Source: Planctomycetia bacterium (GTDB lineage: Bacteria > Planctomycetota > Planctomycetia > Pirellulales > UBA1268). Taken from it: a DNA stretch of 64,000 nt. Positions 1-64,000 of the stretch are shown piece after piece; the stretch's first letter is position 1; each line of letters starts with the position of its first letter. The stretch is taken from contig JAIOPD010000106.1 in assembly GCA_021414115.1 (NCBI GenBank), positions 24,147 to 88,146 on the forward strand, in the 5' to 3' direction. The translations under genes and the position numbers were made by a program. The notes under the pieces are model-generated. The model had not been told where the DNA came from, did not search any database, and saw only the letters and a program-made list of their open reading frames with translations.

Positions 1-192
1 GAAACACTCTTCCGGGCGGCACGCGGAGAGACTCCACCCCCAGTGGTGGCGCTCTCGTGCGGGAAACCCGGAACGGGTCGGCCGGCATTCCCTCCCGTCA
101 CCGCCGCCCAATACGCAGGGACAACGGGATCGATCGGGCTTGCGCTGCCGGCAAACTTCCCTCAACAGATCGATCTTTCCCGACCCAAAAAC

Positions 193-378
193 TCACTCGT
201 CGCGAAGATCGTCGGATTGTTCCGATCGCAATGGTGGCGCGGCCGCGTCGTCGGCAGGCATGCCCATCGGGCCGCCTTCGCAGCAGGTTTCGAGGATCGC
301 CCCGCACTGGCGGCAGATGAGTTTGGCCCGGATCTCGTGGGTGTCACCGGCGCAGATCGGACAGCGGCAGAAACTCAT
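193..378 (-). CDS. small zinc-ribbon-like protein (61 aa) with acidic C-terminal tail
   Basis: Inner ATG (cat at 376-378) of track ORF 193..507(-). MSFCRCPICAGDTHEIRAKLICRQCG carries two CxxC pairs (CPIC, CRQC). The upstream part of the track ORF runs into the repeat element and was trimmed. No family recognised. Confidence 0.4.
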   Translation of the reverse strand: MSFCRCPICAGDTHEIRAKLICRQCGAILETCCEGGPMGMPADDAAAPPLRSEQSDDLRDE

Positions 379-389
379 AGCCGCGAGCA

Positions 390-628
390 TAGAGCGCATC
401 CGACTTTGGTGGAACGCCTGACGGGTGCCCGCGTGGTGGGTCGGGGCTGCCCGTGCCCTGAGAGCCGGACGCTCGCTTCGGGCATCCTTGCCCTCCGCTC
501 TCTGCACGCCGGCTGCGCTGCGCCATCCTGGCTTCGCGGGCCGCCGAGCCCGGCTCTCAGGGCACGGGCAGCCCCTCGCGGGTGTTCGTTGCTGGGGAAG
601 CCCGAAGCCGGAGGGACCCGCGAGCCAT
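390..628. repeat. Copy 1 of a structured intergenic repeat family: perfect 26-bp inverted arms 443-468 / 550-575 around an 81-nt loop, plus conserved flanks
   Basis: Shares four modules with the copies at 40019-40224 and 58511-58826: head TAGAGCGCATCCGAC(T/G)TTGGTGGA, arm GGGGCTGCCCGTGCCC..GAG.GCCGG, core CTGCGCT.CG.CATCCTG and tail GTTGC.GGGGAAGCCCG. Lies between the lutC stop (638) and the small ORF start (378). Confidence 0.8.
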
Positions 629-637
629 CGCCGAACA

Positions 638-1369
638 TCACCCGACGAGGATCACGAAGAGTTCCTTCGGGCCGTGGGCGCCAAGCACGAGAATCCGCTC
701 GATATCGCCGGTGCGGCTCGGACCGGTGATGAACGAGAGCATGCTCGGCATTCTCCCGGCGTGCTTCGTCCGAATCGCGTCGAGGGCGTCGCCGAGCGTG
801 GCCACGATCTGGTCGAGCGTGACGATCACGATATGGACATGCGGCAGGATCGAGAGCGCCCGACCGCCGCAGCTCGCACTCGACACCAGGATCGAGCCGG
901 TCTGGGCGATCGCCGCATCACAGGCCGTGATCCCGGCGTCGCAGGCCTCGAGGGCATCCTTGTCGAAGCTGGTGGAATCAAGGCGGTAGGAGTCGCAGCC
1001 AAGGGTCGCGGCCACGGGCTCGACGGCGGGGTGGGTATGCCAGGCCACCCGCTTCCAGCCCCGCTCACGGACGAGCGCCGCCACCTGCGCGGCGGCGGCG
1101 GTCAGATCCGCCGCCCGTTGAACTTCTGCCCGGAGTTTTCCGAGATTCTCGGTGAGGATCGCCAGTCGCTCCTCCGCGGTCTCGCCCCCGTCCGGGAGCC
1201 ACGGCCGCGCCACCTCCACCGGAAGAATCGTGAGGCTGTCCGGCCCGGCGGGTGCCGCCGCCACGGCCGCATGCGACTTCATGTGCGGCAGCGGCGCCGG
1301 AACACGGAGCGCCTCGCGAACCCGCGCGAGGATCGTGTCACGAGCCGTGGTGTCACCGCCTGCCGTCAT
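638..1369 (-). CDS. lutC: lactate utilization protein C (LUD domain, YkgG-like)
   Basis: Track ORF 638..1813(-) trimmed to ATG at 1369 (MTAGGDTTARDTILARV...), which overlaps the lutB stop by 4 nt. Third gene of a lutA-lutB-lutC arrangement. C-terminal ...SFITGPSRTGDIERILVLGAHGP is typical of LUD-domain proteins. Confidence 0.85.
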   Translation of the reverse strand: MTAGGDTTARDTILARVREALRVPAPLPHMKSHAAVAAAPAGPDSLTILPVEVARPWLPDGGETAEERLAILTENLGKLRAEVQRAADLTAAAAQVAALVRERGWKRVAWHTHPAVEPVAATLGCDSYRLDSTSFDKDALEACDAGITACDAAIAQTGSILVSSASCGGRALSILPHVHIVIVTLDQIVATLGDALDAIRTKHAGRMPSMLSFITGPSRTGDIERILVLGAHGPKELFVILVG

Positions 1370-2799
1370 GACCGCGCTCTCCACTGGCTGCGAAAACTTC
1401 GCGCCGGAGCGGCGGGCAGATCCCGCGTGGCCAGCCAGTCGCGGAGGAGCGGCGGGCGGAGTTTCTTCAGGAGCCAGAGCGACTTGCGAAACATCGCGCC
1501 GCCGGCCGCGAAGAGCCAGGGCCGGCTCGCCACCATCACGAACATCCGGTGCCCCAGCCGCTCGAGGCGGCTCGGCGACGTGGCAGCGGCGTTGCGGCGG
1601 TTGTGCAGGAGGTGGTGGTGGATGTCGATCCGCACCGGGCAGGCGTCGGTGCAGGCGCCGCAGAGGGAACTCGCTCCCGAGAGATGATTCCAGTCGGCCA
1701 GACCCCGCAGGTGCGGCGTGATTACCGAGCCGATCGGGCCCTGGTAGGTGGTGCCGTAGGTGAAGCCGCCCACGTTCTTGAAGATCGGACAGACGTTCAA
1801 GCACGCGCCGCAACGGATGCAGTGGAGGCTGTCCCGCTGCTCGGGATCGGCGAGGATCGCCGTCCGCGAGTTGTCGAGCAGCACGAGGTGCATCTCCTCG
1901 GGCCCGTCACACTCGCCCGGTCGTCGCGGGCCGGCGTAGAGCGTGTTGTAGCAGGTCATCGGCTGGCCGGCCCCGGCGGTGGCGAGCATCGGCAGAAGTA
2001 CGGCGAGATCGTCGAGATGCTCGACCACCTTCTCTATTCCCGAGATCGCAATGTGCACCCGCGGCAACGCCGCGGTCAGCCGGGCATTGCCCTCGTTCTC
2101 GGTGATCGAGATCTGGCCCGTCTCGGCGACCAAGAAGTTGGCCCCCGTGATCCCGACGTCGGCATCGACGTAGAGCCGGCGCATGTGCCGCCGGGCGATC
2201 ATCGTGAGCTCTTCGGGGCTGTCGGTCGGCGGCGTGCCGAGATGCTTGCCGAAGAGGTCGCTGATCTCCTCGCGACGGACGTGCATGCAGGGGAAGACAA
2301 AGTGATACGGCGGCTCGCCCCGGAGCTGCTGGATGAACTCGCCGAGGTCGCTCTCGACGACGCCGTAGCCGTCCTGCTCCAGGGCGGCGTTCAAGTGAAT
2401 CTCCTCGCTCGTCATGCACTTGCTCTTGATGACGGCCTTCGCCTTCGCGTCACGCAACAGCTCGAGGATGATCGTGCGGGCCTCGTCGGCGGTGCGGGCC
2501 CAGTGCACCCTGCCGCCGTTGGCCTCGAAGTTGGCCACGAACGTCGGGAGCAGCTCGTCGAGCCGGTTCACGGCCGACCACTTGGCGAGGCTGGCGGCAT
2601 CCCGGGCCTGCTCCCAGTCGCGAAAGCGGGCCTTCTGCGCGTCGCGACTGGTGTAGTAGCCGCCGAGGGCCTTGCGGACGAACGCCCGATGGCCCGTGTC
2701 GCGGACATGCTCCGCGGCATCGTGCAGGAACTTTTTCTTGGCGAGCCTGGGAGTCTCGGCCTCGAACGCGTGGGGTGTGGTGTCGGCGCCGGGCGTCAT
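1366..2799 (-). CDS. lutB: lactate utilization protein B (4Fe-4S iron-sulfur protein, YkgF-like)
   Basis: Track ORF 1366..3030(-) trimmed to ATG at 2799 (MTPGADTT...), a 4-nt overlap with the lutA stop. Two ferredoxin-type clusters are present: CIRCGACLNVCP and CGACTDACP. Confidence 0.9.
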   Translation of the reverse strand: MTPGADTTPHAFEAETPRLAKKKFLHDAAEHVRDTGHRAFVRKALGGYYTSRDAQKARFRDWEQARDAASLAKWSAVNRLDELLPTFVANFEANGGRVHWARTADEARTIILELLRDAKAKAVIKSKCMTSEEIHLNAALEQDGYGVVESDLGEFIQQLRGEPPYHFVFPCMHVRREEISDLFGKHLGTPPTDSPEELTMIARRHMRRLYVDADVGITGANFLVAETGQISITENEGNARLTAALPRVHIAISGIEKVVEHLDDLAVLLPMLATAGAGQPMTCYNTLYAGPRRPGECDGPEEMHLVLLDNSRTAILADPEQRDSLHCIRCGACLNVCPIFKNVGGFTYGTTYQGPIGSVITPHLRGLADWNHLSGASSLCGACTDACPVRIDIHHHLLHNRRNAAATSPSRLERLGHRMFVMVASRPWLFAAGGAMFRKSLWLLKKLRPPLLRDWLATRDLPAAPARSFRSQWRARS

Positions 2800-3518
2800 G
2801 CGTCGGCTCCCACAAGCACCTCGGCCAGATGGATCGTCCGGGGCTTCTTGCCGTGGCGCGAGAGCCAGCCGTCGAGCTGCAGCTGGCACGACGGATCGCT
2901 CGAGACGATGTAGTCGCACTCGGTGCGGGCGAGCGAGCCGCCCTTCACCTCGGCCATGGCGGTCGAGATCATCGGGTATTTGACACTGAAGAGCCCGCCG
3001 AAGCCGCAGCAGCTCTCCGGCTCGTCGCACTCCACGAGCTCGAGATCGCGGACGGCCCGGAGCAACTGCCGCGGCGCGTCCTTGATGCGGAGCTCACGCA
3101 GACCGTGGCAGCCGTCGTGATAGGTGACCTTGTGGGGGAAGCGGGCCCCGACGTCGGTCACGCCGAGCTTGTCGACCAGGAACTCGCCGAACTCGAACGT
3201 CCGGGCGGCGAGATCGAGGGCGGCCGTTTCATGGGGCGTGCCGGTGAGAAGCTGCGGATAGAAGACCCGCATCATCGCCACGCAAGAGCCGCTGGGGCCC
3301 ACGACCGCCTCGGCGCCCGCGAACACCTCGACCGCCCGGATCGCCACGGCGCGGGCCTCGTCCCAATAGCCCGCGTTGAAACTGGGCTGGCCGCAGCAGG
3401 TCTGGGCCGGGCGAAACTCGCAGGAATGGCCGAGCCGTTCGAGCACGCGGGCCACGGCGAGACCGACCCGGGGGGTCATCTGATCGACGAAGCACGGAAT
3501 GAAGAGGCTGACGTTCAT
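2796..3518 (-). CDS. lutA: lactate utilization protein A (Fe-S oxidoreductase with CCG domains, YkgE-like)
   Basis: Trimmed to ATG at 3518 (MNVSLFIPCFVDQ...). CCG motifs QTCCGQPSFNAG and ESCCGFGGLFSVKYP. Confidence 0.9.
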   Translation of the reverse strand: MNVSLFIPCFVDQMTPRVGLAVARVLERLGHSCEFRPAQTCCGQPSFNAGYWDEARAVAIRAVEVFAGAEAVVGPSGSCVAMMRVFYPQLLTGTPHETAALDLAARTFEFGEFLVDKLGVTDVGARFPHKVTYHDGCHGLRELRIKDAPRQLLRAVRDLELVECDEPESCCGFGGLFSVKYPMISTAMAEVKGGSLARTECDYIVSSDPSCQLQLDGWLSRHGKKPRTIHLAEVLVGADA

Positions 3519-3626
3519 ACCGAACGTTAGTGTAGCCGCCCAGCAACCCCCGGGCAGCGGCCACATTCCGTCGCGCTGCCGCTCGCTTTCAGCCAGCGGT
3601 GGCCCGTGAGCCAGATGACCGCGGGA

Positions 3627-5666
3627 TCAGCTGCGGATGCCGACAACGCGCGACCAGGCGAGTTCGGACGGCCAGGTGCCGAACTGCGTGTTGGTGAAGG
3701 TGGATCCGGTGCTGCCGAGCACCCGCCAGATGCCGCTGGTGCCGTTGCGGACGGCGATGTCGCTCTTGCCGTCGCCGTTGAAGTCACCGACGGTGGCGAA
3801 CTGCCAAGGGACGGTGGTTCGCAGCACACCCCAGGTCGAGGTGATGAAGGAGGTGCCGGTGCTCAGCGAGACCCACCAGGCCCCGTCACTCGTCCGCTGG
3901 CCGGCGAGATCGGCGCGGCCGTCGGCGTTGAAGTCGCCGCTGACCACGTTCTGCCACGGCATGTCGCTCGGCCAAGTGCCGAACGAGGATTTGGTGAAGG
4001 TGGATCCCGTGCTGGCGAGGATCCACCAGATGCCGCTGGTGCCGTTGCGGACGGCGACGTCGCTCTTGCCGTCACCGTTGAAGTCGCCGGCCGTGGCGAA
4101 CTGCCAGGCGACGTTGGTGCGGAGAACTGCCCAGCTGGAGGTCGTGAAGGCGGAGCCGGTGCTCAGCGAGACCCACCATGCCCCGTCACTTGTCCGCTGG
4201 CCGACCAGGTCGGTCCGGCCATCGGCGTTGAAGTCGCCGCCGACCACGTTCTGCCAGGGTGTGCTCGACGACCAGGTGCCGAACTGGGAGGCGGTGAATG
4301 CGGAGCCGGTGCTGGTGAGAACACGCCAGATCCCGCTCGTGGCATTGCGGATGGCGATATCAGCCCGGCCATCAGCATTGAAGTCGCCGACGGTCGGGAA
4401 CTGCCAGGTGACGTCGGTCCGCTGGGTCGCCCAGAGCGTGGGCGCCGCTGCCGGGCCGGATGCCGGCGTCAGCGTCACCCACCAGCCACCGTTGGCGGCC
4501 CGCGTCGCCACATCGCCCCGGCCATCGCCATTGAAGTCGCCGGCCAGAGTGTCGACCCACGTGGTGCCTGCCGGGAGTGTGGCGAGCGGGGCGGTCGCGA
4601 AGGCGGTGCCCGTCGAGCGGCCGATGACCAGCGAGTCGCCGGCAAGCCCGACGATCGCATTGGGGACGACGGCGGGCGACGCCACCGTCACCGTGAAGGC
4701 ATCCTCGACGAATCGGGCGGCATCGAACACGCTCGTCGCACGAACCGTGACGGTTCCAGTGCCCACCGCCCCCGGGGCATAGACCAGCTGGAGACTGCCA
4801 TCGGCTTGAATCGTGGGCGTGACGAGCGCCGGCGAGTTGGTCGCCACGGAGTAGAGAAGTTCGCCCACGCGGGCGATCGTCGGAAACTTCACGAACTGAT
4901 TGGAAGTGAGCGCGGCGATTTCGACCGGGGCGTTCACGAACGACGGATCCTGGCTCGGATTCGCCCCCGGCACGTCACGCAGCGGGATGCTGTCGTAGGG
5001 CGACGCATAGCCGAACCGCGGCACGGCGGCGATGGCATCGACCGCGGCCATGCCGCCGCCCAGCACCCGGCCGAACGCCGTGAAGCCGCCGTTTTGAGTA
5101 TCGAGCTGGGGCCCCAGAGACTGCGTGGCGTTGGTGTCGGAGAGGTTGAAGAACCACTGGTTGGTGGCGCTGTTGGGATTGGTCCCGAGTTTCGCCATCG
5201 CGATCGTGCCGCGGACGTTGGTGTTGCCCGGCTCGTTCACCACCGCTGCAAACTGCGTGACGTTATCGATCGAGATTGGGCTGCCGCCGGTGACCGTGAA
5301 GCCGCCCCCCTGCACCACGAAGCCGGGAATGGAGCGGTGGATGAACGTGTTGGTGTAGTGGCCGCCGTCCACGTAGGAGAGGAAGTTGGCGACGGTGGCA
5401 GGCGTGGTCCGCGTGCGGTCGGCGCCCGGGGCGTCGAAGAGTTCGACGAACACCTTTTGATACGGCGACGGCGAGTTGACGTCGAACCGCACGACCGTGC
5501 CGGTGACGTCGGTGTCGTCGTAGCGGTTGGCCAGCGAGATGATCGCCGGGCCGGCGTTCGGCGCGGCCGTGACGTCGGGCAGGGCGGCGACCACGTCGAC
5601 GGCCAGCGCGCGGCGGTTCTCGAGCCGTTCGATCCGCCCGAAAAGCGTCCGCTTCCGCTTCATCAT
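3627..5666 (-). CDS. secreted cyclophilin-type peptidyl-prolyl isomerase fused to six FG-GAP/VCBS-like repeats
   Basis: N-terminus is [23 protein letters not shown]. Cyclophilin core: [15 protein letters not shown]...GTIAMAK...NQWFFNL...FGRV. Six GDFN(G/A)DG(R/K)xD repeats follow in the C-terminal 300 aa. Confidence 0.85.
3687..4286 (-). repeat. two tandem 300-bp units (each encoding two FG-GAP repeats) inside the PPIase gene, with a more diverged unit at 4287-4544
   Basis: Residues 461-560 and 561-660 align without gaps and are roughly four-fifths identical by eye ([26 protein letters not shown]... vs [26 protein letters not shown]...). The same periodicity shows in antisense track ORF 3637..4782. 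Confidence 0.7.
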
Positions 5667-5768
5667 CGCCCCGCGCTTCCTGACCTGGCCCGCTCGCGAA
5701 TTATCGCATCTGGTCGCGACGGAACAAAGGTCGTACGCACGCCGGGGTGGGCGGGTTCGATTTCGGGG

Positions 5769-6650
5769 TCAGGAGCGGCTTTTTTCCACGGCTCGGACGA
5801 GCGCCGCCCCCATGTCGGCGGGGCTCTCGGCGACCTCGATGCCGGCATCCCGGAGGGCCTCGAGCTTCGCCTCGGCCGTCCCCTTGCCGCCGGAGATGAT
5901 CGCCCCGGCATGGCCCATCCGCTTGCCCGGCGGCGCGGTCTGGCCGGCGATGAACGCGGCCACGGGCTTGGTCACATGGTGCTTCACGTAGTCGGCCGCC
6001 TCCTCCTCGGCCGAGCCACCGATTTCGCCCATCATCAGGATCGCGTGGGTGTCGGGGTCGGCCTGGAAGAGGGCGAGAATGTCGATGAAGCTCGAGCCCA
6101 CGAGCGGATCGCCGCCGAGGCCCACGCAGGTGCTCTGGCCGTGACCGAGTTGCGTGAGCTGCCAGACGGCCTCGTAGGTGAGCGTGCCCGAGCGGCTCAT
6201 CACGCCCACGTGGCCGGGAGTATGGATGTAGCCGGGCATGATCCCGATCTTGCACTGGCCCGGCGTGATCACGCCCGGGCAGTTGGGCCCGATCAGGCGG
6301 CTCTTCGAGGCATGCACGACCGGCATCACCCGGGCCATGTCCATCACCGGAATGCCCTCGGTGATCGCGATCACCAGTTCGATGCCGGCAGCGACCGCCT
6401 CGAGGATCGCGTCGGCGGCGAAGGCCGGGGGCACGAAGATCATCGTGGCATTCGCGCCGGTGGCGTCGCGGGCCTCGGCGACGGTGTTGAACACGGGCAG
6501 GTCGGCGATCGTCTCGCCCCCCTTGCCCGGCGTGACGCCGCCCACCATCCGGGTGCCGTAGGCGAGGCAGCCGCGGGTGTGAAACTCACCGACCTTGCCG
6601 GTGATGCCCTGACAGATGACCCGCGTGTCGCGGTTGACGAGGATGCTCAT
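5769..6650 (-). CDS. sucD: succinyl-CoA synthetase alpha subunit
   Basis: [21 protein letters not shown]... and the phosphohistidine loop [13 protein letters not shown]. Sits 16 nt downstream of sucC. Confidence 0.95.
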
Positions 6651-6666
6651 GAGTGGGTGTCCGTAT

Positions 6667-7851
6667 TCAGGCCTTGCTCGCGGCGACGACCTTCTGGGCG
6701 GCGTCGGTGAGCCCGTCGGCGGTGATGATTTTTGCCCCGCTCGCAGCGAGGATCTTCTTGCCTTCCTCGACCTCGGTTCCTTCGAGCCGCACGACCAGCG
6801 GCACCGTGAAGCCGACCGTCTTCGACGCCTCGACGAGCGCCGTGGCGATCGTCGTGCATCGCATGATGCCGCCGAAGATGTTGACCAGGATCGCCTTGAC
6901 GTGCGGGTCGGAGAGGATAATCCGGAAGGCTTCGGTGACGGCCTTCACGTCGGCACCGCCGCCCACGTCGAGGAAGTTGGCCGGCTCGCCGCCGTGATAC
7001 TTCACGAGGTCCATCGTGCTCATGGCGAGGCCGGCGCCATTCACGAGGCAGCCGATCGTGCCGCTGAGCTTCACGTAGGAGAGGCCCGCCGCCGCGGCCC
7101 GCGTCTCGGACGGATCCTCCTCGGCCTCGTCGCGGAGGGCCGCGAGGGCGGGGTGGCGAAAGAGCGCGTTGTCGTCGAACGTCATCTTGGCGTCGAGCGC
7201 GACGAGCGAGCCGTCCTTCGTGAGCACGAGCGGGTTGATCTCGAGGAGCGAGGCGTCGAGATCGACGAACGCCCGGCAGAGCCGGCGGAAAAACGTCTCG
7301 GCATGCCGCCAGCTTGCCGTGGGCAGGCCGAGCTTCGAGGCGAGCACGCGGGCCTGGTAGGCCCCGAGCCCGCGGTCGGGATCGAAGGGCTCGCTGAGGA
7401 TGAGCTCCGGTGTCTTGGCGGCCACCTCCTCGATGTCCATGCCGCCGGCGGTGCTCGCGATCAGCACGGGCGAACCCACGCGGCGGTCGACGAGCACGGC
7501 GCAGTAGAGCTCCCGCTCGATCGCACAGCCGCTCTCCACGAACACCTGCCGCACGACCTGCCCCTCGGGGCCGGTCTGGATCGTGACGAGCGTGTTGCCG
7601 AGCAGGCCCTTGGCAATGCGCTCAGCGTCGGGGGCACTCTTCGCCAGTTCGACGCCCCGCTGGTCGCCGCCCTGTACCTTGCCCTTGCCGCGGCCGCCCG
7701 CGTGAATCTGCGCCTTCACGGCACAGACCGGCGTGCCGAGCGCGGTGAATGCGGCAGCGGCCTCGGCGGGGCTGCGGGCGACGCGTCCGGCGAGCACGGG
7801 CACGCCGGCGGCCCGGAGGAGGTCCTTGGCCTGGAACTCGTGGATCTTCAT
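6667..7851 (-). CDS. sucC: succinyl-CoA synthetase beta subunit
   Basis: Track ORF 6667..8787(-) trimmed by 312 Arg/Pro-rich codons to ATG at 7851 ([19 protein letters not shown]...). ATP-grasp and ligase-CoA regions are readable throughout. Confidence 0.95.
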
Positions 7852-7964
7852 CGCGGGGTGGCCTCGCGGGGCGGGCGGAAAGGCAATGGGGTTGGGCGAA
7901 TATCCCACGAAAGCCGCGACCCGCAACCCGGAGCGTCGCCGAGGCCCGGTGGAGGGCAAAAGCG

Positions 7965-9095
7965 TCAGCGGGCCGGCACTGCGGCGGCGGCCAGGGCGGC
8001 CCGCCATTGCTCCGGGCTGGTCGCCGCGAGCCGGTCGCGATGCCCGCGGGCGGCGGTGAGCGGGCAGGCCGCGAGGTAGCCGGCAACGGCCCGGCGGACG
8101 AGTGGGTCGTCGGCCCCCAGGGAATCCCAGAGCATCGCGACCCGATCGCAATCCTCCCAGCGGCCGTAGCGGGCAAGGTCGATCGCGCAGTCGGCGGCCA
8201 CGGCCGGATTCACGAGCAGATCGGCCGTCGCGGTCGCGACCAGCTGGCGAGGCACACGCTCCGCAAGACTTTCCCAGGCAAACCGCAGCGCCGCCAGCGC
8301 ATGCCGCGCGTCGCCGGGCCGTGTGTCGGCGGCGAACAGGCCCCTGCTCCGGAGGCGTTCGAGTCCTGCTCCGCCCTCGGCGACGAGCACTCCCGCGAGG
8401 ATCCCGTCGAAGCCGGCCCGCAGATCGTTTGCCGGCGCCACGACTGCCGCGTGGAGGGCGTCGAGGCATCGCCGCCGCACAGCGGCGTCGGCAGTGCGGT
8501 CGGCCACGATGCCCAGAGCCAGTCCAAAGAAGCCGCGGCGGCTTTGGTCGAGGTTCGGCTCCCGCACCCAGGCCGCCAGTCGCACGGGATCGAGCGCATC
8601 GGCGGCCTCTCGCACCGCGGCGAATGGCGCGAGGCCAAACTCCGTGAAGGCGTCGGCGGCGATCGCGGGATTCGGATGCTCGAGGCGGGATGCGAACCAG
8701 CGGAGCCTGCTGGCCGCCGGCTCTTCGACGGCGGGCGCCGCGGCGACGTGACCGATCAGCGCCTCGTCGGCGGCGATGGCTTCCCATGAGACCGTGGCAT
8801 CGTGCCGCGTGCCGAAGAGCAGGGCCGTGCCCTCGATGGCCGAGGGCACCCGGGCCGGGAGCATGCCCGCGGCGGGGTCGCCCGCGCCGCGCAGGACCAC
8901 CGCCATGGTGAAACGCTGGACGAGCAGGCCGTCGGGGTCGCGGGCTGCCGACGCTGCGGATTCACCCACGGCGACCATGTCGGCGGTGTCACGACGTTCG
9001 GCGAGCGACCGGCCCACCACGCCGCAGAACGGGCAGGCAAAAGTCGCCGCCATTCCGAGCCAGGCGGCGATCGTGAGCAGGCAGCGGATCGGCAT
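7965..9095 (-). CDS. secreted helical-repeat (HEAT/ARM-like) protein with a CPFC motif right after the signal peptide; paralog B
   Basis: Track ORF 7965..9725(-) trimmed to ATG at 9095 ([25 protein letters not shown]...), which overlaps the AIM24 stop by 1 nt (TGATG). Aligns along its length with the 13409-14917 protein, for example [14 protein letters not shown] vs DAYDEFAIAPYADV, and AGYLAACPL vs VNYLRACPL. Confidence 0.6.
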
Positions 9096-9763
9096 CAGCC
9101 TGCGGCCGCCGTGGCCGGGTCGGAGTTTAGTCGGGCCCGCCAGTAGGGCGTGGTGCAGAGGAGCAGTTTCCCGGTGCCGCGATAGCAGTAAGCGAGCTTC
9201 TGGCCCGACAACCAGTAGGCCAGCCACGACCGCGCGGGCCGGCGGACCGAGAGCGTGATGCCACTGGTGTGGGCGACGACATACGGCCCGTCGACGATCA
9301 CCTGGTCGTTCGTCAGTTCGACCTCTTCGACGGGGCCGGGGACCGAGAGCACCACCTGCCCCTCGCCCTTCAGCGCGGTCTTGTACCAGAAGAGTCCCTG
9401 GTCGGCCCAATACGCGGTCATGAATCGCTCCCGATGCACCGAGAGCTTCACCTCGCCGTCGCTCGCCCAGAAACACTTCATGTCGAGGATCCACCGCTCG
9501 CCCGGCCGGATCGGCATGATGTGGAAGCCGCCCAGCGAGGAATCGAGATACACCGTGCCCGTGCCGTGGTAGCGGGGCCGCAGCAGTGACTCGTCGGAGA
9601 ACAGCGACTCCCACCAGGCCTTGAGGCTCGGGAAGGGCACGTCCATCGTGATCGCGCCCTTGAAGTGGTTGAGCGCGCCCCGCTCCGCACGGACGTCGTC
9701 GTCGTCGAGTCCGACCTTCACCCACCGCATGCCCTCGGTGTGTTCAACCTCAAACGTCGCCAT
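9095..9763 (-). CDS. AIM24/DUF124 family protein
   Basis: Track ORF 9095..10408(-) trimmed to ATG at 9763 (MATFEVEHTEGMRWVKV...). Family-like segments: GTGTVYLDS..GGFHIMPIRPGERWIL, GEGQVVLSVPGPVEEVEL, YRGTGKLLLCT. Start lies 14 nt inside the upstream gene. Confidence 0.6.
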   Translation of the reverse strand: MATFEVEHTEGMRWVKVGLDDDDVRAERGALNHFKGAITMDVPFPSLKAWWESLFSDESLLRPRYHGTGTVYLDSSLGGFHIMPIRPGERWILDMKCFWASDGEVKLSVHRERFMTAYWADQGLFWYKTALKGEGQVVLSVPGPVEEVELTNDQVIVDGPYVVAHTSGITLSVRRPARSWLAYWLSGQKLAYCYRGTGKLLLCTTPYWRARLNSDPATAAAG

Positions 9764-11060
9764 CGATGTCGACCTCCGCACCGCGGGTGATGCCCCCCTT
9801 CGTCCAGTCGACGCTCCAGCCGGGAAAGGCGATCTCCGGATAGGGATCGGGATCGATCGGGGCCGGCGAGGTGTGCACGATGTCGAACTGCCGGTCGCCG
9901 CGGATGCGGCCGATCCGGCAGAACTTCGTCGTGTGCTGGGTCTTGGGATCGAGACGGACCGGGCCCCCCGGGCCGGCGAACTCGAGCCCCTCGCGGAACA
10001 CCTGCCGCACCGCCTCGGTCTCGAACGAACCGGCCTTCTCGACGGCCTGTTTCCAGAGGTGCACCAGACACCAGTCGGGCTCCATCGGGTCGCCCGTGAC
10101 GCGGTCGTGGCCGAACTCGCGGCGAAAGCCGGCGATCCATGCGCGATTGGCCGGCGTGTCGAGGCTCTGGAAGTAGCACGACACGGCGTAGTGACCCTTG
10201 ACGTGCCCTGGCAGCAGGCTTCGCAGTTCGTCCTCGGCGATGCTCGTGGAGACGACCGGCACCGTGGCCGGATCGACCTTCGCCTCGGCGAGCGCCTCAA
10301 AGAGGCCGATGTTCGAGTCGCCGTTGACCGTATTGAGCACGCAGTCGGCGCCGGATTCCCGAATCTGCTTGACGACGCCGGAGAAGTCGCGGTCGCCGAG
10401 CGGCACATAGGCCGTGCCCACGGGCTTCAGGCTCTTCGCCGCGAGATACTTCTTCGCGATGAAGTTGGCCGTCCGAGGATAGACGTAGTCCGAGCCGACG
10501 AGGAAGATTTTTTTCCTGAGCCCGCCGGCCGCGCTCGCGAGCCAATCGAGTGCCGGCAGGATCTGCTGGTTGGGCACCATGCCGCCGTAGACGACGAAGG
10601 GGGACGACTCGTTGCCCTCGTACTGCACGGAATAGAAGAGGAGCTTCTTCGCCTCCTCGAAGATCGGCAGCACGGCCTTGCGGCTGGTGCTCGTCCAGCA
10701 GCCGAACACGGCGACGGAGCCTTCATCGAGGAGTCGTCGGGCCCGCTTCGGGAACAGGTCCACCCGCGACCGCGGGTCGGGGGCGTGGGGCACGATCTGC
10801 CGGCCGAGGAGTCCGCCGGCCGCGTTGATCTGCTCGAAGGCGTGGAGCTCGATGTCGCGGAGCCCCGTCGCACTGATGGCTAGCGGCCCGGTCTGCGAGT
10901 GGAGGAGACCCACGTTCACCGTCTTGGCGCGGGGCGGGATGCCGAGCGAGCAGCCGGCGAAGAGTGCCGGCGACAGGGCCCGGGCCGCCGCGAGCGTGGC
11001 CGCGGTCCCCCGGCGGAGGGCGTCGCGGCGTGAGAACCCGCTCCCTGGTGTGTCGCTCAT
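9750..11060 (-). CDS. Tat-signal lipoprotein, type-1 periplasmic binding protein of the UrtA/AmiC (urea or short-chain amide) kind; no cognate permease or ATPase genes nearby
   Basis: SRRDALRRGTAATLAAARAL...FAGC gives a twin-arginine motif plus lipobox. The body reads like UrtA/FmdD/AmiC proteins (VGLLHSQTGPLA, FGCWTSTSRKAVLP, LFYSVQYEG, GSDYVYPRTAN, ...QFDIVHTSPAPIDPDPYP). Confidence 0.75.
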   Translation of the reverse strand: MSDTPGSGFSRRDALRRGTAATLAAARALSPALFAGCSLGIPPRAKTVNVGLLHSQTGPLAISATGLRDIELHAFEQINAAGGLLGRQIVPHAPDPRSRVDLFPKRARRLLDEGSVAVFGCWTSTSRKAVLPIFEEAKKLLFYSVQYEGNESSPFVVYGGMVPNQQILPALDWLASAAGGLRKKIFLVGSDYVYPRTANFIAKKYLAAKSLKPVGTAYVPLGDRDFSGVVKQIRESGADCVLNTVNGDSNIGLFEALAEAKVDPATVPVVSTSIAEDELRSLLPGHVKGHYAVSCYFQSLDTPANRAWIAGFRREFGHDRVTGDPMEPDWCLVHLWKQAVEKAGSFETEAVRQVFREGLEFAGPGGPVRLDPKTQHTTKFCRIGRIRGDRQFDIVHTSPAPIDPDPYPEIAFPGWSVDWTKGGITRGAEVDIDGDV

Positions 11061-11863
11061 TCGTCTTCCATCCGCTTGTAGAGAACTTCGAAGGGCTCCG
11101 CCGAGATGCTCACGTCGCCCCGGAACGGCTGGTTCATGTCGAAGATCAGGTGCATCATCGTGCCGAGGTAGGCGGCCAGGATGCCGCCGAGCAGCAGCTG
11201 CGTGATGAACCGCATGTCAAAGAGCCAGCAGATCGCGATGTTGAGGATCGCGCCCAGGATCATCACGTACCACATCGAGGACGGAAGCGACGACTTCACG
11301 GATAAGAGCCGCATCTGCCGCGCCTCCAGAAACTCGTTCAACTGCCGCAGCACCTCGGCGTGGAGGATCTGCTCGGCCGGCGTCTGTGGCTCAAAGTCGA
11401 GGAGCTTGTCGTAGAACGCCGCGGCGCGGATCGTGCCCTCCTCCGGGATGATGCCCCGCTGCTGCAGCGGCCAGGCATATTTGATGACGTACCGCGTGTA
11501 GTCGCGGAGCAGCCAGCGGAGGTTTTGCCGGTGGGGCTCCGGGTAGCGGGAGACGTCTTCATAGAGCGCCGAAAGCGATGCCGCCTCCCGGGTCACGTTC
11601 GCCCCCGCCTCGGCCACGTTTTGGTAGGCGGTGACGGCGATCAGGCCGAGCAGCAGGCCGTAGAACACGCAGAAGCAGGAGAGCACGTAGCCGACGATGT
11701 CGTTGGAGCCGGCGGTGGATTTGACGAACTGCCGCAGGATCGGCCGCAGCAGGATCGAGCCGGCCCAGTAGAAGCCGACGAACGTGCCGATGAAGAGCAG
11801 CGACAGCCGGAAATGGGGAATGTCATAGAGCCAATACCACGACTCGGGCGAGAACATGTGCAT
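11057..11863 (-). CDS. integral membrane protein, DUF4239-like
   Basis: Track ORF 11057..12085(-) trimmed to ATG at 11863 (MHMFSPESWYW...; ATG at 11857 is also possible). Two N-terminal and two C-terminal hydrophobic helices flank a helical soluble region (REAASLSALYEDVSRYPEPHRQNLRWLLRDY...). Its stop overlaps the next gene's start by 4 nt. Confidence 0.55.
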   Translation of the reverse strand: MHMFSPESWYWLYDIPHFRLSLLFIGTFVGFYWAGSILLRPILRQFVKSTAGSNDIVGYVLSCFCVFYGLLLGLIAVTAYQNVAEAGANVTREAASLSALYEDVSRYPEPHRQNLRWLLRDYTRYVIKYAWPLQQRGIIPEEGTIRAAAFYDKLLDFEPQTPAEQILHAEVLRQLNEFLEARQMRLLSVKSSLPSSMWYVMILGAILNIAICWLFDMRFITQLLLGGILAAYLGTMMHLIFDMNQPFRGDVSISAEPFEVLYKRMEDE

Positions 11864-12156
11864 GCTTGGTGGCCGCCGGGCGGTGCCCTCCACGGATCGT
11901 ATCGACGCTGCCGCGATCGTAGCAGCATCCCACCTGCTCGGGCCAGCAGCGGGAAGCGACCGTGCCTGGCGCGGCTTCGACACCGTTCGAGCCCCGGCCG
12001 GCTGCGGGACGGCATGAGGTTCCTCGCGGGAGTATTTCGCATGGCGCCTGGCGAGGGTTTGACCTCCGACGGGCGAAATCCTCAACGCTCGTCACGCTCA
12101 CGCCGATCCCTTCGCCTCGTCCGGCGAGGGGCGGGGAGACGGGCGGTTGACGCGGT

Positions 12157-12705
12157 CTATTGCACGCTTTCCCCGTCGAGCGCGTAGATCGCGAGGTGTT
12201 TTCCGTCGGGGCCGCGGAGTTCCTCGACCTTGAACCGACCCGCCACGGCCACGGGCCGGATCGAAAAATCGGCGGTTCTGCCCGGCTGCATGCGGACGAC
12301 GACGCAGTCATGCAGGGCGGCGCCGGGGCCGAAGCAGCATTCCTGGTTGTCGCGGACGAGCACGAACTGCGTCAGGCCGCTCTGCTGGAAACTCGGAAGG
12401 ATGTAGCCGCGAATCCGCACCCGCTCTTGTTCGAGCGCCGTGACTCTCTTGGGAAGCAGATCGCGGGTGAAGGGGTCGCCCTTCGGCATCTCGAGCTTGA
12501 TGTCATCGAACGTGATCTCGCGGGGCTGCCGCGAGTCCGCCGGCAGACGCTCCGCGGAGGGTGGCGGGGAGGCGGATGGTTTCTCGACGAGCCGGGGCGC
12601 CGCGGCACGGTCGGCAGGTGTCCCGCCGCCACAGCCGGCGACGAGCAGGGTGAGGACCCATGGGGCCCACCAGTCCTTCGCGTGCAGGCGTCTGGTTGCG
12701 TCCAT
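12157..12705 (-). CDS. lipoprotein with DUF3299-like C-terminal domain (vicinal CC motif)
   Basis: Lipobox LLVAGC. C-terminal GYILPSFQQSGLTQFVLVRDNQECCFGPGAALHDCVVVRM...VAGRFKVEE matches the pattern I associate with DUF3299. Start is 1 nt after the upstream stop. Confidence 0.6.
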   Translation of the reverse strand: MDATRRLHAKDWWAPWVLTLLVAGCGGGTPADRAAAPRLVEKPSASPPPSAERLPADSRQPREITFDDIKLEMPKGDPFTRDLLPKRVTALEQERVRIRGYILPSFQQSGLTQFVLVRDNQECCFGPGAALHDCVVVRMQPGRTADFSIRPVAVAGRFKVEELRGPDGKHLAIYALDGESVQ

Positions 12706-12706
12706 G

Positions 12707-13399
12707 TCACCGCACGAACGCGTTGTCGAGGTGGTAGAGCACGCCGCCGGCGAGGTCCGCGGTGCCCATGGGCTGCACCCGAAACCGGCCCGCGACCTTC
12801 GTCAGTCGGGGGGTGAAGTCGATGCCCCTCGGCTCGGCGAGTTGCACCAGCACGCGGTCGGTGATCTTCGGATTGCCGCCGAAGCAGCAGTCGCCCTGGT
12901 CGCGGACGAGCAGAAACTGCACGAGTCCGTGCTGCTCCTTCCCCGGATAGATGTAGCCCTTGAGGAGCACGTTGTGCCCGTCGAGCGCCCGGGCCGCGTC
13001 GGGCACGCTCGTCGGCGGATCACCCTCGGCGGGCTGAAGCATCGCATAGCTGAGCCGCTCGAAGCCCTCGGGAAGTTCGGCGGCGTATTCGCGGGCGAGC
13101 GACACGAGGCCGCCGACCAGCACGATCGCAGAGACCGCAAGCGCCCCGGTCGCCAGCGGCGTGCCCGTCAGGTCGAGCGGCCGAGTGGCGATGTCGCGCA
13201 GGGCGACGAGCGCGAGCGCGATGCCGATCGCCGGCACCGCGGCGAACCACCAGCCGAAGAAGACGAGCGGCGAGACCAAAGCGACGGCCGCGGCGGCGAT
13301 GGCCGCTCCCGACAGGGCGCGGTAGGCCTCGCCGTTGTCACGGGCGGTGGCGCCCGGGTGGGAGGTTCGCGACGGCGAATCGAAGAGGCCAGTGCCCAT
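12707..13399 (-). CDS. membrane-anchored DUF3299-like protein (N-terminal TM helices plus the same CC-motif domain)
   Basis: Hydrophobic segments AAIAAAAVALVSPLVFFGWWFAAVPAIGIALALVAL and LATGALAVSAIVLVGGLVSLA. These are followed by GYIYPGKEQHGLVQFLLVRDQGDCCFGGNPKITDRVLVQL...VAGRFRVQP, paralogous to 12157-12705. Confidence 0.6.
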   Translation of the reverse strand: MGTGLFDSPSRTSHPGATARDNGEAYRALSGAAIAAAAVALVSPLVFFGWWFAAVPAIGIALALVALRDIATRPLDLTGTPLATGALAVSAIVLVGGLVSLAREYAAELPEGFERLSYAMLQPAEGDPPTSVPDAARALDGHNVLLKGYIYPGKEQHGLVQFLLVRDQGDCCFGGNPKITDRVLVQLAEPRGIDFTPRLTKVAGRFRVQPMGTADLAGGVLYHLDNAFVR

Positions 13400-13408
13400 G
13401 GGAGCGGT

Positions 13409-14917
13409 TTAGCGGTCCCCGGCCGGAACGGGCCGCATCGCCGCGCGGGAAACGATGGCGATCGCGAGGACCACGGCCGCCCAGAGGAGCCATTTCCAGC
13501 GGCGGCTCACGGTGGCCGCGGTCTCCCGCTCAGGCTGTGAAGCGTCACGGCCGGGCACGTCGTCGGTGGCGTCGTCGTCGCCCAGCACCGGAGCCACGGC
13601 CAGGGAGCCGGGCGATCCTTCGGCTGGGGCGGTGATTGGTTCGTTCGGCCCGCGGGGGCCCGCGTTGTCATCCTCGTCGCCGGACGGTGTGGCCGCCGTG
13701 GTGCCGGAAGCGGTGAGGCCGGCAATGCCGGCGAGCGTCGCAGCCCGGCGGACAGCCTCGGGGTCGATCGTCTCCAGTTCCTTGACCGCGGCCGCGGCCT
13801 CTGGCAGGGGACAGGCCCGGAGGTAGTTCACGATCGGTTCGCGGACGAAAATGTTGTCGGCCTTCGCCTCCTTGAAGAGCGTCACGAGCGTGTCGACGGC
13901 CGACCAGTCCTGCCAGCGGGCGAGATCGGCGATCACGAGGTCGGCGAGTTTCGGTTCCTCGAGCAAGAGCCGCAGCGAGGCGAGCACGCGGTCGCGGGGC
14001 ACGAGATCGGACTCCTCCCCGAGGAACCGCAGCGCCATCACCGCGGCATAGGTCTCGGTGAACGGCACCTCGCGGGGCATGCCGTCGGCGGACGTGCGGT
14101 CGAGGAACAGCCGGTCGACGAGGTCGAGAGCCTGCGGGCCCTCGAGCGCCACGTAGCAGGCGATCAGCGCGTCGAGCCCGCTGCGGGCCTCGGCTTGCTC
14201 AGGCGAGAGGCCGGTGCCCGCGAGGAGTTTTTCGATCCGCTCGGCGTCGTCTTTCGATCCGCAGACACCGAGCATTGTTGCATAGAGCCGCCGACGATTG
14301 GCCTGCACCTTCGGGTCTTCGATCCAGGCGAGCAGTTTCGCCGGGTGCATCTGCTCCTTGATGCTGCGGACGTCCGCGTAGGGGGCGATGGCGAACTCGT
14401 CGTAGGCGTCGCGGGCCAGCGTCTCGTCTTCGTCTTCGAGATGCTCCTGGAAGAAGGCGAGCCGCTCGGGCCCCTTCTCCGGCAGTTCGCCGAGTTTGCG
14501 GATGTAGGCCACCGCCCGGTCGCTGACCCGCACCGGGCTCGACCAGACGAGGTCCGGCGGCTCCACGCCCATGAGCAGAAAGAGCATGCCGACCGGCTTC
14601 TCCTCGAGCATGATCGTCTCGATCGGCTGGGGATCTCCGCCCGTCAGGCCCGCCTCGGCCACGAGGTCGGCACCCTTGAGCACCTCGACCACCTCGAACT
14701 TGCCCTTGGGGAGCGGCCCCTCGGCCCGCGGCGACAGGGCGCCGGCCGGCGGCGGCTCGACGAGCTTGGCGATCACCGCCGCCTGGCTCTGGGCGATTTC
14801 CTGGGCGAACGTCAGCGACACCGCGGAGCAGAAAGGGCAGGCACGAGCTGATCCCGCGACCGCCACGATCGCAACGCTGACGACAACCGGCACGAAGCAG
14901 CGGATCAGTGGATTCAT
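13409..14917 (-). CDS. secreted helical-repeat (HEAT/ARM-like) protein with CPFC motif, acidic/Pro-rich linker and C-terminal TM anchor; paralog A
   Basis: Signal peptide ...VAVAGSARACPFCSAV. Helical repeat body, a low-complexity tail (TPSGDEDDNAGPRGPNEPITAPAEG...) and a terminal helix WKWLLWAAVVLAIAIV. Confidence 0.6.
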   Translation of the reverse strand: MNPLIRCFVPVVVSVAIVAVAGSARACPFCSAVSLTFAQEIAQSQAAVIAKLVEPPPAGALSPRAEGPLPKGKFEVVEVLKGADLVAEAGLTGGDPQPIETIMLEEKPVGMLFLLMGVEPPDLVWSSPVRVSDRAVAYIRKLGELPEKGPERLAFFQEHLEDEDETLARDAYDEFAIAPYADVRSIKEQMHPAKLLAWIEDPKVQANRRRLYATMLGVCGSKDDAERIEKLLAGTGLSPEQAEARSGLDALIACYVALEGPQALDLVDRLFLDRTSADGMPREVPFTETYAAVMALRFLGEESDLVPRDRVLASLRLLLEEPKLADLVIADLARWQDWSAVDTLVTLFKEAKADNIFVREPIVNYLRACPLPEAAAAVKELETIDPEAVRRAATLAGIAGLTASGTTAATPSGDEDDNAGPRGPNEPITAPAEGSPGSLAVAPVLGDDDATDDVPGRDASQPERETAATVSRRWKWLLWAAVVLAIAIVSRAAMRPVPAGDR

Positions 14918-14933
14918 GAGATCATTGTAGCCG

Positions 14934-16322
14934 TCACCCGAGCCACTTCGCGACGTCGGTCCGATAGGCCGCCAGCGCCGGGAGCAGCGCGGCCAGGATT
15001 GCCAGGGCGATTAGGAACGGCACGAGGAGCAGTTCGGCGGCAGGGGCCGCCGACAGCAGGCTCGCCGAGACGCCGGCATTGGTGGTGATCAGGGGGCCGA
15101 TGGCGGCGACCAGCATGTGGCCCAGCGCCCAGCCGACGAGGCCACCCCCCACCGCCAGCAGCACCGCCTCGATGAGCACCGTGGCAAGGACGTGGCTGCG
15201 GCGGGCGCCCAGGGCCCGCATCACGGCGACGTCTCGGCTCCTCTCGAGCGACGAGCCGACCATGCTCACGAGGATGCCGATTGCCGACACGATCACGACG
15301 AGCGTCGTCACGAGCAGGAGCAGCAGTTCCAGCGGCCGCACAAAGAGGCCGAGGAGCAGGCTGATCTCGCGGATCGGCTCGGCGGCCTGACCATCGCGGC
15401 CCTCGTTGATCGCGGTCCTCAGCCCCATCGCCGTGAGCTCGGCAGGAAGGCCGGGCAGCGCGGCCGTCTCGACGAGGATCGCCGTCACCTCGCGCTGGTT
15501 GGTCGGGAGCGGCGCGGGGGATGCCGGATGGTCCTCCTCGGCCGTCGGCTTCACCGCCACCCCCTCGCCCTCGACGGGCTTCGCATGTCCCTCCTGCAGG
15601 TAGAAGCCCTCCATGTTCACATACACGCCTCGATCAACGGGCGTGTCAGTCCGCGCGAGGATGCCGGTGACCGTGAACGGGTCGTGCACGAGGCCGTCGT
15701 CTGCGCCGTGCGTGGGGGCGAACGGGTCGCCCGCTTTGAGCCCGAGTTTCGCGGCGACGTCGCAGCCGAGCACGCCGCCAAAAAACTCGTCGTCGCGGAA
15801 GTTGCGGCCGGAGGCGAACGCGAAGGGCCGCAGCTCGGAGCGGGCATCGGCCAGGCCGACGCTCCGCCGCAGCCAGCGGCCGAGCCCCGCAGGCGTGCCC
15901 CCTCCGCCCCAGGTGAGGCTGTCGAAATAGGCGGCATTCGTGCCGACGACACGGAAGCCCCGAAAATAGTCCCCCATGCAGATCGGGACGGCGGTTTGCA
16001 CGCTGCCGGCATATCGTCCCGCGGCGCCGTCGGCCCGCGCCGTGGCCGGCAGAAACTCCTCGTAGAAGGCCCAGGAGATGTTCTCGATCGGCTTGCTGAT
16101 CAGATAGACGCTGTTCAAGACCAGCTGCAGCGGGCTCCCCTTCGCCCCCACGATTATGTTGTAGCCCAGCCCGGAGCCGGAGTTGAACGCCTGCTTGACG
16201 ATGTCGCCGATCACGAGCGTGGAGACGACGAGCGCCACGCCGAGGGCGAGGGAAAGCGCCGTGAGGCCGCTCGTCAGGAGCCGCTGCCGGATGTTGCGCC
16301 AGGCGATACCGAACAATGACAT
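14934..16322 (-). CDS. ABC transporter permease, FtsX/MacB-LolC type with a large periplasmic domain
   Basis: TM1 (LLTSGLTALSLALGVALVVSTLV), then a soluble loop of about 270 aa, then three C-terminal TM helices, the typical FtsX-domain layout. Sits 19 nt downstream of the ATPase gene. Confidence 0.8.
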   Translation of the reverse strand: MSLFGIAWRNIRQRLLTSGLTALSLALGVALVVSTLVIGDIVKQAFNSGSGLGYNIIVGAKGSPLQLVLNSVYLISKPIENISWAFYEEFLPATARADGAAGRYAGSVQTAVPICMGDYFRGFRVVGTNAAYFDSLTWGGGGTPAGLGRWLRRSVGLADARSELRPFAFASGRNFRDDEFFGGVLGCDVAAKLGLKAGDPFAPTHGADDGLVHDPFTVTGILARTDTPVDRGVYVNMEGFYLQEGHAKPVEGEGVAVKPTAEEDHPASPAPLPTNQREVTAILVETAALPGLPAELTAMGLRTAINEGRDGQAAEPIREISLLLGLFVRPLELLLLLVTTLVVIVSAIGILVSMVGSSLERSRDVAVMRALGARRSHVLATVLIEAVLLAVGGGLVGWALGHMLVAAIGPLITTNAGVSASLLSAAPAAELLLVPFLIALAILAALLPALAAYRTDVAKWLG

Positions 16323-16341
16323 GGGCGAGCCGTTCGTGGGG

Positions 16342-17028
16342 TCAGCCGTGGTGGGTCGCAGCGCGGTTGAAGTCTTCGAGCCGGAGCCGCCGGGGAAACC
16401 GGGCGGCGACCTCGGGGGAGTGCGTCACGACCAGGAGCGCGACGTCCTGCTCGGCGCAGGTGTTTTTCAGCAGCTCGATCACCTGATCCTGATGCGCCGT
16501 GTCGATGCTCGCCGTCGGCTCGTCGGCGAGGATCACCCGCGGCCGATTGGCGAGCGCACGGGCCACCGCCACCCGCTGCTGCTGGCCGATCGAGAGCTCG
16601 CCCGGCTTGTGATGGAGGCGGTGGGAGAGCCCCACCGAGGCGAGCAGATCGGCGGCCCGCCAGCGGTCGGGCCTGCCCGACCCGAACGACATCGCCACGA
16701 GCACGTTTTCCAGCGCCGTGAACCCCGGCAGGAGGTTGAACTGCTGGAACACGAGGCCGAGCGTGTCGGCCCGCAGCCGGTCGGTCGCGGCTTCGCCCAG
16801 CCGTGTGAGGTCGTGGCCATCGACGACGACCCGTCCCGCGTCGGGCCGCATGATCCCGGAGATCACGTGGAGGAGCGTCGACTTGCCGGAGCCGCTCTGG
16901 CCGGTGAGGGCGCACTGTTCCCGCTCGGCGACCGTGAAGGCGTCGATGTCGAGCACCGCCACCGTCTCTCCGCCCGGCATGGCAAACGACTTCTTGACCT
17001 GCTCGAGTTCGATGACGGGGGTGGGCAT
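16342..17028 (-). CDS. ABC transporter ATP-binding protein (MacB/LolD-like)
   Basis: Track ORF trimmed to ATG at 17028 ([15 protein letters not shown]...). Walker [10 protein letters not shown], signature LSIGQQQR, Walker B VILADEPT. Confidence 0.9.
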
Positions 17029-17060
17029 GCCATGGATTCTAGCGGTTCCACGGCGGGCGA

Positions 17061-17090
17061 TTGAGCGGTCGCCGCGCGGGGGTGTATCAT
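17061..17090 (+). promoter_or_regulatory. candidate sigma-70-type promoter for gap (TTGAGC-N18-TATCAT)
   Basis: AT-rich hexamers stand out in the GC-rich divergent spacer 17029-17173. An AGGAG Shine-Dalgarno at 17163-17167 sits 6 nt before the GTG start. Motif match only. Confidence 0.3.
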
Positions 17091-17173
17091 CCCGGCCCCG
17101 CCTGACAAGGCATCGGCGTCCGCGAAGGAGCGGAACGGCCGGGCCAGTCCGTTTCGACCCCAGGAGACTCGCC

Positions 17174-18190
17174 GTGCCCATCCGCGTTGGCATCAATGGT
17201 TTCGGCCGCATCGGCCGCCTCACCTTTCGCGCCATCTACGAGAAGTACGGTCTCGACGGGGACGTGCAGGTCGTCGCCTTGAACGACCTCACCGACGCGA
17301 AGACCAACGCCCACCTGCTGGAGTTCGATTCGAACTACGGTCCCTTCAAGGGCACGGTGGGCTACGACGGCAATGACATCGTCGTCGACGGCCGCAAGGT
17401 GAAGGTGTTCGCCGAGAAGGAGCCCGGCTCGATCCCGTGGGGCAGCCAGGACGTGCAGATCGTCGTGGAGAGCACCGGCTTCTTCACCGACGCCACCAAG
17501 GCCGTGGCCCACAAGCGGGACAGCGTCAAGAAGGTCGTGATCTCTGCCCCGGCCAAGAACGAAGACCTGACGATCGTGCTCGGCGTCAACAACGAGATGT
17601 ACGATCCCAAGAAGCACCACGTGATCTCCAACGCCTCGTGCACCACCAACGGCCTGGCGCCGGTGGCGAAGGTGCTCCACGAGACCTGGGGCATCGACCG
17701 CGGCCTCCTGACCACGGTGCACGCCTACACCAACTCCCAGAAGACGGTCGACACGGCCGCCAAGGATCTCCGCGACGCGCGGGCCGCCGCGCTGAATATC
17801 GTTCCGTCGAGCACGGGCGCGGCCCGGGCCGTGGGCCTGGTGATCCCGGCCCTGCAGGGCAAGTTCACCGGCATGGCCTTCCGCGTGCCGGTGGCCACGG
17901 TGAGCGTCGTCGACTTCACCGCGCTTTTGAACAAGGACGCGTCGCCTGCCGACATCAACGCCGCGATGAAGAAGGCGGCCGAGGGGCCGCTCAAGGGCAT
18001 CCTGCGCTACACTGACAAGGAGCTGGTGTCGACCGACCTGAAGGGCGATCCGCACAGCTCGATCTTCTCGGCGGTCGATACGATCGGCCTCGGCAATCTC
18101 GTGAAGGTGGTGAGCTGGTACGACAACGAATGGGGCTACTCCAATCGCGTCGCCGACCTGCTCAACTTCCTCGAGGACCGCGGCCTGTAG
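17174..18190 (+). CDS. gap: glyceraldehyde-3-phosphate dehydrogenase
   Basis: GTG start at 17174 gives (M)PIRVGINGFGRIGR. Catalytic SNASCTTN and C-terminal WYDNEWGYS are present. The track ORF 16718..18190 extension is antisense to the ABC ATPase gene. Confidence 0.95.
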   Translation: MPIRVGINGFGRIGRLTFRAIYEKYGLDGDVQVVALNDLTDAKTNAHLLEFDSNYGPFKGTVGYDGNDIVVDGRKVKVFAEKEPGSIPWGSQDVQIVVESTGFFTDATKAVAHKRDSVKKVVISAPAKNEDLTIVLGVNNEMYDPKKHHVISNASCTTNGLAPVAKVLHETWGIDRGLLTTVHAYTNSQKTVDTAAKDLRDARAAALNIVPSSTGAARAVGLVIPALQGKFTGMAFRVPVATVSVVDFTALLNKDASPADINAAMKKAAEGPLKGILRYTDKELVSTDLKGDPHSSIFSAVDTIGLGNLVKVVSWYDNEWGYSNRVADLLNFLEDRGL

Positions 18191-18200
18191 GTTCCGCCCG

Positions 18201-19121
18201 TTACCTGGTTTCTGCTCGTACCGCCGTGGCGGTGATCGTGGCGTCGCCCTCGAGGGCCATGCCGTCGGCGCCGGTCATGCGGACGATCACGCGGACGTGA
18301 TCGCCCGCTGGCGGCGCCGCCGTCCAACGCAGCGGGAAGTGCATGCCACGCAGCCGGGTCGTGCGGCGGAAACGAGCGGCGGCCTGCTCCGCGGGAATGG
18401 TCCACGTTGCGAGCGGCGTCGCGGGGTCGGCGGCGTCGAAGACAGTGATCGACACGGCGGCCTGCGCGGCCACGAGTTTCTCGTCCGCGTCGCGGGGCTC
18501 GAACGTGACGTTGATGCCGTCGCTCCGGCCGTCGCCGTTGTCGTCGAAGCAGCCGGTCGTGGTGGTGGTGACGACGAGCCGGACTGGCCGTCCGTCCGAG
18601 AGCGGCTGGTCGTATGACACCGGGACGGCCACCGGTGTCGCTGGCGGCGCAGCTGCGCCGCTGGGTGCCGGCAGCGACAACGGGCTCGGATCGGTCGTCG
18701 AGGTGGGCGTCGCCGGCAGCGGCGGAATGTTGTCGAGGGCGGGTGGCGCGAGGCCCCCTCGCGGCGCCGCCGCGGGGGCGCGGATGGCCTCGGGGATTTC
18801 GATGGCCGGCGGCACGGCGACGGGCGCGGGCACGGCGGCGGGCCGTGATCGGCCCGCCCGTGATCCCTTCAACGGATCAGCCTCCGTCACGCCCAGCTGC
18901 CGCCGCAGACTCGCGTTCTCCACGGCGACGGAGTCGAGCCGCGCACACTTGTCCTGGAGGTCGTCCTGCAGTTGGTAGATCTGGTCTTCCTGGTAGCGGA
19001 GTTCCCGCTCCAGCAACTGCTGGTTGAGGTCGCTCTTGCAGCCGGCAAGCGCGAGACAGCAGACGAGCGCCACGCAGGGAATGCGATCCCCGCGCGGCCC
19101 GAGCGTTTCCTGTGACAGCAT
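18201..19121 (-). CDS. lipoprotein with N-terminal coiled coil, Pro/Ala-rich linker and C-terminal beta domain; function unknown
   Basis: Lipobox CCLALAGC, then LNQQLLERELRYQEDQIYQLQDDLQDKCARLDSVAVENASLRRQL, a proline-rich stretch and a C-terminal globular part. Convergent with gap (10-nt gap). Confidence 0.5.
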   Translation of the reverse strand: MLSQETLGPRGDRIPCVALVCCLALAGCKSDLNQQLLERELRYQEDQIYQLQDDLQDKCARLDSVAVENASLRRQLGVTEADPLKGSRAGRSRPAAVPAPVAVPPAIEIPEAIRAPAAAPRGGLAPPALDNIPPLPATPTSTTDPSPLSLPAPSGAAAPPATPVAVPVSYDQPLSDGRPVRLVVTTTTTGCFDDNGDGRSDGINVTFEPRDADEKLVAAQAAVSITVFDAADPATPLATWTIPAEQAAARFRRTTRLRGMHFPLRWTAAPPAGDHVRVIVRMTGADGMALEGDATITATAVRAETR

Positions 19122-19241
19122 TGACGCGCCTCCTTGCGCCTCGACGGGCCGCCGGCCCGAAGGCCGCCGACCACACTGCTTCCCAGTTCGATCCGAATCC
19201 GTTGAGCCGTTCTCCCGGTTCTGCCGTCGCCCCAGATGCCG

Positions 19242-19844
19242 CTAGCCGGCGGCCTTGGGGGTGGGCATGCGGTCGATCACCTCGTCGATCAGCCGATAGT
19301 CCCGCGCTTCCTGCGCCGACATAAACCGATCACGGTCCGTGTCCTGCTCGATCTTTTCCAGGGGATGCCCGGTGTGCTTGAGCAGGATGCCGTTGAGCTT
19401 GTGCTTGATGTTCTTGAATTCCTTGGCGTGGATCATGATCTCCTCCGCCGTGCCCTCCATGCCGGCGAGCGGCTGGTGGATCATGATCCGGGCGTTGGGC
19501 AGGGCCCGTCGCTTCCCCGGGGCACCAGCCGCCAGGAGCACGGCGCCCATCGAGGCCGCCTGACCGATGCAGTACGTGGCCACGTCGCAGGTCACGAACT
19601 GCATGGTGTCGTAGATGGCCAGCCCTGCCGTCACGCTCCCGCCCGGCGAGTTGATGTAGAGATGGATGTCGCTCTTGGGATCGTCCGACTGCAGGAAGAG
19701 CAGCTGTGCGACGATGGCATTGGCCATCTCGTCGTTGACCTGCGTGCCCAGGAACACGATGCGGTCCTTGAGCAGGCGGCTGTAGATGTCCATCGCCCGC
19801 TCTTCGCGGCCGCTCTTCTCGATGACATAGGGAATCAGGGGCAT
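19242..19844 (-). CDS. clpP: ATP-dependent Clp protease proteolytic subunit (paralog 1)
   Basis: [10 protein letters not shown]..., catalytic [11 protein letters not shown] (Ser), MIHQP (His) and [10 protein letters not shown] (Asp). Confidence 0.95.
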
Positions 19845-19884
19845 GGCGTGGGCTCTCTGGGGCGTGCGGCGGCGGGGCTCGAGG

Positions 19885-20541
19885 TTAGTCCTTCTCCTGC
19901 TCGTCGGCCACGACGGGCGGCTTGGTCAGCACCTCGTCGACGAGGCCGTATTCCTTCGCCTCCGTGGCGGACAAATAACGGTCGCGGTCGGTGTCTTTCT
20001 CGATCCGGTCGATTGGCTGGCCGGTATGGTTCGCGAGGATTTCGTTGAGCACCGCCCTGGTCTTGATGATCTCGTCGGCCTGGATCTCGATGTCGCTCAC
20101 CTGCCCGCCGACCTGGCCATAGGGCTGATGGATCATCACCTTGGCGTGCGGGAGCACAAACCGCTTCCCCTTGGCGCCGCCGGCGAGGAGCACCGCTCCG
20201 CCGCTGGCCGCGAGACCGACGCAGTAGGTGGCGACGGGGCACGAAAGGATCTGCATCGTGTCGTAGATCGCCATCGTGGCCGTGACGCTGCCGCCCGGCG
20301 AGTTGATGTAGAAGTGGATGTCCTTGCGGCGGTTTTCGCTCTGCAGATAGAGCAGCTTCATCACCAGCTCGTTGGCGTTGCCGTCGTAGATCTCGCCCTG
20401 CAGCAGGATGATCCGGTTTTCGAGCAGAAGGTCGCCGAGCGTCATCTGCCGCTGCCGCTGATAGTCGCGGTAGGCGGAGGAAGCGGAGACGTGCAGCGGC
20501 GAAGCAAGAGGCGTGTCGTGGCGGGCCATAGAGTTGATCAT
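19885..20541 (-). CDS. clpP: ATP-dependent Clp protease proteolytic subunit (paralog 2, about 30-aa N-terminal extension)
   Basis: [16 protein letters not shown] and [10 protein letters not shown], so the triad looks intact. An alternative ATG at 20529 is possible. Confidence 0.9.
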
Positions 20542-20582
20542 GGGGGAGGTCGGGATGGATGGCCCGCGCGGGGCCCCGGGCT

Positions 20583-22073
20583 CTAGCCGCGCGTGCCCGG
20601 CCGGGCGCCGGGTTCGGCTTGGGTCGCAATCGGAATCTCCTCCTCGCCCACGACGGAGCCACAGACGGCATGGTCGATGGCCTCGGCGTCGGCGCGGCCG
20701 AACTCGAACGGCGTGTCCTTGAAGGAAGCCTGCGAGGTGATCAGGTCGATCGTCTTCCGCTCGATGATCTGGTTGCGGAGCACGTCCATGAGCCCCCGTC
20801 GCTCGAGGCTCGCCCGCACGCGGCGGGGCGGCTCGCCCGACTGGGCCGCCACGGCGCGGATCTCCTCGTCATAATCGGCCGCCGTATCGGCGATCCCCTC
20901 GTCTTCGGCGATCCGTTCGAGAATGAAGTGCTCCTTGAGCGCCCGCGCGGTGCTCGCCATGACGGTCTGACGAAGTTCGTTGACGTAGCGGCGGATCGAA
21001 TCGTCGTCGAAACCGCTACGACGCAGTTCGAGAATCGCCCGTTCGAGTTCCCGCTGGGCCTGACGCCGCAGCAGGGCCGGGGGCAACTCCCACGAGGCGG
21101 AGGCGGTGAGGGCGCTGGCCACCTGCTGGCGGACCTGCCGCCGCTGGTGCCATTCGAGTTGGCCCTCGAGTTGCTTTCGCACGGCAACCCGCAGCGCGTC
21201 GGCCGACTCGAAGCCGCCGAGTTCCTCGAGCAGGGCCGGCGTCATCTCGGGCAGTTCGAGCCGCTTCACGTCGAGCACCTTGAGCTCCATCGTGATGTCC
21301 TTGCCGCGGACGTCCTCGAGCGCCGCTTCGTCGGAGACTTTGACCGTCGCCGTCACGCTGGTGCCCGGCTTCGACTTGGCCACGAGCTTGGCGAAGCCCG
21401 GCAGTTCGGCGTCGGCGAACGAGAGCTTTTCGCGAACCACGATCTCAGCCTCGTCGGCCTGCGAGAGCACGCGGTCGCCGTCCTTGAAGACCAGGCTGGC
21501 CACGATCAGGTCGCCGAGGGCGGGGACACCGTCATGCGGGACGAAGCGGGCCCGCTCGCGGAGATGGCCGGCGAGCGCCTCGTCGACATCCGCATCGGTG
21601 ATCTCGCGGGCGGGCCGCGAAATCGACAGGCCCTTCCACTTGGGAAGCTCGAACTCCGGGCGAACCTCGATGGAGAATTCGAACGTCATCGGGCCATTAT
21701 CGGGCAGGAGCACGGCGTTGACGTCGAGCTCAGGCTCGCTGATGGGCGAGAGCTTTTGCTGGTCGGAAACCTGCGTCATCGCGGTGGTGAGCAGTTTCGA
21801 TCGGATCTGGTCGGAGAGCTCGCTCTTGAAGCGGCTGCTCACGAGCCGGCGCGGGGCACGTCCGGGACGAAACCCAGGCAGGAAAGCCGTGGGCATGAGT
21901 TCGCCGAGCGCCTCGTCGCGGAAGCGATCGATGTCTTCGCGGGGAATCGTGACCTTCACCCGACGCTGGCAGGTCGAGACGGTGTCGATCGCAACGTCGA
22001 GGTTGAGTGGCTGCGGGAGCCCCTCGGCGGCGGTGTCGGGGCTGGCGACGGCAGTGGAGTCGGACGCTGACAT
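20583..22073 (-). CDS. tig: trigger factor
   Basis: N-terminal ribosome-binding signature LPGFRPGRAPRRLV. The 496-aa length and its position upstream of clpP also fit. Confidence 0.9.
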   Translation of the reverse strand: MSASDSTAVASPDTAAEGLPQPLNLDVAIDTVSTCQRRVKVTIPREDIDRFRDEALGELMPTAFLPGFRPGRAPRRLVSSRFKSELSDQIRSKLLTTAMTQVSDQQKLSPISEPELDVNAVLLPDNGPMTFEFSIEVRPEFELPKWKGLSISRPAREITDADVDEALAGHLRERARFVPHDGVPALGDLIVASLVFKDGDRVLSQADEAEIVVREKLSFADAELPGFAKLVAKSKPGTSVTATVKVSDEAALEDVRGKDITMELKVLDVKRLELPEMTPALLEELGGFESADALRVAVRKQLEGQLEWHQRRQVRQQVASALTASASWELPPALLRRQAQRELERAILELRRSGFDDDSIRRYVNELRQTVMASTARALKEHFILERIAEDEGIADTAADYDEEIRAVAAQSGEPPRRVRASLERRGLMDVLRNQIIERKTIDLITSQASFKDTPFEFGRADAEAIDHAVCGSVVGEEEIPIATQAEPGARPGTRG

Positions 22074-22200
22074 GAACGGTTCCGGAACGGGGTCGTGGGG
22101 AATGGGCTCCCGCCCACAGATGCGTCCCGCGGGAGCGCAGTTCGACGGGAGGGCGGTGACAAACTCGACGTCATCGCGGGGACGACGCTACTTGGGACGA

Positions 22201-22273
22201 AGCGGGTGATGGGATTCGAACCCACGACAACCACGTTGGCAACGTGGTGCTCTACCAACTGAGCTACACCCGC
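22201..22273 (-). tRNA. tRNA-Gly (anticodon GCC), 73 nt, CCA not encoded
   Basis: The reverse complement reads GCGGGTG-TA-GCTC-AGTTGGTA-GAGC-A-CCACG-TTGCCAA-CGTGG-TTGTC-GTGGG-TTCGAAT-CCCAT-CACCCGC-T. This gives a full cloverleaf, a TTCGAAT T-loop and a U discriminator; the next bases are TCG. Confidence 0.9.
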
Positions 22274-22343
22274 GGGCGGCACACGCTGGATGACGAAAAC
22301 CACCGGAAACACCGGCAGACTCGGATCCAGCGGGAGCCCCGCG

Positions 22344-22371
22344 ATTATAGGGGCGGGGCATGCCGCCGCAA
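22344..22371 (-). promoter_or_regulatory. candidate promoter for tRNA-Gly (TTGCGG-N16-TATAAT)
   Basis: A perfect TATAAT (plus-strand attata at 22344-22349) lies about 70 nt upstream of the tRNA 5' end. TTGCGG sits at 22366-22371 with a 16-nt spacer. Motif only. Confidence 0.4.
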
Positions 22372-22518
22372 GGTCACCCTCTGGGTAATCCGGGATTTCT
22401 GGGCAGCGCGGGGAGGAGAGATTGGTCCGGCTGAAAACCGAGGTAAACTAACGCTTTCGACGGCGACGAACCGGCTTCGGCCGCCGTGCTGGCTCGGCGA
22501 CACCTGGGTGATCGTCCC

Positions 22519-23019
22519 ATGGACGTTCGATTCGTCATTCTTTCGGCCACGGGCAAGCATCGCACCACCACCAAGAGCCTTCCCCTGCTTGTGGGACGGT
22601 CGGAGGAGGCGAAGCTCCGCATCGCACAGGACTGCGTCAGCCGTCGGCACTGTCAGTTCCTCGCCAAGGACGACGAGGTCTTCGTCCGCGACCTCGGCTC
22701 GACCAACGGAACGATTCTGGACGGTGAGCGGATCGAGCCGGAGACCGACACGTTCGTCCGTCCCGGCGGTGTGGTCAAGGTCGGCGGCGCCACGTTCCGT
22801 GTCGATTATGGCACTGCTGATACCACGGCCGTCGTGCCGTCGGCGGCGGAAGAGCCGGCGGAAGCAGCGGCGGAGAAGGTGACCGTGCCGATGACGGACG
22901 ATCCACCGCACATCGATGACGCCGCCCAAAGCGACGAGATCGCGTGGCCGCAGTCGGCCGAGGCGGCTCAGCCGCCCAGCGAAGGTGATCTCGGCGACTT
23001 CTTCAAGAGCCTTTCATGA
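22519..23019 (+). CDS. FHA domain-containing protein with acidic/Ala-rich C-terminal tail
   Basis: ATG at 22519 (MDVRFVILS...; an upstream GTG at 22486 is possible). FHA core LLVGRSEEAKLRIAQDCVSRRHCQF...VRDLGSTNGTILDGERI. The stop overlaps the panB start by 4 nt. Confidence 0.75.
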   Translation: MDVRFVILSATGKHRTTTKSLPLLVGRSEEAKLRIAQDCVSRRHCQFLAKDDEVFVRDLGSTNGTILDGERIEPETDTFVRPGGVVKVGGATFRVDYGTADTTAVVPSAAEEPAEAAAEKVTVPMTDDPPHIDDAAQSDEIAWPQSAEAAQPPSEGDLGDFFKSLS

Positions 23020-23846
23020 CCAGCCCGCCACGCTCGCCGGCGGGCACGAACGCGACGCCGCGGCGGGTCACCGTCCTCGATCTCGCCGCTGCCCGGAGTG
23101 CATCCCGGCCGATCTCGATGGTGACGGCCTACGACTGGCCCACCGGACGGCTGGCCGACGAGGCAGGCGTCGATTGCGTGCTCGTCGGGGACAGCGTGGC
23201 GATGGTCATCGCGGGGCGGTCGTCCACGATCCCCGCGACGCTCGAGCAGATGATCTACCACGGCGAGATCGTGTCTCGGGCCACGACCCGGGCGATGGTC
23301 GTCGTCGACCTACCCTTCCCTTTCCAGCATCTGGGCGTGCGGGCAGCGGTGGAGAGCTGCGCCCGGATCCTCAAGGAAACGGGTTGTCAGGCCGTCAAGC
23401 TCGAGGGCACCGCGGGGCAGGCCGACGTGATCGCTGGCATCGTGGCTGCGGGGATCCCCGTGATGGGCCACGTGGGTCTCCGGCCGCAGGCGGTGCATCA
23501 GCTCGGCGGCTATCGGCTCCAACGCGATCAGGATCGGCTCATGGCGGATGCGCGGGCCGCCGCTGACTCCGGGGCGTTTGCCGTGGTGCTCGAATGCATC
23601 CCCCGGTCGGTCGCCGCTGCGATCACCGCCGCCCTCGCGGTGCCCACGATCGGCATCGGCGCAGGACCCGAATGCGACGGTCAGGTGCTCGTGATGCATG
23701 ATCTCGTGGGCCTCTCGCCCGACCGCGTGCCGCGCTTCGTGCGATCCTACGCCGACGCGAAGCAGACGATCGGTGACGCGGTCGCGCGGTGGCGGGCCGA
23801 CGTAGAGCGTCGGGAGTTTCCCGGTCCCGACGAGACGCTCGGGTAG
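23016..23846 (+). CDS. panB: 3-methyl-2-oxobutanoate hydroxymethyltransferase
   Basis: MVTAYDWPTGRLADEAGVDCVLVGDSVAMV..., AVKLEG, PVMGHVGLRPQ, ECIP, PTIGIGAGPECDGQVLV. Confidence 0.95.
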   Translation: MTSPPRSPAGTNATPRRVTVLDLAAARSASRPISMVTAYDWPTGRLADEAGVDCVLVGDSVAMVIAGRSSTIPATLEQMIYHGEIVSRATTRAMVVVDLPFPFQHLGVRAAVESCARILKETGCQAVKLEGTAGQADVIAGIVAAGIPVMGHVGLRPQAVHQLGGYRLQRDQDRLMADARAAADSGAFAVVLECIPRSVAAAITAALAVPTIGIGAGPECDGQVLVMHDLVGLSPDRVPRFVRSYADAKQTIGDAVARWRADVERREFPGPDETLG

Positions 23847-23867
23847 CCTTCGTCCCGCGGCCGAGGA

Positions 23868-24293
23868 TCAGGGAATCACGACCTCGTCCGAAATCACGAC
23901 CGGCTTGCCGGCCGTGACGCCGGCGGGTGTCGGCAGGGCAACGCCCGCAGACGGTCCCGGCGATCCGCCCGGGCCCATCGGCACCGAGACGCCGGCCGGC
24001 ATGCCCCCTTCGATCACCGCCCCCTGACCTTCGCACGAGTTGCAGCCCGACGCGGCCGGAGCCGATTCGCAGCAGGCTCCCTGCTGCTGGCCGCAGACGC
24101 GGGGTGGCGCCGCGGCCGGCATGGCTGCCCCCGGCGGAGTGAACCCCGGCGGGAGATGCCCGAAGCACTTCTCGTACTTCCAGACCTCGAGCGCGATGTA
24201 GCGCTCGTTCAGCGACTTGCAGCCGCTCGTGGCCGCGATCGCCATCACCGCCGCCGACGCGAGCAGTCGTCGGCTCCAGTCCTGTGCACGCAT
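23868..24293 (-). CDS. small Cys/Pro/Gly/Ala-rich lipoprotein (141 aa)
   Basis: Lipobox AATSGC. Cys cluster VCGQQQGACCESAPAASGCNSCEGQGAVIEGGMPAGVSVPMGPGG. Shares a CCE...EGGM...VP tail pattern with 29794-30084. Confidence 0.5.
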   Translation of the reverse strand: MRAQDWSRRLLASAAVMAIAATSGCKSLNERYIALEVWKYEKCFGHLPPGFTPPGAAMPAAAPPRVCGQQQGACCESAPAASGCNSCEGQGAVIEGGMPAGVSVPMGPGGSPGPSAGVALPTPAGVTAGKPVVISDEVVIP

Positions 24294-24515
24294 CGCTCCG
24301 TCTCCTCGGGTGGCCTCCGGTGCCCGCTCCTGCGGGCATGAGTCCTGCCCGAACTGTTCGGTCCGGACGGAAGCCTCGAAACCCTACCCCACGTGGGCGG
24401 CGCGGCAAGAAAATCGCACGGAGGGACAGCGCGGCAAAAGCCGATTCGTGGAAACCTGTGACGATCCTGCCGGAGGCAGGATGCCGGCCGGCGGGGAAGC
24501 GACCCTCGGCCGGCG

Positions 24516-24534
24516 TGACGCAGGGGCTGCGTCA
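24516..24534 (-). terminator. GC-rich hairpin overlapping the stop codon of the 29-codon ORF (8-bp stem, 3-nt loop)
   Basis: Plus strand tgacgcag-ggg-ctgcgtca. A second perfect 8-bp/3-nt hairpin lies at 24464-24482 (atcctgcc-gga-ggcaggat). There is no U tract, so terminator function is uncertain. Confidence 0.25.
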
Positions 24535-24621
24535 GCCCTTGCGGTGGCGGATGCGGGCGCGCATGCGACGCTTTTTCTGGCCCAGTTTGCGTCGCCCTTT
24601 GCCCGTTTTCTTAACACCCAT
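24532..24621 (-). CDS. 29-aa extremely basic peptide (MGVKKTGKGRRKLGQKKRRMRARIRHRKG), possibly ribosome-associated
   Basis: Not in the ORF track because it is too short. ATG (cat at 24619-24621) is preceded by GGAG with 8-nt spacing, and the TGA lies at 24532-24534. 15 of 29 residues are K/R, and most third positions are G/C as in neighbouring genes. The stop codon is embedded in a hairpin. Confidence 0.45.
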   Translation of the reverse strand: MGVKKTGKGRRKLGQKKRRMRARIRHRKG

Positions 24622-24682
24622 TCGCTGTCTCCACGTGCCGGTCGGCCGGATGGCGGCCGAGATCAACGTGGAAGGTTGTAAG

Positions 24683-25759
24683 ATGGGCCGCGGTCGGTTT
24701 CAAGCGCTCCCCCGGCACGCCTCCTCCGGCATGATTGTCTTCTTCCCCACCTACGCGCGGCGCACCGCAGCCGGCTGGACCGCCACGGTCGCCGGCATGG
24801 TCACCCGTCCGCTCCCCGAACGCAGTCGCCGGCGGGTCTTGGCGGTGGCCGTCCTGCGGCGACTGCTCGACCTGGACGACACGCAGGTCGAGTCCGACGT
24901 CTTTCGGCGCCGGGCCGAGGTGTTTCTCTTCCGGCGGCTGGCGGGCGAGCGCATCCGCATCGCGCTCGGCGACCGCGTGATCGACGCGGGGATGTCCGAT
25001 CGCAGCGGTCATTTCCAGGCGCGGGTCGAGTTTGACGGCGGGTTCGCGGCGGACCTCACGCGGCCGCGCTCGGCCGGCGGAATGACGTTGGACTACACGG
25101 GCACTTCCGTCCACGGCGACCCCGACCACGAGCCGGCGGTCACGTCGACCGGACATATTCATTTGGTCGAAGACACCGGCACGTCGGTGATTTCCGACAT
25201 CGACGACACCGTGAAGTTCACGAACGTCGCCGATCGGCGGGAACTGCTCCGCAACACGCTCGTTCGCGAGTTCACGGCGGTGGAGGGCATGGCCGAGGTC
25301 TACCGGCGGTGGCAGGATGCCGGTGTGGCGTTCCATTACGTGTCGTCGAGTCCGTGGCAACTATCCGATTGTCTCTGCCGCTTCCTCGGTGCGGCGGGGC
25401 TGCCCGAGGGTTCGATGCACCTCAAGCTCTTCCGCCTCAAGGACTCGACGCCGCTGGGCCGGCTGCCGTCGCGAAAGCGTTCGAAGCGGCGGACGATCGA
25501 GCAGATCATGGATGACTTTCCCTCCCGCCGGTTCGTCCTCGTCGGTGATTCGGGCGAGCGCGACCCGGAGGTCTATGCGGCGGTGGCCCGTCGTCGTCCG
25601 GAACAGGTGGCCGGCATCGTCATCCGTGAGGTGCCGGCGAAGGCGTCGCGGGCCAAGGTCCGCGAGCGGCTCGCGAAACTCGCCCGGCGGCTGCCTCCCG
25701 ACAGTTTCACCGTGTTTCAGACACCCGACGAACTGGCCGATCTCCAGCCGGTGCGGTAG
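24683..25759 (+). CDS. App1-like phosphatidate phosphatase family protein (DUF2183, HAD-like DxDxT)
   Basis: VISDIDDTVKFTNV...FHYVSSSPWQL...VLVGDSGERDPEVY. The start is uncertain (ATG at 24683 with an upstream GGAAGG; 24650 or 24731 are also possible). The first about 130 codons of the track ORF are Arg/Pro-rich and were trimmed. Confidence 0.65.
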   Translation: MGRGRFQALPRHASSGMIVFFPTYARRTAAGWTATVAGMVTRPLPERSRRRVLAVAVLRRLLDLDDTQVESDVFRRRAEVFLFRRLAGERIRIALGDRVIDAGMSDRSGHFQARVEFDGGFAADLTRPRSAGGMTLDYTGTSVHGDPDHEPAVTSTGHIHLVEDTGTSVISDIDDTVKFTNVADRRELLRNTLVREFTAVEGMAEVYRRWQDAGVAFHYVSSSPWQLSDCLCRFLGAAGLPEGSMHLKLFRLKDSTPLGRLPSRKRSKRRTIEQIMDDFPSRRFVLVGDSGERDPEVYAAVARRRPEQVAGIVIREVPAKASRAKVRERLAKLARRLPPDSFTVFQTPDELADLQPVR

Positions 25760-25785
25760 CGGTCTGTTTGACCGAGGTGGGATGG

Positions 25786-26160
25786 TCAGGGTGAATCGAA
25801 GGCGTTCTGGTAGTGTTCGACCACGGGCTTGCCAGCCTCGCTCGCGGCGAACGTCACGGCCACCACGTCGATCCGCACGCTCGCGTCCTGGAGGCGATGC
25901 TTGCGGATGTAGGCGTTGGCCAGATCGGCGATCCGCCGCTGCTTGACGAAGCCCACCGTCTCGGCCGGGTGTCCATGCGAGACGTCGCTCTTGGAGCGGA
26001 CCTCCACGAACACCACCGTCCTGCCGTCGAGGGCCACGATGTCGATGTCGCCGCGGAGCACACGCTCGCGGCGGCCGACGATGCGGTAGCCGAGGCTCCG
26101 AAGGTAGGCCGCCGCCTCGTCCTCGCCGCGGCGGCCGAGCTCGTCGCGGGCAGAGGTCAC
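25786..26160 (-). CDS. yraN: YraN family (UPF0102) predicted endonuclease
   Basis: GRRGEDEAAAYLRSLGYRIVGRRERVLRGDIDIVALDGRTVVFVEVRS... GTG start. Last gene of the ffh-rpsP-trmD-rplS string. Confidence 0.8.
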   Translation of the reverse strand: MTSARDELGRRGEDEAAAYLRSLGYRIVGRRERVLRGDIDIVALDGRTVVFVEVRSKSDVSHGHPAETVGFVKQRRIADLANAYIRKHRLQDASVRIDVVAVTFAASEAGKPVVEHYQNAFDSP

Positions 26161-26177
26161 GGGGAGCGTCCTCGGAT

Positions 26178-26585
26178 TCAGGTGGCGGCGGCAGCCTTTT
26201 TCGCCTTGCCGGCCGGCTTGGTGGCGCCGGTCGTCTCGTCCCGCTTCTCGCGGAGGCGGGTCGACTTGCCGGAGCGGTCGCGGAGGTAATAGAGCTTGGC
26301 TCGCCGCGACACGCCTGAGCGCTTGACCTCGATCTTGGCGATCTTCGGCGAGTGGATCGGGAACTTCCGCTCCACGCCCTCGCCCGCCACGATGCGGCGA
26401 ACCGTGAACATCTCGCGGCTGCCGGCGCCGCTTTTGGCGATCACGACGCCGTTGAAGATCTGCACCCGCTCCTTCTCGCCCTCGAGAATCCGGGTGTGGA
26501 CGTCGACGGTGTCGCCGATCTGGAAGACGGGGACTTCCGACTTGAGACTCGAGGCCTCGACGGCGGCGAGGATCTTGTGGTTCAT
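26178..26585 (-). CDS. rplS: 50S ribosomal protein L19 (Lys/Ala-rich C-terminal extension)
   Basis: [33 protein letters not shown]...FTVRR...[11 protein letters not shown]. Start overlaps the trmD stop by 4 nt. Confidence 0.95.
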
Positions 26586-27298
26586 GATGCGCTCCTTTGG
26601 GGTTGGCTGGTGAGTTGGACGGGATGGGGACGGCCGCGTCGCGCGGTCGCTGCGACGGCCTGTTCGCGCCGCCAGGTCGCGATCCGGCCGTGATCGCCCG
26701 AGAGCAGGATCTCGGGCACTGTGAGGCCGCGGAACTCCCGCGGCCTCGTGTATTGCGGTCCTTCGACGAGTCGGTCGTCGCCGGAAAAAGAGTCTTGTCC
26801 GGCGCTCTCCTCGTGTCCGAGCACGCCAGGAATCAGCCGGGCGACGGCGTCGACGATCACCATCGCGGCCACCTCGCCACCGGAGAGCACGTAGTCGCCG
26901 ATGGAGATCTCGTCGGCGGCGAGCGTCTCACGGATGCGGGCGTCGAAGCCCTCGTAGCGGCCGCAGACGAGGACGATTCGCTCGAGCCGCGAGAGTTCCT
27001 CGACGACGGACTGATCGAGCGGCCGACCGCCGGGCGTGAGGAGCACCGTCCGGCCCGGAGTGGCGCCAGCCGCCTGCACCGACTCCACGCAGGCCACGAC
27101 CGGTCCGGGCATGAGCAGCATGCCAGGGCCGCCGCCGTAGGGTCGGTCGTCGACCTGGCGATGAACGCCCTCGGCAAAGTCGCGGATGTTGGTCAGACGA
27201 ACATCGACCAACCCAGCCTTGCGCGCCGTCCCCAGCAGGCTTCCATCGAGGAAGCCCGTGAACATCTCCGGGAACAGCGTGACGATGTCGATGCGCAT
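26582..27298 (-). CDS. trmD: tRNA (guanine37-N1)-methyltransferase
   Basis: [18 protein letters not shown]...[19 protein letters not shown]...[12 protein letters not shown]...[11 protein letters not shown]. Confidence 0.95.
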
Positions 27299-27368
27299 GA
27301 CGGGGTCGCGATCGGTCGGCTCATTCGGTCGCCGCGGGACGGGCCCGGCGGCTTCGCCGAACCGGGGA

Positions 27369-27848
27369 TCACTCGGTCTTCGGTTCCTCGGCGGCCGCCG
27401 CGTCTCCAGCGGGCTCTGCCGTCACTTCGGCAACCGCTTCAACGGCCACGGCTTCGGCTGCTGCCGCCTCGATGGCGGCGACGGCTTCGGAACCCGGAGC
27501 AGGCTTGGGCGTGGGCACGAATGCCGGCTCGCCCGGCTCGGGAATGATCCGCGGCATCGCGAGCTTGGCGCGGGCGATTTCCATCTGCTTGAGATGCGTG
27601 CCATTGGTGCCGTACTTCTTGATCAACACGCGGACGGCGTCACTCGGCTGGGCGCCGACGGAGAGCCAGTAGTCGACGCGGGGGCCGACGAGCGTGCAGC
27701 GGGCATCGGTCTCGGGCACGTGCGGATCGTAGGTGCCGAGTTCTTCGATGACGCGTCCATCGCGGGGGTTGCGCCGGTCGGTCGCGCAGATGCGGTAATA
27801 CTCGCGGTTCTTCCGGCCCATCCGCTTCATTCGAATTGCCACTGCCAC
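27369..27848 (-). CDS. rpsP: 30S ribosomal protein S16 with about 75-aa Ala/Glu/Pro-rich C-terminal extension
   Basis: GTG start gives (M)[41 protein letters not shown]. Confidence 0.95.
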
Positions 27849-28105
27849 GGTCGGGAATCTCCAGGAACTACAGGGGAGCTGTTTCGGGGGGTGAATCGAG
27901 CCCCTTATGGTATCCGACGGCCGGCCGAACCCAAGGGCGCCCCCGCCAGCCCTGTTTTTCGGTCAAAACCTGCTGAACGCATGCGGGAAAATCGGATTGA
28001 AGCGTGTCGGCGGCACGTTCCCCGGACGTGAGCAGCAGCTGGCGGATGCTGCCCCACGCCTGCAACGTCACGACGGCGTGGCAGGCGTGCCGCCAGTGCC
28101 CGGCG

Positions 28106-29593
28106 TCAGTCGCGGTCGCCCCGCTTCTTGCGGCGGGCTTCCTTGTCGCGCTGCTTCTTGAGCTTCCGCCGCTCGTCGGCGGTGAGCCGCTTGCCGGTGT
28201 CACCCTTGGGCCTGCCGATCCGGGCCGATGGGTTCGACATCTGGGCCTGGAGCTGCTGGACCTGCTGCATCCGTTCCCGCATGCCCAGGCCCGCCATGCC
28301 CTTCATCATCGCGCTCATGCCGTCGAACTGCTTCACGAGGTCGCTCACCTCGTGGGCCTCGACGCCCGCCCCGGCCGCGATGCGGCGGCGGCGGGATTGA
28401 TCGACGAACCGCGAGGGATTCCGCCGCTCCTCGGGCGTCATCGAGTCGATGATCCCGAACAGCCGGTTCATGTCCTTCTCGAGATCGGCACCGCCGAGCA
28501 TCTCCTGCATGCCCCCCATGCCCGGGATCATGCCGAGCACCTTGCCCAGCGGGCCGAGCCGCCGCGTCTGGAGGAGCATCTTCTTGAAGTCGTCGAGCGT
28601 GAACTCGCCCGCCTTGAGCCGCTCCTCCTGCCGCTTCATCTCGTCTTGATCGAACTTCCGCTGCGCCTCCTCGACGAGCGAGACGACGTCGCCCATGCCG
28701 AGGATCCGCCCCGCCATCCGCTCGGGATGAAAGTCTTCGAGGGCCTCGATCTGTTCGCCAGTGCCGATGAACTTGATCGGCACGCCCGTCACGCTCTTGA
28801 CCGAGAGCGCGGCGCCGCCACGGGCGTCGCCGTCGAGCTTCGTCATGATCACGCCGTCGAGCTCGAGGGCGTCGTTGAAGGCCTTGGCGCTTTTGACCGC
28901 ATCCTGACCCGTCATCGCGTCGACGACGAGGTAGACCTGATCCGGGCCCACCGTGCGGTCGATCTTCGCAAGCTCCCGCATCAGCTCTTCGTCGATCGCC
29001 AGCCGGCCGGCGGTGTCGAGGATGACGACGGAGATATGCTCTTTCTTGGCGCGGGCCACGCCGGCGTTGCAGACGGCCACCGGATCGGTGCCCCCGGTGG
29101 GCATGTCGGCCGGCGTGTGCACCGGCACGCCGAGCTGCCGGCCGAGCACGGCGAGCTGCTCGATGGCCGCGGGACGCTGCAGGTCGGCCGCCACGAGCAT
29201 CACGCCCAGCCCCTGCTCCTTGATCTTCTTGGCGAGCTTGGCGCAGGAGGTCGTCTTGCCCGAGCCCTGCAGTCCGCAGAGCATCAGGACCGTCGTGGTG
29301 CCCGCCTGGAGATGGAGCGAGTGGTCGACCGGCCCCATCAGGCCGATGAGCTCCTGATGCACGATGCCGACGAGTTGCTGCGCCGGATCGAGCGACTCAA
29401 GCACCTTCGCGCCGACCGCGCCGTCGGCGACGCGGTTCAGAAATCCGTCGGCGACGTCATAGGCGACGTCGGCTTCGAGGAGGGCGGTTCGCACCGCCCC
29501 CAAGCCCTCCCGCATGTTGGCGTCGGTGAGCTTACCGCGGCCGCGGAGAGAGTTGATGGCGGACGAAAGGGACGCGGTCAGCGACTCGAACAT
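28106..29593 (-). CDS. ffh: signal recognition particle protein Ffh
   Basis: Trimmed to ATG at 29593 ([18 protein letters not shown]...). [24 protein letters not shown] and the Met-rich M domain [12 protein letters not shown]. Confidence 0.95.
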
Positions 29594-29793
29594 GGCGGCT
29601 CCGGGTTGGCGAGCCGGCGAGTATACCGCCCGGGAAAACGCGATCTCCCCCCGGTGACGAGCCGCTCGAATCAGGAGCGGACACACAGCGTGCCGCATAC
29701 CTGACGCGTGGCCGGCGTGAACGGCGCGTCACCGGAGGGAGAAAGGGATGGAGGCACGGCGGCGGCCCCTCCGGCCGCCGTCGCGGAAGCGGA

Positions 29794-30084
29794 TCAGCTG
29801 AAGGTGCCCGGCTGGCCGACGACTGGCACCGGCATCGACATGCCCCCTTCGCCACCCTCGCAGCAGGGTGCCGCGGAACCGCAGGCGGGGCCGCAGGCAG
29901 GTTCGCAGGCCGGCGCACAGACCGGAGCAGGGGCCGCACAGGGTGCGGCAGCAGGCGACCCGCACGAGCGGAACTCCATGAACGACGGCCGGCGGCAACT
30001 GCTCCCGCCGCCCATGCAACTGCTGCAGCCCGGGGCCACCGCGAGGCTCACCACCGCGATCATCAGACACAACGCACGAGCCAT
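29794..30084 (-). CDS. small Cys/Pro/Ala-rich lipoprotein (96 aa from the ATG)
   Basis: MARALCLMIAVVSLAVAPGC lipobox, then 13 further Cys in CxxC/CxxxC spacing (CAAPAPVCAPACEPACGPACGSAAPCCEGGEGGMSMPVPV). The track start at 30102 is a GTG 6 codons upstream. Confidence 0.5.
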   Translation of the reverse strand: MARALCLMIAVVSLAVAPGCSSCMGGGSSCRRPSFMEFRSCGSPAAAPCAAPAPVCAPACEPACGPACGSAAPCCEGGEGGMSMPVPVVGQPGTFS

Positions 30085-30402
30085 GGGAATGATCTCCGAC
30101 ACAGATCAGACGGGGCAGGCGGGCGGCAGCCTCGCTTGCGGCGTCGTCATCGACGCCACCAAAACCCTACCTCATGTTCACGCCTCGGGATGACGATCTC
30201 ACGATTTTTTTCCGCGCTTCCACGACCGGCGGTGCGGTGGTTCCGTGACCGACGGTCATGCGGATCGTGCGGGCCGATGGCGATGATTCCGACTGCGAAA
30301 GATGGCGCGACATCCGGTGCTAGAGTTGCAGCACGACCTCCAGCGGCAACTCATCTCATGACCATGACATCACGCCCCTCGTTCACGACCTCCCGCTCCG
30401 CC

Positions 30403-31383
30403 ATGAACCGCCTCTCGATCCTGTCAGTCCGCCATCTCGTCCCTGCGTTCACCGCGTTCGCCGCACTCGCCGCTGCGTTCACGGCGGGCGTTCGGGCGGA
30501 CGCCGTCGCGGAAGTCTGCCCCGCCGCCACCTGCGCCGGCGAGGATGTCTGGCTGGTGAGCACGCGGCGGTTGCCCGGCATCTGCCGCCTACCCGCGCGG
30601 GCGGTGTTCGACGTCGAGCAGCGCTGCGGCGGCAGGTGGGAGCGGTCGGACCTCGCGAGCCTGCTCGACGATCCGTCCCGGCCGCTGGTGATCTTCATCC
30701 ACGGCAACCGCTACGAGCCCCACGACGCCAAGGCACAGGGCGTGACGATCGCCCGACAGGTCGCGGCCGTGTGTCCTGGCGCCGCGGCCCGGACCGTGAT
30801 CTTCTCCTGGCCGAGCCAGCAGCAGGGCCACATCATTCAGTCGAGCCGCGAGACCTACCGGCGGTCGTATGCCGACGGCCATTACCTGGCGTGGCTGCTG
30901 GGGCAGGTTGATCCGGTGCAGCCCGTCGCCATCGTCGGCTACAGCTTCGGCGCGACGATCGCCGTCGGGGCGATCGAAGACCTGATGCAGTCTGGCGACC
31001 GGCCGTCCTCCGGCCTCGCCCAGTGGGCCGGCAGGCCCGGCCGCTCGCACCTCGTGCTCGTGGCGCCGGCGGTGCGATCCGACGCGCTCGCTCCCCGAGG
31101 ACCCTATGCCCCGGCCGTCGCCGGCATCGACCGACTCACGCTCGTGATCAACTCCCGCGACCTGGCATTGCGGCTCTTCCCCCACCTCGATCGCGCGGAC
31201 GGGGCTGATGCGCTCGGGGCCGTGGGCATGCCCCGCCGCTGGTTGCCGGGATCGGTCGAGTTCACGGCGACCGACGCGGCGTCGATCGTCGGGAAGCGGC
31301 ACGCCCTGCCGCTATATCTGGAGTCGCCAACGCTCGTGCGACGGATCGCCTCCGGAGCCATCTCCGGCCTGACGGGCGAATGA
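30403..31383 (+). CDS. secreted alpha/beta hydrolase, DUF900-like
   Basis: ATG at 30403 (MNRLSILSVRHLVPAFTAFAALAAA...; 30358 is possible). LVIFIHGNRYE, FSWPS and the nucleophile elbow GYSFG. Confidence 0.55.
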   Translation: MNRLSILSVRHLVPAFTAFAALAAAFTAGVRADAVAEVCPAATCAGEDVWLVSTRRLPGICRLPARAVFDVEQRCGGRWERSDLASLLDDPSRPLVIFIHGNRYEPHDAKAQGVTIARQVAAVCPGAAARTVIFSWPSQQQGHIIQSSRETYRRSYADGHYLAWLLGQVDPVQPVAIVGYSFGATIAVGAIEDLMQSGDRPSSGLAQWAGRPGRSHLVLVAPAVRSDALAPRGPYAPAVAGIDRLTLVINSRDLALRLFPHLDRADGADALGAVGMPRRWLPGSVEFTATDAASIVGKRHALPLYLESPTLVRRIASGAISGLTGE

Positions 31384-31405
31384 GGCTTGCGCGGGGCGAG
31401 TGACC

Positions 31406-32416
31406 TCAGGCCGCGCGGCGTGAGGCGGGCTGCTCCGCGAGTCGGGCCTCGACCATCATGCGGACGACGTCGGGCATCGCGTGCCGGGCGGTCCAGCCGA
31501 GCCGCTCCGTGGCCCGGGAGGTGTTCGCCCGGCCCCAGTCGATTTCGGTGGGACGCACGAGTTTCGGGTCGCGGATCACATGCCGTCGCCAGTCGAGGCC
31601 GACGGCGGTGAAGGCCGCCGCCACGAACTCCTCGAGGGAATACGTCTTGCCGGTGGCGATCACAAAATCGTCGAGCTCATCGAGCTGCAGCATGCGATGC
31701 ATCGCCACCACGTACTCCGGCGCCCAGCCCCAGTCGCGATGCACGGACAGGTCGCCGAGGGACAGCGTCTGCTGCTCGCCCCGGGCGATGCGACAGGCGG
31801 CCGCCACGATCTTCTGGGTCACGAATCGCTCGGGCCGCAGCGGGCTTTCGTGATTGAAGAGGATGCCGGTCGCCGCCTTGAGGCCATAGGCCTCGCGATA
31901 CTGCGCGATCTGCCAGAACGCGGTCGCCTTGGCGATGCCATAGGGGCTCCGCGGCTTGAGCACCGTCCGTTCGTCGGCGGGCGTGTCGCCGGAGTTGCCG
32001 AACATCTCCGAACTGCCGGCACTGTAGAGGCGGATCGGCCGCCCCGACATGCGGATCGCCTCGAGCAGGTTGATCGTGCCGACCACGATGCTCTCGAATG
32101 TCTCGACCGGCTGGTCGAACGACAGGCCGACGGAGGACTGGCCGGCGAGGTTATAGATTTCGTCGGGCTCCGACCGAGTGAGGGCCTGGAACGTCGAGCG
32201 GAAGTCCAGCGGCGACATCGACACGAGCGTCACGCGGTCGCGGATGCCGAGACGGTCGAGCCCTGTGAACTGCCCGGCCTGCGCATCACGGCTCGTGCCC
32301 ACGACCGTGTAGCCGAGAGCGAGCAGATGCTCTGCGAGGTAGCCGCCGTCCTGCCCGCCGATGCCGCAGATGAGCGCGGTGCGGCCGGTGGGAGCGGGGG
32401 TCTGGGGGGAGTTCAT
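31406..32416 (-). CDS. gmd: GDP-mannose 4,6-dehydratase
   Basis: ALICGIGGQDGGYLAEHLL, EIYNLAGQSSV, SPYGIAKATAFW, LFNHESPLRPERFVTQKI. Confidence 0.9.
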   Translation of the reverse strand: MNSPQTPAPTGRTALICGIGGQDGGYLAEHLLALGYTVVGTSRDAQAGQFTGLDRLGIRDRVTLVSMSPLDFRSTFQALTRSEPDEIYNLAGQSSVGLSFDQPVETFESIVVGTINLLEAIRMSGRPIRLYSAGSSEMFGNSGDTPADERTVLKPRSPYGIAKATAFWQIAQYREAYGLKAATGILFNHESPLRPERFVTQKIVAAACRIARGEQQTLSLGDLSVHRDWGWAPEYVVAMHRMLQLDELDDFVIATGKTYSLEEFVAAAFTAVGLDWRRHVIRDPKLVRPTEIDWGRANTSRATERLGWTARHAMPDVVRMMVEARLAEQPASRRAA

Positions 32417-32462
32417 CGGGCGGGACGATAGCAGCCCCCGCCGTCCCGCGGAACGCCACCTT

Positions 32463-33428
32463 TCACGCCCGTTTTGCGAACCACGCGGCCGTCAGGGCGA
32501 TGCCCTCGATCAGGGGCACTGTCGGCTTCCAGCCGAGCACCCGGCCGGCCAGGGCAGCATCGACGAGGTTCGATCGCAGGTCGCCGGGCCGGGCCGGGCC
32601 GTGGAGCGGCAGGGGCAGTGGTTTGCCGCTCCCGCGTTCAGTCGCCGCCACCGCCTGCCGGATCAGTGCCTCGAGCTCGACGACATCGGTGCCGACTCCG
32701 GTGCCGATGTTGAGGCTCGTGAGCGTCCCGGGCATGCAGCGGGACGATGGGTCGAGCAGGGCGAGCACGTTGGCCCGGGCGACGTCGGGGCCATAGACAT
32801 AGTCGCGGACGTAGCGGCCGTCACCGTTGATGGTCGCGGGTTCACCGGCGAGCAGCTTCTTGGAGAAGATGGCCACCACGCCCGCCTCGCCGTGGGGATT
32901 CTGCCGGGGCCCGTAGACATTGGAATAGCGGAGGGCCACCGCGGTGATCCCGTGCTCGGCCGCGTAAAAGGAGAGATAGCGTTCGCCGACCCACTTCGTG
33001 ATGCCGTAGGGGCTCACCGGATTGGCCGGCGTCGACTCCGGCGCGGGCGTCGTGACGTCGCCATAGAGCACGCCGCCGCTGGAGGCAAACACGACCCGCC
33101 GGCAGCCCACGCGGACGGCCGCATCGAGGACGTTGATCAGGCCGATGCAGTTGACGTGCGCATCGAAGAGAGGCTCGCGGACCGAGCGACTCACCGACAT
33201 CTGCGCCGCCTGGTGGCAGACCGCGTCGGGCTTCTCCGCCGCGATCACGCCGGCCACCGCGGCCGTGTCGACGATGTCGACCATGTGCAGCGGCACCGTC
33301 GCCGGGAGATTGTCGCGGGAGCCGCTCGACAGATCGTCGATCACGGCCACGGCGTGGCCCTCGAGCAGGAGCGCGTCGACGATGTGGCTGCCGATGAATC
33401 CCGCGCCTCCGGTCACCAGGATTTTCAT
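32463..33428 (-). CDS. NAD-dependent sugar epimerase/reductase (SDR family; GalE- or Rmd-like)
   Basis: Trimmed to ATG at 33428 (MKILVTGGAGFIGSHIVD...). YxxxK in SPYGITKWVGE. Adjacent to gmd, so it could be the 4-keto reductase or epimerase of a GDP-6-deoxyhexose path; that role is an inference. Confidence 0.85.
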   Translation of the reverse strand: MKILVTGGAGFIGSHIVDALLLEGHAVAVIDDLSSGSRDNLPATVPLHMVDIVDTAAVAGVIAAEKPDAVCHQAAQMSVSRSVREPLFDAHVNCIGLINVLDAAVRVGCRRVVFASSGGVLYGDVTTPAPESTPANPVSPYGITKWVGERYLSFYAAEHGITAVALRYSNVYGPRQNPHGEAGVVAIFSKKLLAGEPATINGDGRYVRDYVYGPDVARANVLALLDPSSRCMPGTLTSLNIGTGVGTDVVELEALIRQAVAATERGSGKPLPLPLHGPARPGDLRSNLVDAALAGRVLGWKPTVPLIEGIALTAAWFAKRA

Positions 33429-33495
33429 GTCGGATGGTTCTGCGGGGTATGGCCGGGTTTCGAGACCGCCCGGTAGCATACTTCCGTCTTCCGCC

Positions 33496-34254
33496 ATGGA
33501 CGCTGACGACTTCCGCGATTTCCCTCCCATGATTCTCATCCAGCAGCGGTACACGTCTCCCGACCCCCGCCGCGAGGCGGAGCTGCAGCGGGTTCGCGAG
33601 GCCAACGCGGTCGCCGGCCTCTTCGACCACGTCGAACTCGTCGATCCCGGCGCGAGCCGTCTGTCGTTCAGCGACTTCTTTCGCCTGGCGGCGGAGCGGT
33701 TTTCCGGACGCACCTGCGTGATCGCCAACAGCGACATTGCGTTCGACGCGTCGATCGGCATGGCCGACTCGATCCTCGCCGCCGCCGGGCCTCTGCTCGT
33801 GGCGCTCACCCGGTGGGACGATGAGGTGGCGCCGTCGATGGAGGGACGTGTCGATCCCGACAGCTGGACCTTCTATTCCCATTCGCAGGACGCTTGGGTG
33901 TTCGTCGCCGGCCGGCTGCCGCCGTTCGAGAGCGGCTTCCGTCTCGGCATTCCGGCCTGCGAGAACCGGCTCGCCTATGAGGCGGCGGCAGCCGGGATCG
34001 CCGTCGTCAATCCGGCGCTCGCGATCCGTTGCCGTCACCATCACGCCTCGGCGGTCCGCACCTGGACCGAGCGCGACGCCTACCGTGGGCCCCTGCTCTT
34101 TCCGAGGCTCACGACTGCCGACGTCGGCGACCGCGCGGCGCTGGTGGTCGACCGCACGGGCTGGCGACCGCGGAAGTGGGCCGTCCGTCAGGTTGGAGAC
34201 TTCGCAGCGGAGGTTCGGGAAGGGGGGCGGAGGTCGCCGACGAGAAAAAATTGA
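33496..34254 (+). CDS. hypothetical protein, possibly glycosyltransferase-like
   Basis: Trimmed to ATG at 33496 (MDADDFRDFPPMILIQQRY...; 33529 is possible). Balanced composition, an IANSDIAFD acidic motif and SQDAWVF...GIPACENRLAYEAAAAGIAVVNP. No family confidently recognised. Confidence 0.45.
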   Translation: MDADDFRDFPPMILIQQRYTSPDPRREAELQRVREANAVAGLFDHVELVDPGASRLSFSDFFRLAAERFSGRTCVIANSDIAFDASIGMADSILAAAGPLLVALTRWDDEVAPSMEGRVDPDSWTFYSHSQDAWVFVAGRLPPFESGFRLGIPACENRLAYEAAAAGIAVVNPALAIRCRHHHASAVRTWTERDAYRGPLLFPRLTTADVGDRAALVVDRTGWRPRKWAVRQVGDFAAEVREGGRRSPTRKN

Positions 34255-34300
34255 CCCCGGGCCGCAGCGGCGTAGTCTGGTGCTCGGTACCGAGGCCGCC

Positions 34301-35158
34301 ATGAACGATGCACCCGCCGTCCGCAGCGACATCACCTCCCGTAAGCCCCGAGGCTTCAGCCTTGTGGAGTTGCTGGTCGTGGTCGGAATCATCGGCACGC
34401 TCCTCGCGCTGGTGCTGCCCGCGGTGCAGCGGGTCCGCGAGGCGGCGCGACGCACGCATTGTGGCTCGAATCTCAGTTCGATGGGCGTGGCGCTCGCCGC
34501 CTACGAGTCGGCCCGCCGCGAGTTTCCCCCCGGGAGCGATGCCGCCACGGGACGGAACCACGCCTGGTCGTCGTTCATCCTTCCCTTTCTCGATGCCGAG
34601 ACCGTCGCCCGCCGAGTTGACTATGCCCAGCCCTGGAACGCGGATGGGGGCAATTCAGAGATCGCCGACACGATCCTGCCGACCTATGTCTGCCCGTCCG
34701 GCATCCGCATGTTTCCCGGGAAGCAGGATTACGGCGGCGTGCTCGGCGTCGGTATCTCGCTCGATCCCGCACGACCCCTGCCACCAGGCTGGGATAGCGC
34801 CGGCGTGCTGCGTGCCACCGCTGCCGAACGTCCCCGGCCCGTCCGCGCGGCGATGATCACCGATGGCCTGACGCACACGCTGACCGTGTCGGAGGGTGTC
34901 GATCGGGGGTTTGCCGAGATGGATGGTGAGTCGCGGATCGGCAACAGCCGGTGGGCCTGCGGCACCAACTGTTTTCTGCTCAGTTCACGGGTGCTCAACA
35001 CCCCTGACGTCGATGGCTTTCGGAGTCATCATCTCGGCGGAGTGCACGGTCTGTTTGCCGATGGACGCGTTGCCTTCATGGGCGACGACACGCCTCCCGA
35101 ACTCCTGACGGCCGCGTGTACCAAGGACGGCGGGGAGCCAGCCGGCAACATTCCCTAG
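34301..35158 (+). CDS. DUF1559 family protein with prepilin-type N-terminal cleavage/methylation segment
   Basis: Trimmed to ATG at 34301. RGFSLVELLVVVGIIGTLLALVLPAVQRVREAARRTHCGSNL and the C-terminal HHLGGVHGLFADGRVAFM motif are typical of planctomycete DUF1559 proteins. Confidence 0.85.
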   Translation: MNDAPAVRSDITSRKPRGFSLVELLVVVGIIGTLLALVLPAVQRVREAARRTHCGSNLSSMGVALAAYESARREFPPGSDAATGRNHAWSSFILPFLDAETVARRVDYAQPWNADGGNSEIADTILPTYVCPSGIRMFPGKQDYGGVLGVGISLDPARPLPPGWDSAGVLRATAAERPRPVRAAMITDGLTHTLTVSEGVDRGFAEMDGESRIGNSRWACGTNCFLLSSRVLNTPDVDGFRSHHLGGVHGLFADGRVAFMGDDTPPELLTAACTKDGGEPAGNIP

Positions 35159-35327
35159 ACATCCCAGTCGGAAGAACGCGACTTTTCGCCGCATTTTCCC
35201 CAGACTTTGCGTGACGTGCCCCGTCCGGTAGCATTTTAAGGTGTCTCTCGTCTCGACGAGTGCTCTTCAGACTCCTCGCAGTTGCCGCCGCGTCACTCCG
35301 ATTCATCCTTCAAGAAGGAACCTTCCG

Positions 35328-35711
35328 ATGATCCGTCGCCGTGTCATGATCGCCGTGGCCGCCGCGTGCTTGGTGCTCCCGCTTCCGGCATTCGCCGGTG
35401 GTGCCGGTGCGACGATTCCGGTCCGAATGAAGAACGTCGGCCGACAGTCGGTCGGCGTCAACGCGGTCTCCGGTGCGCCGTCGCCGTCGAAGCTGCTGAC
35501 CGGCGGCCGAAACATCTCCCCGAACGCGGTGTCGCAGTTCATGGTGAAGCGTGGTGCGTTCACCGCGGCTGCCGCGAAGCCGTCGGCGCCCTTGGTCGTC
35601 AACAAGGTGCGGAAGTTCGACACCCGCACGTTCAAGACGATCTATCTCTATGCATCGCAGGACGGCACGACGGCCACCCTGGTCGGCGCACCGGGCGGCG
35701 TGAAGTTCTGA
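35328..35711 (+). CDS. small secreted protein (127 aa), unknown function
   Basis: ATG at 35328 preceded by AAGGAA. Signal peptide MIRRRVMIAVAAACLVLPLPAFAGG. Beta-rich body. Confidence 0.45.
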   Translation: MIRRRVMIAVAAACLVLPLPAFAGGAGATIPVRMKNVGRQSVGVNAVSGAPSPSKLLTGGRNISPNAVSQFMVKRGAFTAAAAKPSAPLVVNKVRKFDTRTFKTIYLYASQDGTTATLVGAPGGVKF

Positions 35712-35955
35712 GCGGCCGGTTCTCTACGACCGTTTCTCAGGGCCCGTTTCTCCCCTTCGGTGTTCCCTCCCGGTGACCCGCATCGTCGCGACCGCCGCCG
35801 GCCGGCGGCGGGTCTTTGGCAGCAGCCTGCGCAGGCTGGGCTGTCTGGCTCGGCCCGCATGCCCGCCAAGGCGGTCATCGGGCTTGCGAGCGTAGGGCCC
35901 GGTGTGGGATAGCCCTTCGTTTTCGCTCCCCCCCGTTCACCACCGGCGCGATTGC

Positions 35956-36684
35956 ATGATCCGCATGCCCCGCTTCCTCCGTTCCACCGACCGGCCCCGC
36001 CGGCTGCCGTCGGACTTCGATCCCTGCGTGACGGCGGTCTGTCGCGAGGTCGCCCCGTTCACGATGACGAGCCCCGAGCGGATCGCGGCGCTCGTCGAGG
36101 CCGTGCGGTATGTCTCCCGTCACGCCATCGCCGGCGACGTCGTCGAATGCGGCGTGTGGCGAGGGGGAAGCATGCTGGCCGTCGCGCGGACGCTCCTGGA
36201 GCTCGGCGAGCGCCGCCGTCTGCACCTCTTCGACACATTCGACGGCATGCCTCCTCCCGGCGCGGAGGATCTCGACCTCAGGGGCGTCCACGCGGCCGAA
36301 CTCATGGCCGCCGAGGATCGGGAGACGGGCACCATCTGGGCGCGAAGCCCGCTGGAGGAGGTGCGTTGCAACGTGCTCGCCAGCGGTTATCCGCAGGCAG
36401 AGGTGCACTTCGTGCAGGGCCGCGTCGAGGAGACCGTGCCCGATCAGGCGCCCGACCGGATTGCGATCCTCCGCCTCGATACCGACTGGTACGAATCGAC
36501 GCGGCACGAGCTGGTGCATCTCTATCCGCGGCTCGCCGTCGGAGGCGTGCTGATCATCGATGACTACGGACACTGGCAGGGCGCGCGGCGAGCCGTCGAC
36601 GAGTATTTCTCGGAGAGCGGCGGCCGCATGCTCCTCAACCGCATCGACACCACGGGTCGGATCGGCGTGAAGATCGATCCCTGA
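35956..36684 (+). CDS. TylF/macrocin-type class I O-methyltransferase
   Basis: GDVVECGVWRGGSMLAVARTL...LHLFDTFDGMPPP...LRLDTDWYESTRHELVHLYPRLAVGGVLIIDDYGHWQGARRAVDEY. The start is ATG 35956 or 35965. Confidence 0.8.
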   Translation: MIRMPRFLRSTDRPRRLPSDFDPCVTAVCREVAPFTMTSPERIAALVEAVRYVSRHAIAGDVVECGVWRGGSMLAVARTLLELGERRRLHLFDTFDGMPPPGAEDLDLRGVHAAELMAAEDRETGTIWARSPLEEVRCNVLASGYPQAEVHFVQGRVEETVPDQAPDRIAILRLDTDWYESTRHELVHLYPRLAVGGVLIIDDYGHWQGARRAVDEYFSESGGRMLLNRIDTTGRIGVKIDP

Positions 36685-36722
36685 GGGCATCGCCCCGCGG
36701 AGCGGGGACGGGAAAAGACGGC

Positions 36723-37553
36723 ATGCTGCAGTTATCGTCGCTCGCGATGCGGGGCCGCCGGCCAACGGCCCGGGTGACGCCGCTGCTCAACCTCGGCTGC
36801 GGTCGCCGCCGCCATCCCGCCTGGACCAACGCCGACCTCGTCCCGTCCGCCGCCGACGTCTTGGCCGTTGATCTTCGCCGGCCGCTCCCCTTCGCAGCCG
36901 CTTCGTTCACGGCGGTCTACGCATCGCACGTGATCGAGCATCTGACGCCGGTCGATGCAGATCATCTGCTGCGCGAGGCGCATCGCGTCCTCGCGCCGGG
37001 GGGCATCGTGCGGATCGTGGTGCCAGACCTCGAGGGCATCGCGCGGGCCTATCTCGGCAGCCTCGAAGCGGCACCGGACGGCGGCCAAGAAGCCCGCTGG
37101 CGGCATCGATGGATGATCGTCGAACTGCTCGACCAGCTCGTCCGCGACCGCTCCGGCGGAAGCATGCGCCGCTGGTGGTCGTGCGATCCGATCCCGTGCC
37201 GTGACCTGATCGAGTCGCGGCTGGGCGCCGAGGCGACCGCTGCGATGACGGCGCTGGCCGCGGAGCGTGCCCGTGACGGCACGCCGCCGGCCGCTCCCGA
37301 TTCGATCCTCATGGCGGAGCCCGTGGCCGCCGGCGAGGCACTGCGGTTCGCCGCCCGCGGCGAGCGTCACCGGTGGATGTATGACCGCGTGTCGCTCGCC
37401 GACATGCTGGCCGCCGCCGGCTTCGCTGCGCCGCGCCGCGTCGGTCCCACCGAGTCGGCGATCCCGGGGTTCGCGGGGTATGAACTCGACGCCGACGCCC
37501 ATGCTCGACCGCACAAGCCCGACTCCCTCTTCATGGAAGCGGTGCGGCAATGA
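36723..37553 (+). CDS. SAM-dependent methyltransferase (type 11-like)
   Basis: LNLGCGRRRHPAWTNAD...SHVIEHL...LAPGGIVRIVVPD. The stop overlaps the next start by 4 nt. Confidence 0.7.
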   Translation: MLQLSSLAMRGRRPTARVTPLLNLGCGRRRHPAWTNADLVPSAADVLAVDLRRPLPFAAASFTAVYASHVIEHLTPVDADHLLREAHRVLAPGGIVRIVVPDLEGIARAYLGSLEAAPDGGQEARWRHRWMIVELLDQLVRDRSGGSMRRWWSCDPIPCRDLIESRLGAEATAAMTALAAERARDGTPPAAPDSILMAEPVAAGEALRFAARGERHRWMYDRVSLADMLAAAGFAAPRRVGPTESAIPGFAGYELDADAHARPHKPDSLFMEAVRQ

Positions 37554-38980
37554 TCACGCAGGCGAGCAGCGGCTTCATCCCCCGTGCGGACGACGCAGCG
37601 GCCATCCGCGTCGTCTGCTTGAGCACCCAGGGGGGCCATTCCGGCGGGGCCGCGATCGCGATGGAGCGTCTCGCGGCGGGCATGCGTGCCCGGGGCGCCG
37701 AAGTCGATGTGGTCACCCGCGCCGCCGTGGCCCGTGACCAGGTGCCGCTCGAGCGGCGCGTGCGGCGGATCGTCAGGCACGCGCGGTCCGACCTCAGCAA
37801 CACGATGTTCACCGCCGACTGGCCGGCGTGGGACGTCTCGGCCCATCCCGCCGTGGCGGCGGCCGACGTGGTGAACGTCCACTGGGTCGCAGGATTCCTC
37901 GGCCCCGAGTCGATCCGGCGGCTCGTCGCCACGGGCAAGCCCTTGATCTGGACGTTGCACGACCAGCGGCCCTTCACGGGTGGTTGCCATTACACCTTCG
38001 GATGTGAAGGCTTCACCGCGGGCTGCCAATCGTGCCCGCAGCTCACCGCCTCCTTCGCCGAGCTGCCGCGGCGCGCGCTGGCTCTCGCCGCCCGCCGGCT
38101 GAGGGGCGTGCCGCTCGTGTTCGTGAGCGGGAGCCGATGGCTTGCCGGAGAGCTCACGCGATCACGCATCTTCGATCCCGGGGCCCACGAGTGCCATGTG
38201 ATTCAAAATGGCATCGACCTCGCTCGCTACGCACCCACCGTCGACAGGCGGATGGTCCGTCGCCGACTCGGTCTGCCTGAGGAAGGGCTCGGCATCCTCC
38301 TCGGAAGCGTGTCGCTCGACGAGGCGCGGAAGGGTGCCCGCGAGGCTGCGGCCGCGATCGCGGCGCTGGCCGCGCACCTCCGCGACGCGGGGCATGCCGG
38401 GCCGTCACCGTTCGTGCTCACGTATGGGTCGGGTACGGCCACGATCGAGGGCGTTCCGGTGCGGCATCTCGGGCCGCTCGACGAGCCGGGGGTCATCGAG
38501 GCGGTCCACGCCAGCGACATCCACCTCACGATGACCCGCGAAGACAACCTGCCCAACACCGTGATGGAGGCGCTGGCCTGCGGCGTGCCCGTGGTAGGCA
38601 CGGCCGTCGGCGGACTGCCTGACATGATCGACGACGGCATCAACGGCTGGCTCGTGCCCCGGGGCGATGCCGCCGCCGCGGCCGCGATCCTCGCGCGGCT
38701 GGCCCATGACGGCGGGGCCGTCGCCGCGGCTGCGGTGCGGGCCCGGGCGCGGGCCGAAACGGACTGGGACGCGCGGCACGTCGCCGGCCGGTTTCTCGCA
38801 CTCGCCGCCACGCTTCTCGACCGCCATGCGGGTGGCGACGGCCACGGCTCGCTCAAACAACTCGGGCTGACCCCGGCCGCCGCCGCCGTCCTCGGCCGCC
38901 GCAGACTCTTGCGCCGGCTGCGGCGGCTCGCTCACCGCTCGACCATGACCCTCGCGGCCACCCGGCCGGTCTCCCGATGA
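37550..38980 (+). CDS. glycosyltransferase family 4 (GT-B)
   Basis: IRVVCLSTQGGHSGGAAIAMERLAAGMRARG at the N-terminus and the E-x7-E region REDNLPNTVMEALACGVPVVGTAVGGLPDMI. Confidence 0.8.
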   Translation: MITQASSGFIPRADDAAAIRVVCLSTQGGHSGGAAIAMERLAAGMRARGAEVDVVTRAAVARDQVPLERRVRRIVRHARSDLSNTMFTADWPAWDVSAHPAVAAADVVNVHWVAGFLGPESIRRLVATGKPLIWTLHDQRPFTGGCHYTFGCEGFTAGCQSCPQLTASFAELPRRALALAARRLRGVPLVFVSGSRWLAGELTRSRIFDPGAHECHVIQNGIDLARYAPTVDRRMVRRRLGLPEEGLGILLGSVSLDEARKGAREAAAAIAALAAHLRDAGHAGPSPFVLTYGSGTATIEGVPVRHLGPLDEPGVIEAVHASDIHLTMTREDNLPNTVMEALACGVPVVGTAVGGLPDMIDDGINGWLVPRGDAAAAAAILARLAHDGGAVAAAAVRARARAETDWDARHVAGRFLALAATLLDRHAGGDGHGSLKQLGLTPAAAAVLGRRRLLRRLRRLAHRSTMTLAATRPVSR

Positions 38981-40014
38981 ATCCCCAAGCCATCTGCCGC
39001 ATCCACCCCGCCTCGCCGCTGCGGACCGAGGGGGTCGATTTTCTCGGCAGCGTGTTTCCTGAGCACGCGTTCCCTCCGGTCATGGGCACCGGCGACGACT
39101 TCCGGGCCGCCTGCCGCCGCGGCTATGCCGCCATGGGGGAATCGCGGGTCGCGATCGCGGGATTGGCCCGAAACGTCGGCGGCGTCCTGCCGCTGACCAT
39201 CCGGCGGATCGAGGACCTCGGCCGGTGGTTCGCCGACTACCGCGTCTTTGTCTATGAAAATGACTCGAGCGACGACACCCGGCCTCTGCTCGGGAGTTGG
39301 ACGCGGTCCAATCCCCGGGTGCATGTCACCTGCGAGGATCTCCGCGACCCGGTCAATCCCACCACCCGCTGCATCGCGCGGGCCGAACGGATGGCCTTCT
39401 ACCGCCACCGCTGCCAGCAGGACGTGCTCGCCCGCTGCGGCCGCTTCGACTTCACGATCCTCATCGATCTCGACATCCTCGGCGGCTGGAGCATCGACGG
39501 CATCGCCAACAGTTTCGGCCACCACGGCTGGGATTTCGTCGGCTCCAACGGACTCATCTATCGCCGCGACGGACTCGCGATGAACGCGCTGCGGCAGTAC
39601 GACACCTGGGCGCTACGGTTCGACGGCGACCTCACGCCGCTGTCGACGTCCGCGGCCGGCGGCCTCGTCTATGGCCGCGGCACGCCGCTCGTCCCCGTCA
39701 CCTCGTGCTTCGGCGGCCTCGGCATCTATACGATGGATGCGTACGGGGCCGGGCGATATGCCACCGACGATCTCGAGCACGCGACGTTCCACCGCGAGTT
39801 GATCGCCCGCGGTCGCTCGCGACTGTTTCTCAATCCGAGTCAGATCCTCGTCTATGGCCGCCGGCGGCGGTTCGGTGACCGGACGGTCGTGCGGCTCCTC
39901 GATGCCTGGGCCGCCGTGTCGGGGCGGCGAGAGCGAACGCTCTTTCCCCCCGGCGGCCGGCCGCACGGTGTCGATCGGGCGGCCGACGAAGTCGCCATCC
40001 GCGCCGCCGCGTAG
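38977..40014 (+). CDS. hypothetical protein, possibly GT-A-like glycosyltransferase (weak resemblance to the CAP59/CMT1 type)
   Basis: YRVFVYENDSSDDTRPLL and ILIDLDILGGWS acidic motifs. Translationally coupled to the GT4 gene (ATGA at 38977-38980). Family assignment is a guess. Confidence 0.45.
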   Translation: MNPQAICRIHPASPLRTEGVDFLGSVFPEHAFPPVMGTGDDFRAACRRGYAAMGESRVAIAGLARNVGGVLPLTIRRIEDLGRWFADYRVFVYENDSSDDTRPLLGSWTRSNPRVHVTCEDLRDPVNPTTRCIARAERMAFYRHRCQQDVLARCGRFDFTILIDLDILGGWSIDGIANSFGHHGWDFVGSNGLIYRRDGLAMNALRQYDTWALRFDGDLTPLSTSAAGGLVYGRGTPLVPVTSCFGGLGIYTMDAYGAGRYATDDLEHATFHRELIARGRSRLFLNPSQILVYGRRRRFGDRTVVRLLDAWAAVSGRRERTLFPPGGRPHGVDRAADEVAIRAAA

Positions 40015-40018
40015 GCCA

Positions 40019-40224
40019 AGACTTTGGTGGCTCGGGGCTGCCCGTGCCCCGAGGGCCGGACGTTCGCGTCGGGCATCACGCCCGCCGCTCTCTGCATGTC
40101 CGCTGCGCTTCGGCATCCTGCCTTCGCTCGCTCCCATAGCCCGGCTCTCGGGGCTCGGGGCAGCCCCTCGCGGGTTCTCGATGGTGTCCGTTGCCGGGGA
40201 AGCCCGGAGCGCAAGCGACGGGTA
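40019..40224. repeat. Copy 2 of the structured intergenic repeat (arms 40034-40059 / 40141-40167; lacks part of the 5' flank; arms degenerate)
   Basis: Begins 5 nt after the TAG stop at 40012-40014. GACTTTGGTGG, the arm, the CTGCGCTTCGGCATCCTGCC core and the GTTGCCGGGGAAGCCCGGAGCGCAAGCGACGGGTA tail align with copies 1 and 3. Confidence 0.8.
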
Positions 40225-40421
40225 TCCGGGTCGTGAGGCGTGCCAGCGGCGGGGAGCCGATTGAGGTTGAGGACGGAGTTCCCGACGCTCTTCGAGCGTT
40301 CGCCGACCGCCTTTGCCTCCCCGCCCGGAAATCGGTCCCCGTTTCGGTCATACTTGCGGGTCAGGGCGTCGGCGGTCGGTTCACGACCCTTCCCCGCCCC
40401 CAGGACCACAATAGGCACACC

Positions 40422-41456
<1,035 letters not shown>

Positions 41457-41514
41457 CACGCGTGGAGCGAGCCCGCGATGATCGTGGTCACCTTTTTACT
41501 TTTCCCTGAGCCGC

Positions 41515-42426
41515 ATGTTGACCGACCGACAGCCGCGATCGTTTCTCGACCCGCAGGTGCTCGCGAGGCTCTCCGCGGTGCCGTTGCTGGCCCGCCGCCC
41601 GATGGTGGGCAGCGTGTCGGGGCGGCATGCGAGCCCGCACCGCGGCTCGAGCGTCGAGTTTGCGGAATACCGCAAGTACGTGCCGGGTGACGATCTCCGG
41701 CGGCTCGACTGGCGGGCATTCGGCCGGTCCGACCGCCACTACGTCAAGGAATACGAGGCCGACACCAACCTGCGGCTGTGTCTCGTCCTCGACACCTCGG
41801 GCTCGATGAACTTCGGCCCGGGCGCGATGACGAAGATCGACTTCGCGCGGCGGATCTGCGGGGCGCTGTCGTACCTCGCCTCCCAGCAGGGGGACGCGGT
41901 CGGCATTTCGTGCGTCGCCGACGGCATCGTGCGGACGCTCCCTCCGCGGCGCAGCCCGGCACACCTCAGGCTCGTGTTCGACCTGCTCGACGAGGTGCGG
42001 CCCGCGGGACCGACGCGGCTCCCCGAGGTGCTCCATGAGTTCGCCGAGACCATCCGGCAGCGGGCCGTGGTCGTGATCGTCTCCGACTTGTTCGCCGATC
42101 CGGCGGCGCTGGCGTCGGCGTTCAGCCACTTGCGGTTTCGCCGGCACGATGTCGCCGCCTTCCACCTGCTCGATCCGCAGGAGATCGCGTTTCAGTTTCA
42201 ACGGCCGACCCGGTTTCTCGACATGGAGGGGGGCGCGGCGATTTTCGCCGACCCGATCGACATCTCCGACCGCTATCACAGGGCGGTGGAGGCCTACCTC
42301 GCCGACATGAAGAAGATCGTGCTGGAATCGGCCGTCGACTATCACCGCGTCCTCACCGACGAGCCCTATGAGCAGGCGGTGGCCCGGTTTCTGGTGGGCC
42401 GCGCGGCCGGGAGGGGTCTGCGATGA
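41515..42426 (+). CDS. DUF58 domain protein (vWA-like, MoxR partner)
   Basis: GRHASPHRGSSVEFAEYRKYVPGDDLRRLDWRAFGRSDRHYVKEYE and the MIDAS-like LVLDTSGSM. Confidence 0.9.
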   Translation: MLTDRQPRSFLDPQVLARLSAVPLLARRPMVGSVSGRHASPHRGSSVEFAEYRKYVPGDDLRRLDWRAFGRSDRHYVKEYEADTNLRLCLVLDTSGSMNFGPGAMTKIDFARRICGALSYLASQQGDAVGISCVADGIVRTLPPRRSPAHLRLVFDLLDEVRPAGPTRLPEVLHEFAETIRQRAVVVIVSDLFADPAALASAFSHLRFRRHDVAAFHLLDPQEIAFQFQRPTRFLDMEGGAAIFADPIDISDRYHRAVEAYLADMKKIVLESAVDYHRVLTDEPYEQAVARFLVGRAAGRGLR

Positions 42427-44438
42427 CGTTCCTCCAGCCTTGGGTGCTCTTCGCCCTGCCCTTGGTAGGCCTGCCGCTGATCATCCATCTCATCAATCAA
42501 CGGCGGTTCCAGACCGTGCCCTGGGCCGCGATGATGTTTCTGCTATCGGCCCGGGCGCTGTCGCGGGGCTATTCGCAGCTGCGGCACTGGCTGATCATGC
42601 TCCTGCGGATGCTGGCGGTGGCGGCCGTGATCCTCGCGGTGGGCCGGCCGCTCGCGCGGGGCTGGCTGGCGCTCGCCGGTGGCGGCCGGCCCGATTCTGC
42701 GATCGTCGTGCTCGACCGCTCGCCCAGTATGCAGGCCCGAGATCCCGCAGGCGGAGAGTCGAAACTCGACACCGGCCGCCGGCAGCTCGTCGAGTCGCTC
42801 CGGACCCTTGGCCCCGGCCGGGTCATGCTCGCCACCGACGCCGGGCGGGGGCCCGTCGAGGTTCCGAGCCCCGAGGCGATCACCGAACTGGCGACGGCCG
42901 GCCCCGTCGCCGCGGCCACCGATCTGCCGGGGCTGCTCCAGTCGGCTTATGAGTTCATCCGCGAGAACGGTGCGGGCACGACTGAGATCTGGATCTGCTC
43001 GGATCAGCGGGCCAACGACTGGCGGCCCGATGACGGTGCGTGGGGCGGCATCCGCGACGCCTTCGCGAAACTTCCCCAGCAGGTGAGGTTTCAACTGCTT
43101 TCGTTCCCGGCACCGGCGGTCGGCAATGTCGGCGTCCGCGTGGGAGGCGTCCGGCTCGAGACCGTGGGTCGCGACCGCCAGCTCGTCGTCACCGTCTCCG
43201 TGTCGCGGCTGGAGGAAGGTCCGCGGCTCACGCTGCCGCTCACGTTCGAGATCAGCGGCGTGACCTCGGCCGTCGACATCGAACTTTCCGGCCGCGAGGC
43301 GGTGCTCAAGAACCACGTCATCCCACTGGAGCGGACCGCGGCCACGCCGGGCTTTGGCACGGTCTCGATTCCAGCCGACGCCGACCCCGCCGACAACGAG
43401 TTTTTCTTCGCCTACGACGAGCCGGCGCCGCGGCGCTCGCTCGTGCTGGCCGACGACCCCGCCGCGCGGCGGGTGTTGGAACTGGTGGCGGGGATCGCCC
43501 CGGAAAAGGATGCGGTGGCGACGGTCGATGTGCTCGCGGCCGGCGGCCTCGCCGCGGCGGCGTGGGGCGACGCCGCGGTGCTGCTCTGGCAGGCGGCCCT
43601 GCCGGAAGGTCCTGCTGCCGACACGGTGCGGGCCTTCGTCGACCGCGGCGGTCAGGTCATCTTCTTTCCACCCGATGTGCCGACGTCGGCCGCCTTCGCG
43701 GGTGTGTCGTGGGGCGCGTGGACCACCCACGCCGCGGCCGTCGCTCCCGAGTCGTGGCGGACCGACCAAGACCTGCTCGCCAATACGCTCGCGGGGGGCG
43801 CGCTGCCGCTGGGTGAGCTGGAGGTGAAGCGGTCGTGCGCAGTCGCCGGCGATGCGGTGCCGCTGGCCTCGCTGCCCGGCGCCGCGACCCTGGTGGCCCG
43901 CTCGTCCGAGGTCGAGGGGGTGACGTTCTGTGCGACCACGCCGGCACCGCGCGACTCCTCGCTCGCCTCCGAAGGAATCGTGCTCTATGCCCTCGTGCAG
44001 CGGGCGATCGATCGCGGCCGCTCAGTGCTCGGCGCGGGGCGACAACTCGACGCGGGATCGGCGGCCGTCGCGGTCGCCCAAGCCAACCCCGCCTGGACGC
44101 GGATCGCCGGCCCGACCGCCGGCGGCTCGACCGAAGCGGGCCTGCATGCCGGCGTGTTTCGCGCGGGTGACCGGCTCTTCGCCGTGAACCGTCCGCTCGC
44201 CGAAGATGTGGCGGCTGCCGTGGGCGATGACCGCGTCGACGGGCTCTTTCGGGGTCTCGGTTTTTCGCGGATCAGCGGCCGGGCCGGCGCGGCGGACAGC
44301 ATCGTGCAGGAGACCTGGCGGGCATTTCTGATCGCGATGCTCTTGGCCCTGATCGGCGAAGGCTTGTTGAGCCTGCCGAGGCAAACGGTCGCCGCGGTCA
44401 CGCCGGCTGGTTTTCGGCAAGCGGAGGCCGCCGCATGA
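42423..44438 (+). CDS. BatA N-terminal domain (double-TM) membrane protein with vWA-like region, 671 aa
   Basis: MTFLQPWVLFALPLVGLPLIIHLINQRRFQTVPW and a second TM. VVLDRSPSM motif and a C-terminal TM helix. ATGA overlaps at both ends. Confidence 0.8.
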   Translation: MTFLQPWVLFALPLVGLPLIIHLINQRRFQTVPWAAMMFLLSARALSRGYSQLRHWLIMLLRMLAVAAVILAVGRPLARGWLALAGGGRPDSAIVVLDRSPSMQARDPAGGESKLDTGRRQLVESLRTLGPGRVMLATDAGRGPVEVPSPEAITELATAGPVAAATDLPGLLQSAYEFIRENGAGTTEIWICSDQRANDWRPDDGAWGGIRDAFAKLPQQVRFQLLSFPAPAVGNVGVRVGGVRLETVGRDRQLVVTVSVSRLEEGPRLTLPLTFEISGVTSAVDIELSGREAVLKNHVIPLERTAATPGFGTVSIPADADPADNEFFFAYDEPAPRRSLVLADDPAARRVLELVAGIAPEKDAVATVDVLAAGGLAAAAWGDAAVLLWQAALPEGPAADTVRAFVDRGGQVIFFPPDVPTSAAFAGVSWGAWTTHAAAVAPESWRTDQDLLANTLAGGALPLGELEVKRSCAVAGDAVPLASLPGAATLVARSSEVEGVTFCATTPAPRDSSLASEGIVLYALVQRAIDRGRSVLGAGRQLDAGSAAVAVAQANPAWTRIAGPTAGGSTEAGLHAGVFRAGDRLFAVNRPLAEDVAAAVGDDRVDGLFRGLGFSRISGRAGAADSIVQETWRAFLIAMLLALIGEGLLSLPRQTVAAVTPAGFRQAEAAA

Positions 44439-46642
44439 ACGGCGTCGCCGGCCTCCGATTCTTTACGACGCCGTGGACGATCGGCCTTTCGGCCGCCCTG
44501 GTCGCGGCGATTGCGGTCGTCGCTTTCCTGACCTGGCGGCGGAGCGGGTTTGCCGCCGGCACCGGGCTCGTCGAACTGCTGCGGCTCGTGATCGCCAGTG
44601 TCGTCGCGGTCCTCCTCAATCAGCCCGAGTGGGTCGAGGAGTATCGGCCCGACGAGAAGCCGGCCGTCGCGGTGCTCTGGGATGCATCGCGCAGCATGGA
44701 CACGCGGGACGTCGTGTCGGGCGGGACCGCGTCGGCCGGTGGCCCGCGTTCCCGGCGCGACGCCGTGGCGCCGCTCGCCGCGAGCGAGTTTTGGGCGGCG
44801 CTGACGCCGCGGTTCGACGTGGTCGTCGAGCCGTTTTCCCCAACGCCGCCGGGCACCGGCACCGATCTCGGTGACCCGCTCGCGAAGTCGCTCGAGCGGT
44901 TCGCATCCCTGCGTGCGGTGGTGATCGCCTCCGACGGCGACTGGAACAAGGGGCGGTCGCCGCTCGACGCGGCGCAGGCCCTGAGGCTCGCGCAGGTGCC
45001 CGTCTACGCCGTGCCGGTCGGCAGCGCGACCAAACTCCCCGATCTCGAGCTCGCGAGCCTCGATTGCCCCACCATGGGCGTGGCGGACAAGCCGGTCCGC
45101 GTCCCCTTCACGATCGTCTCGTCGTTGCCGACCGAGCGGGTGGTCATCGCCACGCTCACGCCGTCGAGCGGCGAGAAACTCGTCAAGGAGGTTCGTATCC
45201 CCGCGATGGCGACGGTCTCCGATTGGATCTACTGGACGCCTCCCGGGGTCGGCGATTACACGGTCACGCTCACCATCCCTGTGGAGCAGGGGGAGATCCT
45301 GCCGGACAACAACGAGCGCACGGCGCCGATCGCCGTGCGGCAGGAGAAGCTCAAGGTTCTCGTCGTCGAGAGCGTGCCGCGGTGGGAATATCGCTACCTC
45401 CGCAACGCCCTGGCACGGGATCCTGGCGTCGACGTGTCGTGTCTGCTTTTCCAACCGGGGCTCTCGAAGCGGGGAGGCGGCAACAAGGACTACATCCAGA
45501 CGTTCCCCGCGGGCCTCGACGAACTCTCCCAGTACGACGTCGTGTTTCTCGGCGACGTCGGTGTGGGCAACGGTCAGCTCACCGACGAGGACTGCCGGCT
45601 GCTCAAGGGGCTCGTCGAATACCAGGCCAGTGGACTCGTCTTCATGCCCGGCTGGCGGGGCGAGCAGGCGTCGCTCGTCGGCACACCGCTCGAGGAGCTC
45701 TGTCCGGTGGTGATCGACGTCGCCCGGCCCGATGGCGTGGCTACCGATGGCCCGCGACGGCTCGTGCTCACCGAGGCCGGCCGAAAGAGCCTGCTCACCA
45801 AACTCGCCGACTCCGGCGGTGAAAACGTCGCCGTGTGGGAGAGCCTGCCGGGTGGGCAATGGTACGGCCCCGTCCTCCGGGCCAAGGCGGGCAGCGAGGT
45901 GCTCGCCGTCCACGAGGACGCCGCCAACGAGTATGGCCGCATTCCCCTGCTCGTCACCCGGACGTTCGGTGCCGGAAAGGTGCTGTATATGGCCACCGAC
46001 GGCGCCTGGCGGTGGCGGAAGGGGGTGGAGGACAAATACCATTATCGGTTCTGGGGCCAGGTCGTCCGCTGGATGGCCTACCGCCGCAACATGGCCAAGG
46101 GTGAACGCATGAGCCTGTCGTTCGCACCGGAGCAGCCGCAACTCGGCCAGTCGATCGCGATCGACGCGCGGATCGCCGAGGCAGGCGGCGAGCCACTCGC
46201 CCGCGGCGACGTGACGGCGAGGATCCGGACGCCATCGGGGGCGGAGGAGACGGTGCGATTCACGCCCCCGGGGGGTGACGGCGAGTGGGGTGTGTTCGCC
46301 GGAAGCTTCACGCCTTCCGAGCCCGGGCAGCACGACGTGCTCCTCTCCTGCAAGGAAACCGGCGACACGCTCGAGGCCTCGATCTTCGTGCAAGGGTCGG
46401 TCGCGGAGGGCATCGGCAAGGCCGCACGGCCCGAGGTGCTCGCCGAGATCGCCCAGGTGACCAGGGGCCGCGTCGTCCGGCCGGAGGAAATCGCCGGCCT
46501 CGTCGACGCGCTCTCGGCCTTGCCCGATCCACCACCGGCCATCCGGCGCATGCAGCTCTGGAGCCATCCGCTGGTCGCGGCCACGCTCGTCGGGCTGCTG
46601 GGGCTTTTTTGGATCGGACGCAAGCGACAAGGGCTCGTCTGA
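44435..46642 (+). CDS. membrane protein with vWA-like MIDAS motif and a class-I-amidotransferase-like (DUF1355-type) domain, 735 aa
   Basis: Two N-terminal TM helices, VLWDASRSM, LKVLVVESVPRWEYRYLRNAL...YDVVFLGDV, and a C-terminal TM LVAATLVGLLGLFWIG. Confidence 0.65.
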   Translation: MNGVAGLRFFTTPWTIGLSAALVAAIAVVAFLTWRRSGFAAGTGLVELLRLVIASVVAVLLNQPEWVEEYRPDEKPAVAVLWDASRSMDTRDVVSGGTASAGGPRSRRDAVAPLAASEFWAALTPRFDVVVEPFSPTPPGTGTDLGDPLAKSLERFASLRAVVIASDGDWNKGRSPLDAAQALRLAQVPVYAVPVGSATKLPDLELASLDCPTMGVADKPVRVPFTIVSSLPTERVVIATLTPSSGEKLVKEVRIPAMATVSDWIYWTPPGVGDYTVTLTIPVEQGEILPDNNERTAPIAVRQEKLKVLVVESVPRWEYRYLRNALARDPGVDVSCLLFQPGLSKRGGGNKDYIQTFPAGLDELSQYDVVFLGDVGVGNGQLTDEDCRLLKGLVEYQASGLVFMPGWRGEQASLVGTPLEELCPVVIDVARPDGVATDGPRRLVLTEAGRKSLLTKLADSGGENVAVWESLPGGQWYGPVLRAKAGSEVLAVHEDAANEYGRIPLLVTRTFGAGKVLYMATDGAWRWRKGVEDKYHYRFWGQVVRWMAYRRNMAKGERMSLSFAPEQPQLGQSIAIDARIAEAGGEPLARGDVTARIRTPSGAEETVRFTPPGGDGEWGVFAGSFTPSEPGQHDVLLSCKETGDTLEASIFVQGSVAEGIGKAARPEVLAEIAQVTRGRVVRPEEIAGLVDALSALPDPPPAIRRMQLWSHPLVAATLVGLLGLFWIGRKRQGLV

Positions 46643-46708
46643 TGATCATGCTGTTGATATTCGGGCCACGCGCGACGCGCAGCGTCGACATTCCACGAGG
46701 CAACTCTC

Positions 46709-49700
46709 ATGCACACCACTGACGCCCAGTCGGAGCAGGGCCGGGCAATCGTCCTGCCCGCCGATCTCGAGCGGCGGCTCGCGGCTTTCCGCGGGATGGT
46801 CCGACGGATCAAGCTGTTCGAGGCTTGCTGCGGCGCGATCTGCGGAATCGCCATCGCCTTCCTGGTGCTGTTCCTCTGCGACCGGCTGTTCGACACGCCC
46901 CGGTGGGCGCGGTTCGCGGTGGCCGGCGGCGCAGTGGCGGCGTGTGCGGCGATCCCGCTGGCGGTTCACCGCTGGGTCTGGCGACACCGCAGTCTCGATC
47001 AGGTGGCGCGGCTCATCGGCCGGCGGTTTCCCTCGATGGGCGACGAGCTCCTCGGCATCATCGAAATCGTGCGCGGCGCCGCGGCCGGAGGTCAGTCGCG
47101 GGCCCTCTGCGAGGCGGCCGTCGCGCAGGTGGCGGAGCGGTCGAGGGCGTGCGATTTCCGCCAGGCCATGCCCCCCGCACGGCCATGGCTCTGGGCAACG
47201 CTCGCCGCTCTCCCGGTGGCCGGGGTCGTGGCGGTCGCCGCCGTCGCGTCCGACGCTGCGGGCAACTCCTGGGCGCGGCTGCTCGCGCCGTGGAAGGTGA
47301 TCGACCGCTTCACGTTCGCCCGCATCGCTCCGCTGCCCGAGCGGCTCGTGGTGCCGCACGGCGAACCGGCGACGCTCGGCGTGTCGCTCGGCGACGACAC
47401 CCGCTGGCGGCCAGCGCTGGCGACCGCACGCATCGACGGACAGCCACCACTCACGGCGTCGCGAGACGACCACGGCTATGCCTTCACGCTGCCCCCCCAG
47501 CTTGTCGACGGCACCCTCGCGCTCGCGGTCGGTGACGTGCGCCGGCGGCTGCGGATCGAGCCCAAGCACCGGCCGGTCCCGGTGACTCTCGACGCCGAGG
47601 TGACGCTCCCTGACTATCTCGAGCGGAAGGGAGTCAAGCGGCAGGACATCCGCGGCGGCACGCTCGCCCCCTTGAAGGGCAGTTCCGTGTCGGTCGTGGT
47701 GACCGCGAGCCGCGATCTCGCGGCGGCGACGGTCGATGGGGTGGAGGTTGAGCCGGAGGCCACCGTGATTCGCACACCGCCACGGCTCGTCGCGGCCGAC
47801 TCGCGGATGACGGTCACGTGGCGCGACCGCGAGGGACTCGCCGGAGCGGAGCCGCTCGAGCTCGTGATCACGTCCCGCACCGACGAGCCGCCCACCGTGG
47901 TGATGCTCGACGTGCCGCAGACCCGCGGCATTCTGCTCAATACCGACACGCTCAAGTTCCAGGTGGCCGCCCGCGACGACTTCGGGATCCGCAAGGTCGG
48001 CCTTGCCTGGGAGGGCCTTGCCGACCCCGGCGTGGCGACCGATGCGGCGAGCATCGAAAAGGGTGACCGGATCCTGCGGGCCGGCGGAGGCGAGGTCGAG
48101 TCGCTCGACGCGGCCGCCACGTTCTGTCCGGAGGCGCTCGGCATCGCGCCACAAGCCATTGCGCTGCGGGCCTTCGCGGAGGATTTTCTGCCCGGACGAG
48201 CCCGCGTGTATTCGTCGCCCCTGCTCCTCTACGTGCTCGATCGCGGGGAGCACGCCCTCGTGCTCAACACGCGGCTCCAGCAGTTCCGCCAGCAGGCCAG
48301 CGAGGTCCGCGACCGCGAGATGGGCCTGCTCGCGGTCAACAAGGAGCTCCGTGGGCTGCCCGCGGAACAGTTGGCGTCGAGCGAGACGAGAGCCCGGCTC
48401 GAGGCGCAGGCGTCCGCCGAGCAGGCCAATGCCCGGCGGCTCGAGCGTCTTGTCGACGAGGGTGGCGACCTGGTCCGCGAGGCCCTCAAGAACCCCGAGT
48501 TTGAGGCGGGCACCTTGGAACAACTCGCCGAGGACATCCAGACGCTCGCCGATATCGCGGACCAGCGGATGCCGTCCGTCGCGGAGTTGCTCGAGCAGGC
48601 GGCGACCGCGCGGCTCGCCACGGGCAAGCCGGGGGCGGGGCAGGAGGGGCAGGAGGGGCGTCAGCCCAAGCCGGGTGATCTGGCGGGGAAACCGGCCGCG
48701 GGAAAACCCGACGACGGTGAGCCTGGCGACTCGGGCGAACAGCCGCCGAAGGTGGGTGAAGAGCGGAACCCTTCGGGTGGGGGCGGATCGGCCACCGGTG
48801 GCGAGCAGCCCCCGCAGCCGCCCGTTCCGCAGGTGGTCGACGTCGAGTCGTCGCAGCAACCGAAGGGGGACGAGCCGAAGGACGGTAAACCGGCAAGCGG
48901 CGGCGCGGGCCGGCTTGGCCTGCCGACCACGCAGGCGGGCGTGTCGCCGCCGAGCAAGCCGCCAGCGCCTGATGACGAGCCCGCCGCGGACGAGGCGCTC
49001 GACGACGCGATCGCTGCCCAGGAGCAGCTGCTCGCGGAGTTCGCCAAGGTCGCCGATGACCTGGCGGCGGTGATGGCTCGGCTCGAGGGCAGCACGTTCG
49101 TCAAGCGGCTCAAGCTCGCGTCGCGGGAGCAGGGCTCGATCGGCAGCCGCATCGCGGGCATGGCGGCCGAGGCGTTCGGCAAGGCCGATCGGCAGCCGGC
49201 GCAGGTCAGGCAGGCGCTCGGAGACGTCCGTGAGCAGACCGTCCGCGAGACGGACAAAATGTCGGCATTGATGGACGATCTGCAGGCCTACTTCGACCGG
49301 CGGCAGCTGCCCGCGTTTCGCACCGTGCTCGAGGAGATGAAAGACCTCGACACGCTCGGCAGTCTGCGGCAACTCTCCGACGACGTCACCAAGGAGGCGG
49401 GGATGTCGATCGCGCAGGCCGAGTTCTGGTCCGATACGTTCGACCGGCTTGCCGACGACCTCGTGCCGCCGCCGCAGGACGGGAGCGGTCAGGGGGAGGG
49501 GAGCCAATCCCAGGAGAGCGTGCCGCCGGAGGTCGTGCTCGAGGCGATGAAGATCCTCGAGGATGAGGTCAATCTTCGTGAGGAGACCCGCGTGGCCCAG
49601 CAGGGCCGCGGGGCGCTGGGGCCGGAGGAGATCGCCGGTCAGGCCAAGGGGCTCGCCGAGCGGCAGGAAGCACTCGCGGACAGGGTGTTCCGGCTGACGG

Positions 49701-50119
49701 GGCGGCTGCTCGAGGAGCCCGACGGCGAGCGGTCGTTCCAGCAGGAGATTCAGTTGTTCGAGAAGGTCGAGACGGTGATGGCCGAGGCGTCCGGGATCCT
49801 CGGCACGGGCGACACGGGTCCTAAGGCGATCGGTGCCGAAACCGAGGCCATCGAACTGTTGCTCGCGGCGCAGGCGGCCTGCTCCAACTGCTCGAAGGGG
49901 GGTGGTGGCGGCGCGGGCGGCCGCCGATCCGGCGGCGGAAGCACCGGCACGGCCAGTGACTCGGCCCTCGCTCTCGTGGGCCGCGGCAACCGCGGACAGC
50001 GCGCCGAGGGGGGTGGCGAGCAGGAGCAGGCGACCGGCACGAGCGGCCGCGTGCTGCCCGAGGAGTTTCGCGCCGGACTCGACGCCTACTTCAATCGTTT
50101 TGAAAAGGAGCGACGCTGA
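46709..50119 (+). CDS. 1136-aa membrane protein (DUF4175-like) with coiled-coil and acidic/Pro/Gly-rich low-complexity regions
   Basis: Three N-terminal hydrophobic helices, long helical segments and a low-complexity stretch encoded at about 48621-49000 (GKPGAGQEGQEGRQPKPGD...PPAPDDEPAADE). The C-terminal GGGGAGGRRSGGGS is Gly-rich. Confidence 0.6.
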   Translation: MHTTDAQSEQGRAIVLPADLERRLAAFRGMVRRIKLFEACCGAICGIAIAFLVLFLCDRLFDTPRWARFAVAGGAVAACAAIPLAVHRWVWRHRSLDQVARLIGRRFPSMGDELLGIIEIVRGAAAGGQSRALCEAAVAQVAERSRACDFRQAMPPARPWLWATLAALPVAGVVAVAAVASDAAGNSWARLLAPWKVIDRFTFARIAPLPERLVVPHGEPATLGVSLGDDTRWRPALATARIDGQPPLTASRDDHGYAFTLPPQLVDGTLALAVGDVRRRLRIEPKHRPVPVTLDAEVTLPDYLERKGVKRQDIRGGTLAPLKGSSVSVVVTASRDLAAATVDGVEVEPEATVIRTPPRLVAADSRMTVTWRDREGLAGAEPLELVITSRTDEPPTVVMLDVPQTRGILLNTDTLKFQVAARDDFGIRKVGLAWEGLADPGVATDAASIEKGDRILRAGGGEVESLDAAATFCPEALGIAPQAIALRAFAEDFLPGRARVYSSPLLLYVLDRGEHALVLNTRLQQFRQQASEVRDREMGLLAVNKELRGLPAEQLASSETRARLEAQASAEQANARRLERLVDEGGDLVREALKNPEFEAGTLEQLAEDIQTLADIADQRMPSVAELLEQAATARLATGKPGAGQEGQEGRQPKPGDLAGKPAAGKPDDGEPGDSGEQPPKVGEERNPSGGGGSATGGEQPPQPPVPQVVDVESSQQPKGDEPKDGKPASGGAGRLGLPTTQAGVSPPSKPPAPDDEPAADEALDDAIAAQEQLLAEFAKVADDLAAVMARLEGSTFVKRLKLASREQGSIGSRIAGMAAEAFGKADRQPAQVRQALGDVREQTVRETDKMSALMDDLQAYFDRRQLPAFRTVLEEMKDLDTLGSLRQLSDDVTKEAGMSIAQAEFWSDTFDRLADDLVPPPQDGSGQGEGSQSQESVPPEVVLEAMKILEDEVNLREETRVAQQGRGALGPEEIAGQAKGLAERQEALADRVFRLTGRLLEEPDGERSFQQEIQLFEKVETVMAEASGILGTGDTGPKAIGAETEAIELLLAAQAACSNCSKGGGGGAGGRRSGGGSTGTASDSALALVGRGNRGQRAEGGGEQEQATGTSGRVLPEEFRAGLDAYFNRFEKERR

Positions 50120-51222
50120 TGGCTGCGACTCGAACCCGCTCGAGACCTTGGCCGGCGCTGACGACCGTCAGCATGTTGGTCATGCTCGTGATGGCGGTGC
50201 GTGCCGAGGGGCCGCTTGTCCGCTACGGCGATCCGGTGCCGCGGGATGTCCGCGAGATGTACGACGCGGGGCTGCGCTACCTGCTCAAGACCCAGGACGA
50301 CTCGGGAGGCTGGAAGGACGGCCAGGCCGGGCCCGGTGTGACCGGCATGGCGGTGATGACGCTCTTGGCATCGGGCGAGGACCCCAATCACGGTCCTTAC
50401 CGAACGGCGATCCGCAAGGCGCTGCGGAGCATGATTTCGGGACAGAATCCCGACACGGGGTTTCTCGCGTCGGGCCAGGGGCACGACAGCATGTACCAGC
50501 ACGGCTTCGGAATGCTGGCCCTCGCCGAGGCCTACGGCACCGTCGACGACCGCACCCTCTGGAGCGAGGCGGCGGCCGGCGGCCAGCAGGGGAGATCGAT
50601 TGGCCAGTCGCTCGAACTCGCCGCGCGGTGTGCCGTGACGAGTGCCAAGAACAACCCGCTGGGCGGCTGGCGATACTCGGCCGACGCGAAGGACGCCGAC
50701 ACATCGGTGAGCGGCGCGGTGCTCATGGGTCTGCTCGCCGCGCGAAATGCCGGCATCGAGGTGCCTGACGAGACGATCGACCGGGCCATCAAGTATTTCA
50801 CGACGATGACGGGCCCCAACGGCCAACTCGGCTATTCAGGCGGAGCCGGCGGCGGCAGTGACGCGGTGACGAGCATCGGCGTGCTCGTCTACGCGATCGC
50901 CGGCCAGAAGGGTCTGCCGCAATACACCAAGGCACTGGCCTACCTCAAGGGTCGCTCCGCCATCCGCGAGCAGGCGGGCATGGAGGGGTATCCGACCTAC
51001 ACCCGCTACTACCGCGCGCAGGCGCTCTTCCAGGGCGACGTCGATGCCTGGGAGCAGTGGAACGCGGGTCTCGTCAGGGAGCTCAAGACGATGCAGGCCA
51101 AGGATGGCAGTTTCAGCGGCTTCGCCGGCCGTGGCGGTGGGTTCGGCGGCACGGTCGACACGTCGCTGGCGCTCTTGTCGCTGGCGGTCAACTACAAGTT
51201 CCTCCCGGTGTACGAACGATGA
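50119..51222 (+). CDS. secreted prenyltransferase/squalene-oxidase-repeat (terpene-cyclase-fold) protein
   Basis: Signal peptide ...LVMLVMAVRAEG. Repeated GGW/aromatic motifs: SGGWKDGQAGPGVTGMAVMTLL, LGGWRYSADAKDADTSVSGAVLMGLL, DGSFSGFAG...SLALLSLAV. Start overlaps the upstream stop by 1 nt. Confidence 0.65.
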   Translation: MAATRTRSRPWPALTTVSMLVMLVMAVRAEGPLVRYGDPVPRDVREMYDAGLRYLLKTQDDSGGWKDGQAGPGVTGMAVMTLLASGEDPNHGPYRTAIRKALRSMISGQNPDTGFLASGQGHDSMYQHGFGMLALAEAYGTVDDRTLWSEAAAGGQQGRSIGQSLELAARCAVTSAKNNPLGGWRYSADAKDADTSVSGAVLMGLLAARNAGIEVPDETIDRAIKYFTTMTGPNGQLGYSGGAGGGSDAVTSIGVLVYAIAGQKGLPQYTKALAYLKGRSAIREQAGMEGYPTYTRYYRAQALFQGDVDAWEQWNAGLVRELKTMQAKDGSFSGFAGRGGGFGGTVDTSLALLSLAVNYKFLPVYER

Positions 51223-52259
51223 ACACGAATTCATGGCGGACGCTGGCGGCGGCAGGGTGGATGCATCGAGCGGCTGGCGGCCTGCTCGCGGCGTGGTGCC
51301 TGGTCGCCGGGGTCGTCCAGATCCAGGTTGCCGGCGACGAGGTCGAAGAAGCCGTTGACGATGGCCAAGGGGCGGATCCCGAGGCCGTCGTGGAGATCGA
51401 CGAGTTGGTGGAGATCGTGGACGACGTTCCAATTGCCCCGCCGGTCGCGCCGGCACAGCCGCTGGGCGGGCTGTTTGGCGCCGGGCTGCGGGCGATTTTC
51501 GACGCTGTCGCGCCCGAGCCGCAGGTGGCAGAGCAACCCCTCCCGCTCGACGCGGCCGACGATGGAGAGATGCCGAAGGATCCTCGGGCTGCCCAGCTCT
51601 GGCAGCAGCGCAAGCAGATCCGTGAGCAGGCGAAGCACATGGAGCAGGCGCTTCAGCCAGCATTGCGGACAGAACTGGAGATGGTCCGACGGAGTTGCGG
51701 CAGCCTCTCCCCGGAGGCCCGCCGCGAGGTGCTCACCGCAGGCAAAACGGCGGTCGCCAGTACGGCCCTGAATGTCGCGACGCGGCAGATGCGGGGCGGC
51801 CCCGGACGACGGTCCTTCGATGTGCGGCGGGAGATCCAGGAGTCGCTTGCCAAGGCAGTCGAGCCGCATGCCCCCGCCGCCGAGTTTGCGGCGTACCAGC
51901 GGGAACAGCAGCTGCGGTGGGAGCGGCGGCAGCGGGCGGCCCGCGTGGCCATCGTCGCGAAGCTCGACCGGAGGCTCGATCTTGCCGACGCACAGCGGCG
52001 GGCCATCGAGGCCGACCTCGAGCAGCATTGGGAGGCGTCGTGGGTGCGCGGACTCGACGATCATCGGGTCGTCATGAACAACGAACGGCCCGCCCCCGAT
52101 TACGCCGAGCGATGCATCGCGCCTCACCTTGACGAAAACCAGCGGGCCGAATGGCGGCGCTGGCGGAAGGCGGCCGGCTCGGCCGTCATGGGGATGCACG
52201 TGGGTTGGAACCTCGACGGGCAGGGGCTGCATCAGGAGGACGACTGGTGGACGAAGTGA
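51219..52259 (+). CDS. secreted hypothetical protein (acidic N-terminal region, Arg/Glu-rich helical body)
   Basis: Trimmed to ATG at 51219 (ATGA overlap). Signal-like LLAAWCLVAGVVQIQVAG. No family recognised. Confidence 0.45.
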   Translation: MNTNSWRTLAAAGWMHRAAGGLLAAWCLVAGVVQIQVAGDEVEEAVDDGQGADPEAVVEIDELVEIVDDVPIAPPVAPAQPLGGLFGAGLRAIFDAVAPEPQVAEQPLPLDAADDGEMPKDPRAAQLWQQRKQIREQAKHMEQALQPALRTELEMVRRSCGSLSPEARREVLTAGKTAVASTALNVATRQMRGGPGRRSFDVRREIQESLAKAVEPHAPAAEFAAYQREQQLRWERRQRAARVAIVAKLDRRLDLADAQRRAIEADLEQHWEASWVRGLDDHRVVMNNERPAPDYAERCIAPHLDENQRAEWRRWRKAAGSAVMGMHVGWNLDGQGLHQEDDWWTK

Positions 52260-53254
52260 CACGCACCGCCGCGTCCGTGTGTCGTGGAGCGGCGGTCATC
52301 GTGGCCGTCGCGGTCACCGTCTGCTGGACGGCCGCCAGCCGCGCCGAGGACGACCGCGTGGTCGAGGAGCCGCTGGCATCGCAGCCGTCGGCCGAGCAAC
52401 AGCTCGTCGATCTGGGGGCCAACTTCGACGCCAATCTCTTCGAGCAGCAGGGCAACGGCTGGGTCCTGCGGGGCGACAACGGCGGGCAGATGTTTGGCCG
52501 GGTACGGGTGATGGCGAACGGCCGGCAGATCGCGCCGGCTGCAGCCGCAGGGGATGAGCCGCGTCCCCCGGAATCGCCCACGTTCGCCCGGGCGCGGGCC
52601 ATCGCGGAGAAGCATCTGGCGCGGATCGACGAGGCGTGCGAACTCGACGACCTGCAGCGGCGGAAGCTTCGGCTGGCGATCGAGTCGGACATCCGGCGGT
52701 TTGCCGAGGATGTCGATCTCATTCGCCGGCGGTATGCCGGGGTCCGCGTCAACTTCAATGATCAGCAGGGACAGAAGCAGTGGCAGCAGTTCCAGCAGGA
52801 CGTGCAACAGTGCCGGCAGCGGCTGCGGGGGCTCTACGATACGGGGTCGCTGTTCGCGAAGGCGCTGCCCACGACGCTCGACGAACGTCAGCTCGCGGGC
52901 ATCGAGCGTGAGGCCAGTGCGCGGCGGTCGTTTCGCTGGCGGGATATGGTCGTGTCGGCGCTCGTGAAGATGGACGAGACGCTCGGCCTCGATCAGGCGC
53001 AGCACGACCTGCTCGAGGAGATCCTGATCGCCCGCGAGCCGGCACTGCGGGTGGACGAGTTGGGGCCACAGCAGGAAAACGATCACGTGCGGCAGATGCT
53101 CGTGGCGATGATCCTGTCCGAGGGCGACACCGACCGCATCAAGGCCGCGGTCAGCGAGCGGCAGTGGCGGACGCTCTCGCTGCTGATGAACCAGGGCAAG
53201 GCGATGCGGTCGTGGATCGAGCAGCAGGGCGTTCTCGAGGCACCACGGCCATGA
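52247..53254 (+). CDS. secreted hypothetical protein (helical, Gln/Arg-rich)
   Basis: GTG at 52247 (or 52256) overlaps the upstream gene by 13 nt. Signal-like AAVIVAVAVTVCWTAASRAED. No family recognised. Confidence 0.45.
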   Translation: MDEVTRTAASVCRGAAVIVAVAVTVCWTAASRAEDDRVVEEPLASQPSAEQQLVDLGANFDANLFEQQGNGWVLRGDNGGQMFGRVRVMANGRQIAPAAAAGDEPRPPESPTFARARAIAEKHLARIDEACELDDLQRRKLRLAIESDIRRFAEDVDLIRRRYAGVRVNFNDQQGQKQWQQFQQDVQQCRQRLRGLYDTGSLFAKALPTTLDERQLAGIEREASARRSFRWRDMVVSALVKMDETLGLDQAQHDLLEEILIAREPALRVDELGPQQENDHVRQMLVAMILSEGDTDRIKAAVSERQWRTLSLLMNQGKAMRSWIEQQGVLEAPRP

Positions 53255-53380
53255 CGGCCGCAGGCGGCCATCGTCGCTTGACGCCCATCATCGGCGAAGA
53301 AGAATGATCGAACCGCGGCACATGCCGCGTGCCCCACGGTCCGCTTCCCACCCGCTCTTCTGCCCCGAAAGCTCCGCTCC

Positions 53381-54583
53381 ATGCCTGACACCCGGATCGG
53401 TCTGTGGCTCATCGGCGCGAAGGGGGGCATCTCGACCACGCTCATGACGGGCCTGGCGGCCCTCCGCCAGGACGCGATGGAGCCCGTCGGCCTCGTCACG
53501 GAGACAGCTCCGTTTGTGGGGCTGTCGCTCGTCGGATTCAGTGACATCATCGTCGGCGGTCACGATATTCGCTCCGGCAGCCTCTTCGACGAGGCGCGGC
53601 GAATGTGGGTCGAGAGTCGGGCGATCACGCCGGAACTGCTCGATGGCGCGGCCGGATATTTTTCCGAGGTCGAGTCGAGATTGCGTCCGGGCACGGTCGT
53701 GGCGACCGGCGATCGGATCCGTGGTCTGGCCGACATGGCAAGCGTGGTCGTCGCGGAAACGCCCCGGGAGGCGATCGCCCGCATCCGCGGCGACATCGAG
53801 GCCTTCAAGAAAGCCGAGGGCCTTGCCCACGTGGTCGTCGTCAACGTGGCCTCCACGGAGCCCCCGCCGGCGCTGCCGATCCCGAAGGATTTCGCCGAGA
53901 TCGAGCCGCTGCTCGACGACGCAGCGACGTGCCCGCTGCCGGCCAGCAGTCTCTACTTCCTCGCGGCCGCGGAGGCGGGGTGTTCCTACGTCAACTTCAC
54001 CCCCTCGGCGGGCGCGACGCCGGAGGCGATGCAGGCGGTCGCCCGTGAACGGCGGATCGCGCATGCCGGCTGCGACGGCAAGACGGGGGAGACGCTCCTC
54101 AAGAGCGTGCTGGCCCCGATGTTCGCCGCCCGCAACCTCGAGGTGATGAGCTGGGTTGGCCACAACATCTTCGGCAACATGGACGGACAGGTGCTCGACG
54201 ACCCGCGGAACAAGGCCGCCAAGGTGCGCAGCAAAGACCATCTGCTCGCGAGCATCCTCGGGTATCCGCCGCAGACGCATGTCTCGATCGAATACATCAA
54301 GAGCCTCGGCGACTGGAAGACCGCGTGGGATCACATCCACTTCCGCGGGTTCCTCGGCACGCCGATGACCATGCAGTTCACCTGGCAGGGCTGCGACTCG
54401 ATCCTGGCGGCCCCGCTCGTGCTCGACCTCGTGCGGCTCGTCGAGCGGGCCCATCGGGCCGGCGAATCCGGGGCCATGGACTGGCTCGCCTGCTTCTTCA
54501 AGAGCCCGCTCGGCGTGACGGAACAGGATTTCGCGAAGCAGTTCGCGATGCTCCACGCCTGGGTCGCCAAGCACGCGGCGTGA
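53381..54583 (+). CDS. ino1: myo-inositol-1-phosphate synthase family protein
   Basis: IGLWLIGAKGGISTTL, VVVNVASTEP, YVNFTPS, GCDGKTGETLLKSVLAPMF, SWVGHNIFGNMDG, DWKTAWDHIHFRGFLG. Confidence 0.85.
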   Translation: MPDTRIGLWLIGAKGGISTTLMTGLAALRQDAMEPVGLVTETAPFVGLSLVGFSDIIVGGHDIRSGSLFDEARRMWVESRAITPELLDGAAGYFSEVESRLRPGTVVATGDRIRGLADMASVVVAETPREAIARIRGDIEAFKKAEGLAHVVVVNVASTEPPPALPIPKDFAEIEPLLDDAATCPLPASSLYFLAAAEAGCSYVNFTPSAGATPEAMQAVARERRIAHAGCDGKTGETLLKSVLAPMFAARNLEVMSWVGHNIFGNMDGQVLDDPRNKAAKVRSKDHLLASILGYPPQTHVSIEYIKSLGDWKTAWDHIHFRGFLGTPMTMQFTWQGCDSILAAPLVLDLVRLVERAHRAGESGAMDWLACFFKSPLGVTEQDFAKQFAMLHAWVAKHAA

Positions 54584-54598
54584 GCCAAGGCGGCGGGC

Positions 54599-56731
54599 TC
54601 AGGCCGGCGGAGGCAGGAGGCCGGGGGCCGAAGGCTCGGTCTTCGTGCCCGGAGCCGCGGGGAGCGAAGGGATCGGCACGGTTTCCGGTCGCGTGGCCGG
54701 ATCGCGTGGCGGGAGCTGGGTGGCGCGGGCGTCGGCGCCGAGCTCCTCGAAGTTTTGCGAGATCGTGCCTCGGCTGAAGACACCGGGTCGCGAGTGGCCG
54801 TAGTCGAGGTACAGGCTGGCGTCCCGCTGGCGGGCTCGGCGATGGGCGTCGAAGTAGGCCTTGCCGGGCCACGGGCCTTCGGCGAGGAACACGCCGTTGT
54901 ATTCGAGTAGCGAACCCTTGCGGTAATGGAGCTGCGAGATCGAGCGGTTGTAGTCGACGACCGAGCGGTAGTAGGCGCTCTCCGCCTCGGCCCGCCGCCG
55001 CTGGGCATCGAGGAGCTGGTCGAGGGTGACGGTGTTGGCGTCGTAGGCTGCCTGGACCGCCTCGACCTGCCGTTCGGCGGCCACGCGACGATTGAAGTTG
55101 GTCTGGGAGAGCGCGAAGTTCGTATCGACGTTCCGCACCGCCTCGACCAGCCCGTGCGAGGCCTCGAGTTCCTCGTCCTGGAGCCGGGCCCGCTCGCGGG
55201 CCAGCTGGAGCTGGTGGTGCCGCACGGTGGCCAGCTCGCGGCGGAAGCCGAGCGGCATCTGAAACTGCGCACCCGCCTGCCACTCCTGGAACTGTCCCTG
55301 GAAGAGCGTCGAGTAGGCATCGGTGTCGGCGAGCGGTGACTGGCCGTTGGCGTCGTACGAGTTGCCACTCTGGCTGAGCAGCTGCTGTCCCATACCGAGG
55401 AATCGCCACCGCCCGATCATGTCGAGCCGCGGGAGGATCAGGTTCTTGGCGGCGACGAGCTCGAGTTCCCGCTGCTTGATCACCCACTTCTGCTTCCGGA
55501 GCTCGGCCGAACGCGACAGGGCCTCGACGAGCGACTGCTGCCAGTCGAACGAAATCCGGGCCGTAGTCGGCTCGTCGGACGGGCGAATCAGCCGGCCGTC
55601 GCTGGCCGAGATCCCCATCATGTATCGCAGCCGGTTTTCGCAGCGATAGACGTCGGTGAGGGCCTGCTCGACTTCGCTCCGGAAGAAGAAATACTGCTCG
55701 CGGGCCTGGGCCTCCTTGTCGGCCTCGCCGCCGCGGGATTGCTCGACGTAGAGGGCATGCACCTTCCGCCAGGCCTCGAGCGAACTGTCGCGGCCGGCCT
55801 TGCGGGCCTCGAGGTTGCGGTAGGCGAAGTAGAGTTCCCAGTATGACTGCTCGGTGTCGCTGACGAGGTTGCGGACGCCGGCTTCGAAATCCGCCAGCGA
55901 GATGTCGGCGTTGATCCGGGCGAGCAGCACGCCGCGGAAGTTCGGTCGCCCGAAGGTATTGTCGAAAAAGTCGGGGCCCGCGATCCGGTTGTAGGTGGCG
56001 CCGGCACCCTGCAAGAGCGGCTGGTTGAACGTGAAGTCGTAGTTGGTGGTCCAGGTCGAGGGCACGCCCTTCTGCCGGATCGGCGAGTTGTTGTTGTCAT
56101 AGAGCGTCGAGTTGGCGAAACCCCACGTCGCACCGGTCGCGGTCCGCTTCTGGATGCCCGTGGTCAAGTTGCCGGTGTCGCCGAGGAACTGCTGCTGGAA
56201 AACGAGCGGGCCGACGAGGCCGCCGACGTTCTGCGGCCGGTTCTGCCGCTCCCACGTGAGCGAGCTGGAAAGCTGGGCATCGAACAGGGCCAGGGCGCTC
56301 TCGACACCGCGGAACGGGTCGGTTTCCACGATTGCAGGGTCATAGATGCTCGGCGTGGCCTGCGGGTTGGTGAGCAGCGACACCGGAGGCTCACCGGTCT
56401 GGGGCCGCGGACCACCAAAACTGCCGAACCGGCCGCCGAGGTTGCGGAGCACCTTGCCGTTTTCGAGCGACGTGCGGACGGCCTCCTCGAGCGAGACCTC
56501 CCAGATGTTGTCGAAACTGGGATTCGAGAGCGTGAGCGGTTCGACCGCGCCGGCTGCCTCGTCGAGCGGAGCCTGCTCACCGTCCGGGTATTCGAGTTTC
56601 TGGATCGCGCCCACGTAGTGCGAGAGGTCGCCGTCCTCGAAGAAATAGAACGGCTGCCTTGGCGCGCATCCGCTGGCGACGAGCGTGAGGCTCGTGACAG
56701 CCACCCAGAGTTGTCGGGCAAGTCGCGGCAC
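54599..56731 (-). CDS. TolC-family outer membrane efflux protein (lipoprotein form, Pro-rich C-terminal tail)
   Basis: Track ORF trimmed to GTG at 56731, giving (M)PRLARQLWVAVTSLTLVASGC. The two-fold helical/beta repeat is typical of OEP proteins (LEEAVRTSLENG..., LVEALSRSAELRKQKW..., TLDQLLDAQRRRAEAESAYYRSVVDYNRSISQLHY). Confidence 0.8.
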   Translation of the reverse strand: MPRLARQLWVAVTSLTLVASGCAPRQPFYFFEDGDLSHYVGAIQKLEYPDGEQAPLDEAAGAVEPLTLSNPSFDNIWEVSLEEAVRTSLENGKVLRNLGGRFGSFGGPRPQTGEPPVSLLTNPQATPSIYDPAIVETDPFRGVESALALFDAQLSSSLTWERQNRPQNVGGLVGPLVFQQQFLGDTGNLTTGIQKRTATGATWGFANSTLYDNNNSPIRQKGVPSTWTTNYDFTFNQPLLQGAGATYNRIAGPDFFDNTFGRPNFRGVLLARINADISLADFEAGVRNLVSDTEQSYWELYFAYRNLEARKAGRDSSLEAWRKVHALYVEQSRGGEADKEAQAREQYFFFRSEVEQALTDVYRCENRLRYMMGISASDGRLIRPSDEPTTARISFDWQQSLVEALSRSAELRKQKWVIKQRELELVAAKNLILPRLDMIGRWRFLGMGQQLLSQSGNSYDANGQSPLADTDAYSTLFQGQFQEWQAGAQFQMPLGFRRELATVRHHQLQLARERARLQDEELEASHGLVEAVRNVDTNFALSQTNFNRRVAAERQVEAVQAAYDANTVTLDQLLDAQRRRAEAESAYYRSVVDYNRSISQLHYRKGSLLEYNGVFLAEGPWPGKAYFDAHRRARQRDASLYLDYGHSRPGVFSRGTISQNFEELGADARATQLPPRDPATRPETVPIPSLPAAPGTKTEPSAPGLLPPPA

Positions 56732-56988
56732 GGTGGGGGCGCCGGCTTCGTGCCGGCGGTCTCGGTGTCGAAAATGATCCAAAATGCCGCCGCTGCGCCC
56801 GAGGGGATGACACCGCTGCTCGCAGCGATGCCTTCCCGGCACGTCGCCCCCCGACTCCGTGCCCGCACCGCGTGCACCGAGGCGCAGCGGCAGCACCCTT
56901 GCTATCGACGCCCCTGCCCGCAAACTTGGAACAATCGTCAGAGTCGGCCGCTCCCGCGGCAGGCTGGGCAAGCCTGGCAAAAAGGCGA

Positions 56989-58023
56989 TCAGGGAATGGG
57001 CCATCCGGGCGTGGTGAGGCTCCGCGTGGCGTCGTCCTCCCGCCAAGTGAACCGGGCCGAACAGCCGGGAAATCGTGCGATCGCGGCAGGTCCGGCCTCA
57101 GGCCCCAGCACGTTGGCGGCCGTCGCCAAGGCGTCGGCCGTGGTGCAGTCCGGGGCGATCACGGTGACAGCGGCGGGGCCGGCCACGCCCATTCCCGTCC
57201 GGGGATCGACAACGTGGCTGTAGCGGCGGCCGTCGATCTCCACGGCCTGGTTGGCATCCCCCGAGGTCGTCACCGCGGCGTGTTTCAGGAGGAGCGTGCC
57301 GCCCGTGGCCGCACCCGCGCCCGGCAGCGGGGCGACGGCGATCCGCCAGCCCGCCGTTCCGGGCGGAGCCGCCGAGACGGCGACATCGCCCGAGGCGTCG
57401 ACCATCGCCGACGCGATGCCCTGCCCGGCGAGCACGGCGAGCACGCGGTCGGCCGCGTAGCCCATGCCGATGCCTCCCGGATCGAGCCGCATGGCAGGGC
57501 GGGAGAGCGACACGGACCGCGAGGCGGCGTCGAGGACGATCGCGTCAGTGCCGACCGCCGCCCGGGCCGCAGCGAGTTTGTCGGGCCGCGGCAGATGTCC
57601 GGATCGCCGCGACTGCCGCCAGAGTGTGGTGAGCGGGCCGACCGTGACGTCGAAGGCGCCGTCTGTGTCGTCTGCGATCGTCGCCGCACGGACGAGCACG
57701 GCCCACAGGTCATCGCTGACGGCGACCGGCGTCGTCGACGGGCTGGTGGCCGACAGCCGGCTCAGTTCACTCGTCGGGTCGTAATCGGAAAGGATTCGCT
57801 CCAGCCGAACGACTTCCGAGAAGGCCGCGGCAATCGCCGCCAGTCCGGTGGCCCGGTCCGTCACGCAGACCGTGATCGTCCAGGAGACGCCCATGCAGCG
57901 GCGGGTTTCCGCGACGCGCAGCGGCGGTGTTTCCTGGGTCCGGAATCCGCAGCCGCCGGCCAAGCAGGCCATCATGGCGGTGAGTGCCAAGAGCCGATGA
58001 CGGCGATACACTGAAGCGACCAT
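56989..58023 (-). CDS. apbE: ApbE-family FAD:protein FMN transferase (lipoprotein)
   Basis: Trimmed to ATG at 58023 (MVASVYRRHRLLALTAMMACLAGGC). MGVSWTITV, DGAFDVTVGPL, DPGGIGMGYAAD, TSGD...RYSHVVDPRTG. Confidence 0.85.
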   Translation of the reverse strand: MVASVYRRHRLLALTAMMACLAGGCGFRTQETPPLRVAETRRCMGVSWTITVCVTDRATGLAAIAAAFSEVVRLERILSDYDPTSELSRLSATSPSTTPVAVSDDLWAVLVRAATIADDTDGAFDVTVGPLTTLWRQSRRSGHLPRPDKLAAARAAVGTDAIVLDAASRSVSLSRPAMRLDPGGIGMGYAADRVLAVLAGQGIASAMVDASGDVAVSAAPPGTAGWRIAVAPLPGAGAATGGTLLLKHAAVTTSGDANQAVEIDGRRYSHVVDPRTGMGVAGPAAVTVIAPDCTTADALATAANVLGPEAGPAAIARFPGCSARFTWREDDATRSLTTPGWPIP

Positions 58024-58513
58024 GAGCGACGAATCGTCCCGTCCTGCCGTTGCGATCACCTTCGAGTGTACGCCCCTGCGGAGCGTGCCTCGGCTCGACA
58101 TCCCGCTCGATGCGTCTCCCGTCTACCGGGTTCGGCTCGGGAGGATGCAGCAGGCGGTGGCCCGGCACGGTACCCGAAACACGTACTATCTGACGGACGG
58201 CAGTTGCACTTTTTGTTTTACCAACGATCCGCAGGTGGGGTGGGCGCGGTTCCGGTTCGAGGGCACCCTGCTCACCGACGACACCGACTCCAGAACGATC
58301 GGCGCCGATCTCGAGATCGCCCTCGATCAGGAGACGTGCGACTGGCTGACCCAGCCTGCGGTCGAGTGGCTCAGACTCTCGGCCAAGCGGGCCGTCGAAG
58401 TCGAGTTCGACCGCTACATCGCCGCGGGTGACCTCTCGCGGGCGCTGGAGCGCCTGGCACGCGAGCAGGCCGCCAGCGACGCCGCCGGCGGTTACCTCGG
58501 CATGAATCTCTAG
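58022..58513 (+). CDS. hypothetical protein (163 aa)
   Basis: Balanced, non-repetitive composition (…YYLTDGSCTFCFTNDPQVGWARFRFEGTLL…AVEVEFDRYIAAGD…). Its ATG (58022-58024) overlaps the apbE start codon on the other strand. Its TAG stop is the first triplet of repeat copy 3. Confidence 0.45.
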   Translation: MSDESSRPAVAITFECTPLRSVPRLDIPLDASPVYRVRLGRMQQAVARHGTRNTYYLTDGSCTFCFTNDPQVGWARFRFEGTLLTDDTDSRTIGADLEIALDQETCDWLTQPAVEWLRLSAKRAVEVEFDRYIAAGDLSRALERLAREQAASDAAGGYLGMNL

Positions 58514-58826
58514 AGCGCATCCGACGTTGGTGGATCGCTTGACGGGGGCCCGAGTGGTGGGTCGGGGCTGCCCGTGCCCCGTGAGCCGGACGTTCGCTTC
58601 GCCAATCTGGCTGTCACGCCGTCGCCGCCGTCGGCTCGGGGCTGCCCGTGCCCCGTGAGCCGGACGTTCGCTTCGCCCATCCTGGGCTTCGCTCACTCGA
58701 TGCTGCCTGCGCTTCGGCATCCTGCCTGCGCTGGCCAGCAACGCCGGCTCTCGGGGCACGGGCAGCCCCTCGCGGGTTCTCGATTGTGTCGGTTGCTGGG
58801 GAAGCCCGGAGCGCGAGCGACGGGTA
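58511..58826. repeat. Copy 3 of the structured intergenic repeat, with the left arm duplicated (58564-58589 and 58638-58663) and a single right arm (58744-58769)
   Basis: The head TAGAGCGCATCCGACGTTGGTGGA matches copy 1 apart from one T/G difference. The 42-bp stretches 58562-58603 and 58636-58677 are identical. The tail GTTGCTGGGGAAGCCCGGAGCGCGAGCGACGGGTA matches copy 2. Confidence 0.85.
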
Positions 58827-58948
58827 GACGCGCCGCGACCGCGTTGATGGCGCCGAACCGTCCGACGTGGTGGACGTATTCCCCGCGCTGGCGCTTGGGG
58901 CTTCCTGACAGGGGAAGCGAAGGGGGGCGGTGAACGCTCGACGAGCGG

Positions 58949-59620
58949 CTACGAGCTGGAACGCTTGGCGATTTCGAGCAAGACGCTCTCGTTGTCGCTG
59001 CCGGGGATCGGCCACGAGGCGATGCGGCGGATGGTGACCTTCCTCACGAGGCCGCGAAACAATGCCTCCGTCTTCTCCTCATCCCAGCGCGGTCCCTTCA
59101 CGACGAGCATCCGCCCGAAGGTGTCGCAGATCGGCTCGAACCAGCCGAGCAGTTTGGCCAGTGGGGCCACGGCGCGAACCACGAGCGTGTCGAAGCGCTG
59201 GGGACCCGACGGCCGGCCGGCCACGAGCGCCTGGGCCGAGCCCTCGTGCACCGGGAGGTCGAGGCCCGTCTCCCGAACAATCTCCCGCACCGCACGGGCC
59301 TTCTTGGCAACGCTGTCGACGAGTTCGACCCGGAGATCGGGCCGCAGCAGGGCCAGGATCACGCCGGGCGTGCCACCGCCGGTACCGACGTCGAGGAGAC
59401 GTTCGCTCCGAGCCAGATGCGGTGCGATGGCCACCGCGTCGGCGACGTCGCGAGACACGAATCGTTCGGCGTCGGTGTGACGCGTGAGGTTGAGCTTCTC
59501 ATTCCACGCCCAGAGGCTGGCCGCATACGCGGCCAGCCCGGGCATGGCTTCCGGAGGCACTGCGAGCCCGAGCCGATCACGCTCCGCCGCGATCGATGCT
59601 TCGAGATCGGAGTGATTCAC
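58949..59620 (-). CDS. rsmG: 16S rRNA (guanine527-N7)-methyltransferase
   Basis: WNEKLNLTR...[17 protein letters not shown]...[12 protein letters not shown]...RAVAPL. Start overlaps the glnN stop by 4 nt. Confidence 0.9.
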
Positions 59621-61788
59621 TTGATGAACAGCATTTCACGGTAGGTCGGCAGCGGCCAGAGGTCGTCGGGGAGGATCGACTCGATCTGGTCGGCCGTTTC
59701 CCTGAGCGCCAGCATCGCCGGGATCACGTCGTCGTGGAAGTGCTTCACCTCGGCATGGATATCGTGGCCGCCGTGGGCCAATACCTTCTCGAGGGCCTCG
59801 ATCCGGCCCTCAAACTCGCCCACGAGTTTGGTCAACTTCTCGAGGGTGCCCATGTGCACCGTCTGCCCGAGGCTCTTGAGCTTCGCGGCCGTATCGACCA
59901 GTTCCCCTTGATAGCGGTAGCCGGCCGGCAGGATCATCGTCTTGGCGATCTGCACGGCAGAGTTGGCCTCGGCGTTGATGTCCTTGCAATACCGCTCCAT
60001 GTAGATCTCGTAGCGACTGCGGAGCTCCCGCTCCGAGAGCACGCCATACTTCTCGAACAGGGCGATGTTCTTCGGCGAGACGAGCACGTCGAGCGCCTCG
60101 GGGGTGGCCTTGAGGTTGGGCAGCCCGCGCCGCTTGGCCTCCTCCTGCCACTCGGCCGCATAGCCGTTGCCGTTGAAGATCACCGCCTTGTGCTCCGAGA
60201 TGATCTGCTGCAGGAGCTTCTCGATAGCGGCGTTGAGCTTCGAGGCGTCGCCGCCCGTGGTCTTTTCGAGCTCGGTTGCGATGTAATCGAGGCTTTCGGC
60301 CACGATCGTGTTCAGGGCGACGAGCGGTCCGGCAATCGACTGGCTGGCACCCACCGCGCGGAACTCGAACTTGTTGCCCGTGAAGGCGAACGGGCTCGTG
60401 CGGTTGCGGTCGCCAGCGTGCTTCGGCAGCGGAGGCAGGGTGTCGACGCCCACGGTGAGCGTTCCGCTCGACTTGCTGCTCGTGGCCTTGCCCTTCTCGA
60501 TCTGTTCGAAGACGTCGGCGAGCTGGTCGCCGAGGAAGATCGAGATGATCGCCGGCGGGGCCTCGTTGGCCCCCAGCCGATGGTCATTTCCGCTGGCCGC
60601 CACGACCGATCGCAGCAGGTCGCCGTGCCGATGAACGGCGCGGATCACCGCCGCGCAGAACACGAGGAACTGCGCGTTGGCATGGGGCGTCTCGCCCGGC
60701 TCGAGCAGGTTACCGAGCTTGCAGCCGATCGACCAGTTGACGTGCTTGCCCGACCCATTGATTCCTGCGAACGGCTTCTCGTGCAGGAGGCAGGACATGC
60801 CATATTTCTGCGCGACCCGGGTCAGCGTCTGCATGATCATCTGCTGGTGATCCGTCGCGATGTTGGCATTCTCGTACAGGGGTGCGATCTCGTACTGGCT
60901 CGGGGCCACCTCGTTGTGCCGCGTCTTCACCGGCACGCCGAGCTTGAAGAGTTCCCGCTCGCCCTCGAGCATGCAGGCCAGCACCCGTTCCGGGATCGCT
61001 CCGAAATACTGGTCTTCGAACTCCTGTCCCTTCGGCGGCTTGGCACCGAAGAGCGTGCGACCGGTGACGACCAGGTCGGGCCGCGCGAAGAAGAAGTTGC
61101 GGTCGATGAGGAAGTATTCCTGCTCCGGGCCTGCCGATGCGGTCACCTGGCCCACGTCCTTGTGTCCCATGATCGCCAGCACGCGGCGGGCCTGCTTGTC
61201 GACCGCCTGCATCGATCGCAAGAGCGGCGTCTTTTTGTCGAGCGCCTCGCCCGTCCACGAACAGAATGCCGTCGGGATGCAGAGCGTGGTGCCGTTGGGG
61301 TTGTCGAGGATGTAGGCGGGGCTCGTCGGATCCCAGGCGGTGTAGCCGCGGGCTTCGAACGTGGCGCGGAGCCCGCCTGACGGGAAGCTCGACGCGTCAG
61401 GCTCACCCTGGATCAGCTCCTTGCCGGAGAACTCGGCGATCGCGTCACCGTCGCCGGTGGGAGTCAGGAAGCTGTCGTGCTTCTCGGCCGTGATGCCGGT
61501 GAGCGGATAGAAGACATGCGCGTAGTGAGTGGCCCCCTTCTCGATCGCCCAGTCCTTCATCGCGAGCGCCACGGCGTCGGCGATGGTGTGATCGATCGGC
61601 TTGCCCTGCTTGATCGTGGCCTGAAGCGCCTTGTAGACGCTCTTCGGCAGCCGGTCCTTCATGACCGAGTCGCTGAACACGTTGGAGCCGAAGATCTCGC
61701 TGGTCGGTGTCTCGCGGAAGTTCCAGGCTTGACCGGTCGGCCTGTAGTTGTTGATGGCGGCGATGGCATTCGAGCGGGCGGTGGTCAT
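59617..61788 (-). CDS. glnN: glutamine synthetase type III
   Basis: 723 aa. [72 protein letters not shown]. Confidence 0.95.
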
Positions 61789-61825
61789 GGGGAGAGTCCT
61801 TCTGGGGTTGGCAGGCGGGAACTTC

Positions 61826-61855
61826 CTGAGGGAAATCTGGCTGAGGGAAATCTGG
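61826..61855 (-). promoter_or_regulatory. perfect tandem 15-bp direct repeat (coding-strand CCAGATTTCCCTCAG x2) 38-67 nt upstream of the glnN ATG
   Basis: Plus strand ctgagggaaatctgg at 61826-61840 is repeated exactly at 61841-61855, inside the 247-nt glnN upstream region. The regulatory role is inferred from position only. Confidence 0.3.
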
Positions 61856-62035
61856 CGACACGGGAAACGACGATCCGGACCACGCGCGTCCGCTCACACG
61901 CGAGGCCTGCGAATCACGTCCGACCCATCGCAGCCAGAAGAAGAAGTTCAGCGACGGGCCTTCCAACGAATCCCCTGCAGACTAGCCGTGGGGAACGGGC
62001 AGTTCAAGTAGTGGCCAAGTCGGCTGGAGAGCGGG

Positions 62036-63838
62036 TCAGCGGGCGGCCGTCGACCGGCCCGAGGGACGGGCGGCGGGGCGGAGCGTCATCCGCCGCGCCA
62101 CGTCGGTGGCGGCAGCCAAGGCCGTGTCGGTCGACCCGGCGACGATCATTCCGTCCACGGGGCGGGCCACGGTGCGGACCGGCACGTCGGGCTCCACCCC
62201 GACGCTGCTGTAGGGCAGGCCGTGGGGCGAGAAGAACTTCGCGGTCGTCAGCCGCATCCCGACCCCCGCCGCCTCCAGCGGGAAGATGCCCTGGATCGAA
62301 CCCTTGCCGTAACTTCGTGTTCCCACGATGGTGCCGCGGCGGTGATCGCGGATCGCGCCGGCGAAGATCTCGCTGGAGCTGGCCGAGTCGCCGTCGATCA
62401 CGAGCACCAGCGGCATCCGCCACGTCCCGGGGCGGCCGGCCGAATAGTTGAAGTCTTCATCGGGGCTGCGGCCGCGGGTCGCCACCACCAGCCCCCGCTC
62501 GAGGAACAGGTCGGCCACGTCGACCGCCGCCGAGAGCAGGCCGCCCGGGTTGCCACGCAGATCGATCACCAGCGACCGCATGCCAGCCGCGTCGAGCCTG
62601 CGGAGGGCCGCCTCGAGGTCGGCGGCGGTCGTCTTCTGAAACGACGTCAGCTTCAGGAAGGCGATGCCCGCGGACGCATCGAGCATCCTCACCTGCTCGA
62701 TACTCGGCACCTCGACATGCTCCCGCCGCACCGTCACCGCGCGGGCTGGTGCCGGGGCCCTCAGGATCGCGAGCGTGACCAGCGAGCCCTCGGGCCCCTG
62801 AAGCAAGTGGGCCGCTTCGTCCACGCTCATGCCGCCGATCGAACGGCCACCGACGCCTACGAGATGGTCGCCGGCGCGAATGCCAGCCCGCTCGGCCGGG
62901 CTGTTCGGGATGACATGCACCACGAGCAGGCCATCGGTGGCGCTCTTGAGTTCCACACCGAGACCCACGAAGTTGCCCTCGATCTGAGCGTAAAGATCGT
63001 CGAGTTGGCCGTTCGTGAGAAACGCGGAGTATTCGTCGAGCCCGCCCACGGCGGCCGCGGCCATCTCCATCAGCGTCACCGCCGAGGGAACCCCCAGGAT
63101 CGAATGACCAGCCCGGGCGACCCAGGCCGCCAGCGACTCGGCCTCGGCCTGTGACGACACCGGCTGCGTGGCGGCGATCCTCGCGACCTGCTCCCGGTAG
63201 AGCCTGCGCCGCTCGGGCGTGGCCTGGGCGGCATGGACGGCCGCGAACGACGGTTCGTCGAGGGCGACGTCCACGGCCTTGAGCCCGCGTCCCACGAGCC
63301 GGGCGTAGTCGGGGTTTTCGACGTGATGCGAGCCGATCCGCGACAGCACCTCAGCATAGACGCGGCGGGCGTCGCTCTCGGAAAGGCCGCCCAACTGGTT
63401 GCGGAAGGCGGGCTCGGCGTGCCGGCGGGCGACGTCGCAGTGGAGCTTGGCGAGGTCGTACTGCTGATGGAGCGCGGGAGCGAGGGTTCCCTTGCGGGCG
63501 GACGTTTCGCAGATGCTCACCACATCGGCCCAGCGGCCCTCGTGCACCAGCGCCGTGGTACGGGCCGCCAGATCCTCGTGGGGGACATGCGCCGTCGAGG
63601 TCTGCACGTCGGCCGGTGACGGGGCGATCGGCGGCCAGGTCGTCGCCGGCTCGGCAGCCGTCGCGATCCCGCAGGCCGCGAACACCAAGCCCACGATCCA
63701 CCCGCCGGTGCAAAGCCGGTGGGAAGCACGCGACGCCGGTGGGCAGACGACTGGCACGTGGGCATCCGTTCGCGAAGGACCGCGAGTGGTCGCGGCATCC
63801 AGCGGTCGCTCCATTGACCGCCGGCGATTATGGATCAC
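62036..63838 (-). CDS. S41 family C-terminal processing peptidase with PDZ domain and about 250-aa N-terminal helical domain
   Basis: PDZ GLLVVHVIPNSPAERAGIRAGDHLVGVGG. S41 core VIDLRGNPGGLL, DGDSASSSEIFAGA, SYGKGSIQ. The start is 63838 or the ATG at 63814. Confidence 0.85.
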   Translation of the reverse strand: MIHNRRRSMERPLDAATTRGPSRTDAHVPVVCPPASRASHRLCTGGWIVGLVFAACGIATAAEPATTWPPIAPSPADVQTSTAHVPHEDLAARTTALVHEGRWADVVSICETSARKGTLAPALHQQYDLAKLHCDVARRHAEPAFRNQLGGLSESDARRVYAEVLSRIGSHHVENPDYARLVGRGLKAVDVALDEPSFAAVHAAQATPERRRLYREQVARIAATQPVSSQAEAESLAAWVARAGHSILGVPSAVTLMEMAAAAVGGLDEYSAFLTNGQLDDLYAQIEGNFVGLGVELKSATDGLLVVHVIPNSPAERAGIRAGDHLVGVGGRSIGGMSVDEAAHLLQGPEGSLVTLAILRAPAPARAVTVRREHVEVPSIEQVRMLDASAGIAFLKLTSFQKTTAADLEAALRRLDAAGMRSLVIDLRGNPGGLLSAAVDVADLFLERGLVVATRGRSPDEDFNYSAGRPGTWRMPLVLVIDGDSASSSEIFAGAIRDHRRGTIVGTRSYGKGSIQGIFPLEAAGVGMRLTTAKFFSPHGLPYSSVGVEPDVPVRTVARPVDGMIVAGSTDTALAAATDVARRMTLRPAARPSGRSTAAR

Positions 63839-64000
63839 GAATGTGCGCCGGGCAAAAAAAAGGCGGCTGCCTTCGTAAAATATCGCCTCCGTTCCCGGTT
63901 CCCGGCGGTACGCCGTGCACGACCGTCACCACCGCGTCGGACGACACGTTGGTAGGATGGGCTGGAAGTCTCCGGCCCCATCACCAGCATCACGTTCCGC

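Follow-up and report, generated by a model that had tools for sequence, protein, structure and literature searches.

Three intergenic sequences in the window, by which we mean the whole 64-kb stretch of DNA analysed here, belong to a new family of structured interspersed palindromic repeats, a known kind of element in a phylum, the Planctomycetota, barely described for it. With moderate confidence we read the copies as ~142-nt non-autonomous, single-strand-folding selfish repeats of REP/REPIN-like type within a BIME-like mosaic, and not as genes. This reading was preferred over an RNA gene or a DDE-type MITE because of the extragenic sites at gene 3' ends, an orientation that is tied to replication and blind to genes, the lack of target-site duplications, variable occupancy, the mosaic partners and a host phylum with a little-studied class of Y1 proteins.

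Copies in the window

The initial annotation had described three copies of a structured, intergenic repeat, all of which were found in place. A covariance model (R1) built from relatives recovered exactly three full copies in the window, scoring 106-135 bits (E = 1e-18 to 4e-24). The copies and the modules that accompany them are as follows.

390..437, plus strand: copy 1 head module, TAGAGCGCATCCGAC...GGTGGGTC, outside the family-wide element
438..580, minus strand: copy 1 core, the 142-nt element (cmsearch with model R1, 107.6 bits, E 1.2e-18)
443..468 pairing with 550..575, no strand: copy 1 outer-stem arms, inverted repeats of 26 bp without mismatch, 81 nt apart
480..493, minus strand: copy 1 inner hairpin P2, minus-strand sequence GGGCAAGGATGCCC, loop GGA
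522..532, minus strand: copy 1 inner hairpin P3b, minus-strand sequence GCCAGGATGGC, borne on the variable helix P3a
596..620, plus strand: copy 1 tail, a degenerate REP-like hairpin, GGAAGCCCGAAGCCGGAGGGACCCG, aligning poorly to the P. limnophila REP
40020..40030, plus strand: copy 2 head remnant of 11 nt, GACTTTGGTGG
40029..40172, minus strand: copy 2 core (cmsearch, 105.9 bits, E 2.7e-18)
40198..40222, plus strand: copy 2 tail, a small GCAA-loop REP hairpin containing G·A mismatches (-17.1 kcal/mol)
58511..58563, plus strand: copy 3 head module, opening with the TAG stop of the 163-aa ORF
58564..58632, minus strand: copy 3 extra partial copy, one (left) arm and ~45 nt, abutting the full copy
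58633..58774, minus strand: copy 3 core (cmsearch, 135.1 bits, E 3.9e-24)
58800..58824, plus strand: copy 3 tail, likewise a small REP hairpin, in which CCCGG is followed by a G·A/G·A mismatch pair, GC and a GCGA loop

The arms of copy 1 (443-468 and 550-575) form the perfect 26-bp inverted repeat around an 81-nt loop that had been claimed for them. Two details had escaped the initial annotation: the right arm of copy 2 (40141-40167) carries a 1-nt insertion and one mismatch, and copy 3 is accompanied by the extra partial copy. The latter layout, a full copy plus a terminal fragment, recurs in loci L015, L053, L078, L081, L083 and L099. The copy 3 core shares 93 % identity with the copy in locus L059. 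As single-stranded DNA, the copy 1 core folds at -61.2 kcal/mol (z -7.7), and the single-strand fold z-scores of the three copies span -4.4 to -8.5. A loose 16-mer search allowing up to three mismatches returned 7 matches against 4.2 expected, which alone is not significant.

Gene calls from a purpose-written codon-usage caller, checked against the window, placed all three copies strictly between genes, in agreement with the earlier description. The surrounding genes encode a LUD-domain protein (lutC), a 61-aa ORF, a 345-aa ORF, a MoxR AAA ATPase, a 163-aa ORF and RsmG/GidB; neither the 345-aa nor the 163-aa ORF matched Pfam. The TAG that opens copy 3 (58511-58513) is indeed the stop codon of the 163-aa ORF, and copy 2, which had been placed close behind a TAG stop, begins 5-6 nt after the TAG at 40012-40014.

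Family size, distribution and element boundaries

Further copies, which the initial annotation had proposed to seek by sequence search, proved numerous. Arm-sequence matches were found at at least 99 loci, nearly all of them in MAGs of freshwater Planctomycetota that bear labels such as Pirellulales or Planctomycetaceae; the genome scan used the exact arm pattern and one genome per species. One MAG alone contributed up to at least 10 loci among the matches listed, and the family total across freshwater Planctomycetota MAGs and metagenomes exceeds 100 loci. Many of the arm matches lie at contig ends, as expected from a repeat that breaks assemblies. Model R1, made from a 91-copy alignment (A2, whose reverse complement is alignment A3), recovered ~120 copies by cmsearch, and our estimate of the number per genome ranges from tens to a few hundred. 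As far as sampled, the family is limited to a clade of freshwater Planctomycetota. There was no match in a plasmid collection (blastn, distant mode) or among viral contigs (pattern scan), and a literature search returned no description of the 142-nt element in Planctomycetes. The scan for a known RNA family that had been suggested gave no Rfam match at the copies: Rfam 15 at the gathering threshold returned only a tRNA in the window, and for copies 1 and 3 scans relaxed to E-values of 10 gave chance-level hits only.

BLAST coverage showed that the part shared among copies is the arm-to-arm core only (437-581 in the window), with the head and tail dropping out. The ends of the element are sharp, reading 5'-GC(GA/TC)GGGG...CCCC(GA/TC)GCC-3', and conservation stops 4-5 nt outside the stem; at the terminus some copies have a tandem G·A/A·G pair and others have Watson-Crick pairs. 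The initial annotation had treated four ordered modules as one element. This holds for the arm-to-arm core, which with 4-5 nt on each side is the conserved part across ~120 copies, but not for the head and tail, which are separate repeats. A protein-coding element was rejected because copies differ by frame-breaking indels.

Head, tail and the repeat mosaic

The composite described at first is made of three different repeat modules: head, core and tail. Within the window the head accompanies copies 1 and 3, with the 11-nt remnant at copy 2, and elsewhere it was found in L003 (5195-5247) and partly in L112 (1808-1831). It is a third, rare module, separate from the core. The tails of copies 2 and 3 have the form of a class 3 REP: the hairpin is short, its loop is of GNRA type and it contains G·A mismatches. 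Both align with a REP of Planctopirus limnophila (CACGAGCCGGAAGCGTGAGCGACGGGT) that is listed beside a class 3 TnpA-Y1 gene (Quentin et al. 2018, PMC6006769 Table S1), the copy 3 tail (58800-58824) being identical at 21/25 aligned positions. The foot of the window tails is GGAAG, as against CnGAG in the class 3 REP.

The tail REP was also seen where the core is absent, as in loci L124, L130 and L131. Related REPs with the GGAAG foot flank ~20-25 % of copies in MAGs, mostly in the same relative orientation, and REPs of GTAG type (GTAGCACAGGTTTTCAACCTGTGCC), which are known in the PVC group (PMC3733652), are interleaved with the elements and with the GGAAG-foot REPs. This interleaving indicates that the spacers are BIME-like mosaics, of which the 142-nt element is the largest and most structured module.

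A three-way junction maintained by compensatory substitutions

Individual folds and the alignment gave a common architecture for the core, with a long outer stem, a three-way junction and two inner hairpins. The outer stem (P1) has 21 bp, a small internal loop and then five invariant pairs (GCCGG/CCGGC), and at its base lie a tandem G·A pair and two further base pairs. One hairpin of the junction is P2; the other, P3, consists of a variable 8-10-bp helix (P3a) that carries hairpin P3b. P2 and P3b are near-duplicates, each with GC, a symmetric G-N-A / G-N-A loop, a 4-5-bp stem and an NGA triloop; GGA loops account for 68-85 % of copies, CGA loops for 13-27 %. Segments of the junction, such as GCGAACGUCCGGCGA, are invariant and single-stranded.

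In alignment A3, 92.9 % of cells at 53 pairs showed standard pairing, and 29 pairs displayed double-sided changes. Compensatory cells numbered 332, against 98.7±7.2 in shuffles (0/500 shuffles reached the observed count), and pairing fell to ~35 % in slid controls. The P2 stem covaries family-wide, for example with C-G in 42 and G-C in 40 copies at A3 columns 98/107. As the genome scan had fixed one arm, covariation was retested on copies found another way. This independent set (A4) comprised 28 copies from 80 orthologous metagenome loci, reached through a protein-anchored search with the 163-aa ORF and so not selected via the arm; 90.4 % of its cells were paired, and double-sided changes affected 36/53 pairs overall. 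Whether arm changes compensate in more copies had been posed as a check, and they do, at 15/21 outer-stem pairs of the 28 copies. The particular case first noticed, arm position 17 (T:A in copy 1, C:G in copies 2 and 3), was borne out in the same set by 11 U-A and 9 C-G pairs (columns 23/165). All helices are maintained by compensatory substitutions. A hairpin within each arm (GGGGC-N7-GCCCC) is not maintained, with 75.1 % of cells paired against 74.7±0.9 % in shuffles, and the proposal that single arms are REP palindromes was rejected, since covariation gives it no support.

Very strong covariation in every helix and invariant single-stranded junction segments are what a functional structured RNA might also display. 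Under this explanation, which we consider unlikely overall though a serious contender, the folding strand is transcribed, from its own promoter or within a 3' UTR, and the three-way junction with its GGA-loop hairpins binds a protein such as CsrA, or else protects or terminates transcripts. CsrA prefers GGA in hairpin loops ~10-60 nt apart, the GGA loops of most copies suit that preference, and one MAG rich in the element encodes a CsrA homologue (L028 1130-1306). The CGA loops of 13-27 % of copies would not be expected to bind CsrA and count against it, as do the absence of a matching Rfam family and of any conserved promoter-like motif upstream of the element.

Strand specificity, orientation and genomic context

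The strand on which the loops read GGA, here called F, is the minus strand of the window. On this strand A3 contained 121 G·U pairs to 35 A·C pairs and A4 63 to 9, and G·A outnumbered C·T by 82 to 15. The F strand was the more stable in 62/65 copies under RNA parameters, by -8.8 kcal/mol on average; when DNA parameters were used, the three copies of the window showed little difference between strands. The folding constraint acts on one strand, the window's minus. Confinement of the G·U wobble and the tandem G·A motifs to one strand would suit a transcribed RNA, but G·T and G·A pairs are stable in DNA too. Mutational bias as the source of the G·U excess was rejected. Although the surplus changes run from C to T when read on the F strand, the flanks on that strand are rich in C and A, contrary to what exposure to deamination would produce.

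Copies were found only in spacers with a gene's 3' end. Among 65 copies with called genes on both sides, 32 lay in convergent spacers, 32 in tandem spacers, one in a divergent spacer and none within genes. That every copy stands downstream of at least one stop codon is again compatible with a transcribed RNA. In tandem spacers, where copies sit nearer the stop codon of the upstream gene, 16 were in sense and 16 in antisense orientation, so that a read-through mRNA would contain the 'wrong' strand half the time. The stability bias towards the F strand was the same in copies sense and antisense to the flanking genes (p = 0.78), which argues against selection via read-through mRNA. The terminator or small-RNA role that had been among the first candidates is weakened by the same two results, the even orientation and the equal strand-specific fold.

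Orientation instead followed a property of the DNA. The GC skew of the ~8-kb flanks, taken on the F strand, was negative in 55/76 loci (p = 1e-4) and was uncorrelated with gene strand, and neighbouring copies more than 500 nt apart had the same orientation in 15/19 pairs. The window fits this trend, with a plus-strand skew of +0.025 and all three F strands on the minus strand. An excess of G over C usually marks the leading strand; with the F strand mostly on the C-rich strand, the better-folding strand therefore lies mostly on the leading-strand template. The orientation of the element is thus independent of neighbouring genes and follows local GC skew, a DNA-level behaviour that counts against a transcribed RNA.

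Turnover and divergence

The convergent spacer between the 163-aa ORF and rsmG, which measures 435 nt in the window, ranged from -3 to 886 nt among relatives (74-93 % amino-acid identity). Some 30 loci carry the element in this spacer, at differing offsets, in either orientation and sometimes as two copies, whilst in the closest relative (L100) the spacer is 120 nt long and holds no element. Element-free orthologous spacers were also found elsewhere (L046 compared with L044, L025 compared with L014), and occupancy was conserved at other orthologous sites (L050/L051, L078/L031). Comparison of L105/L108 with L102/L106 revealed inversion of a whole cassette, comprising the element and a second palindromic repeat that is ~170 nt long, which explains some of the difference in position and orientation. 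An element that can be dispensed with and flipped at an orthologous site is a further difficulty for the RNA explanation.

One apparently empty site, in locus L103, keeps GCAG joined to CCCCGAGCC. Its sequence is the deletion product between two GCAG repeats at the hairpin base of an L106-like sequence, with the last 9-13 nt left behind, indicating loss by slippage rather than clean excision. The comparison of empty with occupied sites that the initial annotation had suggested therefore yielded element-free orthologous spacers but not exact insertion junctions: the single alignable empty site is a deletion remnant, and the other empty spacers are too diverged. Since no clean insertion junction was obtained, gains were inferred from differing position and orientation. 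Target-site duplications were absent from all 109 copies examined at offsets of 0-8 nt and lengths of 2-9 bp, in keeping with the earlier view that the element is not a classical TIR-bounded MITE.

Mean identity between copies was 85 % within a genome and 81 % between genomes, and the best match of a copy was usually in another genome. The highest identity within a genome, 96 %, belonged to a tandem pair; otherwise there were no near-identical copies, which indicates no recent burst. Judged by these sequences, the copy population appears old, with subfamilies shared between species and defined mostly by helix P3a.

Age and shared subfamilies could also be read as signs that the element is now immobile and has been domesticated by the host as a DNA structure, for chromosome organisation, for relief of supercoiling between convergent genes or for replication-related hairpin extrusion. 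BIMEs, which bind gyrase, IHF and Pol I, offer an analogy. The 32/65 copies between convergent genes, the orientation bias relative to GC skew and the occupancy conserved at some orthologous sites would all suit such a role. Presence, absence and copy number are nevertheless highly variable at one orthologous spacer in close relatives, a role of the duplex alone would not select one-strand G·T/G·A pairs or compensation in the inner hairpins, and no binding-protein motif was identified; we regard domestication as improbable.

A classical MITE, derived from an IS through internal deletion, bounded by terminal inverted repeats of 26 bp and moved by a DDE transposase, is very improbable: the long inverted repeats starting GGGG, the ~140-nt length and the multicopy intergenic distribution would fit, but target-site duplications were missing at every offset and length tested, covarying pairs continue the stem 4 nt past GGGG, which is therefore not the terminus, the interior is conserved, covarying and structured in a way a DDE MITE does not need, near-identical copies are absent, and none of the retrieved loci contained a transposase or an IS with matching ends, solo arms occurring only beside full copies.

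Search for a mobilising enzyme

No HUH/Y1 or other transposase gene was identified in ~1.06 Mb of retrieved loci. Across 179 loci and the window, tblastn searches with RAYT and IS608 TnpA and regular expressions for the HUH...Y motif gave no match, which is a weak test. The retrieved loci contained no class 3 tnpA gene and no parent IS with matching ends, the solo arms being fragments beside full copies. There was likewise no REPtron between close copy pairs, where the intervening genes are housekeeping (tatC, rtcB, gltX, acs). With no transposase gene in ~1.06 Mb, a mobilising enzyme is something we infer purely. Class 3 Y1 genes are found chiefly in Planctomycetes, where atypical hairpins of high copy number flank them (PMC6006769).

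Comparison with known systems

Of the candidates first listed, a REP/BIME-like or non-autonomous mobile element is the best supported. The family resembles REPs, REPINs and BIMEs (PMC3116915, PMC3733652, PMC6006769) in its tens to hundreds of extragenic copies, its inverted arms that form a long hairpin and its compensatory changes. Further likenesses are the preference for convergent or 3' spacers and avoidance of divergent ones, the lack of target-site duplication, the old, diverged and vertically persisting population and the repeat mosaics. REP units are imperfect palindromes of 20-40 nt that carry a conserved GT[AG]G foot at the 5' end, whereas the feet of our element are GC(GA/TC), with no GTAG/GTGG foot, and its arms are not conserved palindromes; on these two grounds we call it REPIN-like in its working and not a REPIN. 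It differs also in its 'spacer', which is no loose linker but the conserved and covarying three-way junction together with its pair of near-identical NGA-loop hairpins, and in that no RAYT gene was found in the retrieved loci or the window. The deep covariation and the invariant junctions count against a REP/REPIN-like reading in so far as a functional RNA would be expected to show them too.

Atypical REPs associated with class 3 TnpA-Y1 occur in Planctomycetes, Acidobacteria and Legionella (PMC6006769). The tail hairpins resemble them in sequence, architecture and host phylum. The 142-nt core resembles them in style: its loops are bounded by G·A, and on the F strand a GCGA / CnGA-like foot lies 5' of each arm. 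The core is five times larger, however, and is absent from PMC6006769. In the window the GNRA-loop strand of the tail REP is the plus strand, whilst the core's folding strand is the minus.

In size, palindromy and spacer location the element also recalls ERIC/IRU and the Neisseria Correia/NEMIS elements, to which it has no sequence relation. ERIC/IRU (127 bp) and Correia/NEMIS are imperfect palindromes of ~100-150 nt that occupy transcribed spacers in both orientations, and their hairpins can affect mRNA stability or processing. Correia elements have 26-bp inverted ends, a TA target duplication and TIRs of DDE type, whereas our element has no target-site duplication. We know of no report of a covarying three-way junction or a one-strand fold for either.

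Miniature elements derived from IS200/IS605 (PATEs) and integron attC sites are both folded single strands, and share with the element a strand-specific fold, no target-site duplication and an orientation tied to replication. In elements of IS608 type the active folding strand is on the G-rich lagging-strand template, whereas that of the element is on the C-rich strand, the opposite arrangement; this opposite bias, the transposase missing from the retrieved loci, the lack of any fresh insertion and the want of near-identical copies within a genome speak against a REP/REPIN-like reading. The bottom strands of sedentary integron attC sites, however, have been reported on the leading-strand template, the same direction as in the element. 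The element is still not an attC site, with ends GCGAGGGG...CCCCGAGC and no R''/R' sites (RYYYAAC / GTTRRRY), and its neighbours (lutC, the MoxR ATPase gene, rsmG, tatC, gltX) stand in mixed orientation and are not cassettes. No tnpA, tnpB or intI lies near the element.

Proposed mode of persistence

If the REP/REPIN-like reading is right, the element would be non-autonomous selfish DNA maintained in the manner of REPs and REPINs. Its strand-specific fold may be recognised as single-stranded DNA at the replication fork by an HUH/Y1 enzyme encoded in trans, for which a class 3 TnpA or a RAYT-like protein is the candidate. Copies would survive only at sites where promoters and coding sequence stay intact, and any effect on transcript 3' ends would be a by-product of the hairpin.

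More ambitiously, the element could be more than junk DNA, a structured nucleic acid that is dedicated and strand-specific and that has a protein partner conserved along with it, either the first defined non-autonomous substrate of a class 3 HUH-Y1 enzyme, with an orientation rule opposite to that of IS608, or a dispersed RNA whose two GGA-loop hairpins serve across the genome as a CsrA-type platform at mRNA 3' ends in Planctomycetota. We give this proposal little credence at present.

Significance

Non-coding and mobile DNA has received little attention in the Planctomycetota. The family reported here spans many of their species, is abundant enough to break short-read assemblies and has a covariation signal among the clearest for a repeat. 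Its covariance model can be used to mask or annotate such repeats in MAGs, and the family stands as a warning that strong covariation alone does not prove an RNA gene. If it is merely REPIN-like selfish DNA, it extends a known phenomenon to a new phylum; the element also provides a handle on the role of the little-studied class 3 HUH-Y1 proteins of the phylum.

The 142-nt element and the separate head module

On the better-folding strand of the hairpin-forming 142-nt element (the F strand, which is the minus strand in the window), a similar short leader was identified immediately 5' of both arms, that is, of both halves of the outer stem (e.g. window 576-592 and 459-472, minus strand). The leader of the 5' arm reads CGA(G)AAC..GCGA and that of the 3' arm GCGAACGUCCGGC(GA). 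Solitary fragments comprising a leader and an arm were also found adjoining full copies of the element. The leader and arm together may constitute the protein-recognized unit.

The head, which precedes two of the window copies and does not belong to the family-wide core, displayed the motif TAGAGCGCATCCGAC, the TAG of which ends an upstream reading frame. It was located twice in the window and in two fetched loci of relatives (L-numbers):

Window 390-413, head motif
Window 58511-58534, head motif; its TAG terminates the 163-aa ORF
L003 5195-5218, head motif, with coding-like sequence preceding the TAG
L112 1808-1831, head motif, likewise preceded by coding-like sequence

TAGAGCGCATCCGAC is a rare module, separate from the other repeat modules.

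Repeats in the ORF163/rsmG spacer

The spacer between the convergent 163-aa ORF and rsmG, which holds the third window copy, contained other palindromic repeats in relatives:

L102 3520-3680, L105 3690-3860, L106 and L108, second palindromic repeat of ~170 nt (…CGGAGGCACGCGCAGAAGCCGGTGACACTTGTG…CACAAGTGCCGCCGGCGCCGAGCATGTCTCCGGCCGGCTGCGG)
L136 652-930, orthologous spacer, two tandem copies of a further palindromic repeat of ~100 nt (ATAAAAGCCCCCAGGCGC.AGCCGGGGGATGATG…CATGGGGGCTT)

In the first four of these loci, the ~170-nt repeat and the 142-nt element were inverted jointly between lineages. Repeats in general accumulate in this spacer.

Other features of the window

Three further features were noted in the window, including its only Rfam match, a tRNA gene:

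3639-4538, a 300-nt repeat in three tandem copies (identities of 83 % and 60 %, 150-nt sub-period) within the minus-strand gene 3627-5666, the product of which has a repeated domain
19471-19741 and 20123-20393, a pair with 70 % identity in two neighbouring genes on the minus strand (19242-19844 and 19885-20541), which points to a local gene duplication
22201-22273, minus strand, tRNA gene (RF00005, 74 bits)

Genomic surroundings in relatives

The entire 4820-nt contig L029 was a perfect fold-back, in which the two flanks of the element match exactly as reverse complements over at least 80 nt per side; the hairpin almost certainly gave rise to this structure as an artefact during assembly. At L028, from a metagenome-assembled genome rich in the 142-nt element, a CsrA homologue (1130-1306, minus strand) was encoded ~0.9 kb from a copy, displaying 47-52 % identity to CsrA of E. 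coli and B. subtilis. Canonical REPs of the GTAG type (GTAGCACAGGTTTTCAACCTGTGCC) adjoined the element, often on both flanks (L059, L021, L013, L005, L012, L026, L087 and L104), and on this basis the genomes of these loci probably also host a RAYT/REP system.

Follow-up and report, generated by a model that had tools for sequence, protein, structure and literature searches.

Background

The described systems closest to the locus analysed here are of several kinds. In UrtABCDE, the binding protein UrtA is encoded with UrtB/C permeases and UrtD/E ATPases. The bestrophins, among them KpBest (4WD7), VCCN1 and BEST2, form the Pfam family PF01062. In the prokaryotic Cys-loop channels, PBP and Cache domains are either fused to the channel or encoded in its operon (Tasneem et al., PMC549065). 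Binding-protein-dependent sensors, including LuxP-LuxQ, TorT-TorS and the chemoreceptors that work with MBP or RBP, are reviewed in PMC8050422, where ion channels and urea are unmentioned. The Vibrio zinc-regulated system ZrgABCDE includes ZrgE, a DUF3299 protein (PMC9817125).

In this article, we analyse four minus-strand genes at 7965-11863 of a 64-kb planctomycete window, by which we mean the whole stretch of DNA that was analysed. Three of the four belong to a module that is found across phyla, sometimes as one fused protein, and that suggests a ligand-coupled membrane pore or receptor of a kind not yet described. No description of the combination of DUF4239, a UrtA-type protein and AIM24 was found in the literature within reach of our search, in agreement with an earlier sequence-only reading that knew of no pathway combining these families and a CPFC protein.

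Results

Gene arrangement and the conserved unit

The sequence-only reading had described four genes with overlaps at 11057-11060, 9750-9763 and 9095, and re-reading of the sequence verified both the reading frames and the 4-, 14- and 1-nt overlaps (Table 1). Short gene overlaps are frequent in operons. The AIM24 ATG lies 14 nt inside the 3' end of the binding-protein gene, a choice of start supported by the Pfam AIM24 model, which begins at residue 4. This overlap is retained in 68 of 75 related loci; the junction between DUF4239 and the binding protein is in relatives mostly an overlap or else a gap of up to ~25 nt, and the 1-nt overlap between AIM24 and CPFC2 is peculiar to the present genome, the relatives having a gap of 31-384 nt.

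Table 1. Genes, junctions and neighbouring features
Feature	Position	Strand	Size or basis
DUF4239/PF14023 'Bestrophin-like' membrane protein	11057..11863	-	268 aa, 4 transmembrane helices
UrtA-type (PBP type I, cluster B) probable urea-binding protein, Tat lipoprotein	9750..11060	-	436 aa
AIM24 (PF01987) protein	9095..9763	-	222 aa
CPFC2, secreted helical-repeat protein, accessory	7965..9095	-	376 aa
ATGA overlap, DUF4239 stop and binding-protein start	11057..11060	-	read from sequence
14-nt overlap ATGGCGACGTTTGA, binding-protein gene end and AIM24 gene start	9750..9763	-	read from sequence
TGATG junction, AIM24 stop and CPFC2 start, one base (9095) in common	9095..9097	-	read from sequence
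Spacer, Zrg-like cluster to trio	11864..12156	-	293 nt
Zrg-like cluster (context only)	12157..17028	-	Pfam
ABC ATPase	16342-17028	-	Pfam
MacB/FtsX permease	14934-16322	-	Pfam
CPFC1, weak HEAT repeats and C-terminal anchor	13409-14917	-	Pfam
Two DUF3299 proteins	12707-13399 and 12157-12705	-	Pfam

Linkage was counted in two samples covering ~160 related planctomycete loci, the second of which was anchored on DUF4239. Among close relatives in the first sample, the gene upstream of the binding protein encodes DUF4239 at 67/67 loci, and the downstream gene encodes AIM24 at 74/74; the corresponding linkage in the second sample is 57/57 and 45/45. The gene order thus recurs in related genomes, and the conserved unit is three genes (DUF4239/PF14023, the UrtA-type binding protein and AIM24), not four. 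Distant planctomycetes show the trio in permuted order or with one partner absent, in differing flanking contexts. The arrangements observed are DUF4239-AIM24-binding protein (loci L169 and L170), DUF4239-binding protein-179 aa-AIM24 (L086), DUF4239-binding protein (L087 and L172) and DUF4239-AIM24 (L088 and L171). On Haematobacter plasmid pOT1-1 and on an alphaproteobacterial metagenome contig, a TAXI binding protein is encoded divergently from a DUF4239-AIM24 pair, the AIM24 of which matches that of the window with E=2e-53. Since some loci have no binding protein or no AIM24 beside DUF4239, neither is strictly obligatory in cis; DUF4239 is the hub of the module. More distant DUF4239 genes (<35% identity) are solitary.

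The binding protein and its probable ligand

The binding protein matches Peripla_BP_5 (Pfam, E=2.3e-128) and scores 419 bits against the NCBIfam UrtA model TIGR03407, which is under the cutoff of 492.75. Its sequence matches in the PDB are 8tg1 (E=3e-104), UrtA (7s6e/8hic/7s6f, ~1e-85) and AmiC (1e-50). All eight residues for which mutagenesis showed a role in urea binding by Prochlorococcus UrtA are present as urea-contact residues (W122, S124, Y143, Q146, E148, Y192, N246 and S273). They are retained across the DUF4239-linked binding proteins, with Q146 or Y192 variable in ~10% of family members, whereas AmiC departs at four of them (W/Y, Q/P, N/V, S/T). Judged from this pocket, urea as the probable ligand, of UrtA type rather than AmiC type, is supported, as is the earlier suggestion of a urea-type receptor. 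The Tat signal and lipobox that had been assigned to the protein are a twin-arginine motif, SRRDAL, and the sequence LFAGC, both retained in 120 of 121 homologues. Export of this kind contradicts an AmiC-like cytoplasmic amide sensor controlling a regulator, an explanation that could account for the Pfam family common to both proteins and for the AmiC match itself; as the pocket is of UrtA type and an AmiR-like gene is absent from the 64-kb window, we give this explanation almost no credence.

A search of the 64-kb window for urt permease/ATPase, AmiR and urease genes found none, as had been stated for urtBCDE and AmiR, and no urtBCDE genes occur at any locus that holds the DUF4239 module. Canonical planctomycete urtA loci (L081 and L084) carry BPD_transp_2 permeases and ATPases, while the DUF4239-linked loci never do. 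Neither urease nor amidolyase genes were found in the window or any inspected flank.

The DUF4239 protein and its fused relatives

The membrane protein matches PF14023 (Pfam, E=1.4e-61), earlier named DUF4239 and currently 'Bestrophin-like'. Its AlphaFold2 monomer model (pLDDT 90.4, pTM 0.80) finds as best Foldseek matches only structures of the bacterial bestrophin KpBest (4wd7 and others; TM 0.62-0.65 over ~280 columns). The protein has four hydrophobic segments, and the loop between TM1 and TM2 contains 3 K/R and 0 D/E. In several homologues, DUF4239 domains 38-51% identical to the window protein bear C-terminal fused domains, namely PstS-type PBP_like_2 (P0363), TAXI NMT1_3 (P0388, with 6 members on 6 contigs), sCache_2 (P0369, with 4 members) and Cache_3-Cache_2 (P0392), and in none of them is the DUF4239 domain separated from the added domain by a transmembrane segment or signal peptide. 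Because of these fusions, which constitute Rosetta-stone evidence, we take the DUF4239 protein to be the probable membrane partner of the binding protein. The fusions and the charge distribution together suggest that the large helical bundle and the C-terminus are periplasmic. Since this predicted topology is the reverse of that of classical bestrophins, the modelled fold by itself is not enough to assume a pore.

The AIM24 protein

The AIM24 protein matches its Pfam family with E=3.3e-32 and scores 55.8 bits against TIGR00266, under the cutoff of 96.6. It has neither a signal peptide nor a transmembrane segment and shares 38-46% identity with AIM24 proteins linked to DUF4239 in distant planctomycetes and Alphaproteobacteria; a search for signal peptides in those proteins likewise found none.

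CPFC2 and the neighbouring Zrg-like cluster

The product of 7965-9095, CPFC2, has no Pfam match. Aligned along its full length with CPFC1 of the neighbouring cluster, it shows 30% identity; its mature N-terminus is Cys-Pro-Phe-Cys, and the CPFC and ACPLP cysteines are conserved; 22 of 39 orthologues give weak HEAT_2 matches. An AlphaFold2 model, which leaves out the N-terminal 118 aa, predicts helical repeats at residues 160-372 (pLDDT 75-94), and a fold search with it returned generic HEAT/ARM matches only. The sequence-only reading treated the four genes as one unit, and on that view all four products, CPFC2 included, would form one obligatory complex or pathway. In its favour are the translational coupling of the four genes in the present genome and the position of CPFC2 behind AIM24 in 40/57 and 28/35 relatives. 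We nevertheless consider such a complex improbable. CPFC2 is missing from 17/57 and 7/35 relatives, whose AIM24 gene is followed directly by sucC, and the 31-384 nt gap separates the two genes elsewhere, with an opposite-strand PIN-toxin gene between them at locus L008; CPFC2 is absent from all distant planctomycete and alphaproteobacterial versions of the module, and its paralog is a member of the Zrg-like cluster. Because only ~70-80% of loci have CPFC2, and after a gap, we treat it as accessory: it is a clade-specific paralog of CPFC1 that is not required for the module.

The neighbouring cluster has an ABC ATPase, an FtsX/MacB permease and DUF3299 (ZrgE) in common with the zinc-regulated MacB-type ABC systems ZrgABCDE and PA4063-4066, but lacks ZrgA (DUF2796) and ZrgD and has in their place the HEAT-like protein CPFC1, which bears its CPFC motif at the N-terminus; by paralogy, the comparison extends to CPFC2. 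Most close relatives have this cluster upstream of their trio (DUF3299b in 59/62 and 65/67), an arrangement not seen in other lineages. The spacer between cluster and trio in the window was searched for Rfam families, sigma-70-like promoters and intrinsic terminators, and none turned up. In most relatives the spacer measures 3-160 nt, and co-transcription of the trio with the cluster is therefore plausible in those relatives. Alphaproteobacteria and other planctomycete lineages have the trio without the Zrg-like cluster.

The idea, raised in the sequence-only reading, that the module feeds this ABC cluster is unlikely, the cluster being MacB/FtsX-type and Zrg-like and the trio existing elsewhere without it. 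More generally, the binding protein could be an orphan UrtA serving a remote ABC transporter or the adjacent cluster, with DUF4239 and AIM24 as mere neighbours. A neighbour-joining tree does place it among the UrtA proteins of planctomycetes, the trio of the close clade stands 3-160 nt behind the ABC cluster, and extra binding proteins sharing one ABC permease are common. We still see little probability in this account, since the adjacency to DUF4239 outlasts permutation of order and change of flanks and occurs without the cluster, and DUF4239 relatives are covalently fused to binding-protein domains; moreover, we know of no MacB-type transporter that uses a cluster-B binding protein.

Discussion

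Proposed mechanism

With moderate confidence, we propose that the trio may be a urea-sensing, ligand-gated membrane device and not an ATP-driven importer. The exported, lipid-anchored UrtA-type protein would bind urea in the periplasm and act as the ligand-recognition subunit of DUF4239, a four-helix inner-membrane protein with the predicted bestrophin channel fold and with its large helical domain and C-terminus probably turned toward the periplasm. Once loaded with urea, the binding protein would dock physically on DUF4239 and gate a putative oligomeric pore or switch a receptor. Our guess is that AIM24 acts at the cytoplasmic face, where, if the topology is right, the contact surface would be only two short DUF4239 loops, which are invariant and positively charged. 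Translational coupling might fix the ratio of AIM24 to binding protein.

Urea uptake without ATP is a different possibility, in which the lipoprotein hands urea to a DUF4239 pore, urea moves through it passively until cytoplasmic urease or urea amidolyase traps it, and AIM24 regulates the exit on the cytoplasmic side. The linkage and fusion evidence applies to it identically, the urea pocket is intact, no ABC permease occurs at module loci, and transport is the classical role of PstS-type and TAXI receptor domains. We find it rather unlikely all the same: the fused Cache domains are of a sensory type with no known role as transport receptors, a high-affinity binding protein would be of little benefit to a passive pore, the trapping enzymes are absent from the window and every inspected flank, and the known activity of bestrophin-fold proteins is that of ion channels, not of urea carriers.

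Comparison with known systems

The proposed urea-sensing device shares with UrtABCDE the fold, Pfam family, export and full set of urea-binding residues of its binding protein, which shows 41-47% identity to UrtA-type proteins of solved structure (8HIC, 7S6E, 7S6F) and ~51% to planctomycete UrtA from loci that also carry urtBCD(E). The binding protein differs in scoring below the NCBIfam UrtA cutoff and in never having UrtB/C or UrtD/E beside it, close relatives invariably pairing it instead with DUF4239 and AIM24. TRAP and TTT secondary transporters likewise combine a binding protein with a non-ABC membrane component, and TAXI-type proteins are found beside or fused to DUF4239, but a DctQM- or TctAB-type membrane protein is absent from the module. 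To our knowledge, the bestrophin fold is not a carrier fold.

The predicted fold of DUF4239 superposes over its full length on bestrophins (TM 0.62-0.65), and the model, like them, has four transmembrane helices and a long TM2 that extends into a helical bundle. However, DUF4239 is only 10-13% identical to them and belongs to another Pfam family, its membrane orientation appears opposite, with the bundle periplasmic according to the fusions and charge distribution, and the model is that of a monomer. In LuxP-LuxQ, TorT-TorS and the MBP/RBP chemoreceptors, as in our proposal, a stand-alone periplasmic protein reports its ligand to a membrane protein and feeds no transporter; DUF4239, in contrast, is without an output domain of the kinase, MCP or GGDEF type, so that the sole candidate output would be the pore or AIM24. 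Like DUF4239, the prokaryotic Cys-loop channels and iGluR/GluR0 are channel-fold proteins fused to or encoded beside a PBP or Cache domain, although their membrane folds are unrelated to it, their ligand-binding domains are N-terminal where those of the DUF4239 fusions are C-terminal, and the conserved, probably cytoplasmic partner AIM24 occurs in the DUF4239 module only. The logic of DUF4239 plus a binding protein nevertheless has a precedent, because in the Cys-loop channels, too, PBP and Cache domains are fused or operon-encoded (PMC549065).

Results

When the sequence was re-read, the four open reading frames and the junction sequences proposed in the sequence-only reading were found just as written there (see the table of features). 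Pfam assigns PF14023 (formerly DUF4239, now renamed 'Bestrophin-like'; E=1.4e-61) to the membrane protein, Peripla_BP_5 (E=2.3e-128, the match spanning the full length) to the binding protein and AIM24 (E=3.3e-32) to the third product, and gives no match for the fourth, the secreted helical-repeat protein CPFC2. No riboswitch or other RNA element was found upstream, scans for sigma-70 promoters and intrinsic terminators across 7600-12400 found nothing, and genes for urease, amidolyase or UrtBCDE are absent from the whole 64-kb window, the G+C content of which is 65-71%.

Features of the window and of three related loci (L008, L169, L170) by coordinates
Feature	Coordinates	Strand	Basis or content
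DUF4239 membrane-protein gene	11057-11863	minus	sequence
Binding-protein gene	9750-11060	minus	sequence
AIM24 gene	9095-9763	minus	sequence
CPFC2 gene	7965-9095	minus	sequence
ATGA junction, DUF4239 gene/binding-protein gene	11057-11060	minus	sequence
14-nt overlap ATGGCGACGTTTGA, binding-protein gene/AIM24 gene	9750-9763	minus	sequence
TGATG junction, AIM24/CPFC2	9095-9097	minus	sequence
Binding-protein residues 17-37	10950-11012		Tat signal hydrophobic core and lipobox (AATLAAARALAPALFAGC)
Zrg-like/PA4063-4066-like ABC cluster	12157-17028	minus	ABC ATPase, MacB/FtsX permease, CPFC1, two DUF3299 proteins
tRNA	22201-22273	minus	sole Rfam match in the window
LUD/CCG (lutABC-like) genes	1366-3626	minus	
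Secreted 679-aa protein	3627-5666	minus	cyclophilin-type peptidyl-prolyl isomerase domain, many FG-GAP repeats
Bat/MoxR-type cluster	40140-51222	plus	AAA_3 MoxR ATPase, DUF58/VWA, BatA
Large ORFs after BatA	44231-46642 (803 aa), 46658-50119 (1153 aa), 50104-51222		no Pfam family
Type III glutamine synthetase gene	59617-61893	minus	
L008: PIN-domain (VapC-like) toxin gene	13011-13442	minus	opposite strand, between AIM24 and CPFC2
L169: 67-aa gene	8979-9182		after binding-protein gene
L170: 67-aa gene	9033-9236		after binding-protein gene; weak LapA_dom match

A scan for the binding protein with one genome per species yielded 80 loci, mostly from Pirellulales MAGs, with 68-92% identity; their contents were scored by tblastn of all window proteins, and the denominators are the loci with enough sequence. 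The DUF4239 gene lies directly upstream of the binding-protein gene in 67/67 loci and the AIM24 gene directly downstream in 74/74, whereas CPFC2 follows AIM24 in 40 of 57, and sucC stands directly after AIM24 in 13 of the 17 loci that lack CPFC2. A second sample from lake metagenomes, anchored on the DUF4239 alignment and consisting of close relatives only (77-95% identity), contains the binding protein in 57/57, AIM24 in 45/45 and CPFC2 in 28/35 loci. Of 75 loci, 68 preserve the 14-nt overlap of the binding-protein gene with the AIM24 gene; the spacing between AIM24 and CPFC2 in relatives is 31-384 nt, and in L008, a close relative with a 91% identical binding protein, a toxin gene is inserted between the two. 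The trio is thus found in 100% of loci, and CPFC2 in 70-80% of close relatives and in 0/9 distant or alphaproteobacterial loci. Of the four genes in the sequence-only reading, these counts identify the trio as the conserved core, with CPFC2 a frequent but dispensable fourth gene. Within this clade the neighbouring ABC cluster precedes the trio (DUF3299b is upstream in 59/62 and 65/67 loci), with a spacer of mostly 3-160 nt. A number of contigs (L012, L017, L023, L026, L030, L042 and others) carry the typical planctomycete locus under MAG labels such as Beijerinckiaceae, Chitinophagaceae or 'Candidatus Kuenenia stuttgartiensis', probably as a result of mis-binning or mislabelling.

More distant homologues were reached by way of L083, a Pirellula MAG, whose DUF4239 protein served as an intermediate query. 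The gene order is DUF4239-binding protein-179 aa-AIM24 in L086, where the 179-aa gene belongs to no family, DUF4239-binding protein in L087 and L172, DUF4239-AIM24 without the binding protein in L088 and L171, and, in permuted form, DUF4239-AIM24-binding protein in L169 and L170, both of which have a conserved 67-aa gene after the binding protein. The ABC cluster is absent from the operon in all of these loci, and the flanks are unrelated. Plasmid pOT1-1 of Haematobacter massiliensis, the one informative match in the plasmid collection, carries a DUF4239 gene (36% identity) and, 12 nt downstream, an AIM24 gene whose product matches the window AIM24 at E=2e-53, and a divergently transcribed gene for a TAXI-family binding protein adjoins the pair; the same arrangement occurs on a 709-kb alphaproteobacterial metagenome contig. 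Further DUF4239 genes, more distant at 21-33% identity and several of them from the plasmid collection, are standalone; they come from Streptomyces, Mycobacterium, Acidisarcina, Hymenobacter and Burkholderiaceae. Persistence of linkage through permutation, new flanks and a new phylum, as seen here, is a classical sign of functional coupling; the hub of the module is DUF4239. The sequence-only interpretation, a four-gene unit perhaps feeding the neighbouring ABC cluster, was only partly right: the conserved unit comprises three genes, and DUF4239, not the ABC cluster, is the membrane partner.

Outside the planctomycetes, genes of compatible-solute metabolism adjoin DUF4239 on pOT1-1 (L173), on a Streptomyces plasmid (L175) and on an alphaproteobacterial contig (L180). 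They encode glycine betaine/proline ABC components, a GMC oxidoreductase with an aldehyde dehydrogenase, and BKACE and 3HCDH with an AraC/DJ-1 regulator in a carnitine-operon-like set, and they hint that the DUF4239 family deals with small polar nitrogen compounds.

The closest solved relatives of the binding protein are 8tg1 (E=3e-104) and three UrtA structures (~1e-85), with AmiC a much weaker match (1e-50). All conserved urea-pocket residues described for Prochlorococcus UrtA (W120, S122, Y141, Q144, E146, Y190, N246 and S274; PMC10392092) have equivalents in the alignment with the window protein (W122, S124, Y143, Q146, E148, Y192, N246 and S273), and these are conserved in 108-121 of 121 close homologues and in every distant copy linked to DUF4239; AmiC differs at four of them, with Y, P, V and T in place of W, Q, N and S. 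Pocket residues and closest structures together make urea the likely ligand. The protein scores 419 bits against the NCBIfam UrtA model TIGR03407, below the cutoff of 492.75, and falls in a neighbour-joining tree among planctomycete UrtA proteins, including those of L081 and L084, canonical loci in which urtA lies beside BPD_transp_2 permeases and ABC ATPases. Neither UrtB/C permeases nor UrtD/E ATPases were found in the window or within 5-10 kb in ~160 related loci. The PDB entry 8tg1, for which we found no paper, was deposited merely as 'Extracellular ligand-binding receptor'; it carries the full UrtA urea pocket and shares 63% identity with the canonical UrtA of the planctomycete locus L084.

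The twin-arginine motif and the lipobox are kept in 120 of 121 family members, and from these export signals the binding protein is predicted to be periplasmic and lipid-anchored. A reading as an AmiC-type regulator, which would be cytoplasmic, is rejected on account of the export signals and the UrtA-type pocket residues, and no AmiR-like gene is present in the window. The conservation of the Tat core and lipobox among the 121 homologues (0.85, versus 0.84 for the mature protein) is unusual for a signal peptide.

A search with the DUF4239 profile against 1.84 billion representatives gave 6,358 clusters at E<=1e-3, of which 540 reach E<=1e-30, and the best 150 clusters include four of longer proteins with a C-terminal ligand-binding domain. 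This domain is PBP_like_2 (PstS type) in P0363, where the DUF4239 domain is 51% identical to the window protein, NMT1_3 (TAXI) in P0388 (38% identical domain; 6 members on 6 contigs), sCache_2 in P0369 (41% identical domain; 4 members) and Cache_3-Cache_2 in P0392. Short, polar linkers join the two parts and contain no fifth hydrophobic segment and no signal peptide; all four are true fusions rather than gene-calling run-ons. Ligand module and DUF4239 thus occur fused in these four clusters and in operon form in Planctomycetota and Alphaproteobacteria, and the fusions argue that the binding-protein module works in physical partnership with DUF4239.

The fused domains are extracytoplasmic and the window binding protein is exported, so a periplasmic C-terminus is to be expected for DUF4239. 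Four transmembrane segments would then put its N-terminus and central helical domain on that side as well and leave only the TM1-TM2 and TM3-TM4 loops in the cytoplasm. The TM1-TM2 loop, which contains 3 K/R and 0 D/E with invariant R40, P41 and R44, agrees in charge with the positive-inside rule.

A monomeric AlphaFold2 model of the DUF4239 protein, built from a 62-sequence alignment (pLDDT 90.4, pTM 0.80), has two transmembrane helices, the second very long and extending into a helical bundle, followed by two more. The top Foldseek matches in the PDB are exclusively bestrophins, led by KpBest (4wd7 and mutants; TM 0.62-0.65 over ~280 columns, 10-13% identity, probability 1.00), with VCCN1 and BEST2 ranking next. 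Because of these matches, and in agreement with the new Pfam name, the predicted fold is bestrophin-like, although by sequence the protein lies outside the bestrophin family (PF01062), its sole Pfam match being PF14023. The termini and helical bundle of classical bestrophins are cytoplasmic, whereas fusions and loop charge are indirect indications that those of DUF4239 lie in the periplasm, so that its orientation would be opposite.

AIM24 scores 112.3 bits in Pfam (gathering threshold 25.7) and 55.8 bits against NCBIfam TIGR00266, below the cutoff of 96.6, and to judge from sequence the window protein belongs to a distinct subfamily linked to DUF4239, whose members are 38-46% identical between phyla. 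Neither a signal peptide nor a transmembrane segment was found in DUF4239-linked AIM24 proteins of any lineage examined. The only solved relative by sequence is 1pg6, a weak match, and the searchable literature reports no function for bacterial AIM24/DUF124. Tat 'hitch-hiking' of AIM24 on the twin-arginine binding protein was set aside, as Sec-type signals occur on several binding proteins linked to DUF4239, among them those of L083 and L086 and the TAXI proteins of Alphaproteobacteria.

Over its whole length CPFC2 shares 30% identity with CPFC1 (13409-14917), its HEAT-like paralog in the ABC cluster, which has an extra C-terminal linker and membrane anchor. The signal peptide of CPFC2 orthologues ends just before Cys-Pro-Phe-Cys-Gly, so the CXXC motif of the family would stand at the mature N-terminus; a C-terminal ACPLP motif contains an invariant Cys-Pro. 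Weak HEAT_2 matches occur in 22 of 39 orthologues, and in a two-sequence AlphaFold model the C-terminal two-thirds form a helical repeat and the N-terminal ~118 residues are not resolved. Foldseek gave only generic HEAT/ARM matches for this model, and a profile search of PDB sequences found nothing. The ABC cluster, one of whose DUF3299 proteins is a lipoprotein and the other membrane-anchored, is similar to ZrgABCDE, a zinc-regulated system whose ZrgE belongs to DUF3299 (PMC9817125); the cluster may be a metal-uptake system in which a CPFC protein replaces ZrgA. Apart from the clusters and genes listed in the table, the surrounding genes are housekeeping (sucCD, GAPDH, clpP, trigger factor, ffh, trmD).

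Discussion

The best-supported reading of these results is that the UrtA-type lipoprotein would serve as the ligand-recognition subunit of the DUF4239 membrane protein, that its occupancy by urea would be passed to, or through, the DUF4239 protein, and that AIM24 would act at the cytoplasmic loops of the latter. The reading is built on the observed linkage, fusion, pocket conservation, export signals and fold, and we infer the docking, the formation of an oligomer and pore, the identity of the conducted species or signal, and the part played by AIM24.

Cache domains are purely sensory, and because they hold the same fusion position as the binding-protein domains, we favour gating or sensing over conduction of urea. 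The analogy with prokaryotic Cys-loop channels points the same way: their role as ligand-gated receptors was inferred from a matching pattern, in which a channel fold is accompanied by PBP and Cache domains, fused to it or encoded in its operon (PMC549065). Urea uptake through the DUF4239 protein is less favoured; consistent with it are the absence of an ABC partner and the fact that PstS and TAXI domains are transport receptors.

More broadly, DUF4239 could represent an unrecognised class of pore or receptor with an inverted bestrophin fold, interchangeable periplasmic modules and AIM24 at the cytoplasmic face, a fourth binding-protein-dependent machinery beside ABC, TRAP and TTT; this proposal is tentative, and we hold it with less than even confidence. 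If it is true, the modules would be UrtA-type, TAXI or PstS-type binding proteins or Cache domains, fused or in trans, the window version would be a urea-gated or urea-conducting member, and a first function would be obtained for DUF4239 and for bacterial AIM24.

The results provide a testable context for two large families of unknown function, PF14023/DUF4239 (~6,400 clusters at 50% identity) and bacterial AIM24, and the fusions, which put ligand module and membrane module in a single polypeptide, lend themselves to simple experiments. In abundant freshwater planctomycetes, a 'urea transporter' annotation that is highly conserved would stand for something different from ABC-type urea uptake, with consequences for the nitrogen-cycling potential deduced from metagenomes.

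Neither channels nor urea are mentioned in a review of binding-protein signalling (PMC8050422). In the literature searched we found no description of the combination of DUF4239, a UrtA-type protein and AIM24, and nothing relevant on DUF4239, on AIM24 with bestrophin, or on bestrophin with urea and a binding protein. Periplasmic binding proteins are known to supply ABC, TRAP and TTT transporters or to communicate with kinases and chemoreceptors, and to our knowledge a partnership of a bacterial binding protein with a channel fold has been inferred only from the genomics of Cys-loop channels. What would be new here is the construction of such a device, linked to a binding protein or a Cache domain, on a different membrane fold and with an extra partner, AIM24.

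Follow-up and report, generated by a model that had tools for sequence, protein, structure and literature searches.

Few genes of Vibrio and Pseudomonas respond to zinc starvation with as strong an induction as zrg and PA4063-PA4066, respectively, and we know of no role for the ZrgE/PA4066 protein. Both ZrgABCDE of Vibrio and PA4063-PA4066 of P. aeruginosa combine a split MacB-type ABC transporter with a DUF3299 protein, have no adaptor and are repressed by zinc via Zur, and the proteobacterial homologous operons adjoin a gene for a His-rich metal-binding protein with a DUF2796 domain (PMC9817125, PMC9820375, PMC11481552). In Phaeobacter, a Fur-family regulator is located alongside the homologous operon. 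The mechanism is disputed between zinc import and pyochelin-cobalt export, the latter having been proposed for PA4064/PA4065 (PMC11481552). The crystal structure of PA4066 revealed no evident zinc binding (PMC11481552), and zrgE knock-outs of V. cholerae showed no phenotype (PMC9820375).

A distant and very widespread relative of this system, which amounts to a natural experiment on it, is encoded in the stretch of 64,000 nucleotides analysed here (the window), which originates from a member of the Pirellulales. The envelope biology of these planctomycetes is poorly known. An earlier sequence-only reading had described five same-strand genes with intergenic gaps of 19, 16, 9 and 1 nt. The same gaps were read from the sequence in our analysis, with all five ORFs on the minus strand. 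They encode an ABC ATPase (16342..17028), a permease of 462 aa (14934..16322), the 502 aa protein CPFC1 (13409..14917), the 230 aa protein D3299tm (12707..13399) and the 182 aa lipoprotein D3299lipo (12157..12705). Pfam, AlphaFold2/Foldseek and hydropathy agree with the gene content, topologies and cysteine motifs described before. The five genes thus exist as proposed; a sixth gene of the ancestral operon, however, had been missed, namely a CPFC1 paralogue, CPFC2 (376 aa, 7965..9095, minus strand). Since each of the five ORFs has hundreds to thousands of homologues and the cysteine motifs are invariant, they are genuine genes rather than chance products of a genome with 70% G+C. The six-gene operon is real and strongly conserved in Pirellulales, and it seems to belong to the core equipment of their envelope. 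It represents a variant, found in Pirellulales, of the MacB-type ABC system with a DUF3299 partner that is called ZrgABCDE in Vibrio and PA4063-PA4066 in Pseudomonas. Our preferred reading, to which we assign a probability of roughly 40%, is that ATP powers a relay in the periplasm which passes on a metal bound by thiols. The idea of an altogether undescribed envelope system had to be given up, as the core has the published architecture (PMC9817125, PMC9820375, PMC11481552).

The ATPase matches ABC_tran (PF00005) with 117 bits, shows Walker A, signature and Walker B motifs and, as a split nucleotide-binding subunit, is homologous to PA4064/ZrgB (40% identity to PA4064, E 8e-48). Its top NCBIfam matches are LolD, YbbA, FtsE, DevA and MacB, with the LolD, FtsE and MacB-NBD types all below their equivalog cut-offs. 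The permease, a homologue of PA4065/ZrgC, contains FtsX (PF02687; 51.8 bits, cut-off 25.5) and, at residues 18-264, MacB_PCD (PF12704; 40.6 bits, cut-off 27), and hydropathy indicates four transmembrane segments and a periplasmic loop of ~275 aa. With an FtsX domain, a periplasmic core and a cognate ATPase all present, the pair is by its sequence features a type VII (MacB/FtsX-type) ABC transporter. The permease aligns with PA4065 over its full length (30% identity, 145 bits, E 2e-43), whereas the alignment with the best solved MacB covers the C-terminal transmembrane region only (43 bits). His205 and His213, both located in the periplasmic domain, are conserved together with D118, D230 and R231 in planctomycete and proteobacterial homologues (two proteobacterial permeases were compared), while conservation of C115 and H246 is limited to planctomycetes.

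The locus thus resembles MacAB-TolC in its permease with FtsX domain and MacB periplasmic core and in its LolD/MacB-type ATPase. It differs in that ATPase and permease are encoded as separate proteins, in the restriction of the similarity to solved MacB noted above and in the lack of a MacA/HlyD adaptor and a TolC-like channel in the operon. As the sequence-only reading had stated, neither a HlyD/MacA adaptor nor an outer-membrane partner is encoded in the operon or its scanned immediate neighbours. The accessory proteins may take the place of the adaptor, as that reading proposed. Furthermore, no adaptor or channel genes were detected in L001 and L083-L085, whose operons are orthologous, and the window contains no match to the CzcCBA proteins of locus L002, adaptor and channel included. 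Adaptor-less type VII systems (LolCDE, FtsEX, HrtBA, BceAB) are well established; they also couple a MacB-fold permease to periplasmic or membrane partners and work by mechanotransmission rather than as a tripartite pump. The partner proteins of the window are unrelated to theirs, however, and its scores are far below the Lol and FtsX cut-offs. An identity with LolCDE itself was rejected (lolCE model, 26.7 bits against a cut-off of 362; LolD, 196.5 bits for the ATPase against 307.75).

D3299lipo, the homologue of PA4066/ZrgE, carries a lipobox (LVAGC) followed by a DUF3299 OB domain (PF11736; 26.2 bits, cut-off 22) and is named a DUF3299 domain-containing protein by NCBI. The top Foldseek match of its AlphaFold2 model is the PA4066 structure 4hsp (E 1e-7), which is also found by profile comparison (E 2.9e-5). 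D3299tm starts with three hydrophobic segments according to hydropathy, and its orthologues have a precomputed match of this DUF4190-type N-terminal region to PF13828; a periplasmic DUF3299-like OB domain follows. The assignment of this domain is based on its similarity to D3299lipo (36% identity, E 4e-23) and to 4hsp (E 3e-3), with a DUF3299 match (E 0.007) below the Pfam cut-off. The profile searches suggested earlier were hence successful for FtsX, MacB_PCD and the DUF3299 domain of the lipoprotein, but remained sub-threshold for DUF3299 in D3299tm and for HEAT_2 in CPFC1. The canonical DUF3299 motif GAC-x-H-x-PPP is absent from both proteins, which contain ECCFGPG (D3299lipo) and DCCFGGN (D3299tm) instead. 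ECCFGP is invariant in D3299lipo, with H132 and C134 nearly so, as is DCCFGG in D3299tm, and CCFG was found in 69/69 and 80/80 orthologues, respectively, one of the D3299tm orthologues ending at a contig edge just past the first cysteine. The first cysteine of the pair aligns with the cysteine of the canonical motif and the position of the histidine is taken by phenylalanine; the DUF3299 site has therefore switched from Cys/His to Cys/Cys. This switch occurred in the same lineage as the change of partner from the His-rich DUF2796 protein to the CPFC proteins. Because the site changed in this way while CxxC proteins replaced the His-rich partner, the comparison points to the CC loop as the putative working site of DUF3299 and to ligand hand-over as the probable logic of the system.

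CPFC1 consists of a signal peptide, a flexible arm with the CPFC motif, an OB-like beta domain (37-131), an ARM/HEAT-like solenoid (133-404), a disordered acidic and proline-rich linker (407-467) and a transmembrane helix (472-494). Its AlphaFold2 model has an overall pLDDT of 85.7, with values above 95 in the core and below 50 for residues 23-32. As HEAT_2 reaches 21.7 bits in Pfam with a cut-off of 27.7, but Foldseek matches the model to designed armadillo repeats (probability 1.0, E 2e-4), CPFC1 is an ARM/HEAT-type helical-repeat solenoid by predicted structure only. CPFC1 has no Pfam family above cut-off, no NCBIfam family and no PDB match below E 0.03. The beta domain weakly matches the OB fold of agrin NtA/N-TIMP (E 0.017, TMt 0.51-0.53), and mature CPFC1 is predicted to begin with a cysteine, as TIMPs do; it lacks the disulfide partners of TIMPs, however, and its cysteine arm is modelled as disordered. 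A thioredoxin-fold oxidoreductase of the Grx/DsbA CPxC type was considered and rejected, as the CxxC is situated on a disordered arm between the signal peptide and the OB-like domain; a thioredoxin match was likewise absent in Pfam. CPFC2 has the signal peptide and the CPFC motif and is soluble, without linker or membrane anchor (28% identity to CPFC1 over residues 5-390, E 6e-32).

C27, P28, F29, C30, C369 and P370 of CPFC1 are invariant among 143 sequences, which bears out, together with the CCFG counts, the cysteine conservation expected by the sequence-only reading. The CPFC motif is invariant down to ~35% identity, and C27 and C30 belong to only 14 invariant columns among 40 CPFC sequences with 25-60% identity. 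In CPFC2, 45/48 orthologues contain the motif and C344-P345 is conserved at 98%. In the models of CPFC1 and D3299lipo, the CPFC and CC motifs both lie in flexible low-pLDDT segments outside the fold cores. The CPFC family is large: it comprises 2,200 or more clusters at 50% identity, and relatives occur in no fewer than 576 genome stretches of a collection with one genome per species. The databases and papers searched offer no characterisation of it, and Pfam, NCBIfam and PDB contain no relative.

The locus is connected to the Zrg system by its gene content (ATPase and MacB-type permease encoded separately, along with a DUF3299 protein, in one operon that lacks a membrane-fusion adaptor), by the homology of these three proteins to PA4064, PA4065 and PA4066 and by the conserved periplasmic His pair. 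The differences are the two CPFC-OB-ARM proteins, the second, membrane-anchored DUF3299 paralogue, the CCFG motif in place of GAC-x-H-x-PPP and the occurrence in Planctomycetota, the known systems being proteobacterial. A DUF2796 protein (ZrgA/PA4063) was not found in the window by tblastn with Pseudomonas and Phaeobacter queries, nor was its gene in L083-L085. Four envelope proteins with cysteine motifs are thus joined to a Zrg-related ABC motor, two of which, the CPFC proteins, belong to an undescribed family.

The synteny of the accessory genes with the ABC pair, which the earlier reading had anticipated, was confirmed: the DUF3299 pair is adjacent in 66/66 loci and the ABC pair in 53/66. 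In 12 loci, among them the distant L083-L085, CPFC2 is the gene immediately after D3299lipo. In the window, these two genes are split by a lineage-specific insert of three minus-strand genes (9098..12085) that encode a Bestrophin-like protein, a Peripla_BP_5/6 lipoprotein and an AIM24 protein; this insert is present in 35 loci and absent in 12, and probably stands outside the system. The AIM24 stop and the CPFC2 start have base 9095 in common. The neighbours of the operon are the housekeeping genes gap, clpP, tig and sucCD. Heavy-metal RND pumps (CusA/CzcA family) were inserted beside CPFC1 twice, independently and in separate lineages; they share 31% identity and reach 1092 and 711 bits against TIGR00914 (cut-off 701), the second thus barely exceeding it. 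We counted the two insertions in favour of a metal relay, and the low score of the second pump against it. Also counted against it were insertions at the same site that are not metal-related, namely a PSCyt/DUF1501 pair and a thioredoxin-like protein. A gene for a Czc-type outer-membrane factor adjoins CPFC1 in four near-identical loci, which represent one insertion event.

In the proposed relay, ATPase and permease would act as a type VII ABC mechanotransmitter, with ATP driving movements of the large periplasmic domain of the permease and no substrate passing the inner membrane. It would have four partners. Two are the DUF3299 OB-fold proteins with a vicinal Cys-Cys on a loop, of which D3299tm is anchored in the inner membrane while D3299lipo is a lipoprotein; the others are CPFC1, held by its C-terminal helix, and the soluble CPFC2. 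Each CPFC partner would present Cys-Pro-Phe-Cys on the flexible N-terminal arm of the mature protein, ahead of the OB-like domain and an ARM/HEAT solenoid bearing a third conserved cysteine. The cysteine pairs may pass a candidate thiol-binding metal, Zn, Cu(I) or Cd, by ligand exchange, with soluble or lipid-anchored carriers on one side and membrane-anchored carriers on the other, and the ABC motor could force metal loading or release. That each family comprises an anchored and a mobile paralogue would fit such a hand-over chain. In the mer system, the periplasmic MerP (CxxC) passes Hg to the membrane protein MerT (vicinal Cys-Cys). This analogy concerns only the logic of the motifs, from a CxxC carrier to a vicinal CC membrane protein; the window proteins have no HMA or MerT homology and mer has no ABC motor.

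The analysis establishes homology, domain architecture, cysteine invariance and synteny; that the proteins bind a metal, hand it on and use ATP to do so is our inference. On the positive side, we counted the homology of ATPase, permease and lipoprotein to PA4064, PA4065 and PA4066, the zinc- and Zur-repressed homologous operons with their DUF2796 neighbour, and the Cys/His to Cys/Cys switch with the invariant motifs and His205 and His213 of the permease. On the negative side are the PA4066 structure and the zrgE knock-outs, the dispute about the model system itself, the housekeeping neighbours together with the absence of a recognised Zur-like operator or metal regulator nearby, and the consideration that periplasmic cysteine pairs may merely be oxidised to disulfides.

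A different explanation is a periplasmic thiol-disulfide machine. The ARM/HEAT groove would bind an unfolded protein of the envelope, with which the CPFC arm and the vicinal CC would swap disulfides, while the ABC motor would drive its release or extraction. CcmH (CxxC) and CcmI (TPR), which act on apocytochrome c, would be a counterpart. CPFC has the classic redox-active spacing and resembles the glutaredoxin motif, extended peptides are typical ligands of ARM/HEAT solenoids, both motifs are on flexible segments and the housekeeping surroundings suit a role in biogenesis; moreover, a protein with a Thioredoxin_7 domain is encoded directly upstream of CPFC1 in L042. This neighbour is a single case, however, and CPFC is found on a disordered arm ahead of an OB-like domain rather than in a thioredoxin fold. 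Genes for an electron conduit like DsbD/CcdA or DsbB are missing from the operon, and the homologous proteobacterial systems are zinc-regulated, with Cys/His sites and His-rich partners but no redox motifs. We therefore consider a redox machine unlikely.

A LolCDE/FtsEX-like mechanotransduction module, in which the motor extracts or activates a protein or lipoprotein and the DUF3299 and CPFC proteins are scaffolds or regulated partners with structural or regulatory cysteines, also seems improbable to us. The precedent of adaptor-less type VII systems, LolD as the best NCBIfam match of the ATPase (about 196 bits), the wide distribution in Pirellulales amid housekeeping genes and the lipoprotein partner are in line with it. 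Yet the Lol and FtsX equivalog scores are far too low, DUF3299 is an OB fold and not LolA-like, and no Lol, FtsX or MacB structure comes nearly as close to the permease as PA4065 does. Structural disulfides would furthermore leave invariant cysteine pairs on flexible, low-confidence loops unexplained. Export of a metallophore or another small molecule from the periplasm, with the accessory proteins as substrate receptors and an outer-membrane channel encoded elsewhere, has a precedent in the cobalt-pyochelin export proposed for the homologous Pseudomonas pump (PMC11481552), and the Czc-type outer-membrane factor beside CPFC1 would suit it. As no metallophore biosynthesis genes, adaptor or channel were found in or beside the conserved operon, and the model has no need of invariant cysteine pairs, we regard it as very unlikely.

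Beyond the metal relay, it may be speculated, though we view this as rather doubtful, that the six genes form a previously unrecognised envelope machine, an ABC-powered chain of Cys-pair carriers in which anchored paralogues alternate with mobile ones and which conveys a soft metal, or a substrate covalently bound to thiols, through the periplasm of planctomycetes. If so, the CPFC-OB-ARM proteins would constitute a novel periplasmic carrier family, and the long-sought function of DUF3299/ZrgE would be that of the acceptor site of the relay.

The divergent intergenic region shared by the operon and gap (17029..17100) was inspected by eye, which revealed no palindromic operator. Neither a consensus scan nor a comparison with related loci revealed a Zur-like operator upstream of the operon (a Zur motif of Planctomycetota is not known), and no metal-sensing regulator was found near the operon. 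A -10-like TAGAAT is located on the minus strand at 17041-17036, 7 nt ahead of the ATG of the ATPase gene, and a promoter-like site for gap (TTGAGC-18-TATCAT) on the plus strand of the same region. Both elements are conserved in related loci.

The five genes of the operon lie on the (−) strand at 16342-17028 (ABC ATPase), 14934-16322 (permease), 13409-14917 (CPFC1), 12707-13399 (D3299tm, a membrane-anchored DUF3299-type protein) and 12157-12705 (D3299lipo, a DUF3299-type lipoprotein), exactly where the sequence-only reading had placed them, and the sequence bears out the intergenic gaps of 19, 16, 9 and 1 nt. The assignment of the first two as an ABC ATPase and an FtsX/MacB-type permease is supported by matches to Pfam ABC_tran and, in the 462-aa permease, to FtsX and MacB_PCD. 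At 0.66-0.72, the region's G+C content equals that of its surroundings. The count of five genes was too low, as it overlooked a sixth at 7965-9095 (−), 3 kb downstream of the other five, which encodes a 376-aa paralogue of CPFC1, here called CPFC2.

The lipoprotein carries the lipobox LVAGC and matches Pfam DUF3299 above the cut-off. Its 230-aa anchored paralogue has three N-terminal hydrophobic segments and a sub-threshold DUF3299 match, and the C-terminal domains of the two are 36% identical, in agreement with their earlier description as DUF3299-like CC proteins. Compared with solved structures, the lipoprotein gave a weak sequence match to one, 4hsp, which was also the top Foldseek match (E 1e-7) of its AlphaFold2 model. 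The protein in this entry, PA4066 of Pseudomonas aeruginosa, is a DUF3299 family member with an OB fold. The vicinal cysteines are conserved throughout, with VRDN[QML]ECCFG in all 69 lipoproteins and [VC]RD[QN]G[DE]CCFG in all 80 anchored paralogues (a contig end truncates one of these). H132 and C134 of the lipoprotein are also kept.

PA4066 and its Vibrio homologue ZrgE are encoded in the Zur-regulated operons PA4063-PA4066 and zrgABCDE, whose further products include a His-rich DUF2796 protein, a MacB-type permease and, as a separate protein, the ABC ATPase, with a membrane-fusion adaptor lacking (PMC9817125, PMC9820375, PMC11481552). PA4063-PA4066 has been argued to be a MacB-type cobalt-pyochelin exporter (PMC11481552), zinc import having been argued earlier, and ZrgE/PA4066 has no assigned role. 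Annotated Pseudomonas and Phaeobacter records contain such operons, that of Phaeobacter adjoining a gene for a Fur-family regulator. The alignment of the window's permease with PA4065 spans the whole protein, including the periplasmic domain (30% identity, 145 bits, E 2e-43), whereas solved MacB, LolC and FtsX match the permease in its C-terminal membrane region only (≤43 bits); the ATPase and PA4064 share 40% identity. Together with the likeness to 4hsp, these alignments indicate that the ABC core and DUF3299 are homologous to the described system. The core is therefore of a known kind, a DUF3299-associated, adaptor-less MacB-type ABC system. An identity as LolCDE or FtsEX was rejected, since every equivalog score was far below its cut-off.

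CPFC1 and CPFC2 belong to no NCBIfam family, match no Pfam family above its cut-off and are without a credible sequence relative in the PDB. For the 502-aa CPFC1, a sub-threshold HEAT_2 hit was the sole Pfam match, and the best matches to solved structures (E 2.3 with the single sequence, 0.036 with a profile of 143 sequences) were short and at chance level. Its AlphaFold2 model, which draws on 143 homologues, is confident (pLDDT 85.7, core >95). Behind the N-terminal signal peptide, a disordered segment (residues 23-32) carries the CPFC motif; next come a beta domain at 37-131 and a helical solenoid at 133-404, and a disordered linker (407-467) joins the latter to a TM helix at the C-terminus. 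In Foldseek searches the solenoid resembled armadillo and HEAT repeats, and the beta domain weakly resembled the OB-fold domains agrin NtA and N-TIMP, so that the helical-repeat description with CPFC, linker and C-terminal anchor is upheld. An alignment of 40 sequences (25-60% identity) has just 14 invariant columns, C27 and C30 among them, and C27, P28, F29, C30 and C369-P370 do not vary in the 143 sequences. Among the 150 best representatives, 20 are without CxxC; most of these are N-terminally truncated, and three have the N-terminus with a degenerate motif. Relatives form at least 2,200 clusters at 50% identity with E ≤1e-3, 613 of them with E ≤1e-30, and are encoded in at least 576 stretches of a collection with one genome per species. 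This CPFC-OB-ARM family is new, and it is a large, uncharacterised, planctomycete family.

Several other explanations of the CPFC motif were considered. A thioredoxin or glutaredoxin fold was rejected because in the AlphaFold2 model the motif precedes the OB-like domain on a disordered arm and because no thioredoxin Pfam match was obtained, and a CxxCH heme attachment site because the motif is without a following His. Before the Cys of the CPFC proteins stand A-R-A and T-F-A, neither of which fits the lipobox L-[AS]-[GA]-C; from the sequence, signal peptidase I is predicted as the likelier processing enzyme.

CPFC2 and CPFC1 share 28% identity over residues 5-390 (E 6e-32). The two have their signal peptide and ACPFC start in common, but the linker and the anchor are absent from CPFC2. 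CPFC is retained in 45 of 48 CPFC2 orthologues, and the ‘ACP’ cysteine, the equivalent of C369-P370, in 98%. In 12 of the 85 related loci scanned for its position, CPFC2 is located directly 3' of the lipoprotein gene. Among these are the most distant loci retrieved, L083-L085 (43-47% identity), in which the gene calls form a compact six-gene operon. In 35 loci including the window, three genes that are absent in those 12 separate the lipoprotein gene from CPFC2. In the window, this insert (9098-12085, −) consists of genes for a Bestrophin-like protein (11057-11905, −), a Peripla_BP_5/6 lipoprotein (9750-11060, −) and an AIM24 protein (9098-9772, −). Stop and start codons of the insert genes overlap, and those of AIM24 and CPFC2 have one base in common. 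The ancestral unit therefore comprised the ATPase, permease, CPFC1, D3299tm, D3299lipo and CPFC2.

In all 66 loci whose flanks are long enough, the DUF3299 pair adjoins CPFC1. The ABC pair does so directly in 53 of these, is displaced in a further eight (seven by insertion, one by inversion) and is missing from the available flank in five. The synteny of the accessory genes with the ABC pair and the conservation of the CPFC and CC cysteines, on which the sequence-only reading depended, thus hold in other genomes; the system is real and very well conserved. The taxon labels of the best 80 loci were nearly all Planctomycetota or Pirellulales, a few MAG labels being taken as mistaken, and all named members among the matches listed (best 80, 120 or 150) were Pirellulales or unclassified Planctomycetota.

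Heavy-metal RND pumps of the CusA/CzcA family have inserted right beside CPFC1 twice independently, in different relatives; the two are unrelated (31% identity). In L002 (1420-7693) and its near-identical relatives L019, L022 and L035, the first pump, accompanied by a CzcB-like adaptor and an outer-membrane factor, sits at the junction of the permease gene and CPFC1 and splits the ABC genes from the remaining operon. The second is located divergently upstream of CPFC1 in L056 (2807-7657), L045 and L028, with no ABC genes in the available flank. Furthermore, the gene directly upstream of CPFC1 in L042 (298-2499, +) encodes a protein of 733 aa whose C-terminal domain is Thioredoxin_7; the available flank of this locus lacks the ABC pair. 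One relative, L048, contains genes for a PSCyt1/PSCyt2/PSD1 protein and a DUF1501 protein (3409-7892, +) between the permease gene and CPFC1, which indicates that this junction is a recurrent insertion site.

The accessory set differs from that of Zrg/PA4063-PA4066 in several respects. A DUF2796 (ZrgA-like) gene was searched for in the window and not found, and two CPFC proteins stand where it would be. The DUF3299 gene is duplicated into inner-membrane-anchored and lipoprotein forms. At the DUF3299 site, the canonical GAC-x-H-x-PPP of Pseudomonas, Phaeobacter and Rhizobium has become CCFG, the first Cys of which aligns with the canonical Cys while the His position is lost. In the permease, H205, H213, D118, D230 and R231 are conserved across the planctomycete and both proteobacterial proteins (Pseudomonas, Phaeobacter), H205 and H213 lying in the periplasmic domain, whereas C115, a gain of the planctomycete permease, and H246 are conserved in planctomycetes only. 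C115, H205, H213 and H246 are candidate ligand-site residues on the motor itself. Judged from the sequences, Cys-type ligands replace putative His-type ligands in several components at once. Of the proposed undescribed envelope system, the cysteine-based accessory set is thus new, while the core belongs to the described type. A planctomycete system of similar kind was not found in the literature.

The cysteine motifs may bind a thiol-binding metal and hand it on, with the ABC motor working by mechanotransmission in the periplasm, a mode established for MacB-type transporters; we give this reading a probability of roughly 0.4. It is suggested by the zinc regulation of the homologues, the joint switch of ligand type in the DUF3299 site and the partner protein, the conserved His pair in the periplasmic domain of the permease, and the two unrelated CusA/CzcA-family pumps that landed beside CPFC1. 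In the AlphaFold2 models of CPFC1 and the lipoprotein, the motifs sit on flexible segments. The presence of one anchored and one mobile paralogue per family suggests a hand-over chain, which would run between the anchored and mobile members of the CPFC and DUF3299 families. Transfer from MerP to MerT likewise pairs CxxC with CC, to which the planctomycete system may be analogous.

Against a metal relay stand the housekeeping genes in the neighbourhood and the failure to find a regulator or operator at the operon, together with the report of no evident zinc binding by PA4066 (PMC11481552). The other insertions at the CPFC1 site, which are unrelated to metals, also count against it; one of them is a thioredoxin-like protein, and the cysteines could instead serve a thiol-disulfide machine, although we regard this as unlikely. 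An envelope-biogenesis module of the Lol or FtsEX type is doubtful to a similar degree, and the low equivalog scores speak against such an identity. Export of a metallophore, as argued for PA4063-PA4066, appears less probable still. The main value of the planctomycete system lies in the comparative handle that it offers on the disputed Zrg/PA4063-PA4066 mechanism and in the definition of the CPFC-OB-ARM family.

When the 120 nt preceding the ATPase gene were inspected by eye in 52 loci for a metal-responsive operator, only promoter-like elements were seen, including that of the divergent gap gene (TTGAGC-18-TATCAT, window 17061-17090, +), which recurs in related loci. A −10-like TAGAAT, also recurrent, lies just upstream of the ATPase gene, its end 7 nt from the start codon (both within window 17026-17041, −), which suggests that the mRNA may be leaderless. 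In L088 (Rhizobium leguminosarum plasmid pRL22b6), a lone canonical DUF3299 gene (4803-5360) lies beside a zinc-dependent alcohol dehydrogenase gene without ABC genes nearby, so that the link between DUF3299 and ABC transporters is not universal. Between gap and clpP-clpP-tig, the window encodes a 306-aa Ala/Pro-rich putative lipoprotein (18201-19121, −; LAGC) without a Pfam match, and the related locus L001 has a similar-sized gene at this position.
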